Assembly (NCBI RefSeq): GCF_039654945.1
Contig: NW_027361891.1
Coordinates: forward strand, 6,324,001 to 6,388,000
Direction: 5' to 3'
Source of the DNA: Dendrobates tinctorius
Lineage: Eukaryota
Length of the DNA stretch: 64,000 nucleotides
In this document: in pieces, positions 1 to 64,000 of the stretch
Position numbering within the stretch: the first letter of the stretch is position 1
How the letters are laid out: every line of letters begins with the position of its first letter
Notes under the pieces: generated by a model
Databases searched by the model: none
What the model was told of the DNA's origin: nothing
Seen by the model: the letters and a program-made list of their open reading frames with translations, nothing else
Translations under genes and position numbers: made by a program

Positions 1-304
1 AGCTCCGGGGACAGTGTAGGTGACAGGCGGCGTCTGCTGCCGCTCCCACAGCCACATCTGTGGCCATTGCCTGGGCTGCCACCCTCCAGACGTGTTCCTG
101 CAGGCCTGGCAGGGGCCTCAAGGGGTTAACCCCCGCCTTCCCAGCTTTGTCTGCTCCGTGTACCTGGAGCCGGCGGTGACCCGGAGACCTGTCACCGGGG
201 AAAGCTGCTAATGGGAAGATCTGAACAATGGCCTCATGTCTGGTCCTAGTGTATCCTATCCCGTGTGTGCAGTGTGGGGCAGCACATTATGCCAGTTATG
301 TATG

Positions 305-1925
305 GCTGGGCCGGCACCGGGTACGGCGGGCTGTGTCCTACAGTGGGCACGGCCTGTGTGTGGCTATGGCTGGCACCGAGTACGGCGGGCTGTGTCCTAC
401 AGTGGGCACGGCCTGTGTGTGGCTATGGCCGGCACCGGGTACGGCGGGCTGTGTCCTACAGTGGGCACGGCCTGTGTGTGGCTATGGCTGGCACCGAGTA
501 TGGCGGGCTGTGTCCTACAGTGGGCACGGCCTGTGTGTGGCTATGGCTGGCACCGAGTACGGCGGGCTGTGTCCTACAGTGGGCACGGCCTGTGTGTGGC
601 TATGGCCGGCACCGGGTACGGCGGGCTGTGTCCTACAGTGGGCACGGCCTGTGTGTGGCTATGGCTGGCACCGAGTACGGCGGGCTGTGTCCTACAGTGG
701 GCACGGCCTGTGTGTGGCTATGGCTGGCACCGAGTACGGTGGGCTGTGTCCTACAGTGGGCACGGCCTGTGTGTGGCTATGGCCGGCACCGGGTACGGCG
801 GGCTGTGTCCTCAGTGGGCACGGCCTGTGTGTGGCTATGGCCGGCACCATGTACGGCAGGCTGTGTCCTACAGTGGGCACGGCCTGTGTGTGGCTATGGC
901 TGGCACCGGGTACGGCGGGCTGTGTCCTCAGTGGGCACGGCCTGTGTGTGGCTATGGCCGGCACCATGTACGGCAGGCTGTGTCCTACAGTGGGCACGGC
1001 CTGTGTGTGGCTATGGCTGGCACCGGGTACGGCGGGCTGTGTCCTACAGTGGGCACGGCCTGTGTGTGGCTATGGCCGGCACCGGGTACGGCGGGCTGTG
1101 TCCTCAGTGGGCACGGCCTGTGTGTGGCTATGGCCGGCACCATGTACGGCAGGCTGTGTCCTACAGTGGGCACGGCCTGTGTGTGGCTATGGCTGGCACC
1201 GAGTACGGCGGGCTGTGTCCTACAGTGGGCACGGCCTGTGTGTGGCTATGGCCGGCACCGGGTACGGCGGGCTGTGTCCTCAGTGGGCACGGCCTGTGTG
1301 TGGCTATGGCCGGCACCATGTATGGCAGGCTGTGTCCTACAGTGGGCACGGCCTGTGTGTGGCTATGGCTGGCACCATGTACGGCAGGCTGTGTCCTACA
1401 GTGGGCACGGCCTGTGTGTGGCTATGGCAGGCACCATGTACGGCAGGCTGTGTCCTACAGTGGGCACGGCCTGTGTGTGGCTATGGCTGGCATCGGGTAC
1501 GGCGGGATGTGGCTGTGTCCTACAGTGGGCACGGCCTGTGTGTGGCTATGGATGGCGCTGGGCACGGCCTCTGTGTGGCTATGGCTGGCACCATGTACGG
1601 CAGGCTGTGTCCTACAGTGGGCACGGCCTGTGTGTGGCTATGGCAGGCACCATGTACGGCAGGCTGTGTCCTACAGTGGGCACGGCCTGTGTGTGGCTAT
1701 GGCTGGCATCGGGTACGGCGGGATGTGGCTGTGTCCTACAGTGGGCACGGCCTGTGTGTGGCTATGGATGGCGCTGGGCACGGCCTCTGTGTGGCTATGG
1801 CTGGCATTGGGTACGGCGGGATGTGGCTGTGTCCTACAGTGGGCACGGCCTGTGTGTGGCTATGGCCGGCATCGGGTACTGCTTGTGTGTGGCTGTGTCC
1901 TACAGTGGGCACAGCCTGTGTGTGG
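305..1925. repeat. GC/CpG-rich minisatellite, 59-bp unit (58-bp variants), ~27 copies, in DYRK2 intron 1
   Basis: The unit GGCTATGGC(C/T)GGCACCG(G/A)GTACGGCGGGCTGTGTCCT(A)CAGTGGGCACGGCCTGTGTGT shifts 1 nt per 60-nt line. It explains the three long repetitive ORFs. Confidence 0.95.
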
Positions 1926-2326
1926 TGATATTCTCTGTGCAACGTTCTCTGTAGGGCCCGGCGGCCTGCGGCGACGCTCCTGTACGGGGGCCCAGCGGCG
2001 ACGCTCCTGTGCGGGGCCCGGCGGCCTGCGGCTTTGCTCCTCCTGTGCGGGGCCTGGCTGTGACTTATGGCCCCACACTGTAGGGCACAGTGGGCCTGTG
2101 TCTTTTCTGCACCCTTTCTTGGCCATTTTCTATATAGTACTCTACTAACAGTGTATTTTTGTGTTGTGCATCGCGGCCATACGGCTCTGCACTGGATGCT
2201 GGCAGTTTTCTGTTATATTGGCTATAGCCGGGACCGGCACCAGATGTTTGGCAGGATGTCATGTACTTGTTGGCTATAACGGTTTTGAATTGTGTGTGTT
2301 TTTTTTTTTTCCCTCTTGTATTTTAG

Positions 2327-2451
2327 GCAGAGGAAGTGAAGGTACTAGTCAGTTGCAGCAATCTCCGGCCTTGGCCCGTTCTGCTGCCGGAACAGTGCCA
2401 TCGTCACCAGTATCATTGCCGCCCTTAAGAACCAGCAACGCAGCACACACG
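2327..2451 (+). CDS. DYRK2: DYRK2 coding exon 2 (N-terminal region)
   Basis: Polypyrimidine tract and TTTTAG acceptor; ACG|GTAAGC donor. Encodes (G)RGSEGTSQLQQSPALARSAAGTVPSSPVSLPPLRTSNAAHT, resembling the mammalian DYRK2 exon-2 peptide (GRGGDS...PIALPPLRASNAAAAAHT). The phase-0 end joins in frame to 15062. Exon 1 is not seen in the window. Confidence 0.85.
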
Positions 2452-3432
2452 GTAAGCACCTTGGATGGCCAGCTCGTGCATTGGCCTATTAGCCTTCCTA
2501 ATTTGTCTATTAATCGTCTTCTTGACTTCTAAATTCAGCCGAGACATTGATATTTATAGAAATAAATGTGGAAGATACAGTCAGGGTGACAGCCAAGCGG
2601 CAAGGGCGTCTGTTTCATGTCTGCTGGGCGGCTACAAGGCTCCTGTACATCACCGGAGGAACGAATGGGCTTTGTCATTCTTAGTATTTTTATTCTAGTT
2701 CCTGTATATATTGTGTTATTTCAGTGTTTGTGTACGTTGCATTCTCTCTGATTTAGATCCGCCCTTGAGATACATTCCATTATTTTCCTACAGATTAATC
2801 CGTTTGCGTCTTCTTTCTGTCATTCTCCGGATCAGACTCTGGCTGTCATCATCTGGTTTCTACTTCACCTTCTATGAACTTTCTCTAGGAGACACAAATG
2901 GCCGTTAATGGCTTTTTATGGTTGAGCATTGTATTATTCATTAGAGGACGCAGAGTTTTTAGTTAATTATCTATGCGGGGTCACGTTCGGTCAGCTCATG
3001 TGGCGCCTGTTTTGCCCCATCTACATCGTTTCTACTTTTTAGTGTATAGCAGCTGTCGGATGCCCCCGGTATTGGGCAGACAGGTGGCAGACAGCTGCTC
3101 TGTATTGAAACATTTTAGGAATAAAATGTCAGTTCCATGTTCTGCTGCTGTTCGGCGGTCATCTCCATTTCTCCGAGCCGTCCAGCGAACCTTTCCCTTG
3201 ATAGTTCCCAGCTACAATGAAAGGATTTGGTAGTAAACCTCTATTTACTTCCTTGTTTTCTTCTGCTCATACCTTCCGTATCTTCAAACATGTCTTTGCT
3301 TGTTACGTTTCAGATGGCCATACCCTTAGGTGAATGATACAGAGCGGTCCTGCCCGGCTTCCTTATAACCATTCATTTCAATAGGCAGAGAAGGAGAAGT
3401 AGCTGCGAGACCCCTCATTGTCATATCTGTTA

Positions 3433-4140
3433 GGCTACTTTCACACTTGCTTTTTTTTGCAGTGCGTTTTTCCCGCAAAAAAACGCATGGAAAAACGCAT
3501 ACAAATGCTGCATTTTTTTCAAGCATTTTTATGCGCATGCATGAAAAAAACGTAGCGTTTTTATGTGTTTGTGTTTTTATGCGTTTTTATCGCGTTTGCG
3601 TTTTTTCCAACATTAGTTGGCCTCACCAAAAAATCAAGATAGGGTTAGGATTAACACTAACCCAAACCATGACTTTACTAACCCTAACCAAACCATACTA
3701 ACTCTAACCAAACCCTAACCCTAAACCCTAACTAACCCTTAACCAAACCATACTAACCCTAAACCCCCTTAACTAACCCTATCTCTAACCCAAACCCCTA
3801 ATTTCCATTGTCTAACCAGTGGTCAACAAAAAAAACGCATACATGAGCATACCAATGCGCACGTATGCGCACCCATAGACTTACAATGGGTGTCTTGCTG
3901 TAAAAAAACGCATTGCGTGCGCATGCGTTTTTTGAGGCAAGTCGGACGCCCAAAAAATGCAACAGGATGCATTTTGTGCGCCCGAGCGCACACCACAAAA
4001 AAACGCATGCGCGTAAAAACGCATACAAACGCATGTGTATGCACACATAAGCGCATCCCATGCAAAATATAGGGAAAAAAAGCGCATGCGTTTTTTAGCG
4101 CTAAAATACAGCGCAAAAAAACGCAAGTGTGAAACCAGCC
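3433..4140. mobile_element. PIF/Harbinger-type MITE
   Basis: TIR GGCTACTTTCACACTTGC / GCAAGTGTGAAACCAGCC with TTA on both flanks. Internal AAAACGCA repeats and a degenerate CCCTAA tract. Confidence 0.8.
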
Positions 4141-4389
4141 TTAATAGCTGTTACCTTGGAGACACTTTTATATTACCGAATTGTATAAGTCATGATGCCT
4201 AATAATTTATGGTTATCAAAAATGAGTTTATTTTTTTGCAATGTTGCCAGAACTAAAGGTGAGTCTGATCTTTCTGGCTGCCGTGGATTCCAAAGCTAGC
4301 AGCTGAAGTCTTCAATGGCCTTGTCAGGCCAGTCTCCTTGATTATGGCAGAAATGATGTTAACGCTCATTTGACAATTATCTTTACTTC

Positions 4390-5426
4390 CAGCAAATTTA
4401 CCACAGATAAATTGCCCAGGTTAAAAAAAAAAAAAAAGTATGTTCTGTTAAAGTAAAATATACTGTTAACGTATTTAAAAAAGTAAATATAACAAAGAAA
4501 GGTGCTGGATAAAAAGAGGGACTCTATTCAGTGTGTCACAGGGTATAAACATGCAAATTTATATTCGACCAATCATAATCAGTTGCACAAAGTTACAAAA
4601 TATGTCAATGGTATGTAGGCAGACTGAACTACCCAGGGAATGTACCCAAAGGCAGCTAGTAGTATAGCATGCCTTAGTGATTAGATACACTATGCCTATA
4701 AAAATACAAGAACCGATCTATAATGGGTAGAAAAAAATTGTATAAAGTACCAATTTGATATCAATAAGGTATCACAGGAAAAAACAGGGTAGAAAACAAG
4801 TGTTTAATGGCTGCTATATAAGCATTCCTACATAGAAAGATTTGTAAGTCAGCCTGTTGGTGAACTAAAGGCCGAATGTCTGCAAGCTGCAAACAAGAGC
4901 AGTGTCATGATTTGTTAGAATGGTCCGATGTGAAAATAGCAGAAAAAGAAGGATGTATTGCACAAATCCCAGTGAATACAATGGTGTCCCTCTGCCCCGA
5001 CGCACGTTTCTCTGCTTCTTTGAGAGGCGTCCATCCTAGCAAAATCATGGTACTGCACTTTTGTTTTCTACTGTTTTTCCCTGTGATACCTTATTGATAT
5101 CGTATTTGTGCTTTATACAACCAATTTTTTTCTACCCATCATAGATCGGTTCTTGTATTTTCATTGGCAGAGTGTATCTAAGTACTAAGGCGTGCTGTAC
5201 TAGCAGGGTAAATTCCCTGGGTAGTGCAGTCTGCCTACTTACCATGGACATATTTTGTAACTTTTTGCATCAGATAATGATTGGTAGAATATAAAATTGC
5301 ATGCTTATATCCCGTGACATACTGTGAGTGTCTTTTTATCCACCATATTTCTTTGTTATATTTCATTTTAAATGCATTTTTAAAACTTATCAATAAAATA
5401 TTAAATTTTACTTGAATTGAATGTAG
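4390..5426. mobile_element. Fold-back (inverted repeat) Penelope-like fragment with a decayed hammerhead remnant
   Basis: 4390-4803 is the reverse complement of 5056-5426 plus 10720-10752. A degenerate hammerhead lies on the minus strand at 4994-5028. Confidence 0.6.
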
Positions 5427-6337
5427 TTTTTACTCTTCGCCACGACAGCACCCACTGGAGGTATCGGATCCGCCCATTTGGAACAGGAAACCCTACAGGA
5501 AAGATAAAAGGGGCGGTCCGCCTTTCCTCCTCAGTTTTGGTTTCCTGTTCCAAATGGAGCAGGATCCTGCAGGATCTTACCCGGGCCATGCATCCGCCTG
5601 TGCGGTCTCCTCTGGAACGGCAGGGGCTGCGGTCCGGAAGCAGCGTCGGGGGAGATTCCGTTTGACGGCTCCCCCCTCGTCTGGTGGCACAGTGGTAATG
5701 ACCAGGTCCGGGGAGGGCCGCCCGGTCTTACCAGGGAGCGGGCCGGTCCGGCATCCGGGGGATCCCCCCCCCCAATCGGTGGGGATATAGCGTGGAGGTG
5801 AGGCCATGAGCGCGCGAGCGAGTAGCGGTGGCGCGGAAGCCGGCCGGCACCCGACGCTCCTATACCCCGGAAGTAATGGTTGAACTTCCGGGGTAGGATG
5901 GCGATGACGCGGCGCATGCGCCCTGTGACAGGGCGACTTCCGGGGGCACGACAAGAAGAAAGATAAAACAGCGCTGTAGCGCTGCATCGTTGGAACCATG
6001 TCGTCCCCCGCAGAGTCGCAAACCCCAGCAGGGGATTCAGCAGGGGGCAACTCCACCAGGGACCGCAGCGCCAGGACAGAGACTGCCCGCAGGAGCGAGG
6101 CAGCAGAAACCCGATCCAGACCGTCTCAGCCATCCGACCCGGTATTAAGCTTCACTGGGTGAGTGTGCAAAGTATATACTCTACCTATTAAGCTAACCTC
6201 CTCCCTCCCCCCCCTCTCTCTTTACCTTTGACCTCTCACTTCAGTCAAACAAAAAAGAAAAAACGAAACATAAAGAATGCGCATTATGTTCAGATCCTCT
6301 CCCTGACTCCTACCCCAAAAAACTCTGCAAACAATGC

Positions 6338-7462
6338 ATGAAAGAGACCAGGCAGGGGTCGACGATATCTTCCAAAGATATCCGAGCCATAATTAGGGAG
6401 GAAATACAAGCCATCAACCGCGCCAGCACTCCCGCAGAGTCCAGTCATAAGAAACAGGTCATTGTTAGTTCAGAGTCAGAGGAAGAACAGGAGTTAAACT
6501 CAGGCTCCGCATCCACGTCCTCATCGTCATCCTCGGAGATGGAAGGACGCGCATGTTTTCCACTGGACAGCGTAGATAACCTTGTAAAAGCGGTTAGAAA
6601 TACTATGGGATGTGAAGAAGAAAGGGGAGCCCAAACCGCGCAGGACATTATGTTTGCGGGATTGGCAGAGAAAAAGAGATCATTTCCGGTGATACCGGCA
6701 ATTAAGGACCTCATCAAAAGAGAGTGGGAGAAACACGACCAGAGGGGTTTTCTCCCATCAGCTTCAAAACGGAAATACCCGTTCACTGATGAAGATCTAT
6801 TAAAATGGACTAAAGTACCAAAGGTGGATGCCGTCATATCCTCCACTTCCAAACAGACCTCGATCCCGGTCGAGGACGCAGGATTGTTAGCAGACCCATT
6901 AGACCGAAAGGCTGAATCTTCACTCAAAAGGTCCTGGGAATCCACCACCGGGGTATTCAAACCCGCAATAGCCAGCACATGTACTGCTAGATCAATGCTG
7001 GTATGGCTAGATCAATTAGACCAGCAGATTGAGCAAAGAGTGTCAAGGGAGAAACTGCGTGCAGCCATCCCGTTGATAAGAGGTGCAGCTGCCTTTATGG
7101 CAGACGCTTCAGCGGACACCCTAAGACTGGCAGCGAGGTCGGCAGCCCTGGTGAATAACGCCAGACGCGCGCTGTGGATAAAGAGCTGGAAAGGGGATGC
7201 ACAATCAAAATCCAAAATTAGTGCAACCCCATGCGAGGGTGAGTTCCTCTTTGGAAAAGCCTTAGACGAAATTCTCGCCAAGGCAAAAGAAAGGAAAAAG
7301 GCCTTCAGTGATTCTCCCATTCCGTTTTATAGGAAAACCTTTAAAAGACGGCCATTCGGGAGAAGAAGGCAATCGGACAGAACGAACAGATGGGCCACGA
7401 AAGACGAAAAGCAGAAGGGTACCATCTTCAGAGGGCCAACATATAGGAGAGATAAAAATTAA
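6338..7462 (+). CDS. DIRS1 ORF1 (gag-like, LAP2alpha C-terminal-like); reading frame open upstream to 6245 with a CxxC...CxxC motif
   Basis: 374-aa ORF in the DIRS ORF1 position with typical motifs (PKVD, DPLDRKAE, ARRALWIKSW, LFG). The upstream in-frame CALC...CKQC follows a splice acceptor at 6244. Confidence 0.85.
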   Translation: MKETRQGSTISSKDIRAIIREEIQAINRASTPAESSHKKQVIVSSESEEEQELNSGSASTSSSSSSEMEGRACFPLDSVDNLVKAVRNTMGCEEERGAQTAQDIMFAGLAEKKRSFPVIPAIKDLIKREWEKHDQRGFLPSASKRKYPFTDEDLLKWTKVPKVDAVISSTSKQTSIPVEDAGLLADPLDRKAESSLKRSWESTTGVFKPAIASTCTARSMLVWLDQLDQQIEQRVSREKLRAAIPLIRGAAAFMADASADTLRLAARSAALVNNARRALWIKSWKGDAQSKSKISATPCEGEFLFGKALDEILAKAKERKKAFSDSPIPFYRKTFKRRPFGRRRQSDRTNRWATKDEKQKGTIFRGPTYRRDKN

Positions 7463-9356
7463 GAGTTTAGACCCACCAGTTGGGGGTAGATTAAATTTTT
7501 TTTTTACCAAGTGGGAACAAATTACGTTAAACCCATGGATTTTGAACATAATCAAGGAAGGAATAAAGATTGAATTCCTTCGGATCCCTTATGAGTTCTT
7601 TGTTATAACTCGCCTTAATTCCTCACTTCAGCAAAAGGCTCTCGAAGACGAGATTCGAGTCCTACTAGCTAAAAAAGTTTTAGTTGACGTCCCTGAGGAA
7701 CAACAGGGTAGAGGCTTTTACTCTCCCCTGTTTTTGGTGCCTAAACCAGACGGTACGTTTAGAACCATTATTAATTTAAAGAAGCTAAATTCATTTATAA
7801 AAAATTATAATTTCAAAATGGAATCAATTAGATCCACTATAAAGCTTCTTTTCCCAAATTGCGTAATGGCAGGGATTGATTTAAAAGATGCTTATTATCA
7901 TCTCCCTATACACAACAGATTCCAGAAATACCTAAGAGTCGCAGTGGAAGTCGAGGGAAGGATTCGTCATTTCCAATACGCGGCAATGCCCTTCGGGCTT
8001 TCCACGGCACCAAGAATATTTACCAAGGTGATGGCAGAAGTGATGGCCTACCTTCGCCAAAAAGACACACTAATTGTACCATATCTAGACGACTTCCTAA
8101 TAATTGGGAATTCAGTCAAACAATGTACTGAACGCGTAACTGACGCAATCTCCTCTTTTCAGAGCCTTGGCTGGATTATCAATATCCAAAAGTCCAGACT
8201 CGATCCGCAATCTCTCCAGACATTTCTAGGATTTCAACTAGATTCCTTGACCCAGAGATGTCTACTACCTCAGGTAAAAATCACCCTCACAAAACAAAAA
8301 ATACAAGCAGCTATAGATAAACCACGTGTATCCTTGAGAGAAGCAATGTCACTATTAGGATCACTAAATTCTTGCACCCCGGCAGTCCGGTGGGCCCAGT
8401 ACCATGTCCGTACGCTACAACACCAGATCCTCCAAGAGGATAAGCGACATAGTGGTCATTTGCAGAGCAAAATAACCCTGTCACAAGAAGTCTTGACTTC
8501 CCTAGAGTGGTGGTTAGACGATAACCACTTATGTTCAGGAGTTCCATGGGTTATAGTTCCATCCTGTATCGTAACCACCGATGCCAGTCCCCAGGGCTGG
8601 GGAGCCCACATGGAGAATGGGTTTCGTCAGGGAAGGTGGAGTAAAGAGGAATGCGATTACTCATCTAATTTAAAAGAACTGACTGCAGTGTTCTATGCTT
8701 TATACAACTTCCTTCCGCAGCTCCAACAGAAGCATGTAAGGATCCTGTCTGACAACACCACCACAGTGGCATATATAAACAGACAAGGAGGAACTCGATC
8801 AGAGACTCTGATGTCTTCAGCGGCAAGAATTTTAAACTTAGCAGAAAACTATTTTTTGTCCCTCTCGGCCCTTCATATCAGAGGCGAGAGCAATCAAAAG
8901 GCAGACTTCCTAAGCCGACACACTCTACGACAAGGAGAGTGGTGCCTCAATCGGAAGGTCTTCAGGGACATAGTAGCCTCATGGGGACAACCCGAGGTGG
9001 ACCTTTTCGCCACAAAGGAGAACAGGCAGATAAAAACATTTGCCTCCCTATCTCCGTCAGATCACCCAGACATACTGGACGCCTTTCTAGCTCCATGGAA
9101 TTTCAACCTGGCGTATGCGTTCCCTCCATTGATCCTCCTACCTCAAGTAATTCGGAAGATCAGAGACGACAAAGCAAGAATAATCTTAATAGCACCGTTC
9201 TGGCCAAAAAGACCGTGGTTTTCGTGGCTGCAGATTATGTCAATAACAGATCCTTGGATCCTTCCGACTGCCAATCTACTCTCCCAAGGCCCCTTTTTCC
9301 ACCCTCAAGTGCTCAGCTTGCACTTGACGGCGTGGAATTTGAGAGGCAGTTATTGA
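7308..9356 (+). CDS. DIRS1 reverse transcriptase / RNase H / methyltransferase-like polyprotein
   Basis: DLKDAY, MPFGLSTAP, YLDD, RNase H TTDAS...SDNTT...ADFLSR, and C-terminal VDLFA...AYAFPP. Confidence 0.95.
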   Translation: MILPFRFIGKPLKDGHSGEEGNRTERTDGPRKTKSRRVPSSEGQHIGEIKIKSLDPPVGGRLNFFFTKWEQITLNPWILNIIKEGIKIEFLRIPYEFFVITRLNSSLQQKALEDEIRVLLAKKVLVDVPEEQQGRGFYSPLFLVPKPDGTFRTIINLKKLNSFIKNYNFKMESIRSTIKLLFPNCVMAGIDLKDAYYHLPIHNRFQKYLRVAVEVEGRIRHFQYAAMPFGLSTAPRIFTKVMAEVMAYLRQKDTLIVPYLDDFLIIGNSVKQCTERVTDAISSFQSLGWIINIQKSRLDPQSLQTFLGFQLDSLTQRCLLPQVKITLTKQKIQAAIDKPRVSLREAMSLLGSLNSCTPAVRWAQYHVRTLQHQILQEDKRHSGHLQSKITLSQEVLTSLEWWLDDNHLCSGVPWVIVPSCIVTTDASPQGWGAHMENGFRQGRWSKEECDYSSNLKELTAVFYALYNFLPQLQQKHVRILSDNTTTVAYINRQGGTRSETLMSSAARILNLAENYFLSLSALHIRGESNQKADFLSRHTLRQGEWCLNRKVFRDIVASWGQPEVDLFATKENRQIKTFASLSPSDHPDILDAFLAPWNFNLAYAFPPLILLPQVIRKIRDDKARIILIAPFWPKRPWFSWLQIMSITDPWILPTANLLSQGPFFHPQVLSLHLTAWNLRGSY

Positions 9357-10369
9357 GGACAAGAGGATTCTCGGAGTCCTTAATTACTACACTACTACAA
9401 AGTAGAAAACAGTCCACAACCCAAATTTACACTAGAATATGGAAAAAATTTCTTCAATTCCATACAGTACCTCATACAGCAGAAGTTCCGATAATCCCAA
9501 TCTTGGAATTTCTGCAGAAGGGGAAAGACTTAGGCTTAGCAGTAAATACACTAAGGGTACAAATATCAGCATTAGGAGCACTATATGGCCATAATATAGC
9601 AGGCAACAAGTGGATAACTCGTTTCATTACAGCATGTGAACGAATAGCTCCAATCCACATACCCTCCGTCCCTACATGGGATCTAAATCTGGTCTTAGAC
9701 GCCCTAACGGTAGACCCCTTTGAGCCGATCGACACAATACCCTTCAAATACTTAGCACTTAAAATGGCCCTCTTAGTATCACTGACCTCAGCTAGAAGAG
9801 TGGGTGATATTCAGGCCTTGTCAATAGATCCACCTTTTTTCCAAGAATACCAAGACAGATTGGTATTAAAACCAGACCCTGCCTACCTGCCAAAAGTGGC
9901 AACAAAATACCATAGATCTCAGGAGATACTCCTCCCAACCTTCTATAAAAATCCCTCTACTCCGGAAGAGCAGAAGTTCCATACTCTGGACGTCAAAAGA
10001 ACTGTCCTAAAATGTATTGAGAGGTCCAACAGTTGGAGGCAGAGTAGGGCCCTATTTGTTTCATTTCAGGGCTGTAAGAAGGGGTATGGAGTCACGAAGA
10101 GCACCATTTCCTGGTGGATCAGAGAGGCCATTCGTTTAGCCTACTCCGCAAAAAACGAAGATCCTCCAGGGAACATCAGGGCGCATTCCACCAGGGCAAT
10201 GGCAACCTCTTGGGCGGAAAAGGGAGATGTTCCGATTGAAACTATATGTAAGGCGGCAGTTTGGTCATCCCCTTCTACCTTCTATAACCACTACAGACTT
10301 GATCTTTCATCAACCTCTGACTTAAGCTTTGGCAGGACTATCCTTGGCACGGTGGTCCCACCCAGGTGA
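8939..10369 (+). CDS. DIRS1 tyrosine recombinase
   Basis: Catalytic motifs SARRVGD, AHSTR and FYNHY. Overlaps the RT ORF, as is usual in DIRS1. Confidence 0.93.
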   Translation: MVPQSEGLQGHSSLMGTTRGGPFRHKGEQADKNICLPISVRSPRHTGRLSSSMEFQPGVCVPSIDPPTSSNSEDQRRQSKNNLNSTVLAKKTVVFVAADYVNNRSLDPSDCQSTLPRPLFPPSSAQLALDGVEFERQLLRTRGFSESLITTLLQSRKQSTTQIYTRIWKKFLQFHTVPHTAEVPIIPILEFLQKGKDLGLAVNTLRVQISALGALYGHNIAGNKWITRFITACERIAPIHIPSVPTWDLNLVLDALTVDPFEPIDTIPFKYLALKMALLVSLTSARRVGDIQALSIDPPFFQEYQDRLVLKPDPAYLPKVATKYHRSQEILLPTFYKNPSTPEEQKFHTLDVKRTVLKCIERSNSWRQSRALFVSFQGCKKGYGVTKSTISWWIREAIRLAYSAKNEDPPGNIRAHSTRAMATSWAEKGDVPIETICKAAVWSSPSTFYNHYRLDLSSTSDLSFGRTILGTVVPPR

Positions 10370-12044
10370 TGGTCTCTGGAATCTCTCCAGTGGGTGCTGT
10401 CGTGGCGAAGAGTAAAAAGCCGGATTACTTACCGGTAATGCTCTTTTAATGAGTCCACGACAGCACCCGTTCACTTCCCCCCCCCCCCTAAGGATATCAA
10501 TAGTTAAAGTATATTAACCAAATAATGGATAAGAAAGATGTTAAAATAAGAGAACATTGCCTAATCCTTGGCGGTCCTTCTGGTACTCAAACGAAAAACT
10601 GAGGAGGAAAGGTGGACCGCCCCTTTTATCTTTCCTGTAGGGTTTCCTGTTCCAAATGGGCGGATCCGATACTGTCGTGGACTCATTAAAAGAGCATTAC
10701 CGGTAAGTAATCCGGCTTTTTTTTACCTGAGTAATTTATCCGTGGTAAATTTGGTGGTGGTTATGCATTTTTGAAGTACTAAAACCTAACCTTAGGGTAT
10801 GGGAGGTATAATTTTGGACTAAATTGTCTGATAATTATCTTTATTTGTAAACAGGTTGCCGATCACCCAATAACTAGCAAACACTTGTTCATTAGGTGTG
10901 ACGATCTTTTGCAATGCTCAAAAAATCATCTGTCATAAGGATTACCCACAACTCTCCTGTCACCCCCCCCCCCCCCAGTCCCCCAAACACACACAATGTT
11001 CATGCCTTCTGTTTGACTACTTTTTTTTGCCTTAAATCACACAGCCCAGAGGCTGACCTCCAAACCTAAGGGGCTGCTTGGCAGGGAATAGAGCTGGAGT
11101 GACAGAGGCTTTAGATCTACAAACGGCTGTTCACCCTCATTTGCATATTAACATTGCTGATTTCTCAGTACCATAATAATGGACTTGTCATGTAAAGGTA
11201 TTGTCGGATTTATCTTTGAAAGAGCTACAATGTTTTTAAAAAGTATTTATACCATGTGGCGAACTGGAGAACTTTTCCACATTATTTCATGCTACACCCA
11301 CAAACTTTAATGTGTTGTTTTTTTTGGGGGGGGTGGTATTCCAACACCTATTAGCTAATATTTATGAAATGTAAAGGAAATGATAGATGGTTCTAGAAAT
11401 ATTTTGAAAGTGTAAATATGAAAATTGTGACGTGCATATGTATTCAGCCCCCTCTTTCCCACACACACACACACACTGAGTAAATACTTTTTAGAAGTCC
11501 TTTCTCTTCAATTACTGCTGCAGCTCTTTTGGGGTATGTCTCTGCCAGTTTTGCTCATGTAGAGGATGACGTTGTCGCCCATTCTTTGCAAACTAGCTCT
11601 ATCTCAGTGAAATTGGACGATGAGCATCTGAACAGCAGTTATCAAGTCTTGCCACAGATTGTCATTGGGATTTAGGTCTGGAATGTGACTGGGCCATTGA
11701 AACACATGAATATGCTTTGATCTAAACCCTTTCGTTGTACAGCTCGGGCAGTATTTTTAGGATTATTGTCCTGCTGGAAGGTAAATTTACACCCAAGTCT
11801 CCAGACTTTGACAGCCTCTAACAGGTTTTCCTCCATGATTGCCATGTATTTCGCGTTATCCATCTTCTCATCAACTCTGACCAACTTCCCTGGCCCTGCT
11901 GAAGAAAAGCCTCCCCACAGCATGATTCTGCCATCACCATGTTTTACTCTGGGGTTGGTGTTTTCAGGCTGATGTTTTCTGCCAAACATAGTGTTTACAT
12001 TGCGTTTGCGGTTTTCTTCCACATGCTAGCTTTGTCCCCTACAT

Positions 12045-13590
12045 AAAAATAACGTAACAAATTATTAACTTTGATTAATTATCTAGCAGCTCATATACAA
12101 AAAATTAATCCTTAAAAGATACTTTATTATTTAATCATTAAAAAAAAATTTGAGAAACTTTTAGACAAACAGAAAATCCTGATCCTGTCTTACCAAGCCA
12201 GCCACAAATAAAGAGTACAGCGCCAGGTGGGGGATAACAACCTGTTTATCCCTATAGGGCCCTTTAGCTGACCCCTACCTGACAGCGGAGGTTGGCACCC
12301 TCTTGAAACGCAAATGGCGCCCCCGCTCCTCGGTGGCTCTCCCTAATCGCCCTGTTGACTCCTATATAAGAGACATCAAACTGGAGAACAACAGATGACC
12401 GGGTACAAACATTTTACAATCACCAATAATAGGTATCCCGTGCCACAAACCACCACAAACAAAAAATTGTGACAAAATAGTAGCTGGATAAAACATTACT
12501 TATTGGCACATATATAGAAAGGACAGATAGCTAAAAATCCCTATTTAATAATTTCCCTGCCTAACAGCGGAGCTTTTTCACCCTTCGTTGCTCTGGTGCC
12601 CCCGCTCCACGTAGGCTGACCCCTACACTACTCACCTGTACCAAGGGAGGGAGGTAATCAGAACATAGCAGGGCTTAAATAAAGGTGATATATACCTAGG
12701 AATTATTCTCACAAAAAATCCTCCCAAAACTAAATAATAATAATGTAAATGTAGACCAATACAAAGAATAGGGTTATAGTGAAAAAAGAAGGCAAATGCA
12801 AAAAAAAGAGGAATTGGACCCTTATCAATGACCAGAGTACACAATTGGTGACATCCTTTTAGGAAGCAATATTAATCATTTCTTAAGTCACCAACAGTTA
12901 CTATTGCCTCCATTTCCACAGCAATAATCACATACTTCATATTGCATCATGCCCAAAAATAAGCCGTCAATCACTCAGCTTATATTGCACTATACCCTAA
13001 ATAATCAGCAAAAATATAAATTCATAAAAACTTAGCTCATGGCTGATGAGATTTCGCCTCGACACGTTTCCCTCCTGTAAAAGGAGTTTATCAGGAGGCC
13101 CATGATATATTATATGCTCCCTCCGAGCATTTAGATGTCATGCCTGGTTGCAGCTATCAATGGGAGTGTAGTAATCAACGGTAATTTATAGTGACCCCGC
13201 AACTTGATCAAAATGGTAGGGGAAAGGGGTCATAATACTACCGTGCCATGTATGTCTCCATCATCCATATTGCGCTTGCGCTATGTTTTCAAGCCCTAGA
13301 GGTACCTCTTTTCTATTTCCTGTCCAGCGCCGCCATTAGTCTGTGGAACATCCACCATTGCGTTGGCGCTAAGGCGCGTCCCCCATGCACTAATGCGCAT
13401 GCCCCTACTGACGTCACGACTCCTCACCATTTCTCGCGCGTCTGGCATCCGAACCACGGATGCACCGCGCACATCCGGGTCCCCCTCTCTTCCATAGCGC
13501 GCTGTGTCCTCTACATTACTTTTTTAATACTGCAAACTGGACTCCTCCGTTGTGATTATGGGCCTCTTGGCTGCTTCTCTAATTAGTGCT
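12045..13590 (-). mobile_element. Penelope-like non-coding fragment carrying a minimal hammerhead ribozyme
   Basis: Interrupts the Tc1 relic. Contains a type-I minimal hammerhead at 13056-13099 and a duplicated hairpin. Boundaries are approximate. Confidence 0.55.
13056..13099 (-). ncRNA. Minimal type-I hammerhead ribozyme (core G8->A, probably inactive)
   Basis: Minus strand reads GCCTC-CTGATAA-A-CTCCT-TTTAC-AGGAG-G-GAAA-CGTGTC-GAGGC, with stem I GCCTC/GAGGC and stem II CTCCT/AGGAG. Confidence 0.75.
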
Positions 13591-13729
13591 CTCCTTTCTT
13601 AGGATGTAAGTTTACGTGGATGGCCATGTCTTGGTAGGTTTGCAGTTGTGCCATACTCCTCCCATTTTTGGATGTGAGATTTTCAGAGCTTGGGCTATTT
13701 TTTTTTTTTTGTTTATAACTAAACCCTGC

Positions 13730-14328
13730 TGTCGCGAATCATTAAGGGACTCTGGGTCTCTTGAAATCTAAATGTCTTTTCCTTTTGGTCCAGCAAGAGT
13801 TAATGTCAGTCTCTTGCTGGCTTTTCTTCTAGGCTGGTCAGCTGATGTTGTTTGGTAACCACTCCAACCTCCCTTTAAATAGTCACATGACCCATCAGCT
13901 GGTCATCGGTTACAGTTTTTGTTCTATGCAGATCAGCTTGGAGTGTGGAGCTCGCGTGTGACGGTGGTGTTGCTGTTATGGGAGTTCTGCTATCCTGCTG
14001 CCGTTTTCTCGGCTGATTTGGAGCTTGGCAGTAGAGCCGGAGATGGATATTTCAATTTTTGTCTCTCGTGTTTCTCTTTCCCTGTGTATTACCTAGCGTC
14101 CTTGCTGGCCAGTGCACTAACCAGGATACGTTGCGGTGACAGTCAGGGACTAGGCACGTGACGGCGGTGGGGGAGAAGTACCCGCCTAGGGCATTAGGGA
14201 AGCTTAGGGACAGACACAGGTTGGTGTCAGGATGTGTCCCTACTGTTCTTGCCTTCCTCTCCCTTTTCCATCCCGTCTTATTTATATGCTGTGTCGTCCG
14301 CTGGACTTGCCTATATTCAAGTGTGACA
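13730..14328. mobile_element. Solo LTR (Gypsy-like)
   Basis: TGTCGCG...TGTGACA termini and a 5-bp TSD CCTGC (13725-13729 / 14329-14333). Confidence 0.85.
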
Positions 14329-15061
14329 CCTGCTTTACTCTTCTCCACAACTTTATCCCTGACCTGTCTGGTGTGTTCCTTTTTTCATGATGCTGTTTGA
14401 GCCCTAATATTATCCAATAAACCTCTGAGGCCTTCACAGAACAGCTGTAGTTATACTGAAAATAAATTACTCACAAGTGGACTCATTTTACTAATTATGT
14501 GACTTTATTTAGAGGTGTCAGAATACAGGGTGCTGAATACAAAAGGACGTCACAAATTTCAGATTTATATTTTTTTAAATATTTATAAAACTGTGTATAA
14601 TTTCCTCTACACTTCACAATACTTGCTACTTTGTGTTGGTAGATCATATAAAATCTCACAAAAATACATTTACTGATGTGAAAGTTCACAGGGTATGAAT
14701 ACTTTTTTCAAGGCACTTTGCGTGCACATATAAATAGTTCGGGTGTGAAATTTTCTGACTGATTCCCTTTATCGTTTTCTGATGATATCTCCCCTTTATG
14801 GAATTTTTGTCCTAGTAGGACAGCCCTTTTTAATGCCTTGGAAATTTGAAGAAAAAAACAATGGTGACAAGGTGTCAGCAGTATCCGACTGTGTATGAAC
14901 AGATATGTAAAGTAAACAACATTATCATTTTACCTGGTTGAGCTATGCAAGCAATGTGAGAGCAAGGTTCACATCAATGCAGACATATTTTCTGAGATGG
15001 TTAACATAATTTTTCCCTTTTTAAAGAAAAAAAACTTAACACCTGAAATTGTGTATTTCAG

Positions 15062-16660
15062 ATTGGAGGCAATAAGCACACGATGAATGAACATCTGCAC
15101 ATTAGCAGCCATGGACAGATCCAGGTTCAGCAGCTGTTTGAAGACAATAGCAACAAAAGAACGGTCCTGACAACACAACCCAACGGGCTCACAGCTGTTA
15201 GTAAAACTGGATTGCCTGTTTCCGATAGACAACTCGAAAGCACACACCGTAGACAAGGAAGTTCTAGCTCTTTGAAATCCTCAGATGGGACAACCAAAGT
15301 AAAGTCCTCTTCATTAACCCCAGAACAAGCAATGAAGCAATACATGCAAAAACTGACCGCTTTTGAGCACCATGAAATTTTCAACTATCCTGAAATTTAT
15401 TTTTTGGGTCCAAATGCAAAGAAGCGTCAAGGTGTGATTGGTGGTTCAAATAATGGTGGTTACGATGATGTCCAGGGTTCGTATGTGCAAGTGCCACATG
15501 ATCATGTCGCTTACCGCTACGAGGTTCTTAAGGTAATTGGCAAAGGAAGCTTTGGGCAAGTTGTGAAGGCTTATGATCACAAACTCCATCAGCACGTGGC
15601 CTTAAAAATGGTAAGGAATGAGAAACGTTTCCATCGTCAAGCCGCAGAAGAAATACGGATCTTGGAGCATCTAAAGAAGCAGGATAAAGACAACAACATG
15701 AACGTCATCCACATGTTGGAGAACTTTACATTCCGCAATCATATCTGCATGACATTCGAGCTGCTGAGCATGAATCTCTATGAGCTCATAAAGAAAAACA
15801 AATTTCAAGGCTTCAGCCTGCCTTTAGTCCGCAAGTTTGCGCACTCCATCTTACAGTGCTTGGATGCTTTGCACAAAAATCGAATAATCCACTGTGACCT
15901 TAAACCGGAAAATATTTTATTGAAACAACAGGGTAGAAGTGGCATCAAAGTGATCGATTTTGGCTCCAGCTGTTATGAGCATCAGCGTGTGTACACATAC
16001 ATACAGTCCCGCTTTTATCGAGCTCCAGAGGTAATACTTGGCGGTCGCTATGGCATGCCTATTGACATGTGGAGCTTGGGCTGCATTCTAGCAGAATTGT
16101 TGACTGGTTATCCACTTTTACCTGGTGAAGATGAAGGAGATCAGTTGGCATGTATGATTGAATTACTGGGGATGCCATCTCAAAAATTGCTTGATTCTTC
16201 AAAACGAGGCAAGAATTTTGTCAGCTCCAAAGGTTACCCTCGTTATTGCACTGTCACAACTCTGCCAGATGGGTCTGTGGTTCTTAACGGCAGCCGTTCT
16301 CGAAGAGGAAAACTACGAGGCCCTCCTGGGAGTAGGGACTGGGTAACTGCTTTGAAAGGCTGTGATGATCCCTTGTTTCTTGATTTTCTAGCACAGTGTT
16401 TAGAATGGGATCCTGCTTTGCGCATGACGCCCAGCCAGGCGTTACGACACCATTGGCTACGTAGACGCTTGCCAAAGCCTCCAACTGGAGAAAAGGCCTC
16501 TTCCAAAAGAATAACTGAAAGCTCTGGTGCTATAACATCCATTTCTAAGTTACCTCCCACATCAGGCTCAGCTGCAAAACTAAGAACTAATTTGGCCCAA
16601 ATGACCGATGCCAATGGAAATATTCAGCAGAGGACTGTGTTGCCAAAGCTTGTTAGCTGA
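15062..16660 (+). CDS. DYRK2: DYRK2 terminal coding exon: dual-specificity tyrosine-phosphorylation-regulated kinase 2 (NAPA, DH box, kinase domain)
   Basis: TTTCAG acceptor, then [13 protein letters not shown]. Motifs [36 protein letters not shown]. The C-terminus [18 protein letters not shown] matches DYRK2. Confidence 0.97.
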
Positions 16661-16782
16661 TCTAATGAACAACTCAAACACCTTGTTGAGCCTTATGCTT
16701 ACAGCTCACATTTTAGAATATTTTTAATTGCTCTGTTTGCAATTTTGTATTTAAACATTGGGGACGATGCTTTAAGGTTTTA

Positions 16783-16818
<36 letters not shown>

Positions 16819-19800
16819 TATATCGTTTATAATTGGCTTTGTGTCAAAATCAGTGGCTGGCCACTGACGTGGTGACTGTTAAACATAACTTATTGTTTTC
16901 AGATGGTTTTACTAGCATTGATGCATTTTTAAAGGACTGTCGTACTACAACAATCTAGCCCTGTATTATTTTCCCTACTTTGTACAGACGCACACTATGG
17001 TATGCATATGCAGCGCACATTTGGAGAGAAAAGTTCCCTTGTGGAGTATGCATTTTGCATATTTTTTCATGTCTTTTAATGAACTCTGATGGACAAGGTT
17101 TTTAAGCAAGCAAACCGATATGAGGGAAAGTGAACCTTTTATTATTTTTAGGTACTTGGGGATTGTCAGGTATACACTAACTTTTTTTATGTGCCCAATC
17201 AACCCCACTGATTGTTCAGACCACAAAAAAAAATTGATCACAAGCAATCCGCTATGTTATGCGTAGTGCAGAGCATCATGGGGTGGGGTATGACACTGGG
17301 ACCACTAAAGAGAGAATCCCTGCACAAGGCACAAAAAAGAAAGAGAATGACAGTATAGTAGTTAAACAATTGGAAAGTAGAAAAATGTAAGTTCATATAC
17401 AAGTTTCTGAAGTGGAAAAGGAGTAAGAAAAGGGGATCTGCCAGGCTCCTTGTCTTCTCATGAGATGGTAATTGTAAAGGGCTCTTAACTCAGATGTCCT
17501 TTAATAAACATTGAGCTGGTATTTCGCAAATACTATTTCCTTCCTCAGGAGAGAATCTGTTATGTACCACCCCCATTTAGGACCTGGACTAGTCGTGGTA
17601 AAGTATACAGAATATACAAGTAGGAGTTACTTTAGGTTATGGATGGCTATGGATTTCAGTACCTCATAGTACTTAAGGTGCCCAAACGCCTTACGTTTTT
17701 AGCCAACTGCTTTCTCCTCCACATGAATGCTTAGCTGGGCCGAGTGTTCATGTGTCCTCTAGGGAGAGCAGAGCAAGCTGCTGTAAATTTGCATTGGTAG
17801 AGAACAAAATAGTCGGGTACTTAAATTCAAAGTGCCCAACCCTTACCTCACCTGACATTACCTGGGGAGGGGCAGGCAGACCCAAGTGCATACTGGACAG
17901 TTGGCTGAAATTGTTGGCTTTGGACAACTGTAATCTAGTATGTATGGGGCCTTTAGTTGAGGCGTTAAAGATTTACACCATGACTTCCTTTTTCAGCATG
18001 GGTGCTCCAGGTAGTCTGACCTGTCAGAATTTGCTGGTCGGGGAAGACTCTCTGACATGGATTGCACAATTCAAAGTTGGATATCTGCCCAATATGGTCT
18101 TTCCTTGCTTTTATGACTGTCAGAACACCATTTAATCCCAGAAGCAATGAGCTTGAATTTAATCACATTAATAATTTAAAATAAACCTTTAAAAAAAAAA
18201 AATCTATAAATCCCTCTAATATTTCCAGCATAGCCCAATATACCCAAATGGTAAAAGACTGAAAAGACTGATCCTTTGAAGGAATGACTGTTAACCCTTT
18301 CATTACTCCGCAAGCCTGCAGCTGTGTGCTTCTAGTTGCACTTAAAGCATGGTCCCCCAATACCACTAAATCTGATGGTGGTCCATTTTCTTAAACTTTT
18401 GATAAAGGCTCAGTTCCGTCAGCACTGACATGAGGCAACTTGTGAGTGTTTAACACTTTATTTTACAGTGTTAGTCATCTTTTCGCAGGTAAACTGTGTT
18501 GATCCCTAACCTGAGTTAATATTCTTTAATATGAAGAATTCCTAGCCGTCTGCTCTAATTATAGGAATGTATTTATTATAGAAGGCTATTTCTATATAGT
18601 TATCAGACTAAATATTCACACTGGTAATTTGCACATTGTGTTTAGTGAAAAAACGCTGACTGTCACTGACAGGGCCAGCAGAATACTGACTATATATTCT
18701 AAACTCTTAATTTAATGATGAGCCCATTAATATGTTGTATGTTTCCTGCGCCCGCTGGGCATTGAATGCACTTATTTTGTCATCTATTTTGTGTCTGTAG
18801 CTTAGAGTACCAGGACGGTTTTTTTTTGTTTTGTTTTTTTAAAGAGTTGTGTAATATTGGAAAAGCATGGGTGCCTTCTCTCAGAAGCAACGCCACTCTT
18901 GCCCATGGGCAATGTATGGTAATGCAGCTCTGCCCCATTCAAGTAGATGGATAAGAGCTGCTGTGCCAGTCCTAGCCTGAGGACTTCAGTGGTGCTATTT
19001 CCCGTTTTTTTCCTATCTAATTGGAACACTTCTATTTTTACTTTTGAACTTAACAGCCATGCAATGTCTCAGTTTATAGCTGTTCTCTTCTCTGAAGCCT
19101 TTTGTGGTGTAAAGCGGAAAACACTAAACATGTTATGTGCAAGTTTGTCATTACTTTCTTAAGGGCTGAGCTGCTATAAGTTGTCCTGGAAACAATATTG
19201 CGTCTCGCGGGTTCCCATTGTCGAGGGACGCCTTGACTGTTCGTGATGGCACAATACGTTGCTGTTTCTTTGGTTGCAGTCTTGTTTAGCTCGGTTTTAT
19301 GAACCCTCTGGGGCTTATTGAACACATAAGTATGTTCATAACTAAAGTACAGCAACAGAAGGAGTTAACTTTACCAGATATAAATTGTGCCCTTTGTGAA
19401 CCACGTGCCTTTCTGACATTGATGCCATGCTGGGCATGTTTTGGCCTCCTTTTACTCCTCACGGTATAGGCATTTTATTACAGATTGTTCGGACTTGTCT
19501 TAATATCACCATCTTACTTCGAGGCCTTACAAGGAACGATAAGAGTAGTATTGTTTTCTTCTCGCTGACCAGACTGCTGGAAATGACTTCCACGCTATTG
19601 AAGGGTTGAGGAAGCTCTTGAGTCAATCGCCAGGTACAATCCATGATTTATTGGTTCCCTATGTTTGGACACCGATCCTTCGTTTTGTACAATGTTTTGT
19701 TACGCTACACTTGGTAGGAAATCTTTCCTTTTCATTTTTTTTTTTTTTGGAAGAAATACCTCAAACTTTTTCAGTTTTTGTAGTGTGTTCTATCCCAGGG

Positions 19801-20133
19801 CATTTGGTAAGAACCAAAGTGCATTCCTTTTCTAATAACCTGGCCTCGTGAACAGAGCCGGGGACTTTTACTAGGTGCGAGGCATTTGACCTCTCTTCGT
19901 GTCTGACCTTGGAGTGCATATGCTCTTACGTTGGGCTCTACTGTAATCCAGGAGACAGTCAGTAAGTCTCGTACCCTTATTAGAAGGGTTTCCAGCAGAT
20001 TCCTGCTTTTCTCCAGATTACAGTGTAGCCCAGTGATCATTTCTATCATTAACATGACATTGTGAGTGATCTTTTATTGAAGGTTTTTATTTTTGTTTTT
20101 TTTCTTAACATCTTGGCAGATATCTTCTTCTAA

Positions 20134-20524
20134 GGGCCCTTTTACATTTAGCGATGCACCAGCGATCCGACCCGGTCAGGATAGCTGGTGCATCGCTAAA
20201 TGATCGCTAGTGAGCTTTCATACAGAAAGATCTCACAGCGATGCAGCAGCGACGCAGCGCACGATACTTACCATTCACACCCAGCGATCGTGCGTCCTCC
20301 GGCCCGCCTCCACGCGTCGCTGGACGTCACAGCAGGAAGTTTCAGCAGGAAGCGCCCGACGAGAAATGGAGCCGGACATTCTTGCGCGATCAGCGATCAG
20401 TGGGGGAGCCGGTCGTTGGTAAGTATCACACATAGCGATATCGCTAGCAATATCGCTATAACGTCACAAAACCGGTGACATTTTAGCGATATTGCTAGCG
20501 ATATCGCTTAGTGTAAAACCCCCT
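20134..20524. mobile_element. Harbinger-type MITE in the putative DYRK2 3' UTR
   Basis: TTTTACATTTAGCGAT / ATCGCTTAGTGTAAAA inverted ends, TAA flanks and AGCGAT subterminal repeats. Confidence 0.7.
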
Positions 20525-20993
20525 TAAGACTTCTATGTGAATTCTCACAGTAGCTTAGGTCTGTGGTTATTAATCCGAGTCCTCCAGCATCCTAAATAGA
20601 GAATGTTGAATGCCACATGAGGGATCGAATACACGAGCCCTGCTCCTTACAAGGTCTTCAAAGCATTCTCGCTTTTGGGATTGACTGTAATAACCACGGC
20701 CTTAGGCTTTCGCTTTGCTTCTTCAGCAACATCTTAGCCATGTGACTGTAATATGCTGCAATTGTGTGTTCTGATAATATGTGAAACCCTTGGATTGAAT
20801 GTGGACTAGTGTATATTTTGTGTACATTTTCTGTGCGATGCTGCTGGCTCCACTTTTTACATTGGAGATGTTCTAGTGGACTCGAATCAGTGGCCAGTTT
20901 TCTAATACTTGTATGTATTGTACAGCAGATGAAAGTATGACTTTCCAGTGAATATTTGTTAAAATTTATTGTCGTGGCCAGAGATCATTTCAG

Positions 20994-20999
20994 AATAAA
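20994..20999 (+). terminator. Candidate DYRK2 polyadenylation signal
   Basis: AATAAA followed by a U/GU-rich stretch, at the end of a largely unique UTR-like block. An alternative AATAAA lies at ~17503. Confidence 0.4.
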
Positions 21000-21549
21000 A
21001 CGTATGTCCCTTTTGCCTTTATTTGCCTGTTTTATAAATTGGGCTGCGAGTTTTTGCTTCTATGAAGATTCAGGAAAGCTCATCATTCATGTTTTGCCAT
21101 ATGAATGGTTGACATTGTCTGTAAAGGCTTTCACATGATAAAGATATTCATGGCTTACAGATTAGACATGCCATAAATGTCCAGTGCCTACAATCCTGAA
21201 AATCGGGATGTCTGGTTCCTCTCTCTCAGGATTCAGCTCACATTATTTCATAAATGTTCATCTAGGGTAAAATTGGTTTTCATTTTCAGAATACAAAATT
21301 CCAACTTCATGCTGACTTCATGTAGTACAGATGTCATTTAATCATGCAGTCAATGGGTAGACACAGTCAAAAAGGTAACATTTCTCAAAATATGGCAAAT
21401 TGTGCGTATGAGAACTGTACTCATGGCCTCTGTTTTCAGAAAGAGTAAGTTTTATCCTTTGGTTCCATGGGTAATACATTACCACTAAAGTGTCAGCTTT
21501 CTATAATGCACCAGAGGGAGAAATTGGGGTGTGCTGTTCTTGTTGGTAA

Positions 21550-21959
21550 GGCCTCTTTCACACTTCAGTTTTTTACAATCAGTCACAATCCGCCAGGTTT
21601 TGAAAAAAACGGATCCGCAATTTTCTTTTGAGTATCCGTTTTTTTTCCCCATTGACTTCCATTATTGGCGGATTGTGACTGATTGCATCCGGTTTTTTTT
21701 TGCGGATCCGCCAAAAATTCCTGTCCGTCACCATCCTCAAAGATTTCAAAACGGAGCTTGCAACGTTTACCCGAAATTCTTTCTGGGTGCCAGACAAAAA
21801 AAAAATTCTCTCCCTCGATTCCTTTAAAATTCTTCATTTGTCGGATCTGTCAAAAAAACGGACGGGTGCCATCCGTTGGCATCAGTACTAAAACGGATCC
21901 GCCATCCGTCCTTTTGGCGGATCTTGACTGATGCAAAAAACTGAAGTGTGAAAGAGGCC
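21550..21959. mobile_element. Harbinger-type MITE
   Basis: Perfect TIR GGCCTCTTTCACACTTCAGTTTTTT and TAA TSD. Confidence 0.9.
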
Positions 21960-21965
21960 TAAGGA

Positions 21966-22171
21966 GTTCACAAGATTCACGTGAATAGAAGTATATTCTG
22001 GTTTATTTACAACATGTTTTTAGGTTGAGCAGATGTCTTCCTCAGGGGAACCACAATACAGATCTAAATTGTGGTTCCCCTGAGGAAAAGGTCTGTTCGA
22101 CTCGTAAAACTTGTTGGAAATCCTACTAGAATCTATTTCTATTCATATGAATCCGGTGAACTCCATACAGC
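21966..22171. mobile_element. Short palindromic Penelope-derived element with a decayed hammerhead in each arm
   Basis: Arms are centred on ~22062 (TCCTCAGGGGAACCACAA / TTGTGGTTCCCCTGAGGA). Each arm reads CCCTGAGGA...AAAC..GTTG. Confidence 0.6.
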
Positions 22172-22389
22172 CAGTGCTGTACACTCGCATTACTCACTTT
22201 GTGATATATTGACGTTGTTCTATCCAACCAGCGGAGCAGCAGAAGCTGGAGTATTATCTAAGGCTCCTCGATTGCTGTGGTTTCACAGCGTACCAAGGTG
22301 AGCGCAATAACACCACCTTCTATGTCGTTAATTCCCTATGTCCCTAGTCAATTAGCTTCATATAACGGGGTGCACAAAAGATATATTAA

Positions 22390-22682
22390 AGAGGTTGTCA
22401 TCTACTAGGACAGTCCCTTCTCATTCCCCATTCTTTGCCCCCCACAAAATAAAAAAGGCCTATACTCCCCTCCCGTGTTGGCGTTGTTCCTGCGGTACTA
22501 GGCCTCTTCCGTGGTTGCATGACACATGAAGAGGGAAGCCGGGCTGCAGCTGATGCCGGCTCTGATTGCAACTGAGCCAGCATGGGAGGTGAGTATAAGC
22601 TTTTTTTTTTTTTTTTTTTTTAATCTTACCGGAGCCAAGCATGGGGAATAAGAAAGGGTTGTCTTGGTAGTGGACAAGCCCT
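22390..22682. mobile_element. T2/Kolobok-type MITE
   Basis: AGAGGTTGTC / GACAAGCCCT ends and TTAA TSD. Confidence 0.8.
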
Positions 22683-23734
22683 TTAACTTCATTTTTATTA
22701 TGGCCTTACTTTTAAATATAATTTGATTTCATTATGTTGAAATCTTATTTATAGAGCATCTGTCATGGGGAATTGATGGCCTTTCAAGGCTGTACAAACC
22801 TAATCACTTGTCCATATAACTAATGCTGCGCTGATTCCTGAGTGGACAAATAACTAATTTTTGTTTTTTCTTCAATTGTATAGAGATTTTTGACTGCTTG
22901 AAACAACTCAATTCAACTACAACTTATCTGCATGGTCTGAAAATGTTTCTGTACAGTCACCCAGCCATTACACAGTACACAGCAGGGGCACATTTATAAG
23001 ATTCTCAGCACAGGGACATTTATTTATTTATTTTTTTTAAACACATCCAATTGTAGAATTATTATTCAAACATCTATTTATTAAAATGTTGATTAAAATT
23101 AACTTTGTGGGAAAACTCCTTTATTAAGATCATCAGAAACTGGTTGAACCGTTGAGTTATTTATTTATTTTTTTTTAATCTTTTATTTTTTTTATTTTTA
23201 AAGTCATGGTTTTTGTTCTGATTTTGGAAGACTCAACAAAAAAGCAACACTGCTTTAAAGTGTAAACTCAGCCAAAATCTCTCACCTAAATCAACTAGCA
23301 GAAGCTTGTGTTTTTTCATTGGCAACACTGGCTTTTATTTTTCTTACTATGACATATCTTCATAGTTTCCAGGTTTTTTCTAATGAAATGGTGGCAAGCC
23401 CCATCATATACATATATACTGTATCTTGCGGATTATAAGATGCACTCCAAATTTTGAGGAGAATGGAGAAAAAAAAAACTTTTTTTTAATAAATGGAGGT
23501 GTGTCTTATTGTTCACAGTAGGTGGAGGCTGCGGTGAAGTGGGGTCCCGGGGTTGCTGCTGGAGGAGGCAAGAGCGGAGCATTTATGCAGGCTGGGATGA
23601 GGGGTGTTCCAATGTGCTCCGCTGCGGGTGTGTGGTGCAGGGGCTTTGCCGACATTGTGAAAATTAGAGCCCCCGCACTTGCATGGTTTACTGTGTGGTG
23701 GACTCCGGGAAAATGGCTGCAGTTATGTCTTTAA

Positions 23735-23747
23735 AGGGAATCTGTCA

Positions 23748-23792
<45 letters not shown>

Positions 23793-24271
23793 GCTTGCAG
23801 CTGCCAGCATAGACATCGGGGGCTTATCTGCAGCATTCTGTAATGCTGTAGATAAGCCTCCGATGTAACCTGAAAGATAAGAAAAGCGAGTTAGATTATA
23901 CTCACCGGGGTGGGTGGTCCGGTCCAGTGGGTGTTGCTGTTGAGGGCAGAGCAGAATTCTGCAGTGCGCAGGCACCGGACCTCTCCGACGCCTGCGCACT
24001 GCAGGACTCTGCTCTGCCCTCAACAGGGTAGAGCAGTGCGCCGGAGCCATTACAGGACGGGAGAAGAGGACGTCATCGCATGAAGAAGGGAGGTGGACCG
24101 GACCGCAACACCCACCGGACCGGACCGCCCACCTCGGTGAGCATAATATAACGTGTTTTTCTTATCTTTCAGGTTACATCGGAGGCTTATCTACAGCATT
24201 GCAGAATGCTGTAGATAATCCCCCGATGTCTATGCTGGCAGCTGCAAGCCAAAAAAAGGGTAACATTCCCT
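23735..24271. mobile_element. T2/Kolobok-type palindromic MITE
   Basis: AGGGAATCTGTCACCC / GGGTAACATTCCCT ends, long inverted arms, TTAA TSD. Confidence 0.85.
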
Positions 24272-24329
24272 TTAAGCATGACTGTTAACCAAGGTGGTGA
24301 GTGAATAAACTTGTCTTTCATGATCCTAA

Positions 24330-26547
24330 GAGCGCAGTCACGCTCCATAAATTGGAGTGTGATCGGAACTCAGTGCACCGACTGGCCAGCGACTCTCCTG
24401 ACTCAAGCATGATGGCTGCATAGAAATACTCAGTGCTGTCAAACTCTGGTCCGTATGTCATCTGATTGGAATGCGAGGATGCGATTTTCTCGCATCTAGG
24501 CATCCGTGTGACATCCGTATGAAGAGATTTTTCTCGCCGGCTTGCAAAATGGACATATAATAGAGCCCAATGACAGGCTAAAACACAAACGAAAGTATAA
24601 TATATATACATACACAGTACAGGCCAAAAGTTTGGACACCCCTCATTCAAAGAGTTTTCTTTATTTTCGTGACTACGAAAATTGTAGATTCACTCTGAAG
24701 GCATCAAAACTATGAATTAACACGTGGCCAAAGTAAAAGGTGGCTACTTTGAAGAACCTAGAATATAAGACATATTTTCAGTTGTTTCACACTTTTTTGT
24801 TAATTCTATAATTCCACATGTGTTAATTCATAGTTTTGATGCCTTCAGAGTGAATCTACAATTTTCATAGTCATGAAAATAAAGAAAGCTCTTTGAATGA
24901 GAAGGTGTGTCCAAACTTTTGGTCTGTACTGTGTGTGTATATATGAAATAGTATGGTTTCTCCAGCGATCAGTCCAATGGTGGGGTAAAATATAACTTTT
25001 ATTTTTCCATTAAAAAGGTTCCATGTTTCTTCAGTAACAATTTTGCAAATAGTCAATCCCTTTTGATCAACATTTTCCGACACTAAATGTGCCTTCCTCC
25101 TGGTCCTGGTAGACCATTTAATTTTTTTTTTTTTTTAATATCTTTGACTAATAATTAGATTAGGGTATGTGTGTAGAATTTGGGACATGTAGGTGTTAAA
25201 TTAAGGGGTTAATTTTTTGAAAAAAATTGCCTGGGCTCCCACGGTAATTTCTCTGCCAGAGAGGGAAAGCCAGTGAGTGAGGGCAGATATTAATAGCCTT
25301 GCGAGGGACAATTGTTTTTGGTCCCCCCTGACTAAAAAAAAATCTGCCCCCAGCCACCCCAGAAAAGGCCCATCTATAAGATGCGCCTTTTCTGGCACTT
25401 AGCCTCTCTATTCCCATTGCCTTTAGCAGTGGCTAATGGGTTAATAATGGGTTAATGTCACCTTGCTATTGAAAGGTGACATTAAACTGTGTTAATAATT
25501 GAGAGGTGTCAATAAGACACGTCTCCATTATTAACCCTACAATAGTAAAGGGTTAAAGACACATTAATTAGAAATTCTTTTAATGAAATAATCACACCAA
25601 GTTTTTGACCACATTTATTCATCTGCTAATCCAAAAGAATCCATTGTCCTGTAAAAAAAACCAAAAAATAAAAAAACGACAATATACATACCTCTCTGCC
25701 GTTCAGTCAGGTCCCCCGCTGCAATCAATCACAAGGGGTTAACTAGTTTACAACGGGGACCGGTGCTAATGCGGCCGGCCCCACTATAAACCGCTGCAGA
25801 ATGAATGAATTAATCTCTGTGCAGCCTCCCCGGCTGACCAGAGATGAACTAATAAGTGTGGGAAAGTTTCTGAAATTTTTCCCACGCTCATCAGTTCGCC
25901 GGGGACTCCGCGCAGCCTCAGTGACATCAGCGGTAGTCACTGAGGCTGCGCTTTCCCTCTCTGGCAGAGAAATTACCGCAGGAGCCCACGCAATTTTTTA
26001 TTCAACGCATTAACCCCTTAATTTAACACCTACATGTCCCAAATTTTACACACATACCCTAATCTAATTATAAGTCAGACATATAAAAAAACTAAATGAA
26101 ATGGTTTACTGTATGTAAACCATGTGTCATTTCATGTCGGCTTTTGTATTGATTTTACAGAAGCCGGCAACTGATTTAGCGGCTATTCTGCTATGTAGAA
26201 CTCTATGAAATATATATAATCTCGCAAAATGAATTGATGGCTTTTGTTAAAGGACACCGGTGCGTATTTCTTTCAAGTCACACTTGTGGTCCATGTGTAA
26301 TCCAATTTTTTTTTTTTTTTTTTTTTTTTTCCTCGCACCCATAGACTTGCATTAGCGAGTCTTTGCCGAGAATCGGTGACAATCGCAGCATGCTGCGATT
26401 TTCTCAGCCCGATCAAAACGGGTGAGAAAAAAATCAGATGCTGGGAGCTGCCCCATAGATTAACATTGGGACGAGTGCAATGCGATTTTTCCCTTTTTCT
26501 TATCGCATTGCACTAATCCCATGTTTCTCGCTAGCGTGACTCCGGCC
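24330..26547. mobile_element. Long non-autonomous Harbinger-like element with internal inverted repeats
   Basis: AGTCACGCT / AGCGTGACT ends with TAA flanks. Internal inverted copies at 25140-25270 and 25950-26090. Confidence 0.55.
24615..24931. mobile_element. Tc1-derived palindromic MITE
   Basis: CAGTACAGGCCAAAAGTTTGGACAC / GTGTCCAAACTTTTGGTCTGTACTG TIRs with ~110-bp inverted arms. Confidence 0.85.
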
Positions 26548-27649
26548 TAAGAAACATTAACCACGTCAGGTGAAGATTGGAATTTCAGCAAAACCTTCCT
26601 GAAGGCATCCTGTTTTTGCAGTATAATACACTCGCCCACAAGTTTCATATTACCTTGCAAAAACTACAATAAGATGGAAATTGATGCTGCAGAGTTATGG
26701 TTTGCTGAAATGTGTATAGATAAAGTAAATATATATTTTTTTAAATTTGAATTTTTGATAAATTCATGAAATGTATGTGATTAAAAGGTGATCATATTGA
26801 ATAATCTAATATCACTTTATGATCTTTTTTGCCGTCATCATTTTATCATGTGCACCATCTAAAAGCCACTTGTTTATGGAGGGTGCATTACAATGTGACT
26901 GCCTTATTCCTTAGGCTGCATTGTCTGTCGGTTTTTACCTGTGACAAGCGATCAGCTCTTGAATGTATTAACTGAACAGCTGCTTCTGGTAAACATGTTC
27001 TATTGCTCTGGTGTTTCTATTAATTTTCGTCCTCCTCTTTTACTTTCATGCTCATAGAATAATGTCCCTACAATGTAAACCAAATCATTCACCTGTTGAC
27101 TGTACACAGCAAAAGACCTTCAGGGTACAATCAGTACTCCGTTGATGGGAAGGCATTACTTTCATTATTGTTCAATAGACGAGGCCACCTTTCCCTGTTA
27201 AGGGATCAGTCTTGTTGCTGTGTTCTGGGGATTCCCTGATCCGGGGATATGGAATACTGGCCGGTCTGGGCTATAATATAATCATAAAATCTGGATAATT
27301 GCATCAACATTGATAAGTCATGTAAAGTGCTGGCACCCTTGAAATTGGTCAAAAATTTCAGTTGAGAGGTGTAAGAAGCTTGTTGTTTATAGGACTCAAT
27401 TTATTTGTTATTCTAAAGAGTGTGCAGCCAAATATTAAGTTGAGGGTGACAACAATTTTGTCCTGCCCATTTTGGGGTTTTGTGTGAAATGATGTGAAAA
27501 TTTTTTTTTCTTTTTATTTTTTTTGTGTCAATACACACAAAAGAAATAAACGTATGTGGCAAACCATGTAATTGCAATAATTATCGGGGACAGATACTTC
27601 ATTTTCTGGAACAATTTCAAGGGTGCCAACACTTTCGGGCATACTGTTG

Positions 27650-30600
27650 AGTGGAGCAGAGGCGGCAGATGAGTGCATAGATAAACACAATATCATAGTT
27701 TAACATTAGAGCATAGTTTGGTGTTTTTCCTTACTAGCTTTGCATTGTTTTCTGTTTTGCTTATATCTGTCCTGTTTTATCCCCATTAGTATGTGATCCA
27801 TGGACAATGCTACAATGTGCGCGCATCTTGTGAGATGTACGCATGCCTTGAACTGCCGTTTGAGGGTAAATATACCTACGCTTGATGTCAGCAAGTTATT
27901 TGTTTAGAATCCCAGATAATGGATCTAAATGTGCACTTTGCAACACTCAGGAGCTTTGCAAACCTGGAGAGGAGTTTAGAGCTCACTGAGCATGCGCTGG
28001 CTGGGGCCAGTGATATGGCGGAGGTGGGGAAAATCAGGACCCAGAAGAGTGTACCTGGGTGACTTCTACAAGAAGGGGTAGGGTGAAAAGTGCCAGGGAG
28101 CCCAGTCATGATCTGGTACAACCTAATTAATATGCCTGTTTGGCTGATATTAGGAATGCAGGCCCAGGACAGGGATTACTACAGCAAGACGTTGCTCCTA
28201 ACAACCAGGTAAACTGCTGTAGGAAGAAGGGAAATAGGAGTGCAGCAAAGGCCAAACATGTTCATGGTAGGGGACTCTATAATTAGGCGGACAGACAGGA
28301 TAACCTGCCACCAAGACCATGAAAGCCGAACAGTGTTGTCTTCCAGGTGCTTGGGTTCGGCATATTGCGGATTGGATAGACAGATCACTGAGTGGGGCTG
28401 GGACAAATCCAGCGGTCAATGTACACATTGGTGCCAATGACAAAGTTAGAGAGACATGGAAGGTCCTTAAAAATGACTACAGGGAGCTAGGAAAGAAGCT
28501 GAAGTTCAGGACCTCAACGGTGGTGTTTTGCATAATACTATCAGTGCCACAAGCATCACAGGCAGTATTTCCAAAAACACCGGTTGTGCTGAAAGCTGCA
28601 AGTTCTTATCCACAGTTCAGGAAAATTACCTCTCTCGTTAGATGACCCAACCCAGGAAGGTAACCTGCTGGATCTGGTCCTGTCAAACAGACCAGATGCA
28701 ATTTTTGATCTACTGGTCAGGGAGCATTTGGGAAGCGGTCACCAAATTATGGTAAGTTTTAATGGAATGTTCAATCAACATCCAAAAGGGGAAATGCAAA
28801 AACCTGGAAATTTAGGAATACTGACTTCAACAATTTAAGGGAAGAGCTTAATCGACTAGACTGGGACCATCTCTTGGTAACTGGGGCTACGGAACATAAA
28901 TGGGGCATGTTTAAGGGCATACTCGTAGAAAACTTATACCCTCTGGTAATAAAATGTCAAGAATAAAAACAAACCACTATGGATAAATAAGACAGTGCAA
29001 AGTTTAATAAGACAAAAACAAAGGCCATTTGGAATCCTGAAGAATACTGAAATAGCATTTCAGGAGTATAAAGATCTAAATAAGAAATGTAAAAAAGAAA
29101 GCAAGCTAGTAAAGTTAGCTACAGAGAAACAAATTGCCAGTGACATTAAAATAAATCCCCCAAATTTTTGTAAATGTATCCATGCCAAAAAGAAAAATCA
29201 CATGGTATCGGCCCCATAAGACACTTTTAATCCATGTTCACTAATGGCCTGTCTGTTCCAGTGATTTTTCAACAAGGCAAAAATCGAAGTTCGCCACCTC
29301 ATATAACTAGTCTAGCACAAAACGATGTATGCCTGCGTCTGAGAAAATTAAACATTAACAAATCCCCCTGCCAGATGACATTCATCCATGGATACCGAAG
29401 GAAGTCAGCTCAGTAATTGACAGACAGCTGTATCTCATATTCTTAAGCTCTTGTAACGGGTGATGCGACAGGTTTGGAGGATAGCTGATGTACTGATATT
29501 TAGAAAGGTAAGGCTAGTTTCACACTAGCGTTTATGAGCGCAGCGACGGCCTGCGCACGGCCGCTGCTAAGCCCCGCCCCCTGCCGCGGCCTGCCGGTAG
29601 CTCCGCCCACCGGCGCATGACGCTGCATGCGTCCTGCGTCCCCTATCTTTATCACAGGGGGTGCAGGCCGTGCGCAGTATGCGTTTGGCGGCGCATGCGC
29701 CTTTTTGACGGTGCGCCGACCTGCGCCAAACGCAACCTGCTGCAGTTTGGTTGCGTCGGCGCACCGTCAAAAAGTCGCATGCGCCGCCAAACGCATACTG
29801 CGCGCGGCCTGCGCCCCTGTGATAAAGAGAGGGGACGCAGGGCGCATGCAGCGTCATGCGCCGGTGGGCGGAGCTACCAGTGGGGGTGTGGCAGGGGGCG
29901 GGGCTTAGTGGCGGCAGTCGCTGCGCTCATAAACGCTAGTGTGAAACTAGCCTAAGAAGGTGGATCCAGGCAACTACTGTCCAGTAAGTCTGACAGCAGT
30001 AGTGTGCAAAGTTTTTGAGGGCATCATAAGAAATAACTTGCAGAGATATATTGCACAGAATAACATAATAAAAGAAAAGATAGGTCTTGTCTAACAACCA
30101 CCATGTTGGGTTTCTATGAGGAGGTAAGTGCAAATGTGGATGTTTTTAATACAGCTGATGGGATTTATCTGGACTTTGCAAAGGCATCTGATAATGTACC
30201 ACATAACAGCCTTATACTGAAGCTAAAGCAGCAAGGACTGGGGGAAACTATATGCAGATGGGTAAGTGTGGATGGGATTGAGAGTAAACTGTCAGTCTTT
30301 GCTGACGACCCCAAACTATTGTATGTAGGATATTAAAATCTGATCTTGACTTTACAATATTGCAAAACGATCTGGATAAGATGTTTCAATATAAAATAAA
30401 TGCACCTAGGATGGAGCAATCCTATTGCATATATATTAATTAGGAGTATACTCGGGACTACAGAACCGGAGAAGGATTTGGGTATTCTGGTTACAAGTAA
30501 GCTGAGCAGCAGTACGCAATGTCAAGCAGGAGCCACTAAAGCAAACAAGATTTGAGAAAGTGTAAAAACGAAAATCCCACAATCCCAATGTACTCTTACC

Positions 30601-31160
30601 CCTTTATAAATCACTTGTGACGCCACATCTAGAATATGGGATCCAGTTTTGGGCTCCACATTTTAAAAAGATGTTCAGAAGTTAGTCAGTTCAAAGACAA
30701 GCAACTAGATTATCGCAAGTGATAGAAGGCTTCTCATGTGATGAGAGGTTGGAAAAGTTGGGCTTGTTTAGTTTAGAAAAAGACCCCTTAGATGAGATCT
30801 CATTTATATGTATAAATATTCAGTAGGTGGTCAGTACAAAGGACTGGCGCATGACTTATTCCTTCCAAAGACCATACTAAGGACCAGGGGGCACTCATTA
30901 CGGGTTGAAGAAAGTGATTCCGGCAGCTAAATAGGAAAGTGTTCTGTAAAGTTAGGGCATTCCATATTCTGACTGCTCTATCACATGAGGTAGTAATGGC
31001 AGGCACTATAACAGCTTTTTAAAAAAGGGCTGTTTGATTTCTTCTATACACATAACATTGTGGGTTATAGTTAGTGACAAAATGTGTAATTTCTGGAGAA
31101 AGGCTGAACTTGATGGACCTAGGTCTTTTTACAACCTATATAGCTGTAGATGTGTAAGTT
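27650..31160 (+). mobile_element. Decayed CR1 LINE (ORF1 esterase, ORF2 endonuclease/RT fragments, 3' end)
   Basis: Fragments MVGDSIIRRTDR, VHIGAND, LLDLVLSNRPD, IYLDFAKASD and FADD. CR1-type 3' tail GAACTTGATGGACC...TCTTTTTACAACCT. Many stops and deletions. Confidence 0.85.
29512..29952. mobile_element. Near-perfect palindromic Harbinger-type MITE inserted in the CR1
   Basis: TIR GGCTAGTTTCACACTAGCGTTTATGAGCGCAGCGAC, TAA TSD, and a fold-back centred near 29735. Confidence 0.9.
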
Positions 31161-31296
31161 AAGTTTGATGGAAATATGGTAAACATTTAAACACACTAGT
31201 ATATTATACATGAAGGCAACCATTAGTATAATATTATACAGTCAACAGAACGTAGCAATGTTGCAAACTATAACTGGGGAGAAGACTACAACTATA

Positions 31297-32380
31297 CAGT
31301 ACCGTGGAAAAGTTATAGGCAGGTTTGGAAAAATTGCTGCAAAGAATGCTTTAAAAAATATAAATGAATTTTTATCAATCTAATGCAACTTGACTGAACA
31401 ACAGAGAAATAAATAATTCATATTTGGTGTGACCACTCTTTGTATTAAAAACAGCATCAAAGCATCAATTCTTCTAGGTACATTTACACACAGGTTGTGA
31501 AGGAGCTCCACAGACCAATGTTCATGTAGGCTTGTGCAAATCTTGCTTTTTCTTAGTTATCCCACACAGACTCAATGTTGAGATAAAGGCTCTGTAGTGG
31601 CTGTATCATCACTTCCAGTACTCTTGTTCTTCTGAGGATGGTGCTTAATCGCATTAGCTTAGGTTTGGGGCCATTGTCCTGCTTCATAATATATTTTCAG
31701 GGAATCAGACTCTTCCCTGATGGTACTGCATGATCGATACATATGTGCCTGTATTTCTCAGCATTTTAGATGCCATTAGTCCTGTCCAAATTTCCAACTC
31801 CACTTGCTGACAAATAGCCCCAAACTTGCAAAGAACCTCCACTGCTTCACTGTTGCTTAGAGACCCTCAATATTGTACTGCTCTCCAGCCCCAAATATTT
31901 CATGTTTTGACTTACCAGGCTAGAGCACCTGCAGCCATTTTTCTGCACCCAAGTTCTTATGTTTTGTGTCTCTTGGCTTTGTTTCCATGTTGAAAGTATG
32001 ACTTTTAGCTGCCTTTCTTCAGCAGACTACTTCCACGCAGTCAATGGCTGTAGAGGGGTCTCTTTGGTTACTGTCAGTTCTGAGCTGCAATGCTGGACAT
32101 CTTCTGATTTCAAAGAGAAGTAAGCATGATGTGCCTCATCTTCTGCTCTAAGTTTCATTAGCTGACCACTGCGCCTATAGTCCTCAAGGTCCATTTTTTG
32201 GTGTCCTCAGTGCTGAGAAATACACGCAGATGATTATTCGTCATGCTATACCATAAGAGAAGCATTTGATTCAGCTCCAAATTTATTCTGCAACAGCACA
32301 ATTCCGAATTTGACCAAGAGCAAGCAGTCCTGGAACTGATGATACGGTCCCCACAGAGCTCTGATCTCAACATTATCAAG
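31297..32380 (-). mobile_element. Degenerate Tc1/mariner relic
   Basis: TACAGT start and Tc1-like transposase antisense sequence; heavily decayed, boundaries approximate. Confidence 0.45.
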
Positions 32381-33806
32381 GAATTATATGAAGAATAAAA
32401 ATAATTTGCATATTTTGTTAAACAGTCCGAAAAAAGAAACCCTTTAATATAAATGATGGTAATGAAATTGTGGAGTATGAAATTTTAACTTGAAATTTCA
32501 AATTGATTAAGGATTTGCGGGATGTAATAATCTGCGAACATCTTGATGCAAATACAACAGGATAAATTAAGTTCTTTTGGGAGTCATTGCTTTGACAAGT
32601 AGCGGCTTTTTTGGTTGTATGATGGTGACCAACACAGTATTAAGCCCCATTCAAATGTATATTTTACATACATATTCTAGCCATGTTTTTTTCTGATAGA
32701 ACAAGTACCCATTAATCTATGATGCTTTTCATATGTCAACGTTTTTTTGCGGACCAAATGTCAGCCAACAAAATCAGGGAGACCTGTCCATTTTTGATTG
32801 GAGTCACACATCAAAATTGCCCGTAAAGGACAAGGGGTCCATGAAAATCCTGGACGGCAAATGGATAGCATTAGTATGCAGCCCAGTTGCTGATTGCAAT
32901 TAATGTTGCTATAAGTAAGAAGAGCTTTGAAATTCATTTTTTTGACACATGAAGATCACTGATGTAAAGCTGACTAAACCCTGATGAAAAACAATTGAAA
33001 ATTCTTGAACTGCTTATTTGGATATCTTAATGTCTGAACGAGGCCTTAAGCAGGTGTATTTAATGTTAGATGATTGATATACACCGCACTTTTATTTTTA
33101 ATCCTGCTTTTATGTTTGTTTTCAATGATTGTCTCTCTAATATTTTTTATTTCACATTCTTCAAATGTTAATCTGGTCATCTAAGCAAGTGCCGCATGAA
33201 AATCATTCTCATTTACTTTCCAATTCTGGAGGAGCTTTCTAAATGAAATATCAATTTGTCTCCCATTGCAAGTAGTAGGCTTTAATAAATGACACTCTGT
33301 TCTTTGACTCGCAGCCAACTAGCTGATGAGCTCTGGTTTTCTACTCTTTTCATCCCACTCTTCAAGATTTGGCAAATAAATTTGAAGTAATAGGATTTTA
33401 ATAAGCTATAACTGGACAGTAGAAAGCAACCCTGAACTATAAATTTATTTATTTGTATTTACATTTATATTGCCCTTCCCTTATTCATTCATCTTAATGA
33501 ATTATTATATTACCGTATATCTTGGTGACATGTCTTGCTGTAAAAAAATGAACAAGAGAGGAAAGTGGCTACACTTGAAATCAAAGGTAGCGAGTCTTTA
33601 ATGTAAGGGTGCTTTCACTTTGCTTTTAGTTACACGCTTGGTGGTCCCATTGGGGCATACTTCCCCCCCCCCCCCCCCCCACACACACACAAAACTGGAT
33701 TCAGGCGTCTGGGCAGGGCCGGTTCAAGACAAAGTGGGACCCTGGGAAAAAGTGGGGCCTCAAATGCTAACCTATTGCACCATCACAGAGAAACATTTTG
33801 GTTCTA

Positions 33807-34556
33807 CAGGTGCTTCTCACAAAATTAGAATATCATCAAAAAGTATCCACAATCAATGAAGGTTTCGGGAGCCATGCCATCTGCTGGTTGTAGGTCCACT
33901 GTGTTTTCTCAAGATCAAACTCAGCTCAGCCATCTACCTGGAAATTTTAGAGCATTTCATGCTTCCCTCTGCCAGCAAGCATATTGGAGATGGAAATTTC
34001 ATTCTCCAACAGGACTTGGCACCTGTCCACACTGCCAAAAGTAACAATTCCTGATTTAAAAACAACAGTATCACTGTGCTTGATTGGCGAGCAAACTCGT
34101 CTCACCTTAACCACTCAGAGAATCTATGGAGTATTATCAAGAGGAAGAGGAGAGACACCAGACTCAAAAACGCAGATGAGTTGAAGGCTGCTATCAAAGC
34201 AACCTGGGCTTCCATAACACCTCAGCAGTGCCACAGGCTGATTGCCTCCATGCCACACGGATGCAGTAATAGATGCAAAAGGAGCCCAGATCAAGTACTG
34301 AATGCATTTACTGAACTTACATTTCAGTAGGCCAACATTTCAGATTTTAAAATAATTTTTTCAAGCAGGTGTTATAACGTCTTTTGTGTTTTCATTGGCT
34401 GTAAGCCAAAATCATCAACATTAACAGAAATAAACACTTGAAATAGATCACTCTGTTTGTAATGACTTTATATATTATATGAATTTCACTTTTTATATTG
34501 AAGAACTGAAATAAATTAACTTTTTAGAGATGTTCTAATTTTGTGAAATGCACCTC
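33807..34556 (+). mobile_element. Internally deleted Tc1 element
   Basis: TA|CAGGTGCTTCTCACAAAATTAGAA ... TTCTAATTTTGTGAAATGCACCTC|TA. Transposase C-terminal remnant (DWRANSSHLNHSENLW, LIASMP). Confidence 0.85.
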
Positions 34557-34739
34557 TATTTATATCCGCTGAGTTTAGGCCATTAAAAAAAGCTTGATAT
34601 ACAATATTGATACCGTTTAATGCATGTTTCCCAGTCTCTTTACTCCAGTTGAAGAAGAATGATGGGGACAGATAGTCCTCAATACAGTATAATGCAGGTC
34701 CCATATAGTACAATGCACTGACCAAGGTCCTTGATAGAG

Positions 34740-35170
34740 TATATTGTATCCCCCTCATAGAGAATAATTCAGTCCCCTCATAGAGTATAATGAAACCCCC
34801 TCAGAGTATACTGCAGCCCCCCTCATAGAGCATAATGCAGCCCCCTCAGAGTATAATGCAGCCCCACACACACACAGTATAGTGCAGCCCCCACATACAC
34901 AGTATAGTGAAGTCCCCCCACACACAGTATAATGCAGCCCCCTTCACAGAGTATAATAGTTTCCCACACACACAGTATAGTGCAGTTCCCCGACACACCG
35001 TATAATGCAACCCCCTACACACAGTATAGTGAAGTTCCCCCACACACAGTATAATGCAGTTTCCCACACACAGTATAGTGCAACTCCCACAGACAGTATA
35101 ATGCAGCCTCTCACACAGCATAATGCAGCCCCCACAAACACAATATAGTGTATCCCTCACACAGAATAAT
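34740..35170. repeat. Degenerate ~22-26-bp minisatellite (CACACAGTATAATGCAGCCCC)
   Basis: Visible tandem repeats. Confidence 0.8.
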
Positions 35171-35344
35171 GTGAAGAGTAAGAGTCAAGGGTTACTTCGA
35201 GTCAGCCAACTTGTGATATTGGGGAGAGTGTGATGTAAATTACTGTGATGGTTAGGTGTGGTAAGGGGGTTGACTGACAGGGGATGGATGATTTCAGTTT
35301 TGTCCATGATAAATTTTAGAAAGTGTGAATATTAGGAGGATATA

Positions 35345-36401
35345 CACACGTGGTCAAAATTATTGGTACCTCTCGTTTAATGACATAAAAACCCATAATG
35401 GTGACAAAAATAACTTGAATCTGACAAAAGTAATAATAAATCAAAAATCTATGAAATGATGAAGCAAAGGAGAGCCAGGCTGAAGTTTGCCAAAGACCAT
35501 AAGGATTAGACGATAGAGGACTGGAGTAAGGTAATCTCTGATGAGTCTAATTTTCAGCTTTGCCCAACACCTGGTCATCTAATGGTTAGACGGAGACCTG
35601 GAGAGGCGTACAAACCACAGTGTCTTGCACCCACTGTGAAATTTGGTGGAGGATCAGTGATGATCTGGGGATGCTTCAGCAAGGCTGGAATTGGGCAGGT
35701 TAATCTTTGTGAAGGACGTATGAATCAAGCCGCATACAAGGTTATCCTGGAAAAACAGGTGATTCCTTCTGCTCAGACAATGTTCCCCAACTCTGAGGAC
35801 TGTTTTCCCAGCAGAACAATGCACCATGCCACAAAGCTAGGTCAATCAATGTGTGGATGAAAGACCACCATATGAAATCCCTGTCATGACCAGCCCAATC
35901 TCCAGACGTGAACTCCATTGAAAACAACTGGAATGTAATCAAGAGGAAGATGAATAGTCACAAGCCATGAAACATAGAAGAACTGCTTAAATTTTTGTAC
36001 CAGTAGTGGCATAAGGTCACCCAAAAGCAGTGTGAAAGACTGGTGGAAAACATGCCAAGACGCATGAAAGCTGATTAAAAATCATGGCTATTCCACAAAA
36101 TATTGATTTCTGAACTCTTCATGAGTTAAAGCATTAGTATTGTTGTTTCTAAATGATTATGAACTTGTTTTCTTAGCATTATTTGTTTGAGATCTGCAAG
36201 GACTGCATTTTTTGTTATTTTGTCCATTTCTCATTTTCTGAAAATAAATACAAAATTTAGTGTTTGGAAATTTGAAGACATGTTGTCAGTAGTTTATAGA
36301 ATAAAAGATCAATTTACATTTTACTCAAAAATATACCTATAAAGAGAAAAATCAGACAAACTGAAAATTTTGCAGTGGTCTATTAATTTTTGCAAGAGCT
36401 G
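35345..36401 (+). mobile_element. Internally deleted Tc1 element
   Basis: TA-flanked CAC..GGTCAAAATTATT / TAATTTTTGCAAGAGCTG ends. Remnants PTVKFGGGSVMIWGCF and PAQSPDVNSIEN. Confidence 0.8.
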
Positions 36402-36910
36402 TAGGTAGTACTGGAAGTCATGCAATTTTATGAGTTGTCCTGGGATAAAGGTATAAATGAATGAGTGATGTCAGGACAGGTCTTTGAGTGACACCAACAG
36501 TGAGACGGCATGATGAAGAAGTATTGTTGATATCATGCTAAGGATTTCAACAATTCAATGCTTCACAGTTGGGATGGTGTTCTTGGGGTTGTACTCATCC
36601 TTCTTATTCCTCCAACTACTTATTTCATGCAATAAAATGCAATTTAATTGTTTATTAAAAATCATACAATGTGATTTTCTGATTTTTATTTTTAGATTCT
36701 GTCTCTCACAGTTGACGTGTACCTACGATAAAATTTACAGACCTCTCCATTATTTGTAGGTGGGAAAGCTTGCAAAATTGGCAGTGTATCAAATACGACA
36801 TTGCCATCATCATAGACTTAGACATTTCTTTGACAATACTTCTTAAAGGTTTTGTTTATTTTTTACCCTGCTGCCAGTACAGCTAAGGATAAATCAAGAG
36901 GATATACAGG

Positions 36911-37780
36911 TGTTAGGCATCGGATTCCTGGCACTGCACAGCGGGAATCCAGAGCCAGACATCCTGTGGTCTCCCATTCCTCTCCGACCACTCGGACTCC
37001 TGCTCAGCAATCTCAGCTGGCCAGGCATCTCCCTCTGACTCGTTCTGTGAGCCTGGATGTTGCTGCCACCTCTGGTGCAGCAATGGTGACGCAACCTGCT
37101 TTGCAGGGAACTGCTCCCGAGGCTAAGTCCTCATGCCGTGCTACTAGGCATGCCCACAACTTGTCCTCTCAGTGGAGAGCAGGGGTCACATGTGCAGGTC
37201 CTATGTCGGATCTGATTGGTCCTTCCTATAGTACTGGAAGGTCCCGGAAGCGCATGGCTATAAAAAGCCCGCATGCCGGCTCGGCCATGCGCTAGTGTAG
37301 CATATTATGCTGTGTGTGTATGGTGATGGATGCATGGACTGGTGACTGACTCATTTGAAACCCCTTCCCTCGGTTATTACAAATGGTGACAGATTGTTGG
37401 GTAGTCAGCTCCAGGTTGTGGCCAGCTACACGCCACTGTGCCTCCTGCACGACACACTAGCATCCGACGGTGCTCGGTCGTTCCGGCGCCGTCGCTCAGC
37501 AGCGATAGTTATTGCCGCGCTGCGGTTGCAGCGTCATTCGCTGGGTATCCTGTGAAGTAAACAGGCCCAGCGTCCTCATACAACTCAGTTGTTTTAGCGA
37601 CTCTGTGTGTGAACAGAGCCGTACTTAGCGTTCGGGTGACGTTAACCCGAGCGCAGTACCTCACCTTTCGGTGCATCCGCCATTACTCAGCAGCGGTCTT
37701 GTCACCTACCACACGGTGGACCCCGGGCGGCGAACGCACCTCCTATTATTTATATCTGGTGCGTTCCGCCGACCCTAACA
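36911..37780 (+). repeat. 5' LTR (870 bp; TATA at 37259)
   Basis: Near-identical to 41922-42815. Confidence 0.95.
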
Positions 37781-37808
37781 TTACACTAGCGCCAGGGTCT
37801 GGCTAGTA

Positions 37809-40800
37809 ATGGCGGATGAACAGCGACTGCTGCAGCACATCCGGCAGCTGCAGGGCAGGTTGGCGGCTCTCGAGCGTTCAGCCTCAGCTGCGGATGTTAC
37901 TGCAGTCGCTGTTCAGGCAGCCACAGAGGCTGTTTCCCGTGTGACCACTGCCATCCCTGCCCCGACTTTGTCCCACCTCCCGCTGCCCGAAAAGTTCTCG
38001 GGTGATAGTGCAGCTTGTAGGGGTTTCGTAACCAGTGCTCTATACAGCTGGAGCTGCTGGCTGCCCGATTCCCCTCCGAGCGGGCTAAGGTGGGATTTAT
38101 TATTTCCCTTCTGTCGGGCAGGGCTTTGGAGTGGGCCACACCGCTGTGGGAGCGTGGTGATCATGTGGTGCAGGGTGCTTTGCGGTTCTTAGACACTCTG
38201 AAACAGGTCTTCCTGGGACCACGAGTCACCCATGACACCGCGCTCCGGCTGCTGGCACTGTCACAGGGCTCGTCCATGGTCAGTCACTTCGCCATCCAGT
38301 TCCGGACGCTGGCCTCAGAATTAGAGTGGCCAGATAAGGTCCTCATTCCAGCGTTCTGGAGAGGTTTGGCTGGCCATGTGAGGGACGCTCTGGCCACCAG
38401 AGAGATTCCCGCTACACTGGAGGAGCTTATCTCTGTCTCCACCCGAATCGATCTTCGCTTCATCGAGCGAAGGTTGGAGCGGGACCAGTGTAGGCAGAGG
38501 TTTAGGTTGGCATCTTGTTTTTCTAGACCTCTGGAATCCCCCGATCGGGCGTCCGAGCGTCAGGGGGCTTCCCGTGAGGGATCTAGACTCCGGTCCGCTC
38601 GAGCTCCTGTGAGCTGTCATATTTGTAGGCAGGCCAGTCACCTCGCCAACCGGTGCCCACAGCAGCAGGGAGAACGCTCGTGCCTAGTGGCCGTAGGAGG
38701 CGGCGCACTAAAGCCAGCGACGTTTTCCTCCAAGCTGTCCTTTAAGGGGACTCTTGGGTTTAATTCTTCCACTCTGGAGGTGGAGGTTTGCGTGGATTCC
38801 GGGGCGGAGGGCAATTTTATGTCGTCAGCCTTCGCCCAACGGCACGCTATACCTCTGGTTATGATGTCTACACCAGTCACCGTCAGAGTGGTAAACGGCA
38901 CCACTCTACCCTCGCAGATAACTCACCAGACCGTCCCCTTGGTACTCTCTGTGGCTCCGTCTCATCAGGAGACGATATCCCTCCTCGTCATGCCCGAGGG
39001 TATTGACCAGGTACTTCTAGGGGTTCCCTGGCTGCGGTATCACTCCCCCCATATAGAGTGGTCCTCAGGGAGGATTATTGGGTGGAGTAAGTCATGTGAG
39101 GGTAGATGTCTGAGGGAGTGCGTTCAGGTTGCCTCCACCGAGGTTCCCGCTGATCTCTCCTCGCTCCCCAAACACTATCGGCAGTATGCAGACGTGTTCT
39201 CCAAAAAGGCGGCGGAGACCCTTCCACCACATCGCCCCTATGACTGTCCTATTGACCTCTTGCCTGGTGCTGAGCCTCCCCGGGGTCGAGTCTATCCCCT
39301 ATCTCTCCCGGAGACTGAGGTCATGTCTCAGTACATCAGGGAGAATCTGGCAAGAGGATTCATTAGGAAGTCAGTGTCACCAGCGGGGGCGGGATTCTTC
39401 TTCGTCCAGAAGAAGAGTGGGGAACTACGTCCTTGCATTGATTACAGGGGTCTTAACGCCATCACCGTTAAGAATAAATATCCACTGCCCCTGATATCAG
39501 AACTGTTTGATAGGCTACGAGGAGCGAGGGTATTTTCCAAACTTGATCTGCGGGGGCTTACAACCTGATTCGCATCCGTGATGGAGATGAATGGAAGACG
39601 GCATTTAACACCAGGGACGGGCACTATGAATACCTGGTGATGCCCTTTGGGCTCTGTAATGCCCCGGCCGTCTTCCAGGACTTTGTGAACGATATCTTCC
39701 GGGATATGCTTACCACCTCGGTTGTAGTCTATCTGGATGATATCCTCATCTACTCTCCAGATATTGACTCCCACCGGAGAGAAGTTTGCAAAGTTTTTGA
39801 TCGCCTGCGGGCGAACTCCCTCTATGCCAAGTTGGAGAAGTGTGTGTTTGAGCAGGAGTCCTTGCCTTTCCTGGGCTATATCATCTCGGCCCAGGGATTG
39901 GCCATGGATCCTGCCAAGCTACAGGCGGTGATGGATTGGCAGGAACCTCATTCTCTCAAAGCGGTGCAGTGCTTTATGGGGTTCATAAATTATTATCGCC
40001 AATTCATCCCCCACTTCTCGACTTTGGTAGCACCCTTGGTAGCCCTCACCAAGAAGGGTGCAAATCCCAAGTTGTGGTCGGAACTGGTCTCCAAGGCCTT
40101 CTCCACCATTAAGTCCCATTTCGCTAGCGCTCCCATTCTACATCGCCCCGATGTAGACAAGCCCTTCATTCTGGAAGTGGATGCCTCTTCCGTCGGTGCT
40201 GGAGCAGTCCTGTTCCAGAGGGACACGCAAGGTCGGAAGCATCCATGCTTCTTTTTCTCCAAGACCTTCACACCGGTGGAGAGGAATTATGCCATCGGGG
40301 ACAGGGAGTTGCTAGCGATGAAGTTGGCCTTCTCGGAGTGGAGACACCTCCTGGAGGGGGCTCGTCACCCTTTCCAGGTGTTCACCGACCACAAAAACTT
40401 GGTGTATTTACAAACAGCCCAGCGGCTAAACTCTCACCAGGCTAGATGGTCCTTGTTCTTTTCCCGGTTCCATTTCACCCTCCACTTTCTCTCCGGGGAG
40501 AAGAACGTCCAGGCCGATGCTCTCTCCCGCTCCGTGGTGTCATCGGAGGAAGAGGAGGAGGAGCCTCGGCTGATCGTCCCATCCGAAAGCCTGAGGACTG
40601 TGGCTCCGGTTGCCCTTGAGTCTGTGCCTCCGGGCAAGACATTTGTCCCTGCCCGTCTGCGACCGGAGGTCCTCTCTTGGGCTCACTCGTCCAGAGTGGG
40701 TGGACATTTTGGGACAAAACGGACCTCCGACCTTTTGGCGAGGACGTACTGGTGGCCACATATGGCCCGTGACGTCAAGGACTATATTGAGGCATGCGTC

Positions 40801-42306
40801 TCTTGCGCCCGGAATAGGTCCTCTCGGCAGCGGCCCGCTGGGCTTCTTTTCCCTCTGCCGATAGCAGACAGGCCCTGGGAGATGGTCGGTATGGACTTTG
40901 TGGTGGGGCTACCAAAGTCCAGTGGCAGCACGGTCATTTGGGTTGTCACCGACCATTTCTCTAAGATGGTGCACCTGGTACCTCTCTCCCGGTTACCATC
41001 AGCGCAGGGCCTGGCAGTCTTGTTCATCAAGCACGTTTTCCGCCTGCACGGCATGCCGGACAAGATTGTCTGTGACCGAGGTCCTCAGTTTGTGTCCCGG
41101 TTCTGGAGAGAGCTCTGTTCTCTACTCAGCATTGAGCTGAATCTCTCCTCGGCCTATCATCCCGAGACGAATGGGTTGGTAGAGAGAGCCAACCAGACCT
41201 TGATAACATATCTTCGACATTTTGTCTCAGCCAGGCAGGACGACTGGGCATCCTTGCTGCCGTGGGCAGAGTTCGCGTTGAACAATGCTGTGGCCGACTC
41301 TACCGGTCAAACCCCATTCCTCCTAAATTACGGTCAGCATCCACGCGTTCCTGTGCCCATGCCCGTGTCTTCCACCGACTCCAGGGTGGCAGACTGGGCG
41401 GTGGAGGCACGTGACATTTGGGATCGCACCCAGGATGCTATCCGAGCTTCCAAGGAGAGAATGAGGATCTCCGCTGACGCACACCGGCGTCCTGCTACAA
41501 GCTTCTCACCTGGCGACATGGTATGGCTCTCTACCCGAAACATTAAACTGCGGGTTGAGTCGCCCAAGTTCGTGCCACGATACATTGGCCCATTCAAGGT
41601 CCTTGAGCGACTTAGCTCGGTGGTCTACCGCCTGGCTCTTCCCCCACATTTGGCCATCTCGGACGTGTTCCATGTGTCCCTCCTCAAACCAGTTCACATG
41701 GCCCGGTTTTCCGAGCCATCTGCCGGGTCATCAGACTTATCGTCTGACGAGTTTGAGGTTAATGCCATCGTGGGGCGCAAGTTTGTCCGTGGCAAAAAAT
41801 TTTATTTGGTGGACTGGAAGGGTCATGGTCCCGAGGCTCGGACCTGGGAGCCGGTGGAAAACATTCACGCACCGCTCCTGATCGCGGCTTTTGAGCGCAG
41901 TGAGGCTCAGAGGGGGGGTAATGTTAGGCATCGGATTCCTGGCACTGCACAGCGGGAATCCAGAGCCAGACATCCTGTGGTCTCCCATTCCTCTCCGACC
42001 GCTCGGACTCCTGCTCAGCAATCTCGGCTGGCCAGGCATCTCCCTCTGATTCGTTCTGTGAGCCTGGATGTTGCTGCCACCTCTGGGGCAGCAATGGTGA
42101 CGCAACCTGCTTTGCAGGGAACTGCTCCCGAGGCTAAGTCCTCATGCCGTGCTACTAGGCATGCCCACAACTTGTCCTCTCAGTGGAGAGCAGGGGTCAC
42201 ATGTGCAGGTCCTATGTCGGATCTGATTGGTCCTTCCTATAGTACTGGAAGGTCCCGGAAGCGCATGGCTATAAAAAGCCCGTATGCCGGCTCGGCCATG
42301 CGCTAG
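37809..42306 (+). pseudogene. Gypsy gag-pol with two 1-nt frameshifts (~38033, ~39555)
   Basis: PEKFSGD gag, [14 protein letters not shown] knuckle, DSGA protease, YLDD RT, DAS RNase H, HHCC and DDE integrase, GPF motif, chromodomain (EFEVNAIV...YLVDWKG...TWEP). Confidence 0.9.
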
Positions 42307-42815
42307 TGTAGCATATTATGCTGTGTGTGTATGGTGATGGATGCATGGACTGGTGACTGACTCATTTGAAACCCCTTCCCTCGGTTATTACGAATGGTGA
42401 CAGATTGTTGGGTAGTCAGCTCCAGGTTGTGGCCAGCTACACGCCACTGTGCCTCCTGCACGACACACTAGCGTCCGACGGTGCTCGGTCGTTCCGGCGC
42501 CGTCGCTCAGCAGCGATAGTTATTGCCGCGCTGCGGTTGCAGCGTTCTTGGCGTCTGCGGTTGCAGCGTCATTCGCTGGGTATTCTGTGAAGTAAACAGG
42601 CCCAGCGTCCTCATACAACTCAGTTGTTTTAGCGACTCTGTGTGTGAACAGAGCCGTACTTAGCGTTCGGGTGACGTTAACCCGAGCGCAGTACCTCACC
42701 TTTCGGTGCATCCGCCATTACTCAGCAGCGGTCTTGTCACCTACCGCACGGTGGACCCCGGGCGGCGAACGCACCTCCTGTTATTTATATCTGGTGCGTT
42801 CCGCCGACCCTAACA
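41922..42815 (+). repeat. 3' LTR (894 bp, with a 24-bp internal duplication)
   Basis: Direct repeat of the 5' LTR plus an extra CTGCGGTTGCAGCGT-containing segment at ~42540-42565. Confidence 0.95.
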
Positions 42816-44331
42816 ACAGGCATGTAATCACATAGGGGTATTCAGTTTTAAAACATAATTCACCATTGCCATTTTCCCCTAGGTAGCTGCAGGACATACC
42901 TTAGAGACACTAGTTTGTTTAACTTCAGCTGCTTAGATACAAAAACCAAATGTGGAAATTTCCCTTAATATGGAATAGAGAATGTTACAAATCACATGAC
43001 GAAAACATTGGAGTTGAAGTGCTCCAAATGACACAAATTAATTCTCAGCTAACCTGCATTCTATACCATAGAAATATATATATATATATGCAATTTTTTC
43101 TTTTACTTGCTATTTTTATCTTTTTTTTACTCAATATCTGAACTGGTGCTGTTCCAACGATGTTGGCAGAGAGACTTGTATCCCACTTACACATGAGCCC
43201 TGCAGTCAATCATTGGTTGCAGTGCTCATGTGGCAAAACAATGTCACGCGAACTCCAATAGACCTGGTGGGGGGGGGGATATATATTTTTTCTAACGGGG
43301 GAACTATTTAATTTAAAAAAGTGTTGATCAGGTAGTGGACAACCTTTTTAACCACTTGGCTAAAATGAGCCATCAGATCTTGTGTCAATTGCTTCTCCCA
43401 ATCTAGACCTTTTTCTCTGCTAATTCTACTCCACTGAATGTGTCTCATTTTATCCTCTACTTATGAAGAATGCTTCTGTAAACTGTCAGCGCTGAGCTTC
43501 GTTTCTTTCTCACCATGGATACTGCTTCATGTAAAGATGTAAAGTGGTGTGACAAAAAGGGAAGAATAAATATAGGGTGAGGATCACAACCCTTGTTCTC
43601 CGGTATACTGTAATAATCGTCGGAATCCCATTGGCTCTGTCGCTCTGCCTTACAGGGAATGTGTGAAATGGAGATTGGGAGTTTGGTACACGCAGCATGG
43701 ACTCCTGTCAATTAGGAGAAATGCATCTATATTTAGAAAGCAACACATGGGAAAGAAGCCTGAATGTGGGGAGTGTGCGGCGCTAACGTAGCCACTTATT
43801 GTGTTTTGCCTGCATTCAGCTCTGTCTCCAAGCTGCTGCGCTATTGATTGTCCGCTAGAATGACTCGTGCTTGGATGACACCACTAGTAATCATAGTTAT
43901 GCAACCACATTGTGCCGGATAGCTGGCATAAGAGCTTGTTCTATGTGAGTAACGGCTTTTTCTTTTGCAGTACTGTGCGGACACGCAGGGTCGCACCTAT
44001 AATAAGGACATTTGAGTCTGTGGCTCAGGCGACAGACAGCTACTATGCACAGGGGGCGGCATTATGCGCTCTGCTTCCAGCAGCACCTACAATTTAGCCT
44101 GCACGCTGGTGCTGCTGGTAGTGTGCAAAGGCTTGTAAGTGATGAGGTCACAGGAGGGAAGGAGTCAGGGCCCCCTGATCATGTGACCCCTGACTCCTCC
44201 CCTCCTCTGACCATCACAGGTCCTGTGCGCATCAGCCCTCGGTCTATCGATCATCTCCGTCCCTGCTCTGGTCATAAGGGGACAGGGCTATGGACGCAGT
44301 TGTAGTTTAGCAGTGCATACTTATCATTTAA

Positions 44332-45189
44332 CTAGCTGAAGAGCCCGGCGCTGCCCGGGCATAGTTACTAACTGTGGTGGTTAGTCATAACAAATTATAA
44401 TTATTCTCCATCCCATAGTCCCGTGTCCATATACCCATCACACATATCCACGATCCCATAGGCCCGTGCCCATATACCCATCATACATATCCTCCATCCC
44501 ATAGTCGAGTGCCCATATACCCATCACACATCCTCCATCCCATAGTCCCATGCCCATATACCCATCACACATCCTCCATCCCATAGTCCCATGCCCATAT
44601 ACCCATCATACATATTTGCCATCCCATAGTTGAGTGCCCATATACCCATCACACATCCTTCATCTCATAGTCCCATGCCCATATAACCATCATACATATC
44701 CTCCATTCCATAGTCCCGTGCCCATATACCCATCATACATATCCGCCATCCCATAATCCCATGCCCATATACCCATCATACATATCCTCCATCCCATAGT
44801 CCAGTTCCCATATACTCATCACACATCCTCCATCCCATAGTCCCATGCCCATATACCCGTCATACATATCCTCCATCCCATAGTCCAGTGCCCATATACC
44901 CATCACCCATCCTCCATCCCATAGTCAACCTTTATGACATCATAATGAGGGACGGGGCTTGATACACACACACACTTTTCCCCCATTATGTAGATAGAGG
45001 CAAAATTGTTTGGTGAATTGGAACACGCGGGGTTAAAATTTTGCCTCACAACATAGCCTAGGACACTCTCGGGGTCCAGACGTGTGACTGTGCCAAATTT
45101 TGTGGCTGTAGCTGCGATGGTGCGGATGCCAATCCCAGAGATACACACATACATACACACATACGCACACTTGAGCTTTATATATTAGA
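44332..45189 (-). mobile_element. Non-autonomous Helitron with an internal 41-43-bp minisatellite
   Basis: Minus strand A|TCTAATATATAAAG ... GCCCGGGCAGCGCCGGGC hairpin ... CTAG|T. No TSD, inserted at AT. Tandem CCATCCCATAGTCCC unit at 44407-44925. Confidence 0.85.
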
Positions 45190-45439
45190 TTATAACATTT
45201 ATAATGTGACTCAACTCACCATAGGTTTTGAATGAGTGGGAGCACCTGGATTGTTTCTCTGTTTCAGTGGGAGCACTGGGCTACTTCTACTGATGACCGT
45301 CACTGCTAATGATGATTGGAACCTACAAGGAAATGGAGCACTTAAGAAAAATTGTACTGGAGTATTGTACATGCTGATTATTTTCTAATCTTCAGAAAAT
45401 GTATGTGTGGTTCCCCCCGTCCTGTCCAGCTCTGTGTGG

Positions 45440-46200
45440 CTTCCCCTGTTGTATGCATGGCTCCCCTGTCCCATCCTTGTATACATGGCTCTGCTCCCAC
45501 CCTCCCATCCTGTATACATGGCTCTGCTCCCTCCCTCCCATCCTTGTATACATGGCTCTGCTTCCACTCTCCCATCCTGTATACATGGCTCTACTCCCAT
45601 CTTCCCATCCTTGTATACATGGCTCCGCTCCCACCCTCCCATCCTGTATACATGGCTCTGCTCCCACTCTCCCATCCTGTATACATGGCTCTGCTCCCAT
45701 CCTCACATCCTTGTATACATGGCTCCGCTCCCACCCTCCCATCCTGTACACATGGCTCCGCTCCCACCCTCCCATCCTGTATACATGGCTCGCCTGTCCC
45801 ATCCTGTATGCATGGCTCCCCTGTCCCATCCTGTATGCATGGCTTCGCTTCCACTCTCCCTCCCTTGTATATATGGCTCTGCTTCCACTCTCCCTCCCTT
45901 GTATATATGGCTCCGCTCCCACTCTCCCTCCCTTGTATATATGGCTCTGCTCCCACTCTCCCTCCCTTGTATATATGGCTCTGCCTCCACTCTCCCTCCC
46001 TTGTAGATATGGCTCCGCTCCCACTCTCCCTCCTTTGTATATATATATGGCTCCGCTCACACTCTCCCTTCCTTGTATATATGGCTCTGCTTCCACTCTC
46101 CCTCCCTTGTATATATGGCTCTGCTTCCACTCTCCCTCCCTTGTATATATGGCTCTGCTCCCACTCTCCCTCCCTTGTATATATGGCTCCGCTCGGCTCC
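45440..46200. repeat. ~39-40-bp minisatellite (TGTATACATGGCTCTGCTCCCACTCTCCCATCC)
   Basis: Tandem units; two sub-variants form successive blocks. Confidence 0.9.
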
Positions 46201-46714
46201 CCCATCTTCCCCCATCATACTTACCCTCACGTTGCTAAACTTCCCTCCCTGCATCTCGCGGCGCTTCAGCTTCTTCCTGTGCGGAGCGGTCACATGCTAC
46301 TGCTCATTAAGGTGCTTGAATATGGACGCCACACCTATGGGAGAGGAGTGGCGTCCATATTCATGACCTTAAATGAGTGGTACACTTGACAGCTCAGTGC
46401 TGGATGAAGCCGCCGCGCCGACAGGGACCGCTATGCAGGGTGAGTATCAGCTGCTACACAGCTGCCGGCTCCCCTTGTGTCCACGGACCGGCAAGAGCAC
46501 TGCAACGGCCAAGTGCTGGGCCGCGGACTGATGGTTGGGGACCCCTGTTCTACTCTCTGCCACAGCCAGGACCTGTGATGAGGTCACAGGAAGGGAGGAG
46601 TCGAGGTCACATGATCAGGGCCTCAGAGTATGCAAGACTCTGCTGTGCTGGTTGTCATCCTGTTGAATGAGGCAAGTTTCTGTGTGGGGTCAGGCGGGGT
46701 TTACAGGGTGGATG

Positions 46715-47875
46715 TAGCAGAGCCGCACGTGTGCGAGGTGTACAGAGCAGAGCCATGTGTGTGTGAGGAGTACGGAGCGGAGCCGTGTGTGTGCGCGAGG
46801 TGTACGGAGCAGAGCCGTGTGTGTGCGAGGTATACGGAGCAGAGCCATGTGTGTGAGGTGAACGGAGCGGAGCCGTGTGTGTGCGCGAGGTGTACGGAGC
46901 GGAGCCGTGTGTGCGCGTGAGGTGTACGGGGCGGAGCCGTGTGTGCGCGAGATGTACGGGGCGGAGCCGTGTGTGCGCGAGGTGTACGGGGCGGAGCCGT
47001 GTGTGCGCGAGGTGTACGGGCCGGAGCCGTGTGTGCGCGAGGTGTACGGGGTGGAGCCGTGTGTGCGCGAGGTGTACAGGGCGGAGCCGCACGTGCTCGA
47101 GGTGTACGGAGTGGAGCCGTGCGTGTGCGAGGTAAACGGAGCAGAGCCATGTGTGTGAGGTGTAAGGAGCAGAGCCGTGTGTGTGTGCGAGGTGTACGGG
47201 GTGGAGCCGTGTGTGTGCGAGGTGTACGGGGTGAAGCCACACGTGCACGAGGTGTATGGAGCAAAGCCACATGTGTTCAAGGTTTACGGAGTGGAGCCGT
47301 GTGTGTACAAGGAGTACAGAGCATGGCCACATGTATGAAAGGTGTATAGTGCAGAGCCGCATGTGTACAAGGTTTACAGAGTGGAGTCATGTGTGTACAA
47401 GGAGTACAGAGCGTGTCCACATGTGTAAAAGGTGTATAGAGCAGAGCCGCATGTGTACAAGGTTTACGGAGTGGAGCCATGTGTGTACTGAGTGGAGCCG
47501 TGTGCGTGCGAGGTGTACAGAGTGGAGCCGCGTGTGTAAGGGTTGAACGGAGTGGAGCTGTGTGTGTATGGGGCATACAAAACGGAGCCCTGTGTGTACG
47601 AAGTGTACGGAGCTGAGCCATGTGTGTGTGGAGCAGAAACGTGTGTGTATGGAGCGGAGCAGAGCCGTGTGTGTATGGAGCGGAGCAGAGCCATGTGTGT
47701 ACGGAGTGGAACCGCGTGTGTACGAGGTGTACGGAGCAGAGCCGCATGTGTACGAGGTTTATGGAGTGGAGCCGTGTGTACTGAGTGGAGCCGTGTGCGT
47801 GCGAGGCATGAAAAGCGGAACCGTGTGTGTATGAGGTGTGCAGAGCCATACGTGTACAAGGTGTATGGTACAGAG
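46715..47875. repeat. ~30-bp minisatellite (GAGGTGTACGGGGCGGAGCCGTGTGTGCGC)
   Basis: Tandem units that diverge toward the ends. Confidence 0.9.
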
Positions 47876-48259
47876 CATCCATACCTCCCAGCGGGACAGT
47901 CCCGATTTTGAGAGAGAGTCTGCCCCTCTGCCCTGGCCGGGAGCTTTTTCTGCGGACACAGGAGTTCCCGGCAGAGCCCCGAGGAGCACTTTAAAATTCG
48001 CACATGACGTTCCACCGGAAGTGACGTGCTAGAAGCTGACCGGAAATGAGGTAATTTCGGGAGGAGATTGTGACCGAACCATGGAGGCACTTCAGGGAAT
48101 GCTTCAGATCCATCACCGTGTTCTCCGACAGTGCGGACAGCGGGATTGCCTTGGACTCGGGGATGCCGGCCATGTGAGCAGATCGTAATATGTCCTGCAT
48201 CAGGAGGCTCAGGTGGGCACTACAATGGGAGCCGGGCTGCTATAGTATCTTTATAGAAT

Positions 48260-49397
48260 CTTTCTTTCTCTCTGTGTTCTTTCTCTCTCTAATCTTTCTT
48301 TTTCTCTTTCTGTTCTTTCTTTCCTCTCTTTCTCTCTCTTCTTTCTTTCTCTCTGTTCTTTCTTTCTTTCCCCTCCTCCTTTATCTCTCTGTTCTTTCTT
48401 TCCCCTCTTTCTTTCTCTAATATTTCTTTTTCTCTCTGCTTTTTCTTTCTCTCTCTGTTCTTTGTTTCTCTCTGTTCTTCCTTTCTCTCGCTCTGTTCTT
48501 TCTTTCCTCTCTTTCTCTCTCTGTTCTTTTTCTCTCTGTTCTCTTTCTTTCCCATCTTTCTTTCTCTTTCTCTGTTCTTTCTTTCCCCTCTTTCTCTCTC
48601 CCTCTCTGTTCTTTCTTTCTCCTCTTTCTTTTTTTCTCTCTCTCTTTGTTCTTTTTCTTTTTTCTTTCTCTCTGTTCTTCCTTTCTTTCCCCTCTTTCTT
48701 TCTCTCTCTCTGTTCTTTCTTTCCCCTCTTTCTCTGTTCTTACTTTCGCTCTGTTCTTTTTTTCTCTTTCTTTCCCCTCTTTCTTTCTCTCTCTAATCTT
48801 TCTTTCTCTCTCTGTGTTCTTTCTTTATTTCTCTTTCTTTCTCTCTGTTCCTTCTTTCCCCTCTTTCTTTCTCTGTTCTTTCTTTAACCTCTTTCTTTCT
48901 CTCTCCCTCTTTGTTCTTTCTTTCCCCTCTTTCTTTTTTTTTCTCTCTCTCTGTTGTTTTTATCTGTCCCCTCTTTTTCTCTCTCTGTTCTTTCTTTCTT
49001 TCTTTCCCCTTTGTTNNNNNNNNNNNNNNNNNNNNNNNNNNNNNNNNNNNNNNNNNNNNNNNNNNNNNNNNNNNNNNNNNNNNNNNNNNNNNNNNNNNNN
49101 NNNNNNNNNNNNNNNNNNNNNNNNNNNNNNNNNNNNNNNNNNNNNNNNNNCCCTCTTTCTTTTTTCTCTCTCGCTGTTCTTTTTTTCTATCCCCTCTTTC
49201 TTTCTCTCTCTGTTCTTTTTTTCTGTCCCTTTCTTTCTCTCTGTTCTTTCTTTCTCTCTTTCTTTCTTTTTTTCTTCTTTCTTTCTCTCTCTGTTCTTTC
49301 TTTCCCCTTTCTCTCTCTCTCTCTTCTTTCTCTCTCTGTTTTCTTTTCTCTCTCTCAGTTTTCTTTTTTCACTCTCTCTGTTCTTTTTTTCTTTTCC
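48260..49397. repeat. CT-rich low-complexity tract spanning an assembly gap (N 49016-49150)
   Basis: Nearly pure polypyrimidine sequence with a run of Ns. Confidence 0.95.
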
Positions 49398-52086
49398 TTA
49401 GTACCAATCAGTGTGCCCACAGTACCAGTAGAATAAGAGGGGTAGGAAACTAGGTGGCACTGGTCACATTGAGCCTTTCATACTTTTTACTGGTGTATAA
49501 TCATATGCCCTGAGCACCCCCATAAAGTGGGCCAGCCCCAGACAACAGGGTACAAACAAATCACTATTACTATCAGTCCAAGTGGACAATTATATACATA
49601 AAGTTAATGATGTCCCTGTGCCAAGCAGTGCAGAGGATCAGAATACACTGAGGAGACCAGAGCAGCGGGGTATGGTGAGAAGAATTATATGGGTCCCATT
49701 ATGCTGTGTGAGGTAATATATGGTGCCCATTATACTGTATGCAGTAATATATGGGGCCCATAATACTGTATGGAGCATTATGTGGGGATAGGGGATGACT
49801 TTCTGTTTGTTGTGGATCTGACCGCTGGGACCCCCATGATCCTGGGAAACATAGCTTTGTAGAGCACCATGTAAATGGAGCGGTGGTCAATAATACGTAC
49901 TGTGGTGCCATTCACATGTGGCTCTTCAAGTAACTCCTTTAAGAGAGTGATGAGGGGACGACAAAGTATAGCAAACATTCACTGATTGGGGCTGATGAGT
50001 GTTATAGTTTGTGGGCTGGTGGGATTTGTGTGCCAGGGCTACATTTTTGTCCCAGTGCAGCCCTGTGCCAGGCCTATTATTGCCATTAATGATCCTTGTT
50101 CTGGATACTTCTGTGTTGTTGTATGTGCGAGTGACATCCTTGTGTTTGGACACCTTTCTTTTCTATTTATCTAAATCAAAATGTCCACTATTGTACTCAG
50201 TTTTACAATATAGATATAAAAATTTACTTTGTGTGTGTGTGTGGGGGGGGGGGCGTCATTTTGCTGTTCGTCTCAGGCAGCAGAGAGGCTAGGTTCACCC
50301 CTGCGGACACATATGCTGCCTGACACAGCCTAACATAGCATTCAGGAAGGTTGGATAAATTATGCCAAGTCGCCGATCTCTGGAATAATTGGACCGTAGA
50401 CCATTAATAATACCTGTGGTTTGCATTAATTTCTGTGAGATCTTTGCTGCTTTTTGCATCGACGACTAACTCCTGTAATGTAACAGTCATGCAAAGTAAA
50501 ATCATGATATCAGAGTATATTGGCTACATTACGTTTCTTTCTTCCGTCTTAGGGCTCATTCAGACGTTTAGTGATTTTTTTTCTTGTACGTAAAAGCACG
50601 GATAACTGTTTATCAGTATTTTTTATCCAATATTCATCATTTGGTCTGGGTCAGTGTTTTTCACCTATGGAGAAATAAATTGCAAAACTTCTCCTGACTA
50701 ATAGCGGACAGCGCATGGACTGCACACTGATGCCGAAAGTCTAATGACTGTGATTTTCACCGGCCCGCAGACTTGTATGGGTAATTTTGATCCAATGGTT
50801 CGGAGCGAAGACGGCCATGTTGCCAGATTTTTGCAAGTGATCTGTCGGACAAATCAGACATCCGGAGAAAGTGAGAGAGCAGTGACAGCTTTCAGTTCCT
50901 CCGGATGCCAATTACGTCTGAAAGAGAGGAGAATAAAGCCAGCACTGATTGTCCGCAGGGAATGTCATGCGAGCTTCAGGAGAGCCAGTGCCGACACTGA
51001 TAGAACAGCGCCGACAATGGCGGATTCTTCAGTACATATGCTATTATTTTACTGGGGGAAAACAGGGATTGAGGTGCTGTCTGAGTAGTGGACAACACCT
51101 TTAAAGCTGCTTAATTTTCTTTTAATGCAGCCGTACATATTTTATTCCATGATGGGCATTACTGCTGTTCAATCTGGCCATAACTGTTCAATGACCAAAT
51201 TGATTCCCGACATCAACTAGATAAAAACCTGCAGCAAGGCAGACACAAAAAAAGATGAGTGAACCAGACCAAAGTAAAAACCGTAATATATATACATATA
51301 ATTAAAGTGCAAATGTAGATAAATGCACAACTTAAAGGAAACTTGTCTCCAAAAAAAAATGCTATTAACCTTCAGATATGGGGAGAATCCACACACAGAT
51401 TGATAGCATTTTTTCTGGTGACAAGTTCCCTTTAAGTTGTGCATTTATCTACATTTGCACGTTACTAACCTGCCCAGCGCCTGCACTAAGCCGAACGCTG
51501 TGGGGAGAAAATTAACTTAATTCTCCCTGGCAGCATTCGGTTTCAGTCACAGGGTGGCTCCAGCGCTGGTTCAGTCACCGCTCTGATTATACAGAGCCGC
51601 AGCTGTAACGGATATTGGTTCTGCATTGGTGCCGGACGTCAGGACTGCCACTAGGAATTTCGGGGCCCCATACTGGCAAAATTTTCGGGACCCCTTGAGA
51701 CTCCGCCCAGGCTCCACCCAGCCCCGCCTCCACCCCGTGAACTGTCCTCAGTCCCACCGCTCTCTCTTGGAAAAGCTCCACTTCTCACCTACACACATTA
51801 ACAGTTCCCATCACCAGATCACACATATAGCTGGCAGCTTTTGCTTTGGCCAAAAGATTTTTTTAAGCCGCCACCATAACAGGGTAGACACTCTTGGCCA
51901 GGCCCTACTCTACTGTAGAAATAGATTAGAAACATATGTGACATGCACAAGTGTGAACAAGTTGGTCAGACAATGCTCACACCACCCAATGGCTGAAACA
52001 CAAGAAAACACAAAATGACAAATTTGCAAAAAATACTCTGCAGTAAAAAGCATGACAGTAATCAGCAAGTGCTGTATAACGAATAC

Positions 52087-52167
52087 AGGGTATTTAGTCG
52101 ATACGTTTTTTGCAAAAAATGTATACCAAGCCGCTTCACCATGTCAGGGTAACCCCTCACGAAGCAG
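52087..52167 (-). ncRNA. Candidate HDV-like ribozyme, inverted copy (L3 mutated to CTGACAT)
   Basis: Reverse complement of the motif at 52373. Confidence 0.55.
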
Positions 52168-52372
52168 TCCCTATCTAATGTATTTAAAACCTGAACATGT
52201 GAACAGTGTCTAAATGAACAGGATACAGACAGGCGCCTCCTAGCATATGGGCTTGTGGTGTAAGACAGCTCATTTATGTGCATGTCACACAGGAGAGGGG
52301 TGGGATCTCCCAAACCATGCTGAGCATGCTGAGCATACCCCATGTTCAGGTTTTAAATACATTAGATAGGGA

Positions 52373-52454
52373 CTGCTTCGTGAAGGGTTACCGTGACGTG
52401 GTGAAGCGGCTTGGTATACATTTTTTGAAAAAAAACGTATCGACTAAATACCCT
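52373..52454 (+). ncRNA. Candidate HDV-like ribozyme, copy 1
   Basis: P1 CTGCTTC/GAAGCGG, P2 AGGGT/ACCCT, P3 ACC/GGT, L3 GTGACGT, P4 hairpin, J4/2 CTAA. Confidence 0.65.
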
Positions 52455-52787
52455 GTATTCATTATACAGCACTTGCTGATTACTGTCATGCTTTTTACTG
52501 CAGAGTATTTTTTGCAAATTTGTCTTTTTGTGTTTTCTTGTGTTTCAGTCATTGGGTGGTGTGAGCATTGTCTGACCGACTTGTTCACACTTGTGCATGT
52601 CACATATGTTTCTAATCCGTTTTTTCCTTGCTCAGCATGGTTTGGGAGACCCCACCCCTCTCCTGTGTGACATGCACATAAATGAGCTGTCTTACACCAC
52701 AAGCCCATATGCTAGGAGGCGCCTGTCTGTATCCTGTTCATTTAGACACTGTTCACATGTTCAGGTTTTAAATACATTAGATAGGGA

Positions 52788-52868
52788 CTGCTTCGTGAAG
52801 GGTTACCGTGACGTGGTGAAGCGGCTTGGTATACATTTTTTGCAAAAAACGTATCAACTAAATACCCT
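52788..52868 (+). ncRNA. Candidate HDV-like ribozyme, copy 2
   Basis: Same pairings as copy 1. Confidence 0.65.
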
Positions 52869-53201
52869 GTATTCGTTATACAGCACTTGCTGATTACTGT
52901 CATGCTTTTTACTGCAGAGTATTTTTTGCAAATTTGTCTTTTTGTGTTTTCTTGTGTTTCAGTCATTGGGTGGTGTGAGCATTGTCTGACCGACTTGTTC
53001 ACACTTGTGCATGTCACATATGTTTCTAATCCGTTTTTTCCTTGCTCAGCATGGTTTGGGAGACCCCACCCCTCTCCTGTGTGACATGCACATAAATGAG
53101 CTGTCTTACACCACAAGCCCATATGCTAGGAGGCGCCTGTCTGTATCCTGTTCATTTAGACACTGTTCACATGTTCAGGTTTTAAATACATTAGATAGGG
53201 A

Positions 53202-53282
53202 CTGCTTCGTGAAGGGTTACCGTGACGTGGTGAAGCGGCTTGGTATACATTTTTTGCAAAAAACGTATCAACTAAATACCCT
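53202..53282 (+). ncRNA. Candidate HDV-like ribozyme, copy 3
   Basis: Same pairings as copy 1. Confidence 0.65.
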
Positions 53283-53963
53283 GTATTCGTTATACAGCAC
53301 TTGCTGATTACTGTCATGCTTTTTACTGCAGAGTATTTTTTGCAAATTTGTCATTTTGTGTTTTCTTGTGTTCCTACTCTGCTGTAACCTATTAAATATT
53401 TGTTAAAATCTACAATACAATTTAGGTATATTTTTATTTATTTTTCAATTTTTAAAATGACCAATAATATCACATACAAGGAACAAATACCGCTACACCA
53501 TGTCCAGACCACATATTACCACCACATTGTGACCTATAATACCACATAAAAATTAAATACATCACTGCAGTAATACGATCCCTTAAGTAACCCCTATGGT
53601 AATAATATCCCCCATCCTGACCCCCATTGGTCTCATTCTTGGCTTCAGCCATATGTTCTCCCATCCCACCCTCATGAGTATCCATTCTGCCCCATATGAT
53701 CTCCCCATCCTGCCCCATCTGTCTCCATCGTATCCATCCTGCCCCATGATCCTGTGCAATCTGTCTCCAACCCTGCCCCATGTGTCTCCAGTCATGCCCC
53801 GTATCTCCATTCTGCCCCGTGTCTCCAATGATGCCCCATGTCTCACATTCTGCCCCATGTCTCACATTCTGCCCCCTCCTGTCTTACTGTCACATTCTGC
53901 CTCTTCCTTTGTCTGTGTCACATTCTGCCCCATGTCCTGCATTCTGCCCCAGCGTCCAGCATG

Positions 53964-54003
53964 AGTCCCCTGAGGAAGCCCATGCGAAACATGCATTGGG
54001 GCT
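53964..54003 (+). ncRNA. Minimal type-I hammerhead ribozyme (Penelope-type; stem III CpG-decayed)
   Basis: AGTCCC-CTGAGGA-A-GC-CCAT-GC-GAAA-CATGCATT-GGGGCT with an intact CUGANGA/GAAA core and stem I AGTCCC/GGGGCT. Confidence 0.75.
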
Positions 54004-56532
54004 GCTGTGTGCATGGTATATTTGGACTTATAAGGGTAAGGACTCCCCCTCTTGATAGCGCTATGGCACTTTATTGATGTGGAATGAATTACTATGTTTA
54101 CAGTCAGTTACCTATATTGAATGTATCTGAATTAACTGATTGAGTTCTTCTCTGTATAAGTGGCCATATATATTGGGACACTTTTGTGTAATATTTATCC
54201 ATTTTCTCTTTGGGGTTTGATATACCCAGTCCTAATATTAATTATTTATACCACCCACTTTGTCGCTGTTCGTGTCTTTCGCAATTTGAACAATTTTGGT
54301 CCATAGTATAATTTTTATTATATGTATGATTAATAAAATTGGAATATTTTATGATATTTTAAACAGGCTTTTGTACTCTGTTCTTCGTGATATGCTTTAT
54401 GCTTTTGAGCATTCCTGTTGCCCTTTATAAGGTGGCACTATAATATTTGTTCTTTGGTTGTTTTAAGGGAAAGAGATAGCGTTGCACGTTGTGAAACCTG
54501 ATGTTGATGCTCGAAAGAATACAAATATGCTGTGTACCAGAATCAGTAAAGTTACCAGTTTGAAAGTTGAATTGGACTGCGGCTCATTTTGTAAAAAACC
54601 AGACCGCGAAGACCTCCAGAAACCGACAGAGTACCCTGTCTGCGCTGGGGAAGAAGCCACAGGTATGCAGTACGTGTTTGTGATGGGAGGGCAGGGCGCG
54701 CTAACGCAAATGCTATCCGCCATGACTACCACCCTGTACCTCCCTCACACAGGAGGGTGGCGATCATAAGAAGATGGATTGCATTTTATTGCAATGTAGC
54801 GGCAACCCAAAAAATACGTAATTCTGGGGTTTTTAATTTTTTCCTCGTTACGCAGTTTAGCGATTGGGTTAATTTTTTATATTGATTGGGCGATTTTGAA
54901 CATGGCGATATCAAATTTGTGTATGTTTGATTTTTTTTTTATTGCTCTATTTTGAATGGGGCGAAAGGAGGGTGACTTCAACTTTTATATTTTTTAATTT
55001 TTTTTAATATTTATAAAAACATTTTTTTTTACTTTCGCCATGCTTCAATAGTCTCCATGGAAGACTAGAAGCTTCAATACTTTGATTGCCTATGCTATAC
55101 ACAGGCAATGATCAGATCGCCTGTGTGTAGCAGAAATGCTCATTTGCTGAGTGCCAACCACCAGGCCGCACTCATAACAATCTGGCAATGACAACCATAG
55201 AGGTCTGCTGCAGACCTCTGGTTGTCATACCGACCTATTGGTGACTCGAGATCATGTAACAAGGTCACAGATGGACGAGATTAATGATGTGCTTCCTATA
55301 AGAACGAGTTAAATGCTGAGTTAACTAGTTAACAGCCGCGGGTGGTTCACGATTCCACCCATGGCTGTTGCGGGCACATCTCAGCTGTATAGATCAGCTG
55401 TCATGTCCTTGGAAAGTTGTGGGCTCAGCGCCAGAGCCCGCACCAAACAGGCGGAGTCCGACATGTGCGTCCTACTAGGCCACATGTCACAAAGGGGTTA
55501 ATAACTAAAAAACATGAGTTGTAACTAAACACTCATGCACGAAAAATAGAGACCTACATGTATTAAACATTCAAGCAATATAATAAAATCCAGTGGTCGC
55601 CTACCAAACACCTGTATATGTGGCGCCCCTGACGGTTCAGTCGCCACAGAGGTCCTGCACCACAGCTAGAGGTGTGGTACTCCGCTCTCGGGTAAGAAGG
55701 GGGCACTACCCAGAACCCACACACTTACATCTAACAATGTACCTCTCAGGGCCCGGGAGGAGATAGGTAGAGGGTGTGGGTGGAGAAAGTAGTAGGGGAG
55801 GAGTCAGAGAGAATTGTCATGGAAATAGGAGTCAGTTGGAGGGAAGGAGTTCAGTTGGTGCTGTGGACTGAAGGAGAGAGGAGCACGTCCCTTGACTAGC
55901 ACAGCGTGAGAGAAAGGAGGGGAGAAGGAAGGGGTCCTAGGGGCACGAGAAGTGAAGAATCCACCCGTGGTGCCCGAGTCTGCGCCGACTGTAGTTGGGT
56001 GGAGGGACCGGGCCGCAGTGGGGGACAGGATCCGGGGCTGCTGGCTCGGGACGCTGTGTGTTGGGGTGCGGGGGGGAGAGGAAAGAGCCGGCGCAGTGGG
56101 ACAGCCGAGGAGGGAGCATCTGAAGGGGATTCTGGCACAGTGTGACCCAGGTTACTTGAGAGCTGGCTGGACCACCAACCCGGAGGACGCAGCACCCCGG
56201 CTGGGGAATGTGGCCGGAGAACTGCGAGTAAAAATGTGGAAACTGCACCCCCTTGTGTCCTCAGATTTATTTGCTTCGTCACCTGCCTTGCACCACAGCT
56301 ACCATCATTATCTCTAACACCTATAACTGCGCTGGGGCCTAGCTCTGCCCATGGAGAGCTGTAACAACTCTGCTGCATCACCAACAGCCCCAGCGGTCTC
56401 TTTTGCAGTGTCGGCTATCACCTTCATTGCCGAACACCATGGGTGGCGTCACGAATATATTTCCCCATAAACTACTACCCTCATCTTTTATTTACATTGC
56501 ACGCCCAGGGTCACGGACCGGGTCACTGCTGC

Positions 56533-57084
56533 AATTTATTTTTAACTTTTTTATTTCAGGATATTTGTTTTTTGTTTTTGGTTTTCTCTTTGTAAAGGTC
56601 ATGTGTTCATATGCAATTACATTTTGCATACACATTAATTTACTTTTTCAGCTCAGACCCAGTTTCTCATTTAGTTCAATGTGCATTCAGTGCATATAAG
56701 GGTGTGACCACCCTGTTTCTGATTTGGAAATCCATCTTCTCTGGCCTATACTATTACTAGTGGTCAGTCCCTCTGTCCTTGTTCACATTTACGTCACTTG
56801 ACAAGTGGAAAGGTTTTAAATATAAGAGTTAGGACTGTCCCAAAAGGGTTGCCGTGACGTGGCGGGATGGCTTGTGCATTATTTTGATCAAAATTATGAT
56901 TACTAAATACCCTTATTATTATTTCTACCTTCATGCAATTTTTGCAATTTATTTTTAACTTTTTTATTTCAGGATATTTTTTGTTTGTTTTTGGTTTTCT
57001 CTGTGTAAAGGTCATGTGTTTATATGCATTTACATTTTGCATACACATTAATTTACTTTTTCAGCTCAGACTCAGCTTCTCATT
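56533..57084 (+). mobile_element. Non-coding retroposed element, 1.3 copies of a 413-nt unit, with one HDV-like fold
   Basis: Terminal direct repeat 56531-56672 / 56944-57085 (period 413). Flanking ~57-bp duplication of LTR sequence at 56476-56532 / 57085-57141. Confidence 0.8.
56835..56914 (+). ncRNA. Candidate HDV-like ribozyme, second family
   Basis: P1 CTGTCCC/GGGATGG, P2 AAGGGT/ACCCTT, P3 GCC/GGC, identical L3 GTGACGT, different P4 hairpin, J4/2 CTAA. Confidence 0.65.
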
Positions 57085-58782
57085 TACCCCCATCTTTTAT
57101 TTACATTGCACGCCCAGGGTCATGGAACGGGTCACTGCTGCCGTGACATATTCCCCGAAGGACTGACCGGCCCGGTACCGAGTACTCCCGGCCCTAGGGG
57201 GCAATGCATATACGTCTGACATTGGCCACCAGACATGGTTTGTCTGTACCTGCATGTTATGTTCCATTCACAACCCACAATATAAATAGGTTACTTGCTT
57301 CAATTTGTTTCAGTAAATAACCAAACAGTTGTCTTAGATTTCTGGGGAAGTAAACATATAAAAAACCATCATATGTTATCAGCATGCTCGTTAGTTGTTT
57401 GGGAAGAAAGCCATCTGTTAGCACATTTGGTAGGTAAAAGACGGATGCTGAAGGTGGGAAACATTGTGAATTCTCAACAATAAGTGAATGCTGAAACTTT
57501 GTATGGCACCTGTTTCAAACTGCAGGACACTGATTTAGTCAAAAGGGTAACGAAAGGCTCCCAGACCTCAATGTGAAATGTAATATGGCCTCCATTTTCC
57601 ACGTGCCACTTATTAGGGTCTGTAGACCTGCACTGTATGTTGGCAATATGCCAGGAAACATGCATTATATATACCTCTGGTGAAAGCATCTGAAGAATGC
57701 CACTCGCTCTGCTTACATTTCCTCTATTCATTTTTGTGAGATACTTTTGTATAGAATAGCACTATGCTATCTTATACAGATAGAAAAAAAAGATAGATAT
57801 AGCAATGCATACCTCCCTGATGTGACAAAAAGGACACACTTCTATACCTGAGAGTTGTGAGCTTTTATATGTACATGCTTAATACATACGTATATAGTAT
57901 AATCATCCACCGGACACTTTAGTGATCATTGGTAGTTAACAAATTAATGCGGCATATATGAGGCTGTTGAGTTAGGGTATGTGCCCACGATCAGTAATCG
58001 CTGTGGGTTGGGCGCTGTGTACTTGTGCAGCGTCCAACACACAGCAGCCAGATGTTACAGCATAGTGGATGGGATTTCAAGAAATCCTGTGTCCAAAATG
58101 CGTCCGCAGACGCCTGCGTTTCACCCGCGGAGACGGACATGCGGCGCATCTCTCCAGACTGCAGCATGTCAACTTCTTTTGTAGAGACGCTAGTCTCCGC
58201 AAGAGAAATTTCACCAATAGAATGTAATGGATGTGGTAAATCCACACGGTTCAATGAACATATGCGGATTCACCTGCAGGCAGTAGATGGCAGCGCTTTC
58301 ATGTTCTGGGACAGATCTTACCGGAGTGCACTATTTGATACTATTGTACTTTCTATGCTTAGTTGTTAAGCATATAAGTGATGTCTGACTATTTTTCTAT
58401 TAATGATATGTGACCCTGGTATATTTGTTTGTCTTTGCATTTTGTCACTTTACCTTGTTACCTTTTTATACTAATGATACTCTAATAAAATTCAAATTTA
58501 CTTTTACTATATTTATCTGATACTCCTCATTCTCCTATTGCAGTGTAGACTATCAGCCTGGTGAAGGGCCGCAGGCATGTCCCGTAACAATAAATGGGAT
58601 ACTGTTGTACTGTTGTCAGGACTAGAGTTGAGCGAAACGGGTCGAAAAAATTCAAAAGTCGCCGACTTTTGGCAAAGTCGGGTTTCATGAAACGAAACCC
58701 GACCCTAGGATGAGGTCGGCCACGAGGTCGGCGACTTACGCGCCAAAGTTGCGTTTCAAAAGTTTGTTTTGCGCTCTTTTTC

Positions 58783-58904
58783 AGCCAATCAGGATCCACG
58801 GACACTGTGGGCAACGTGATGACATAGGCACGGGTCACCACCATCTTTCAGAAGGGCATGCAAGTGATTGGCTTGCTTTGGGGGGCTTCACAGGGGGTAT
58901 AAAA
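58783..58904 (+). promoter_or_regulatory. Putative hAT transposase promoter (CCAAT, ATTGG, TATAAAA)
   Basis: AGCCAATC at ~58783, GATTGG at ~58866, TATAAAA at 58898. Confidence 0.45.
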
Positions 58905-59010
58905 GGGCGTGCACGCCGACCGCCATGTTACTCATGCTGATCTCAGAATAGGGAGAGCTGCTGCTGCTGATGATTTTGTAGGGAGAGCGTTAGGTAGGGA
59001 AGAAGACACC

Positions 59011-59437
59011 AAAAACTGCTTCTGCTGCTAGCGATTTTGCCTGTACAACACACCAGTCACTGTGCAGTGCAAGGGGAGGCTATATAGTGGTGTATCAGTG
59101 GTGTTGGTTGTTGGGCTGCCTTCTAAGGCTTCCTGACATTCCTGCATTGCTGTTTACCCACTGCTCTGCAAACTGCTTTTTTAAAAGCAATCACAATTTT
59201 TTTTTTTGTCCTGCTGAGAAGAAGAAAAAAAAACTGCTTTTGCTGCTAGCGATTTTGCCTGTACAACACACCAGTCACTGTGCAGTGCAAGGGGAGGCTA
59301 TATAGTGGTGTATCAGTGGTGTTGGTTGTTGGCTGCCTTCTAAGGCTTCCTGACATTCCTGCATTGCTGTTTACCCACTGCTCCGCAAACTGCTTTTTTA
59401 AAAGCAATCACAATTTTTTTTTTTTGTCCTGCTGAGG
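59011..59437. repeat. Tandem duplication of ~220 bp inside the hAT element
   Basis: 59011-59217 is repeated at 59231-59437. Confidence 0.9.
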
Positions 59438-59658
59438 TACTGAGCGTGCATTTTTTCACACCATACAGCGGTGTACGCTCCTCACACAGTACCGTGTAAC
59501 GGCTATTATCACAGCCACAGTGAAGCTATCAGTGAGTCACTCTGTGAGAATAAGTCGAGGACATGTTCCGTTCTTACAGACCTGCACTCTAGGGAGATTC
59601 CAATTCTGCCCAATTCTACATACACCTTGTAGTTTGTGATACACTAGCCAATTTCTGC

Positions 59659-61895
59659 CTGTGACATAGCGCTCAGATATTCAGTGGGCCTCACACAATC
59701 CATAAGTGTCCAGTGTCCACAAGTGCGTGCAGAAATTCAAAATCTCCCTTATCCTCTAGTCACTTTGGTCACAGCTCTGCCATCGAGCCTGTGACAGAGC
59801 GCTCAGATACTAGTCAGTGGGCCTCACACAATCCATAAGTGTCCACAAGTGTGTGCAGAAATTCAAAATCTCCCTTATCCTCTAGTCACTTTGGTCACAG
59901 CTCTGCCATCGAGCCTGTGACAGAGCGCTCAGATACTAGTCAGTGGGCCTCACACAATCCATAAGTGTCCACAAGTGTGTGCAGAAATTCAAAATCTCCC
60001 TTATCCTCTAGTCACTTTGGTCACAGCTCTGCCATCGAGCCTGTGACAGAGCGCTCCGATACTAGTCAGTGGGCCTCACACAATCCATAAGTGTCCACAA
60101 GTGTGTGCAGAAATTCAAAATCTCCCTTATCCTCTAGTCACTTTGGTCACAGCTCTGCCATCGAGCCTGTGACAGAGCGCTCAGATACTAGTCAGTGGGC
60201 CTCACACAATCCATAAGTGTCCACAAGTGTGTGCAGAAATTCAAAATCTCCCTTATCCTCTAGTCACTTTGGTCACAGCTCTGCCATCGAGCCTGTGACA
60301 GAGCGCTCAGATACTAGTCAGTGGGCCTCACACAATCCATAAGTGTCCACAAGTGTGTGCAGAAATTCAAAATCTCCCTTATCCTCTAGTCACTTTGGTC
60401 ACAGCTCTGCCATCGAGCCTGTGACAGAGCGCTCCGATACTAGTCAGTGGGCCTCACACAATCCATAAGTGTCCACAAGTGTGTGCAGAAATTCAAAATC
60501 TCCCTTATCCTCTAGTCACTTTGGTCACAGCTCTGCCATCGAGCCTGTGACAGAGCGCTCAGATACTAGTCAGTGGGCCTCACACAATCCATAAGTGTCC
60601 ACAAGTGTGTGCAGAAATTCAAAATCTCCCTTATCCTCTAGTCACTTTGGTCACAGCTCTGCCATCGAGCCTGTGACAGAGCGCTCAGATACTAGTCAGT
60701 GGGCCTCACACAATCCATAAGTGTCCACAAGTGTGTGCAGAAATTCAAAATCTCCCTTATCCTCTAGTCACTTTGGTCACAGCTCTGCCATCGAGCCTGT
60801 GACAGAGCGCTCAGATACTAGTCAGTGGGCCTCACACAATCCATAAGTGTCCACAAGTGTGTGCAGAAATTCAAAATCTCCCTTATCCTCTAGTCACTTT
60901 GGTCACAGCTCTGCCATCGAGCCTGTGACAGAGCGCTCAGATACTAGTCAGTGGGCCTCACACAATCCATAAGTGTCCACAAGTGTGTGCAGAAATTCAA
61001 AATCTCCCTTATCCTCTAGTCACTTTGGTCACAGCTCTGCCATCGAGCCTGTGACAGAGCGCTCAGATACTAGTCAGTGGGCCTCACACAATCCATAAGT
61101 GTCCACAAGTGTGTGCAGAAATTCAAAATCTCCCTTATCCTCTAGTCACTTTGGTCACAGCTCTGCCATCGAGCCTGTGACAGAGCGCTCAGATACTAGT
61201 CAGTGGGCCTCACACAATCCATAAGTGTCCACAAGTGTGTGCAGAAATTCAAAATCTCCCTTATCCTCTAGTCACTTTGGTCACAGCTCTGCCATCGAGC
61301 CTGTGACAGAGCGCTCAGATACTAGTCAGTGGGCCTCACACAATCCATAAGTGTCCACAAGTGTGTGCAGAAATTCAAAATCTCCCTTATCCTCTAGTCA
61401 CTTTGGTCACAGCTCTGCCATCGAGCCTGTGACAGAGCGCTCAGATACTAGTCAGTGGGCCTCACACAATCCATAAGTGTCCACAAGTGTGTGCAGAAAT
61501 TCAAAATCTCCCTTATCCTCTAGTCACTTTGGTCACAGCTCTGCCATCGAGCCTGTGACAGAGCGCTCAGATACTAGTCAGTGGGCCTCACACAATCCAT
61601 AAGTGTCCACAAGTGTGTGCAGAAATTCAAAATCTCCCTTATCCTCTAGTCACTTTGGTCACAGCTCTGCCATCGAGCCTGTGACGGAGCGCTCAGATAA
61701 TAGTCAGTGGGCCTCACACAATCCATAAGTGTCCACAATTGTGTGCAGAAATTCAAAATCTCCCTTATCCTCTAGTCACTTTGGTCACAGCTCTGCCATC
61801 GAGCCTGTGACAGAGCGCTCAGATACTCAGTGGGCCTCACACAGTCCAAAAGTGTCCAGTGTCCACAAGTGTCTGCAGAAATTCAAAATCTCCCC
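59659..61895. repeat. 126-bp tandem array, ~17.7 near-identical copies
   Basis: GCCTCACACAATCC occurs at 59821, 59947 ... 61081 (exactly 10 x 126). Confidence 0.97.
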
Positions 61896-61969
61896 TGTCC
61901 TATAGACACCTTGTACCTTGTTTTACATTACTATATAGTTTGTTGGATTTGTCTACATTTCTACCAAAA

Positions 61970-64000
61970 ATGAGGAAGGCTGGTGGAAGAGGCCGTGGAA
62001 TTGGGCGGGGGTTGGCAGCTGGTAATGATGGTGTTGGTGGTGGATCTGATGGTAGTGGCAAGAGCAAAATAGGACCGAATGCAGGAGGTGTTGAGCCTGC
62101 GTCATCGTCTGGCTACATAAGGCCTCGAACGCTTAGTTTTCTAGGAGTTGGCAAACCGCTTTTAAAGCCAGAGCATCAGGAAAAAGTTTTGTCTTACATT
62201 GCTGACTCAGCCTCCAGCTCTATCACCTCCTCTTCTTCAGTTGTAAAAAGTAAAAGCACTGAGTCGTCATTGGAGGCTCATGTTCATGAACCACACCTTT
62301 CCTTGTGTCCTTCACCCCAACCAAGATTGAAGGATGACGCAGGCCATACTACTGATTACTCCATGGAGCTGTTTTCACATACCATGCCTGGATTATCAAG
62401 TGAAATGGTGAATTACCGAGGCCAAGATGAATCTGACATGGAGTGCACTGATGCACAGCCGCTGATGGATGATTCTGCTGGTACATTCACTCAGAGCACT
62501 ACATTGTCCTCGCAGTGTACAGAGCCAGATTCTGACCCTGATGAGACTCAGGTGCCCCTTCCCGCACACTATACCACCATACACGGTGACACAGAGGAAG
62601 GTGCACATGACATAGAAGAGGAGGTGATGGATGACCCAGTTGTTGTCCCAGATTGGCATCCATTGGGGGATGAGGGTGCTGCTTCCAATAGCTCAGATGA
62701 GGAGCATCCACAGCAGACATCGACATCGCAACAGCTGTTATCTGGCAGGCCCGGAGCACTCCAAAGACAGGTTCCAAACATCAAAAGAGTTGCTGGACAG
62801 CTTGTCCAGAGGGTCAAAAGATCACAGCGTGCTAGGCCGCAAAATGTCTGCCAAAGTAGGAAGAGTGCAGTGTGGCACTTTTTTGAACAAAATCCTCATG
62901 ATCAGGCCAAGGTTATCTGTAAGAAGTGCGCAAAGACCTTTAGCCGAGGGAAAAATCTGAAAAATTTGAATACCAGTTGCATGCTTAGACATTTAACCAG
63001 CATGCACTTGCAAGCGTGGACACAACACCAAACCTCAAGTGCCACATGTGCAACTGATCACAACGAAGGTAGTCAGCAACGCTACATTGTTTCCCCCACT
63101 GTAAGCCCACCGGTTAGCACAGCAGCAAATGTTGAGGTGTCGGTGCAATGCCACAGCAGTCAGGGAATCCCACTGTTATATCAATGAAAGACTGATTCTA
63201 GGCCATCAGAAAGAACAACAACTCCATCACCATCATCAACCCTCTCTCAGTCCGCCCTGTCCACCGCTACTTCCACCATATGCAGCTCTCAAGTCCAGCT
63301 CACCCTCCCAGACACTATGAGTAGGTCAAGAAAGTACTCAGTCTCTCATCCGCGTACACTGGGTTTGAACGCCCACATTGCCAAACTAATCTCGTTTGAG
63401 ATGATGCCCTTTCGGTTGGTGGAAAGCGCAGCTTTCCGCGAACTCATGGCCTATGCAGTACCACGCTATGACCTACCCAGTCGCCACTTCTCTCGCAAAG
63501 CCATCCCAGCCCTCCACCATCATGTGAAAGACCGCATTGTCCATGCACTCAAGCAGTCAGTGAGCAGAAAGGTGCACCTCACAACTGATGCATGGTCCAG
63601 TCGGCATGGACAGGGCCGTTACGTGTCCATCACTGCGCACTGGGTTAATGTGGTGGATGCAGGGTCCACAGGGGACAGCGGTGGTGGGACAGTGCTGCAA
63701 AGCCCACGGTATAGGAAACAGTTGGCTGTAGGAGTTCGACACTCCTCCTCCTCCTCCAGAAGCGAAAGCTCGTCCACAGAGCGCAGTCGTACGAGCACTC
63801 CATCTGCAGCTGCCACTGTTGCACACGATGTGTCCCCCTATCGAGCAGCTAGTGGAAAGCGTCAGCAGGCTGTGTTGCAGATGATGTGTTTGGGCGACAG
63901 ACACACCGCCGAGGTACTGGCCGAGTACTTGAAGCGACAAACTGAGTCATGGCTGGGCAGTGTACATCTTGAGGCAGGCAAGGTAGTTAGTGATAACGGC
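61970..64000 (+). pseudogene. hAT transposase with BED zinc finger and a single in-frame TGA at 63185-63187
   Basis: SAVWHFF...CKKC...MLRHLTSMH BED finger. The same frame continues after the TGA through PFRLVES, LTTDAWSS, SITAHW and VVSDNG to the window end. Confidence 0.88.

Follow-up and report, generated by a model that had tools for sequence, protein, structure and literature searches.

Within the 64-kb stretch of Dendrobates tinctorius DNA analysed here (the window), two insertions, A and B, probably, if by no means surely, represent two families, now diverged, of a single non-coding and non-autonomous retroelement with units of about 414 nt, which would insert by target-primed reverse transcription in the manner of Penelope-like elements (PLEs) and carry an HDV-like fold on its sense RNA. 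As judged from the substitutions that separate the families, the sense-strand RNA structure is conserved and co-varying, with the topology and dimensions of the HDV type. Because the fold matches that type, the repeats look like Penelope-style retrozymes in which a delta-type ribozyme replaces the hammerhead.

Anatomy of the insertions

Insertion A (51918-53372) is non-coding and flanked by target-site duplications (TSDs) of 14 bp, read in the sequence at 51904-51917 and 53373-53386 with one mismatch between them. It combines a 408-nt inverted arm with 2.49 direct units of 414 nt. The inverted arm, on the minus strand at 51919-52326, amounts to one monomer minus about 6 nt; it is 98% complementary, gap-free, to 52629-53036, and its own 3' end sits at the outer (left) junction. 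A filler of 14 nt (52327-52340), the first 9 nt of which repeat the 9 nt before, occupies the head-to-head junction, and the direct arm follows on the plus strand at 52341-53372, its units 99% alike (TRF: period 414 nt, 2.5 copies, 99% matches). Insertion B (56533-57086, plus strand), also non-coding, holds 1.34 units of 413 nt between TSDs of 55 bp, the left one at 56478-56532 differing by 3 mismatches from the right one, read in the sequence at 57087-57141; their identity of 94.5% is close to the 95% found between the two B copies. The sequence-only reading had ended this insertion at 57084; as the right TSD begins at 57087, the end must be moved to 57086. That reading was otherwise borne out in its description of two non-coding insertions with target duplications and monomers of about 414 and 413 nt, as witnessed by the TRF period and by TSDs of 14 and 55 bp. 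No protein homologue of the longest frame was found, and neither the A nor the B units contain a hammerhead.

The monomers of A and B are homologous over their full length, with a whole-monomer global alignment score of 222.5, against 94.5 +/- 12 for shuffled sequences. How well the monomer is conserved varies greatly along its length: identity is 39-49% outside a much better conserved block, seen by BLAST as about 115 nt at 73% identity (E=6.5e-9), and reaches 72% in the final 29 nt of the monomer. This last conserved segment lies just 5' of the proposed cut (positions -24 to -1; 52763-52787 on the plus strand, and likewise 52348-52372, 53177-53201 and 56811-56834), and has a TATA-like TTTAAATA at -21 to -14 which, like CCGTGACGTGG, is unchanged between the families. 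The GC content is 42% in A and 35% in B, and similarly low values are known in animal retrozymes (PMC7229834). The circles predicted from the units are without a strong rod-like shape (z = -2.6 for A and -0.7 for B).

This anatomy points specifically to PLE machinery: the tandem is partial, an inverted copy stands 5' of it, and the 3' junctions recur at one set position inside the unit. Published PLE insertions indeed show a partial tandem, preceded on its 5' side by a 5'-truncated copy in inverted orientation, and a TSD (PMC8557442, PMC3846280). The 3' ends of the inverted arm of A and of B share a homologous nucleotide (the junction follows ...GUUUCU[A/C]AU..UU), and this common site fits the internal, site-specific initiation of the PLE reverse transcriptase (RT), with cDNA ends at fixed internal sites (PMC11167929); 79 nt separate the two start sites inferred here, against 30-40 in PLEs. 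The proposed cleavage site coincides with none of the three arm ends. The pLTRs of PLEs also include a TATA box, and pLTR sequences alone suffice for mobilisation in trans (PMC3846280). Unlike PLE pLTRs, the A and B units lack a hammerhead, one of their TSDs, at 55 bp, exceeds the 8-10 bp published for PLEs (PMC3846280), and no PLE open reading frame, whether RT or GIY-YIG, is present in the 64-kb window. The RT would presumably come from a PLE partner.

A co-varying fold of HDV type

The fold, of about 82 nt on the plus strand and proposed to be a nested double pseudoknot, runs in the order P1 (7 bp), P2, P3 (3 bp), a 7-nt L3, P1', P1.1, P4, J4/2 (CUAA) and P2'. It is found in three direct copies in A, namely A1 (52373-52454, proposed cut 52372/52373, proposed catalytic C 52444), A2 (52788-52868, proposed C 52858) and A3 (53202-53282, proposed C 53272), and once in family B (56835-56914, proposed cut 56834/56835, proposed C 56903). 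Both families have a P1 of exactly 7 bp, a P2 of 5-6 bp, an L3 of 7 nt, a P3 of 3 bp whose two inner C-G pairs are invariant, no nucleotide between P3' and P1', an equivalent of G25, and a J4/2 that opens with CUAA. Antigenomic HDV likewise has CUAA in J4/2 and, as in family A, ACC/GGU in P3. The nested part of the fold is at most 2 kcal/mol from the MFE, with P2 contributing about -7 kcal/mol.

All the helices that had been listed from the sequence are in place, and the 23 proposed pairs of the alignment are paired in every copy (23/23, 100%). The earlier claim that the stems co-vary between the families holds for P1, P3 and P4, where compensatory double changes affect seven pairs (three, one and three, respectively), the basis being a single phylogenetic contrast between two lineages. 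Seven such pairs were reached in 0 of 500 shuffles, and controls with a slid register gave at most one; when the 15 stem substitutions were placed randomly, all 18 nested pairs were kept in one of 2,000,000 trials (~5e-7). Only on the plus strand can the G·U pairs exist, namely U2·G and, in B, G3·U. No difference separates the families across 19 unpaired nucleotides of the core and 10 nucleotides of P2 and P1.1; since these two elements never vary, the pseudoknots that they would form in our model draw no support from covariation. The single strands said to be invariant (GGA, GTGACGT in L3, CTT, CTAAAT-ACCC) are so in B and in copies A1, A2 and A3, but not in the inverted arm of A, which holds an older-looking, decayed ribozyme-like copy (~52086-52167) with two changes in L3. 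Both position 1 of L3 and the equivalent of G25 are gone from it, the pattern expected of a dead copy.

Two canonical features of HDV, both regarded as near-invariant in HDV-like ribozymes, are absent. The G1·U37 wobble, which one paper calls essential, with G1 called invariant (PMC8495972), is replaced by C1-G, and a G stands for the U20 of the U20·G25 reverse wobble. There are four additional nucleotides between P1.1 and P4, J4/2 has 5-6 nt rather than 4, and, in an L3 of G U G A C G U, the 22-38 pair has the opposite orientation to that of CPEB3. The comparison with Rfam HDV-family models that had been suggested gave no hit for pieces of 131 nt, with E values up to 10 allowed and models of the RF00094 and RF00622 type included. 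A loose HDV descriptor yields chance matches at about 1.5 per 64 kb, and two others were seen at 10770 and 43122. We found no paper describing such an HDV-like motif in these repeats.

Known relatives and rival explanations

At the cleavage site the fold is closest to the C1 variant of L1Tc/ingi; in L3, P1.1 and J4/2 it is closest to CPEB3 and antigenomic HDV. The active ribozymes of L1Tc/ingi and SIDER have C1 at an experimentally mapped cleavage site (PMC4035085), G-C pairs of P1 in reversed orientation and a P1.1 with a single pair (PMC4035085, PMC3185411). The C1-G pair at the proposed cut, a trait of the fold that the sequence-only reading called atypical, has a proven precedent there (PMC4035085). 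Compared without residue alignment, the published sequences being in figures, the trypanosomatid ribozymes (Pr77/L1TcRz; NARTc, SIDER) share with A and B an HDV-like fold within retroposons (autonomous as well as non-autonomous), the C at +1 (of a proposed cut in A and B), the flipped G-C at the base of P1, the single pair of P1.1, the overlap with a promoter (a putative one in A and B) and a proposed role in separating copies transcribed from tandems. They differ in their unrelated protist hosts, in belonging to a LINE with a poly-A tail, and in lying at the extreme 5' end of each insertion, whereas the A and B insertions start and end elsewhere. CPEB3 and antigenomic HDV have a similar P1 (6-7 bp), P3 (3 bp) and L3 (7 nt). 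The L3 positions of CPEB3 are U20, C22, A23, G25 and U26, and its P1.1 is one Watson-Crick (G-C) pair with a U·U (PMC4836649), as in a fast phage ribozyme (PMC13635239). U21, A23, G25 and U26 are matched in the L3 of A and B, as is this make-up of P1.1, but CPEB3 and HDV have G1·U at the cleavage site and U at L3 position 1 where A and B have C1-G and G, and in the latter the P1.1 pair has the reverse orientation (its G from L3, its C following P1') and both ends of P4 carry extra nucleotides.

The same data may be read as the trace of a structured RNA that does not cut, a pseudoknotted handle recognised in trans by the PLE RT, a relative of telomerase, or by another protein, its likeness to HDV being partly convergent. 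This seems to us unlikely, without being far-fetched. A protein-binding RNA is equally expected to show co-varying stems and invariant loops; non-autonomous elements must bear a feature recognised by the RT, and the pLTR alone mobilises PLE in trans (PMC3846280). A and B lack both G1·U37 and U20 of the HDV canon, Rfam is without a match, and the proposed cut lies away from the insertion ends, all of which would suit a handle. Yet the block is 170-250 nt upstream of the inferred RT start sites, while the binding motif is near the start site in the one PLE studied (PMC11167929). Details specific to HDV also coincide: a P1 of 7 bp, a P3 of 3 bp with inner C-G, a 7-nt L3 ending in ACGU, a P3'/P1' spacing of 0 nt, a C then UAA directly before P2', and P1.1 pairing in the correct register.

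It is quite improbable that the block is chiefly a DNA promoter or enhancer, with a TATA-like TTTAAATA and a CRE/ACGT-type TGACGTGG core (presumably transcription-factor sites), the RNA fold being incidental. The invariance of TTTAAATA and CCGTGACGTGG between the families, the TATA box of PLE pLTRs (PMC3846280) and the first 77 nt of L1Tc, both promoter and ribozyme (PMC3383444), would agree with it; left unexplained are the seven compensatory pair changes, the 100% pairing and the strand-specific G·U pairs, so that a promoter would at most coexist with an RNA function in a dual element. It is disfavoured, to the point of being very improbable, that the repeats are ordinary duplications (tandem or segmental) or a satellite, their complementarity being due to chance and neither a mobile element nor a functional RNA being involved: while there are two lineages only and the loose descriptor does yield chance matches (10770, 43122), homologous units occur in two separate TSD-flanked insertions within different host sequence, some parts of the monomer are far better conserved than others, and the covariation statistics speak against chance.

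Proposed working of the element

To return to the retrozyme with an HDV-like ribozyme, as the sequence-only reading had it, this interpretation keeps the retroposed, TSD-flanked non-coding tandems, the co-varying fold of HDV topology and the lack of a hammerhead; it sits ill with the missing G1·U37 and U20·G25, the silence of Rfam and circles that are not strongly rod-like. The model presumes catalysis, circularisation and a promoter of the A and B units. The tandem would be transcribed by Pol II, through read-through or from a pLTR-type (TATA) promoter, into a multimeric RNA, in which every ribozyme would cut 5' of its own P1 (between GGA and CUG). Unit-length RNAs would be freed, with an intact ribozyme at the start and a conserved ...AGGUUUUAAAUA...GGGA>p tail at the end. 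A PLE reverse transcriptase, acting in trans, would then prime cDNA at fixed internal sites of the multimeric or circular template, and priming from both nicked target strands would give the partial tandems, the inverted copy and the TSDs.

The metazoan non-LTR retrozymes offer a close frame for such a cycle (Cervera & de la Pena 2020, PMC7229834; Li, Clavereau & Pollet 2026, preprint 10.64898/2026.07.22.740005): their short non-coding units, each a few hundred nt long, come as dimers to multimers, with low GC and TSDs above 4 bp. Like A and B they occur in amphibians, are proposed to depend on PLEs and have one ribozyme per unit (a predicted one in A and B), an arrangement by which cleavage would turn a multimeric transcript into single units. 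With its 413-414 nt, the monomer is among the longer ones in their size range, and the predicted circles of A and B are weakly structured. Metazoan retrozymes carry a hammerhead, whereas the A and B units have the HDV-topology motif once per unit and no hammerhead core. If this account is true, there would be Penelope-style retrozymes with a delta-type ribozyme where the known ones carry a hammerhead.

Anatomy and kinship of the two insertions

Insertion A (51918-53372) combines a direct arm (52341-53372), in which a 414-nt unit recurs 2.49 times with 99% identity, with an inverted arm (51919-52326) that is 98% complementary, without gaps, to 52629-53036 and whose 408 nt amount to one unit of 414 nt less about 6 nt. 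The first 9 nt of the 14-nt filler (52327-52340) that links both arms head to head duplicate the 9 nt before them, and this filler looks like a template switch. A target-site duplication (TSD) of 14 bp, with one mismatch, flanks the whole (51904-51917 and 53373-53386). Insertion B (56533-57086) contains 1.34 units of 413 nt, the copies being 95% identical across 141 nt, and lies within a TSD of 55 bp with three mismatches (56478-56532 and 57087-57141). The divergence of this TSD is about that found between the copies of B, which fits a duplication made at insertion. Its length greatly exceeds the 8-14 bp seen in insertion A and in published Penelope insertions, and implies either that the nicks were widely staggered or that the intermediate was resolved differently.

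Insertions of Penelope-like elements (PLEs) form partial tandems that make up pseudo-LTRs (pLTRs), frequently bear an inverted 5'-truncated copy at their 5' end, and display TSDs, an optional tail of 30-40 bp and a TATA box within the pLTR; furthermore, unrelated sequence is mobilised in trans by pLTRs alone (PMC8557442; PMC3846280). Insertion A has exactly this pattern, with its partial tandem, its adjacent inverted 5'-truncated copy and its TSD, whereas insertion B consists of a partial tandem only.

The units of both insertions appear to be non-coding. Their GC content is 42% in A and 35% in B, and stop-free frames reach up to 150 codons. A frame of 127 codons, the search with which was meant to reach other copies via called ORFs, had no relative among 5.8 billion proteins, and no candidate copy emerged. 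The description of these insertions as non-coding tandem units flanked by TSDs, already proposed in the sequence-only reading, is borne out for both. An origin from a tRNA or a SINE was set aside, no tRNA-like gene or part being found. When the units of A and B are permuted to the same start, their global alignment scores 222.5, against 94.5 +/- 12 for shuffled sequences, and the two are diverged relatives. Identity is distributed very unevenly along the unit: it is 39-49% over most of its length, 72% in the last 29 nt, and 63% in the first 82 nt, where the changes cluster in stems. A profile made of A and B, run with nhmmer and BLAST, retrieved no further copies within the window.

A check of the window showed it to be eukaryotic and chordate-like. 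No PLE ORF is present in the window, the large ORFs of which belong to a Ty3/Gypsy-type element, to another element with reverse transcriptase (RT) and RNase H, to a kinase and to a BED-finger protein. The Ty3/Gypsy-type LTR retrotransposon (38090-42303, + strand) encodes gag, aspartic protease, RT, RNase H, integrase and a chromodomain; the other retroelement (6338-10366, + strand), of unclassified type, has overlapping ORFs for a LAP2alpha-like domain, RT and RNase H. The kinase, of the dual-specificity (CLK/DYRK-like) kind, is specified by an unbroken ORF of 525 codons (15083-16657, + strand), which could be a gene without introns or else a retrocopy. Just upstream of the BED-zinc-finger ORF (61859-63184) lie a 218-bp dimer (58999-59436) and a tandem array of a 126-bp repeat (59657-61913; 17.8 copies, 98% identity). 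A GC-rich 59-bp satellite at 309-1925 (about 21 copies, 94%) gives rise to long, spurious ORFs in three reading frames.

A co-varying fold in each unit

Once per unit, a motif of about 82 nt follows the strand order of HDV ribozymes, P1-P2-P3-L3-P3'-P1'-P1.1-P4-J4/2-P2' (P, helices; L3, loop; J4/2, joiner), with a predicted cut between GGA and CUG on the + strand. This order, apart from P1.1, had been read from the sequence alone, and all of the helices can indeed form in both families. Pairs were counted on an alignment anchored at the common GGACUG (A3), with pseudoknots written out explicitly. All 23 pairs are standard in each of the four distinct sequences, while in seven of them, three each in P1 and P4 and one in P3, A and B differ at both partners, a covariation that represents a single contrast between two lineages; one further pair passes from G-C to G·U between the families. 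The 7-bp P1 survives three double changes and one single change, and the 3-bp P3 one double change, in keeping with the co-varying P1, P3 and P4 that had been announced. Column shuffles never matched the observed values of pairing and covariation (0 of 500), and sliding the 3' partners by 1-3 columns left at most one double-change pair and about 50% pairing. Of the 36 nested stem positions, 15 differ between A and B, and when 15 substitutions were placed randomly all 18 pairs were kept in a single trial out of 2,000,000.

The unpaired core shows the reverse picture, with no difference between A and B at its 19 positions. The invariant core consists of GGA before P1, the base in between P2 and P3, L3, CU after P1', and ACUAAAU before P2'. 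The ten bases of P2 and P1.1 are likewise identical in A and B; these helices being invariant, they come without covariation, and the pseudoknots that they make are compatible with the data rather than proven by them. In both families the nested helices come to within 2 kcal/mol of the minimum free energy (MFE) for nested structures, and the P2 duplex contributes about -7 kcal/mol. The z-scores of the nested MFE are unremarkable, as expected for a pseudoknot, and they are therefore uninformative. Owing to its G·U pairs the fold can form on the + strand only, and this is also the presumed strand of the RNA intermediate, because the inverted 5' copy sets the orientation. We can understand the motif as a conserved sense-strand RNA structure in a Penelope-style non-autonomous retroelement, and this structure is real and statistically strong.

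A loose HDV descriptor yields about 1.5 chance matches per 64 kb, both strands counted. Two of its matches, at 10770-10887 and 43122-43243 (+ strand), were set aside: their P1 is rich in G·U, the P4 hairpin is absent, and they fall within this chance rate. A scan of metagenome contigs with the motif pattern gave one match, in a GC-rich 214-kb contig from marine sediment, which lacks the P1/P4 context and was attributed to chance; viral contigs gave no match to the pattern.

Comparison with HDV-like ribozymes

HDV-like ribozymes have a P1 of 6-7 bp, a P3 of 3 bp and 0-1 nt between P3' and P1'. In HDV numbering, G25 of L3 forms a reverse wobble with U20; J4/2 starts with the catalytic C, followed by purines touching P3, and cleavage is site-specific, producing a 5'-OH and a 2',3'-cyclic phosphate. 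In the motif described here P1 has exactly 7 bp, P3 has 3 bp with its inner two C-G pairs invariant, and no nucleotide separates P3' from P1'. L3, of 7 nt, reads G-U-G-A-C-G-U. The invariance that had been claimed for it holds in the live copies, where the G25 equivalent is always present, and fails in the more diverged inverted copy, which lost precisely this G and L3 position 1. P2, of 5-6 bp, stacks beside P3, and J4/2 begins C-U-A-A, the invariant C-U-A-A-A-U preceding P2' and its C being the putative catalytic residue. The predicted P1.1 pairs the G at L3 position 3 with the C after P1', followed by U·U, and has one Watson-Crick pair. Departures from the canonical form are of several kinds. 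The U20 equivalent is a G, and the canonical U·G reverse wobble with G25 cannot form as such; J4/2 is longer by 1-2 nt; four extra bases stand between P1.1 and P4; and the G1·U37 wobble is absent, with +1 a C paired with G, and +2 a U·G. Another register of P1, starting from the second G of GGA with a G·U at the cut, was discarded, as it would stretch P1 to 9 bp, with an A×C mismatch, which is not HDV-like. Among the Rfam models, neither those for HDV, CPEB3, drz and hammerhead ribozymes nor any other relevant one matched at E<=10, whether 6 kb or two pieces of 131 nt were searched; these models are narrow and pseudoknots lie beyond their scoring.

The G1·U37 wobble has been called essential, and G1 invariant, in a review (PMC8495972). 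In the trypanosomatid L1Tc/NARTc and SIDER elements, on the other hand, primer extension puts cleavage at the '+1 nucleotide (C1)', the G-C pairs of P1 are flipped and P1.1 is different, with one pair; the authors of this work judged the usual search descriptor too restrictive (PMC4035085; PMC3185411). The mapped C1 cut of the L1Tc/ingi and SIDER ribozymes is a precedent for the C1 predicted in A and B (PMC4035085). For the CPEB3 ribozyme, NMR gives U20, C22 (in P1.1), A23, G25 and U26, and shows P1.1 to consist of a G-C and a U-U pair (PMC4836649). Compared with it, the A/B fold has the pair of position 22 the other way round, the G lying in L3 and the C after P1'; its P1.1, a single Watson-Crick pair followed by U·U, is built like those of CPEB3 and of an Ackermannviridae ribozyme. 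The latter cleaves fast despite the U·U pair in its P1.1, while G25A impairs a nematode ribozyme (PMC13635239). Because the C1 deviation has a proven precedent in L1Tc/SIDER, we take the motif to be an HDV-like fold of the neglected C1 kind, with predicted catalysis. Most likely, at somewhat better than even odds, it would be a self-cleaving ribozyme, a C1 variant of the HDV-like type in a retrozyme role. The main rival, fairly unlikely in our estimate, is a non-catalytic pseudoknot that the RT recognises.

Mobilisation, retrozymes and significance

A purified PLE enzyme starts reverse transcription at two fixed internal RNA sites, on both target strands (PMC11167929). In the alignment of the two families, A's inverted arm (3' end after ...CUAAUCCGUUU) and B (3' end after ...CUCAUUUA) stop at one and the same nucleotide, and A's direct arm ends 79 nt upstream of this common site, two of the three arm ends (n=3) being shared. 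The proposed ribozyme cut coincides with none of the three, which is expected if initiation is internal on a multimeric or circular template. An inverted arm of about one unit would be in line with a single pass of cDNA synthesis around a circular template, a correspondence that, for three arms, may be a coincidence. Directly upstream of the proposed cut lies a conserved block, with a TATA-like TTTAAATA at -21 to -14, which would form the 3' tail of the released unit RNA. This block may act as a promoter of the pLTR type, as an element recognised by the RT, or as both; the run of six U in P4 speaks against Pol III.

Metazoan non-LTR retrozymes harbour a Type I hammerhead in every unit and are expressed as unit-length RNA, linear and circular. 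Insertions A and B resemble them in their short non-coding tandem monomers, their low GC content and their TSDs; neither a match to the Hammerhead model nor a CUGANGA...GAAA core was found in 51918-53372 or 56533-57086. Between the two insertions, at 53960-54010 (+ strand) and directly after tandem repeats of 19-58 bp (53682-53962), a string resembles a hammerhead core, CUGAGGA...GAAA, with a possible helix I of 6 bp (AGUCCC/GGGGCU), a palindromic AUGCAU at the expected helix III and a poor helix II. No Rfam hammerhead model matched it at E<=10, and the string could be the remnant of a decayed Penelope element or retrozyme, or have arisen by chance. As a separate observation, a search of sequencing runs found the sequence of the A dimer in DNA runs of one organism, and small runs presumed to be RNA, which come from several studies of two organisms, each contain about 14-16% of its sampled words; the words shared in these presumed RNA runs could stem from a part of the unit that is conserved and expressed, for example the ribozyme block.

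To our knowledge, every described retrozyme or Penelope pLTR is hammerhead-based. In full-text literature searches, HDV-like ribozymes turned up at the 5' termini of R2, RTE and L1Tc-type elements, but no tandem retrozyme-like or Penelope-type element that carries one. Hammerhead retrozymes are present in animals, including frogs, and derive from PLE pLTRs (PMC7229834; preprint 10.64898/2026.07.22.740005). It is tempting, while still doubtful, to see here the first retrozymes built on an HDV-type rather than a hammerhead ribozyme, that is, vertebrate repeats mobilised by Penelope, the tandem transcripts of which would cut themselves into RNAs of about 414 nt that circularise.

If this were true, an amphibian genome would itself encode circular RNAs with delta-type ribozymes. 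Vertebrates would possess, beside CPEB3, a second family of HDV-like ribozymes, this one multi-copy, with C1 at the cleavage site, a variant for which proof has so far come from trypanosomatid retroposons alone, and there would be a hint that Penelope lineages reported without hammerheads may employ an HDV-type ribozyme. Variants of the A/B kind would escape ribozyme censuses that are based on descriptors or on Rfam. Should an HDV-type ribozyme hold this niche, the ribozyme module of genomic retroelements would be swappable, just as that of delta-like viral circles is. Such units would then be a concrete candidate for a genomic origin of delta-type ribozymes carried by small circular RNAs, and this bears on where deltavirus-like agents obtained their ribozymes.

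Follow-up and report, generated by a model that had tools for sequence, protein, structure and literature searches.

The genomic and antigenomic HDV ribozymes fold as a nested double pseudoknot in which the catalytic cytosine opens J4/2 and is followed by N-A-A, and in which a G occupies position 25 of L3. A repeated stretch in the genome of the frog Dendrobates tinctorius is predicted to share these features. HDV, however, has a G1.U37 pair at the cleavage site, two P1.1 C-G pairs with the cytosines in L3 and an L3 of 8 nt, whereas the frog fold has C1-G36, G22-C37 and an L3 of 7 nt. The comparative descriptor of HDV-like ribozymes comprises G1-Y35, two P1.1 C-G pairs with cytosines in L3, U...CG in L3 and C-R-R-A in J4/2 (PMC6326823). 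A preliminary description of the DNA studied here had reported a departure from the canonical HDV-like core, and against this descriptor it holds on every count. The U at the 20/23 position of HDV is invariant, being present in 508/508 natural isolates, and only five of the 16 possible combinations of positions 20 and 25 are active in the antigenomic ribozyme: U/G, C/A (232-fold slower), U/U, G/G (470-fold slower) and U/A, with C/A the only active double mutant (PMC3386971).

The CPEB3 ribozyme, whose numbering is used throughout, carries U20, U21, C22, A23, G25, U26, G1.U36, G37, U38 and C57 (PMC4836649). The frog fold resembles it in its 7-bp P1, the 3-bp P3 at 17-19/27-29 and the 7-nt L3 with U21, A23, C24, G25 and U26, and also in the absence of J3/1, a putative two-position P1.1 with U21.U38, a J4/2 of C-N-A-A and a P4 hairpin. 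The two differ at the cleavage site, where G1.U36 of CPEB3 is C1-G36 in the frog; in P1.1, where C22-G37 appears as the swapped pair G22-C37; and at position 20, an invariant U in CPEB3 but G, U or C in the frog repeat. CPEB3 is moreover a single conserved intron site, whereas the frog fold belongs to a high-copy mobile repeat. In theta ribozymes, found in gut phages, an example reads ACC/U/CC/ACGU/GGU/P1'/GG/.../CUAA (PMC10879173, supplement 3). The theta P3 (ACC/GGU), L3 (N-NN-ACGU) and J4/2 (CUAA) equal those of frog family 1 letter for letter, so that CUAA in J4/2 is nothing unusual. Theta ribozymes differ in having U20, a P1.1 of CC/GG, G1-C36, a very short P4 and tRNA neighbours, and the string TGACGT is absent from the theta-ribozyme supplement (PMC10879173).

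The cleavage-site pair of the frog fold has a precedent in L1TcRz, an active ribozyme in which cleavage before C1 was mapped experimentally, C1 is paired to G37 and a pyrimidine follows P1' (PMC3185411). L1TcRz shares with the frog fold the C1-G pair, a non-canonical P1.1 (proposed for the frog) and CUAA within J4/2, and it sits at the 5' end of the retroelements L1Tc and NARTc, autonomous and non-autonomous. The P1 orientation and P1.1 composition of its clade have been noted as different (PMC4035085). L1TcRz, however, has a P1.1 of a single pair, with U after P1' where the frog has C, and functions as an internal promoter in addition. The elements that carry it have poly(A) ends and lack the tandem arrangement of the frog units. 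Variation in P1.1 is compatible with activity elsewhere: fast ribozymes contain U:A plus C:U or U:U (PMC13635239), and the second P1.1 pair of CPEB3 tolerates both G:C and C:G (PMC9901934).

The host element looks like the non-LTR retrozymes and Penelope-like elements of animals, which are non-coding tandem units of a few hundred bases at very high copy number (PMC7229834; 10.64898/2026.07.22.740005). Penelope-type retrozyme insertions span more than one unit, have an inverted 5' part and make target duplications of variable length, as does the frog element. These retrozymes carry type I hammerheads, whereas the frog element carries an HDV-type fold instead. A text search of 8.4 million papers for an HDV-type retrozyme, or for HDV-like ribozymes of frogs, found no description of such a system; the core string was likewise not found in searchable paper text, a search that sequences printed solely in figures escape. 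Judged from its sequence, the stretch is probably an HDV-like (delta-type) double-pseudoknot ribozyme module of a reversed-core subtype, carried once in each unit of about 414 nt of a tandem retroelement.

Architecture of the fold and of its host elements

The window, by which we mean the whole 64,000-nt stretch analysed, contains five copies of an 81-nt stretch, one in each unit of two repeat families (Table 1). An HDV-like double pseudoknot can be drawn for all five. In both families L3 comprises 7 nt and J3/1 is absent, and family 2 matches CPEB3 numbering exactly through position 38. In that numbering L3 reads G20 (polymorphic G/U/C), U21, G22 (the proposed P1.1 partner), A23, C24, G25 and U26.

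Table 1. Features of the frog repeat in the window and loci with the same core in other genomes (positions in the window unless a locus is named; helix positions are those of family 1 copy a).
Feature	Position	Strand	Details
Host element, family 1	51918..53372	.	inverted unit 51918-52340 plus 2.5 direct 414-bp units 52341-53372
Host element, family 2	56533..57084	+	about 1.3 units of 413 bp
HDV-like fold, family 1 copy a	52373..52454	+	predicted cut A52372 / C52373; reads C UGCUUC / GUGA / AGGGU / U / ACC / GUGACGU / GGU / GAAGCGG / CU... / P4 / CUAAAU / ACCCU
HDV-like fold, family 1 copy b	52788..52868	+	covariance model match, 113.9 bits
HDV-like fold, family 1 copy c	53202..53282	+	covariance model match
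HDV-like fold, family 1 inverted copy	52087..52167	-	L3 CUGACAU (C20/A25); covariance model match
HDV-like fold, family 2 copy	56835..56913	+	P1, P3 and P4 differ from family 1 (rows below), same core
P1 (1-7 with 30-36), 5' strand CUGCUUC	52373..52379	+	with 52403-52409 GAAGCGG: C-G, U.G, G-C, C-G, U-A, U-A, C-G; family 2 CUGUCCC/GGGAUGG
J1/2			family 1 GUGA; family 2 AA
P2 (predicted), 5' strand AGGGU	52384..52388	+	with ACCCU 52450-52454, 5 bp, pseudoknot; family 2 the same, one extra A-U pair possible
P2-P3 spacer			U in both families
P3 ACC / L3 GUGACGU / P3' GGU	52390..52402	+	P3 = 52390-92 with 52400-02, 3 bp; family 2 P3 GCC/GGC, L3 GUGACGU
C, U after P1'	52410..52411	+	proposed P1.1: C with L3 G52395 (G-C), U with U52394 (U.U); C37 U38 in both families
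P4 hairpin, AU-rich	52416..52440	+	4 bp, A.C mismatch, 5 bp; family 2 also AU-rich with one internal mismatch, different sequence
J4/2 CUAAAU	52444..52449	+	C52444 = predicted catalytic cytosine, then N-A-A; identical in both families
Phage locus	L105:190-330	minus	crAss-like phage contig IMGVR_UViG_3300016467_000502; about 100 nt 3' of major capsid gene
Paired loci of one contig	L019:3700-3800	minus	contig IMGVR_UViG_650627024_000001, 617,453 bp
	L030:6494-6640	plus	same contig
Viral locus	L055 (= L079)		viral contig; minimal form without P4
Metagenome locus	L004:543-709	minus	contig OGCC01002035.1; P1 CCCCCUC/GGGGGGG, 7-bp P2 CGGGAUC/GAUCCCG

The family 1 insertion is 1,455 bp long, with one unit of about 414 bp inverted and 2.5 direct, and is bounded by a 14-bp target duplication at 51904-51917 / 53373-53386 with the sequence CCTACTCT(A/G)CTGTA. 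Against these 14 bp, the family 2 insertion has an unusually long direct duplication of 57 bp (56476-56532 / 57085-57141, 54/57 identical). The host element thus displays several traits of a retrozyme: non-coding tandem units, a motif with predicted cleavage in each unit, target duplication and high copy number. An autonomous partner element was not found within the window.

Two further segments are conserved between the families upstream of the fold. One of them, AGGTTTTAAATA, spans positions -25 to -14 relative to the predicted cut; it occurs at 52348-52359, 52763-52774, 53177-53188 and 56811-56822 (+) within surroundings that differ, and could be a TATA-like piece of a promoter or a 3'-end signal of the unit RNA. 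AGGGA, immediately 5' of the predicted cut, is conserved as well.

The surroundings are rich in transposable elements and vertebrate-like, with Ty3/gypsy genes, an intronless kinase ORF and a zf-BED ORF. A Ty3/gypsy-type retrotransposon at 38090-42306 encodes gag, protease, RT, RNase H, integrase and a chromodomain; a further RT/RNase H ORF lies at 6338-10369, where the preceding ORF has a LAP2alpha-like domain. The uninterrupted 525-aa ORF at 15083-16660 contains a complete protein kinase domain (Pkinase, E=2e-57) and may be a retrocopy or a single-exon gene. At 51303-51464, 450 bp left of the family 1 insertion, there is a MITE-like inverted repeat of 56 nt, 93% complementary, with its arms 50 nt apart. 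The range 48259-49394 is occupied by long microsatellite arrays that are degenerate, rich in TCTT/TCTC and strongly skewed between the strands.

Covariation and the selected helices

The fold by itself is not evidence, because a permissive HDV descriptor of our own matches about 117 places in the window, folding energies are like those of shuffles and Rfam gives no match. Single copies and P4 alone, a weak and AU-rich hairpin, folded no better than shuffled sequences (z +0.3 to +0.5). Rfam searches of the window sequence returned no ribozyme family, whether at the gathering score or, for ranges of 1.4 kb and 96 nt, at E<=10, and the matches were just noise from miRNA models; the Rfam CPEB3 model did not match the 96 nt at E<=10, and the Rfam hammerhead models matched neither at the gathering score nor at E<=10. 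The permissive descriptor was dropped as evidence, its matches including those in a GC-rich 59-bp minisatellite. This tandem array (228-2148, 65% GC, 59-bp period), in which long ORFs are open in three frames, produces repeated false matches.

The case for RNA structure comes from comparing the families. When family 1 is its sole input, a covariance model finds family 2 with E=2e-13 and aligns it helix for helix, and across the copies 99% of the cells of 25 pairs are paired. Between the families seven pairs change on both sides (three in P1, one in P3 and three in P4), against 1.7+-1.1 in shuffles, none of which reached this number (0/500), and 0-1 when partners are slid; the alignment was guided by the covariance model and so leans toward structure, and that of family 2 is unambiguous by eye too. 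A MAFFT alignment of the copies was dropped after a gap was misplaced in P1 of family 2. P1 comprises 7 bp in all copies, one of its pairs changing on one side in addition to those counted above, and P3 exchanges A-U for G-C. The unpaired core, consisting of L3, CUUG, ACUAAAUACCCU and AAGGGUU, is 100% identical between the families, and the remaining unit is 57% identical. P1, P3 and P4 are a selected RNA structure with HDV topology, and the data support selection on the fold in both families.

These changes bear on the idea that the fold is a chance drawing on a stretch that is conserved for its function as DNA, for instance as a promoter, a transposase site or an integrase site. The ease with which the permissive descriptor finds matches would suit such an account, as would the TATA-like block 14-25 nt upstream. 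Conservation of DNA would, however, not account for seven compensatory pair changes among which the outermost P4 pair is the sole one disrupted, for G.U pairs that are strand-specific, or for the same architecture in unrelated genomes, and we regard a chance fold as highly improbable.

The pseudoknot is a different matter. P2 is 100% paired in the window copies, with a single A-U to G.U change and zero two-sided changes, and the P1.1 partners (G22/U21 in L3, C37/U38) are constant and therefore show zero covariation. Because P2 and P1.1 never covary in the window, the pseudoknot part in the frog copies depends on the constancy of these positions and on a parallel with the lineages outside the frog described below; on this basis we infer both P2 and P1.1. 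The same lack of two-sided covariation in P2 leaves room for a nested three-way junction, in which upstream AUAGGG pairs with CCCUGU as an outer stem enclosing the P1/P3 hairpin and the P4 hairpin, with neither a P2 pseudoknot nor an HDV-type active site. Folding family 1 together with 28 upstream bases does in fact give such a junction as the nested structure of lowest energy. Its energy is nevertheless no better than that of shuffles, its outer stem, 6 bp long in family 1, is reduced by uncompensated changes to 3 bp in family 2, and the minimum-energy nested fold of family 2 itself uses P2. These observations, together with the distribution of P2 in other genomes, make the junction very unlikely.

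Core positions among window and genomic copies

The preliminary description had given the letters of the fold at 52373-52454 correctly, the sole exception being L3 of the inverted copy. Its predicted C-G pair at +1 is present in 5/5 window copies, so that no copy has the G1.U or G1-Y of the comparative descriptor, and the inverted P1.1 partner, an L3 G opposite the C that follows P1', is likewise the same in all five. Two further statements stand in part. The L3 sequence GUGACGU, assigned to both families, is found in four copies and is replaced by CUGACAU in the inverted one; the retained CUAA of J4/2 occurs in 5/5 copies, and the retained CG of L3 in 4/5, CG having become CA in the inverted copy. 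This copy differs from the direct ones at eight internal positions, two of them in L3, where G is replaced by C at position 20 and by A at position 25. The 20/25 pair thus shows G20 in 4/5 and G25 in 4/5 window copies, the remaining copy having C20/A25.

Variation in the wider repeat population was drawn from assembled contigs of four public runs (X1, X6, X15 and X16, of which X15 and X16 are presumed RNA runs), about 3,800 contigs in total, placed on one unit. The repeat is very abundant, with 2,986 contigs in one DNA run (organism A) and 745 in that of a second organism. Within the fold, the variants listed comprise P1 changes that keep the pairing and changes in J1/2, at L3 position 20 and in P4. 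In P1, 52793 T>C (30% of depth) and its partner 52819 A>G (42%) convert U-A to C-G or U.G, 52822 C>T converts G-C to G.U, and 52823 G>A converts U.G to U-A. Every position of J1/2 is variable, and P4 accepts a T insertion and an A insertion at similar frequency on opposite strands of the hairpin. The outermost A-U pair of P2 shows A>G, giving G.U. None of the listed best-supported variants falls in L3 21-26, P3, the P2 strands GGGU/ACCCU, C37 or J4/2. Free variation of the core positions among copies, which the preliminary description had named as evidence against its proposal, is accordingly not listed in these contigs, except that position 20 does vary. At 52870, 45 contigs have loose ends, and the 3' end of the fold is often the exact point at which other subfamilies cease to be similar. 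A pile-up of ends was reported in none of the runs. Contig joints that go back 367-395 nt are compatible with both circles and tandem DNA.

At position 20 the change from G to U accounts for 11% (X1), 24% (X6), 85% (X15) and 31% (X16) of contig depth. The earlier view that G in place of U20 is a trait of the families therefore has to be abandoned, given this range of 11-85% U, the C20 of the inverted copy and a U in 4/5 lineages outside the frog. Position 20 alternates between G and U, with C opposite A25 in a single copy, and we conclude that it does not define the core. The states observed in the frog, G/G, C/A (inverted copy) and U/G (contigs), all lie within the five active combinations of antigenomic HDV; the cases are few, and by analogy with HDV the match is suggestive. 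The same analogy also has a less favourable side, since G/G is about 470-fold slower in antigenomic HDV, and the G20 copies at the window locus may be slow or dead. G20 is also present in family 2 and in the phage example (L105).

The unusual features of the fold are thereby confined to C1-G36, G22-C37 and position 20. P3, A23-U26 and CUAA are ordinary, and the active-site neighbourhood is otherwise like that of CPEB3 and theta, with N-U-N-A-C-G-U in L3, NCC/GGN in P3, no J3/1 and C-N-A-A in J4/2. In strand order, the canonical arrangement Y36-G37 becomes G36-C37 in the reversed core, so that the two pairs flanking the scissile phosphate are flipped together. We speculate that this joint reversal may reflect stacking, or the avoidance of a slip in the register of P1.

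An RNA conserved in HDV-like shape but with cleavage lost, or never present, would also show much of this pattern, and might serve the reverse transcriptase that copies the repeat as a structure for recognition or priming. It would fit G20 in 4/5 window copies, with the cost of about 470-fold in antigenomic HDV (PMC3386971), the conservation of AGGTTTTAAATA and of AGGGA before the cut, neither of which an HDV-type ribozyme needs, and a predicted cut site that coincides with none of the insertion ends in the window. The invariant positions, however, are those that catalysis requires, namely the catalytic C, the next A-A, G25, C24 and the P1.1 partners. The core furthermore recurs in a phage and in a giant-virus contig, where there is no reverse transcription of a repeat to serve, and the crAss-like phage locus has G20 too. 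Loss of cleavage is thus an unlikely reading of the conserved core, and a ribozyme remains the one that we prefer.

The reversed core in other lineages

Public contigs were scanned with the pattern CCKTGACGTGG-N8-CTTG, to which CTAAAT was added for the metagenome scan, and matches were filtered for a full 7-bp P1 and a third P3 pair. Nine of the 125 pattern matches passed the filter (7 distinct sequences), with about 1.3 expected by chance, and convincing folds were found in five lineages (Table 1). The metagenome matches L001-L003 and L005/L006, the viral matches L032/L065 and L086 were rejected as chance, P1 being absent or P2 weak and distant. Rfam gave no match to the outside loci at E<=0.1.

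The five lineages share a 7-bp P1 and a 1-nt spacer between P2 and P3, and each has a P2 of 5-7 bp that differs from the others, a recurrence that the nested junction considered above would not predict. J4/2 is C-N-A-A followed by one or two further nucleotides. Because the pattern fixed L3 and CUUG, the independent observations from these lineages are P1, P2, the 1/36 pair and J4/2. The pair was left free by the pattern and is nevertheless C1-G36 in all five (chance 1/4 each), or in 7/7 when both frog families are included.

The crAss-like phage locus has the core ACC-GUGACGU-GGU, followed by C-U after P1', and is in this respect identical to frog family 1, G20 included. The two loci L019 and L030 share an upstream CAATGTTGT box, the L3 sequence UUGACGU and a long AU-rich P4 region, while P1 and P2 both covary between them; their contig appears giant-virus-like on account of its FNIP-repeat genes. 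In the metagenome locus L004, P2' could also be read after CUAAAU, as in the frog; this reading was dropped and the 7-bp P2 preferred. A serine-rich ORF of 165 aa follows about 60 nt downstream of the fold; it had no Pfam match and no atlas match, and the fold may represent the 5' end of an unknown retroelement.

The comparison supports the view that the reversed core (C1-G36, G22-C37 and U21.U38) is a recurrent natural subtype rather than a decayed canonical ribozyme, as far as sequence can indicate. The suggestion of a variant class rather than decay is thereby supported with respect to L3, P1.1 and C1-G36, the same core being present in all five outside lineages, and is corrected with respect to position 20, which is not a family trait.

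If the frog repeat is a ribozyme of this subtype, multimeric transcripts would cut themselves between A-1 and C+1, with C52444 acting as the general acid and a metal ion bound near the 20/25 pair. Cleavage would release RNAs of unit length that carry 5'-OH and 2',3'-cyclic phosphate ends, and a helper element might reverse-transcribe these RNAs directly or after their ligation into templates. More tentatively, and as a possibility that we would not yet favour, ribozymes with C1-G36 and G22-C37 may form a distinct and uncurated HDV-like sub-class that is active in vertebrates as well as in crAss-like phages and a giant virus, and that drives an HDV-type retrozyme in the frog through unit-length, possibly circular RNAs to thousands of copies.

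The reversed subtype escapes both descriptors and Rfam: the former demand G1-Y, P1.1 pairs of the C-G type and an L3 with U...CG (PMC6326823), and the latter derives its models from members of this kind. Estimates of how widely delta-type ribozymes are spread may as a result be too low. To the known examples the subtype adds thousands of copies in the frog genome as well as those of phages and a giant virus. They amount to natural mutants in which the cleavage-site pair and P1.1 are swapped, and natural G/G, C/A and U/G versions of the metal-binding 20/25 pair would allow a direct test of what the G.U wobbles contribute. If our reading of the frog element is correct, the retrozyme life style would not be confined to the hammerhead.
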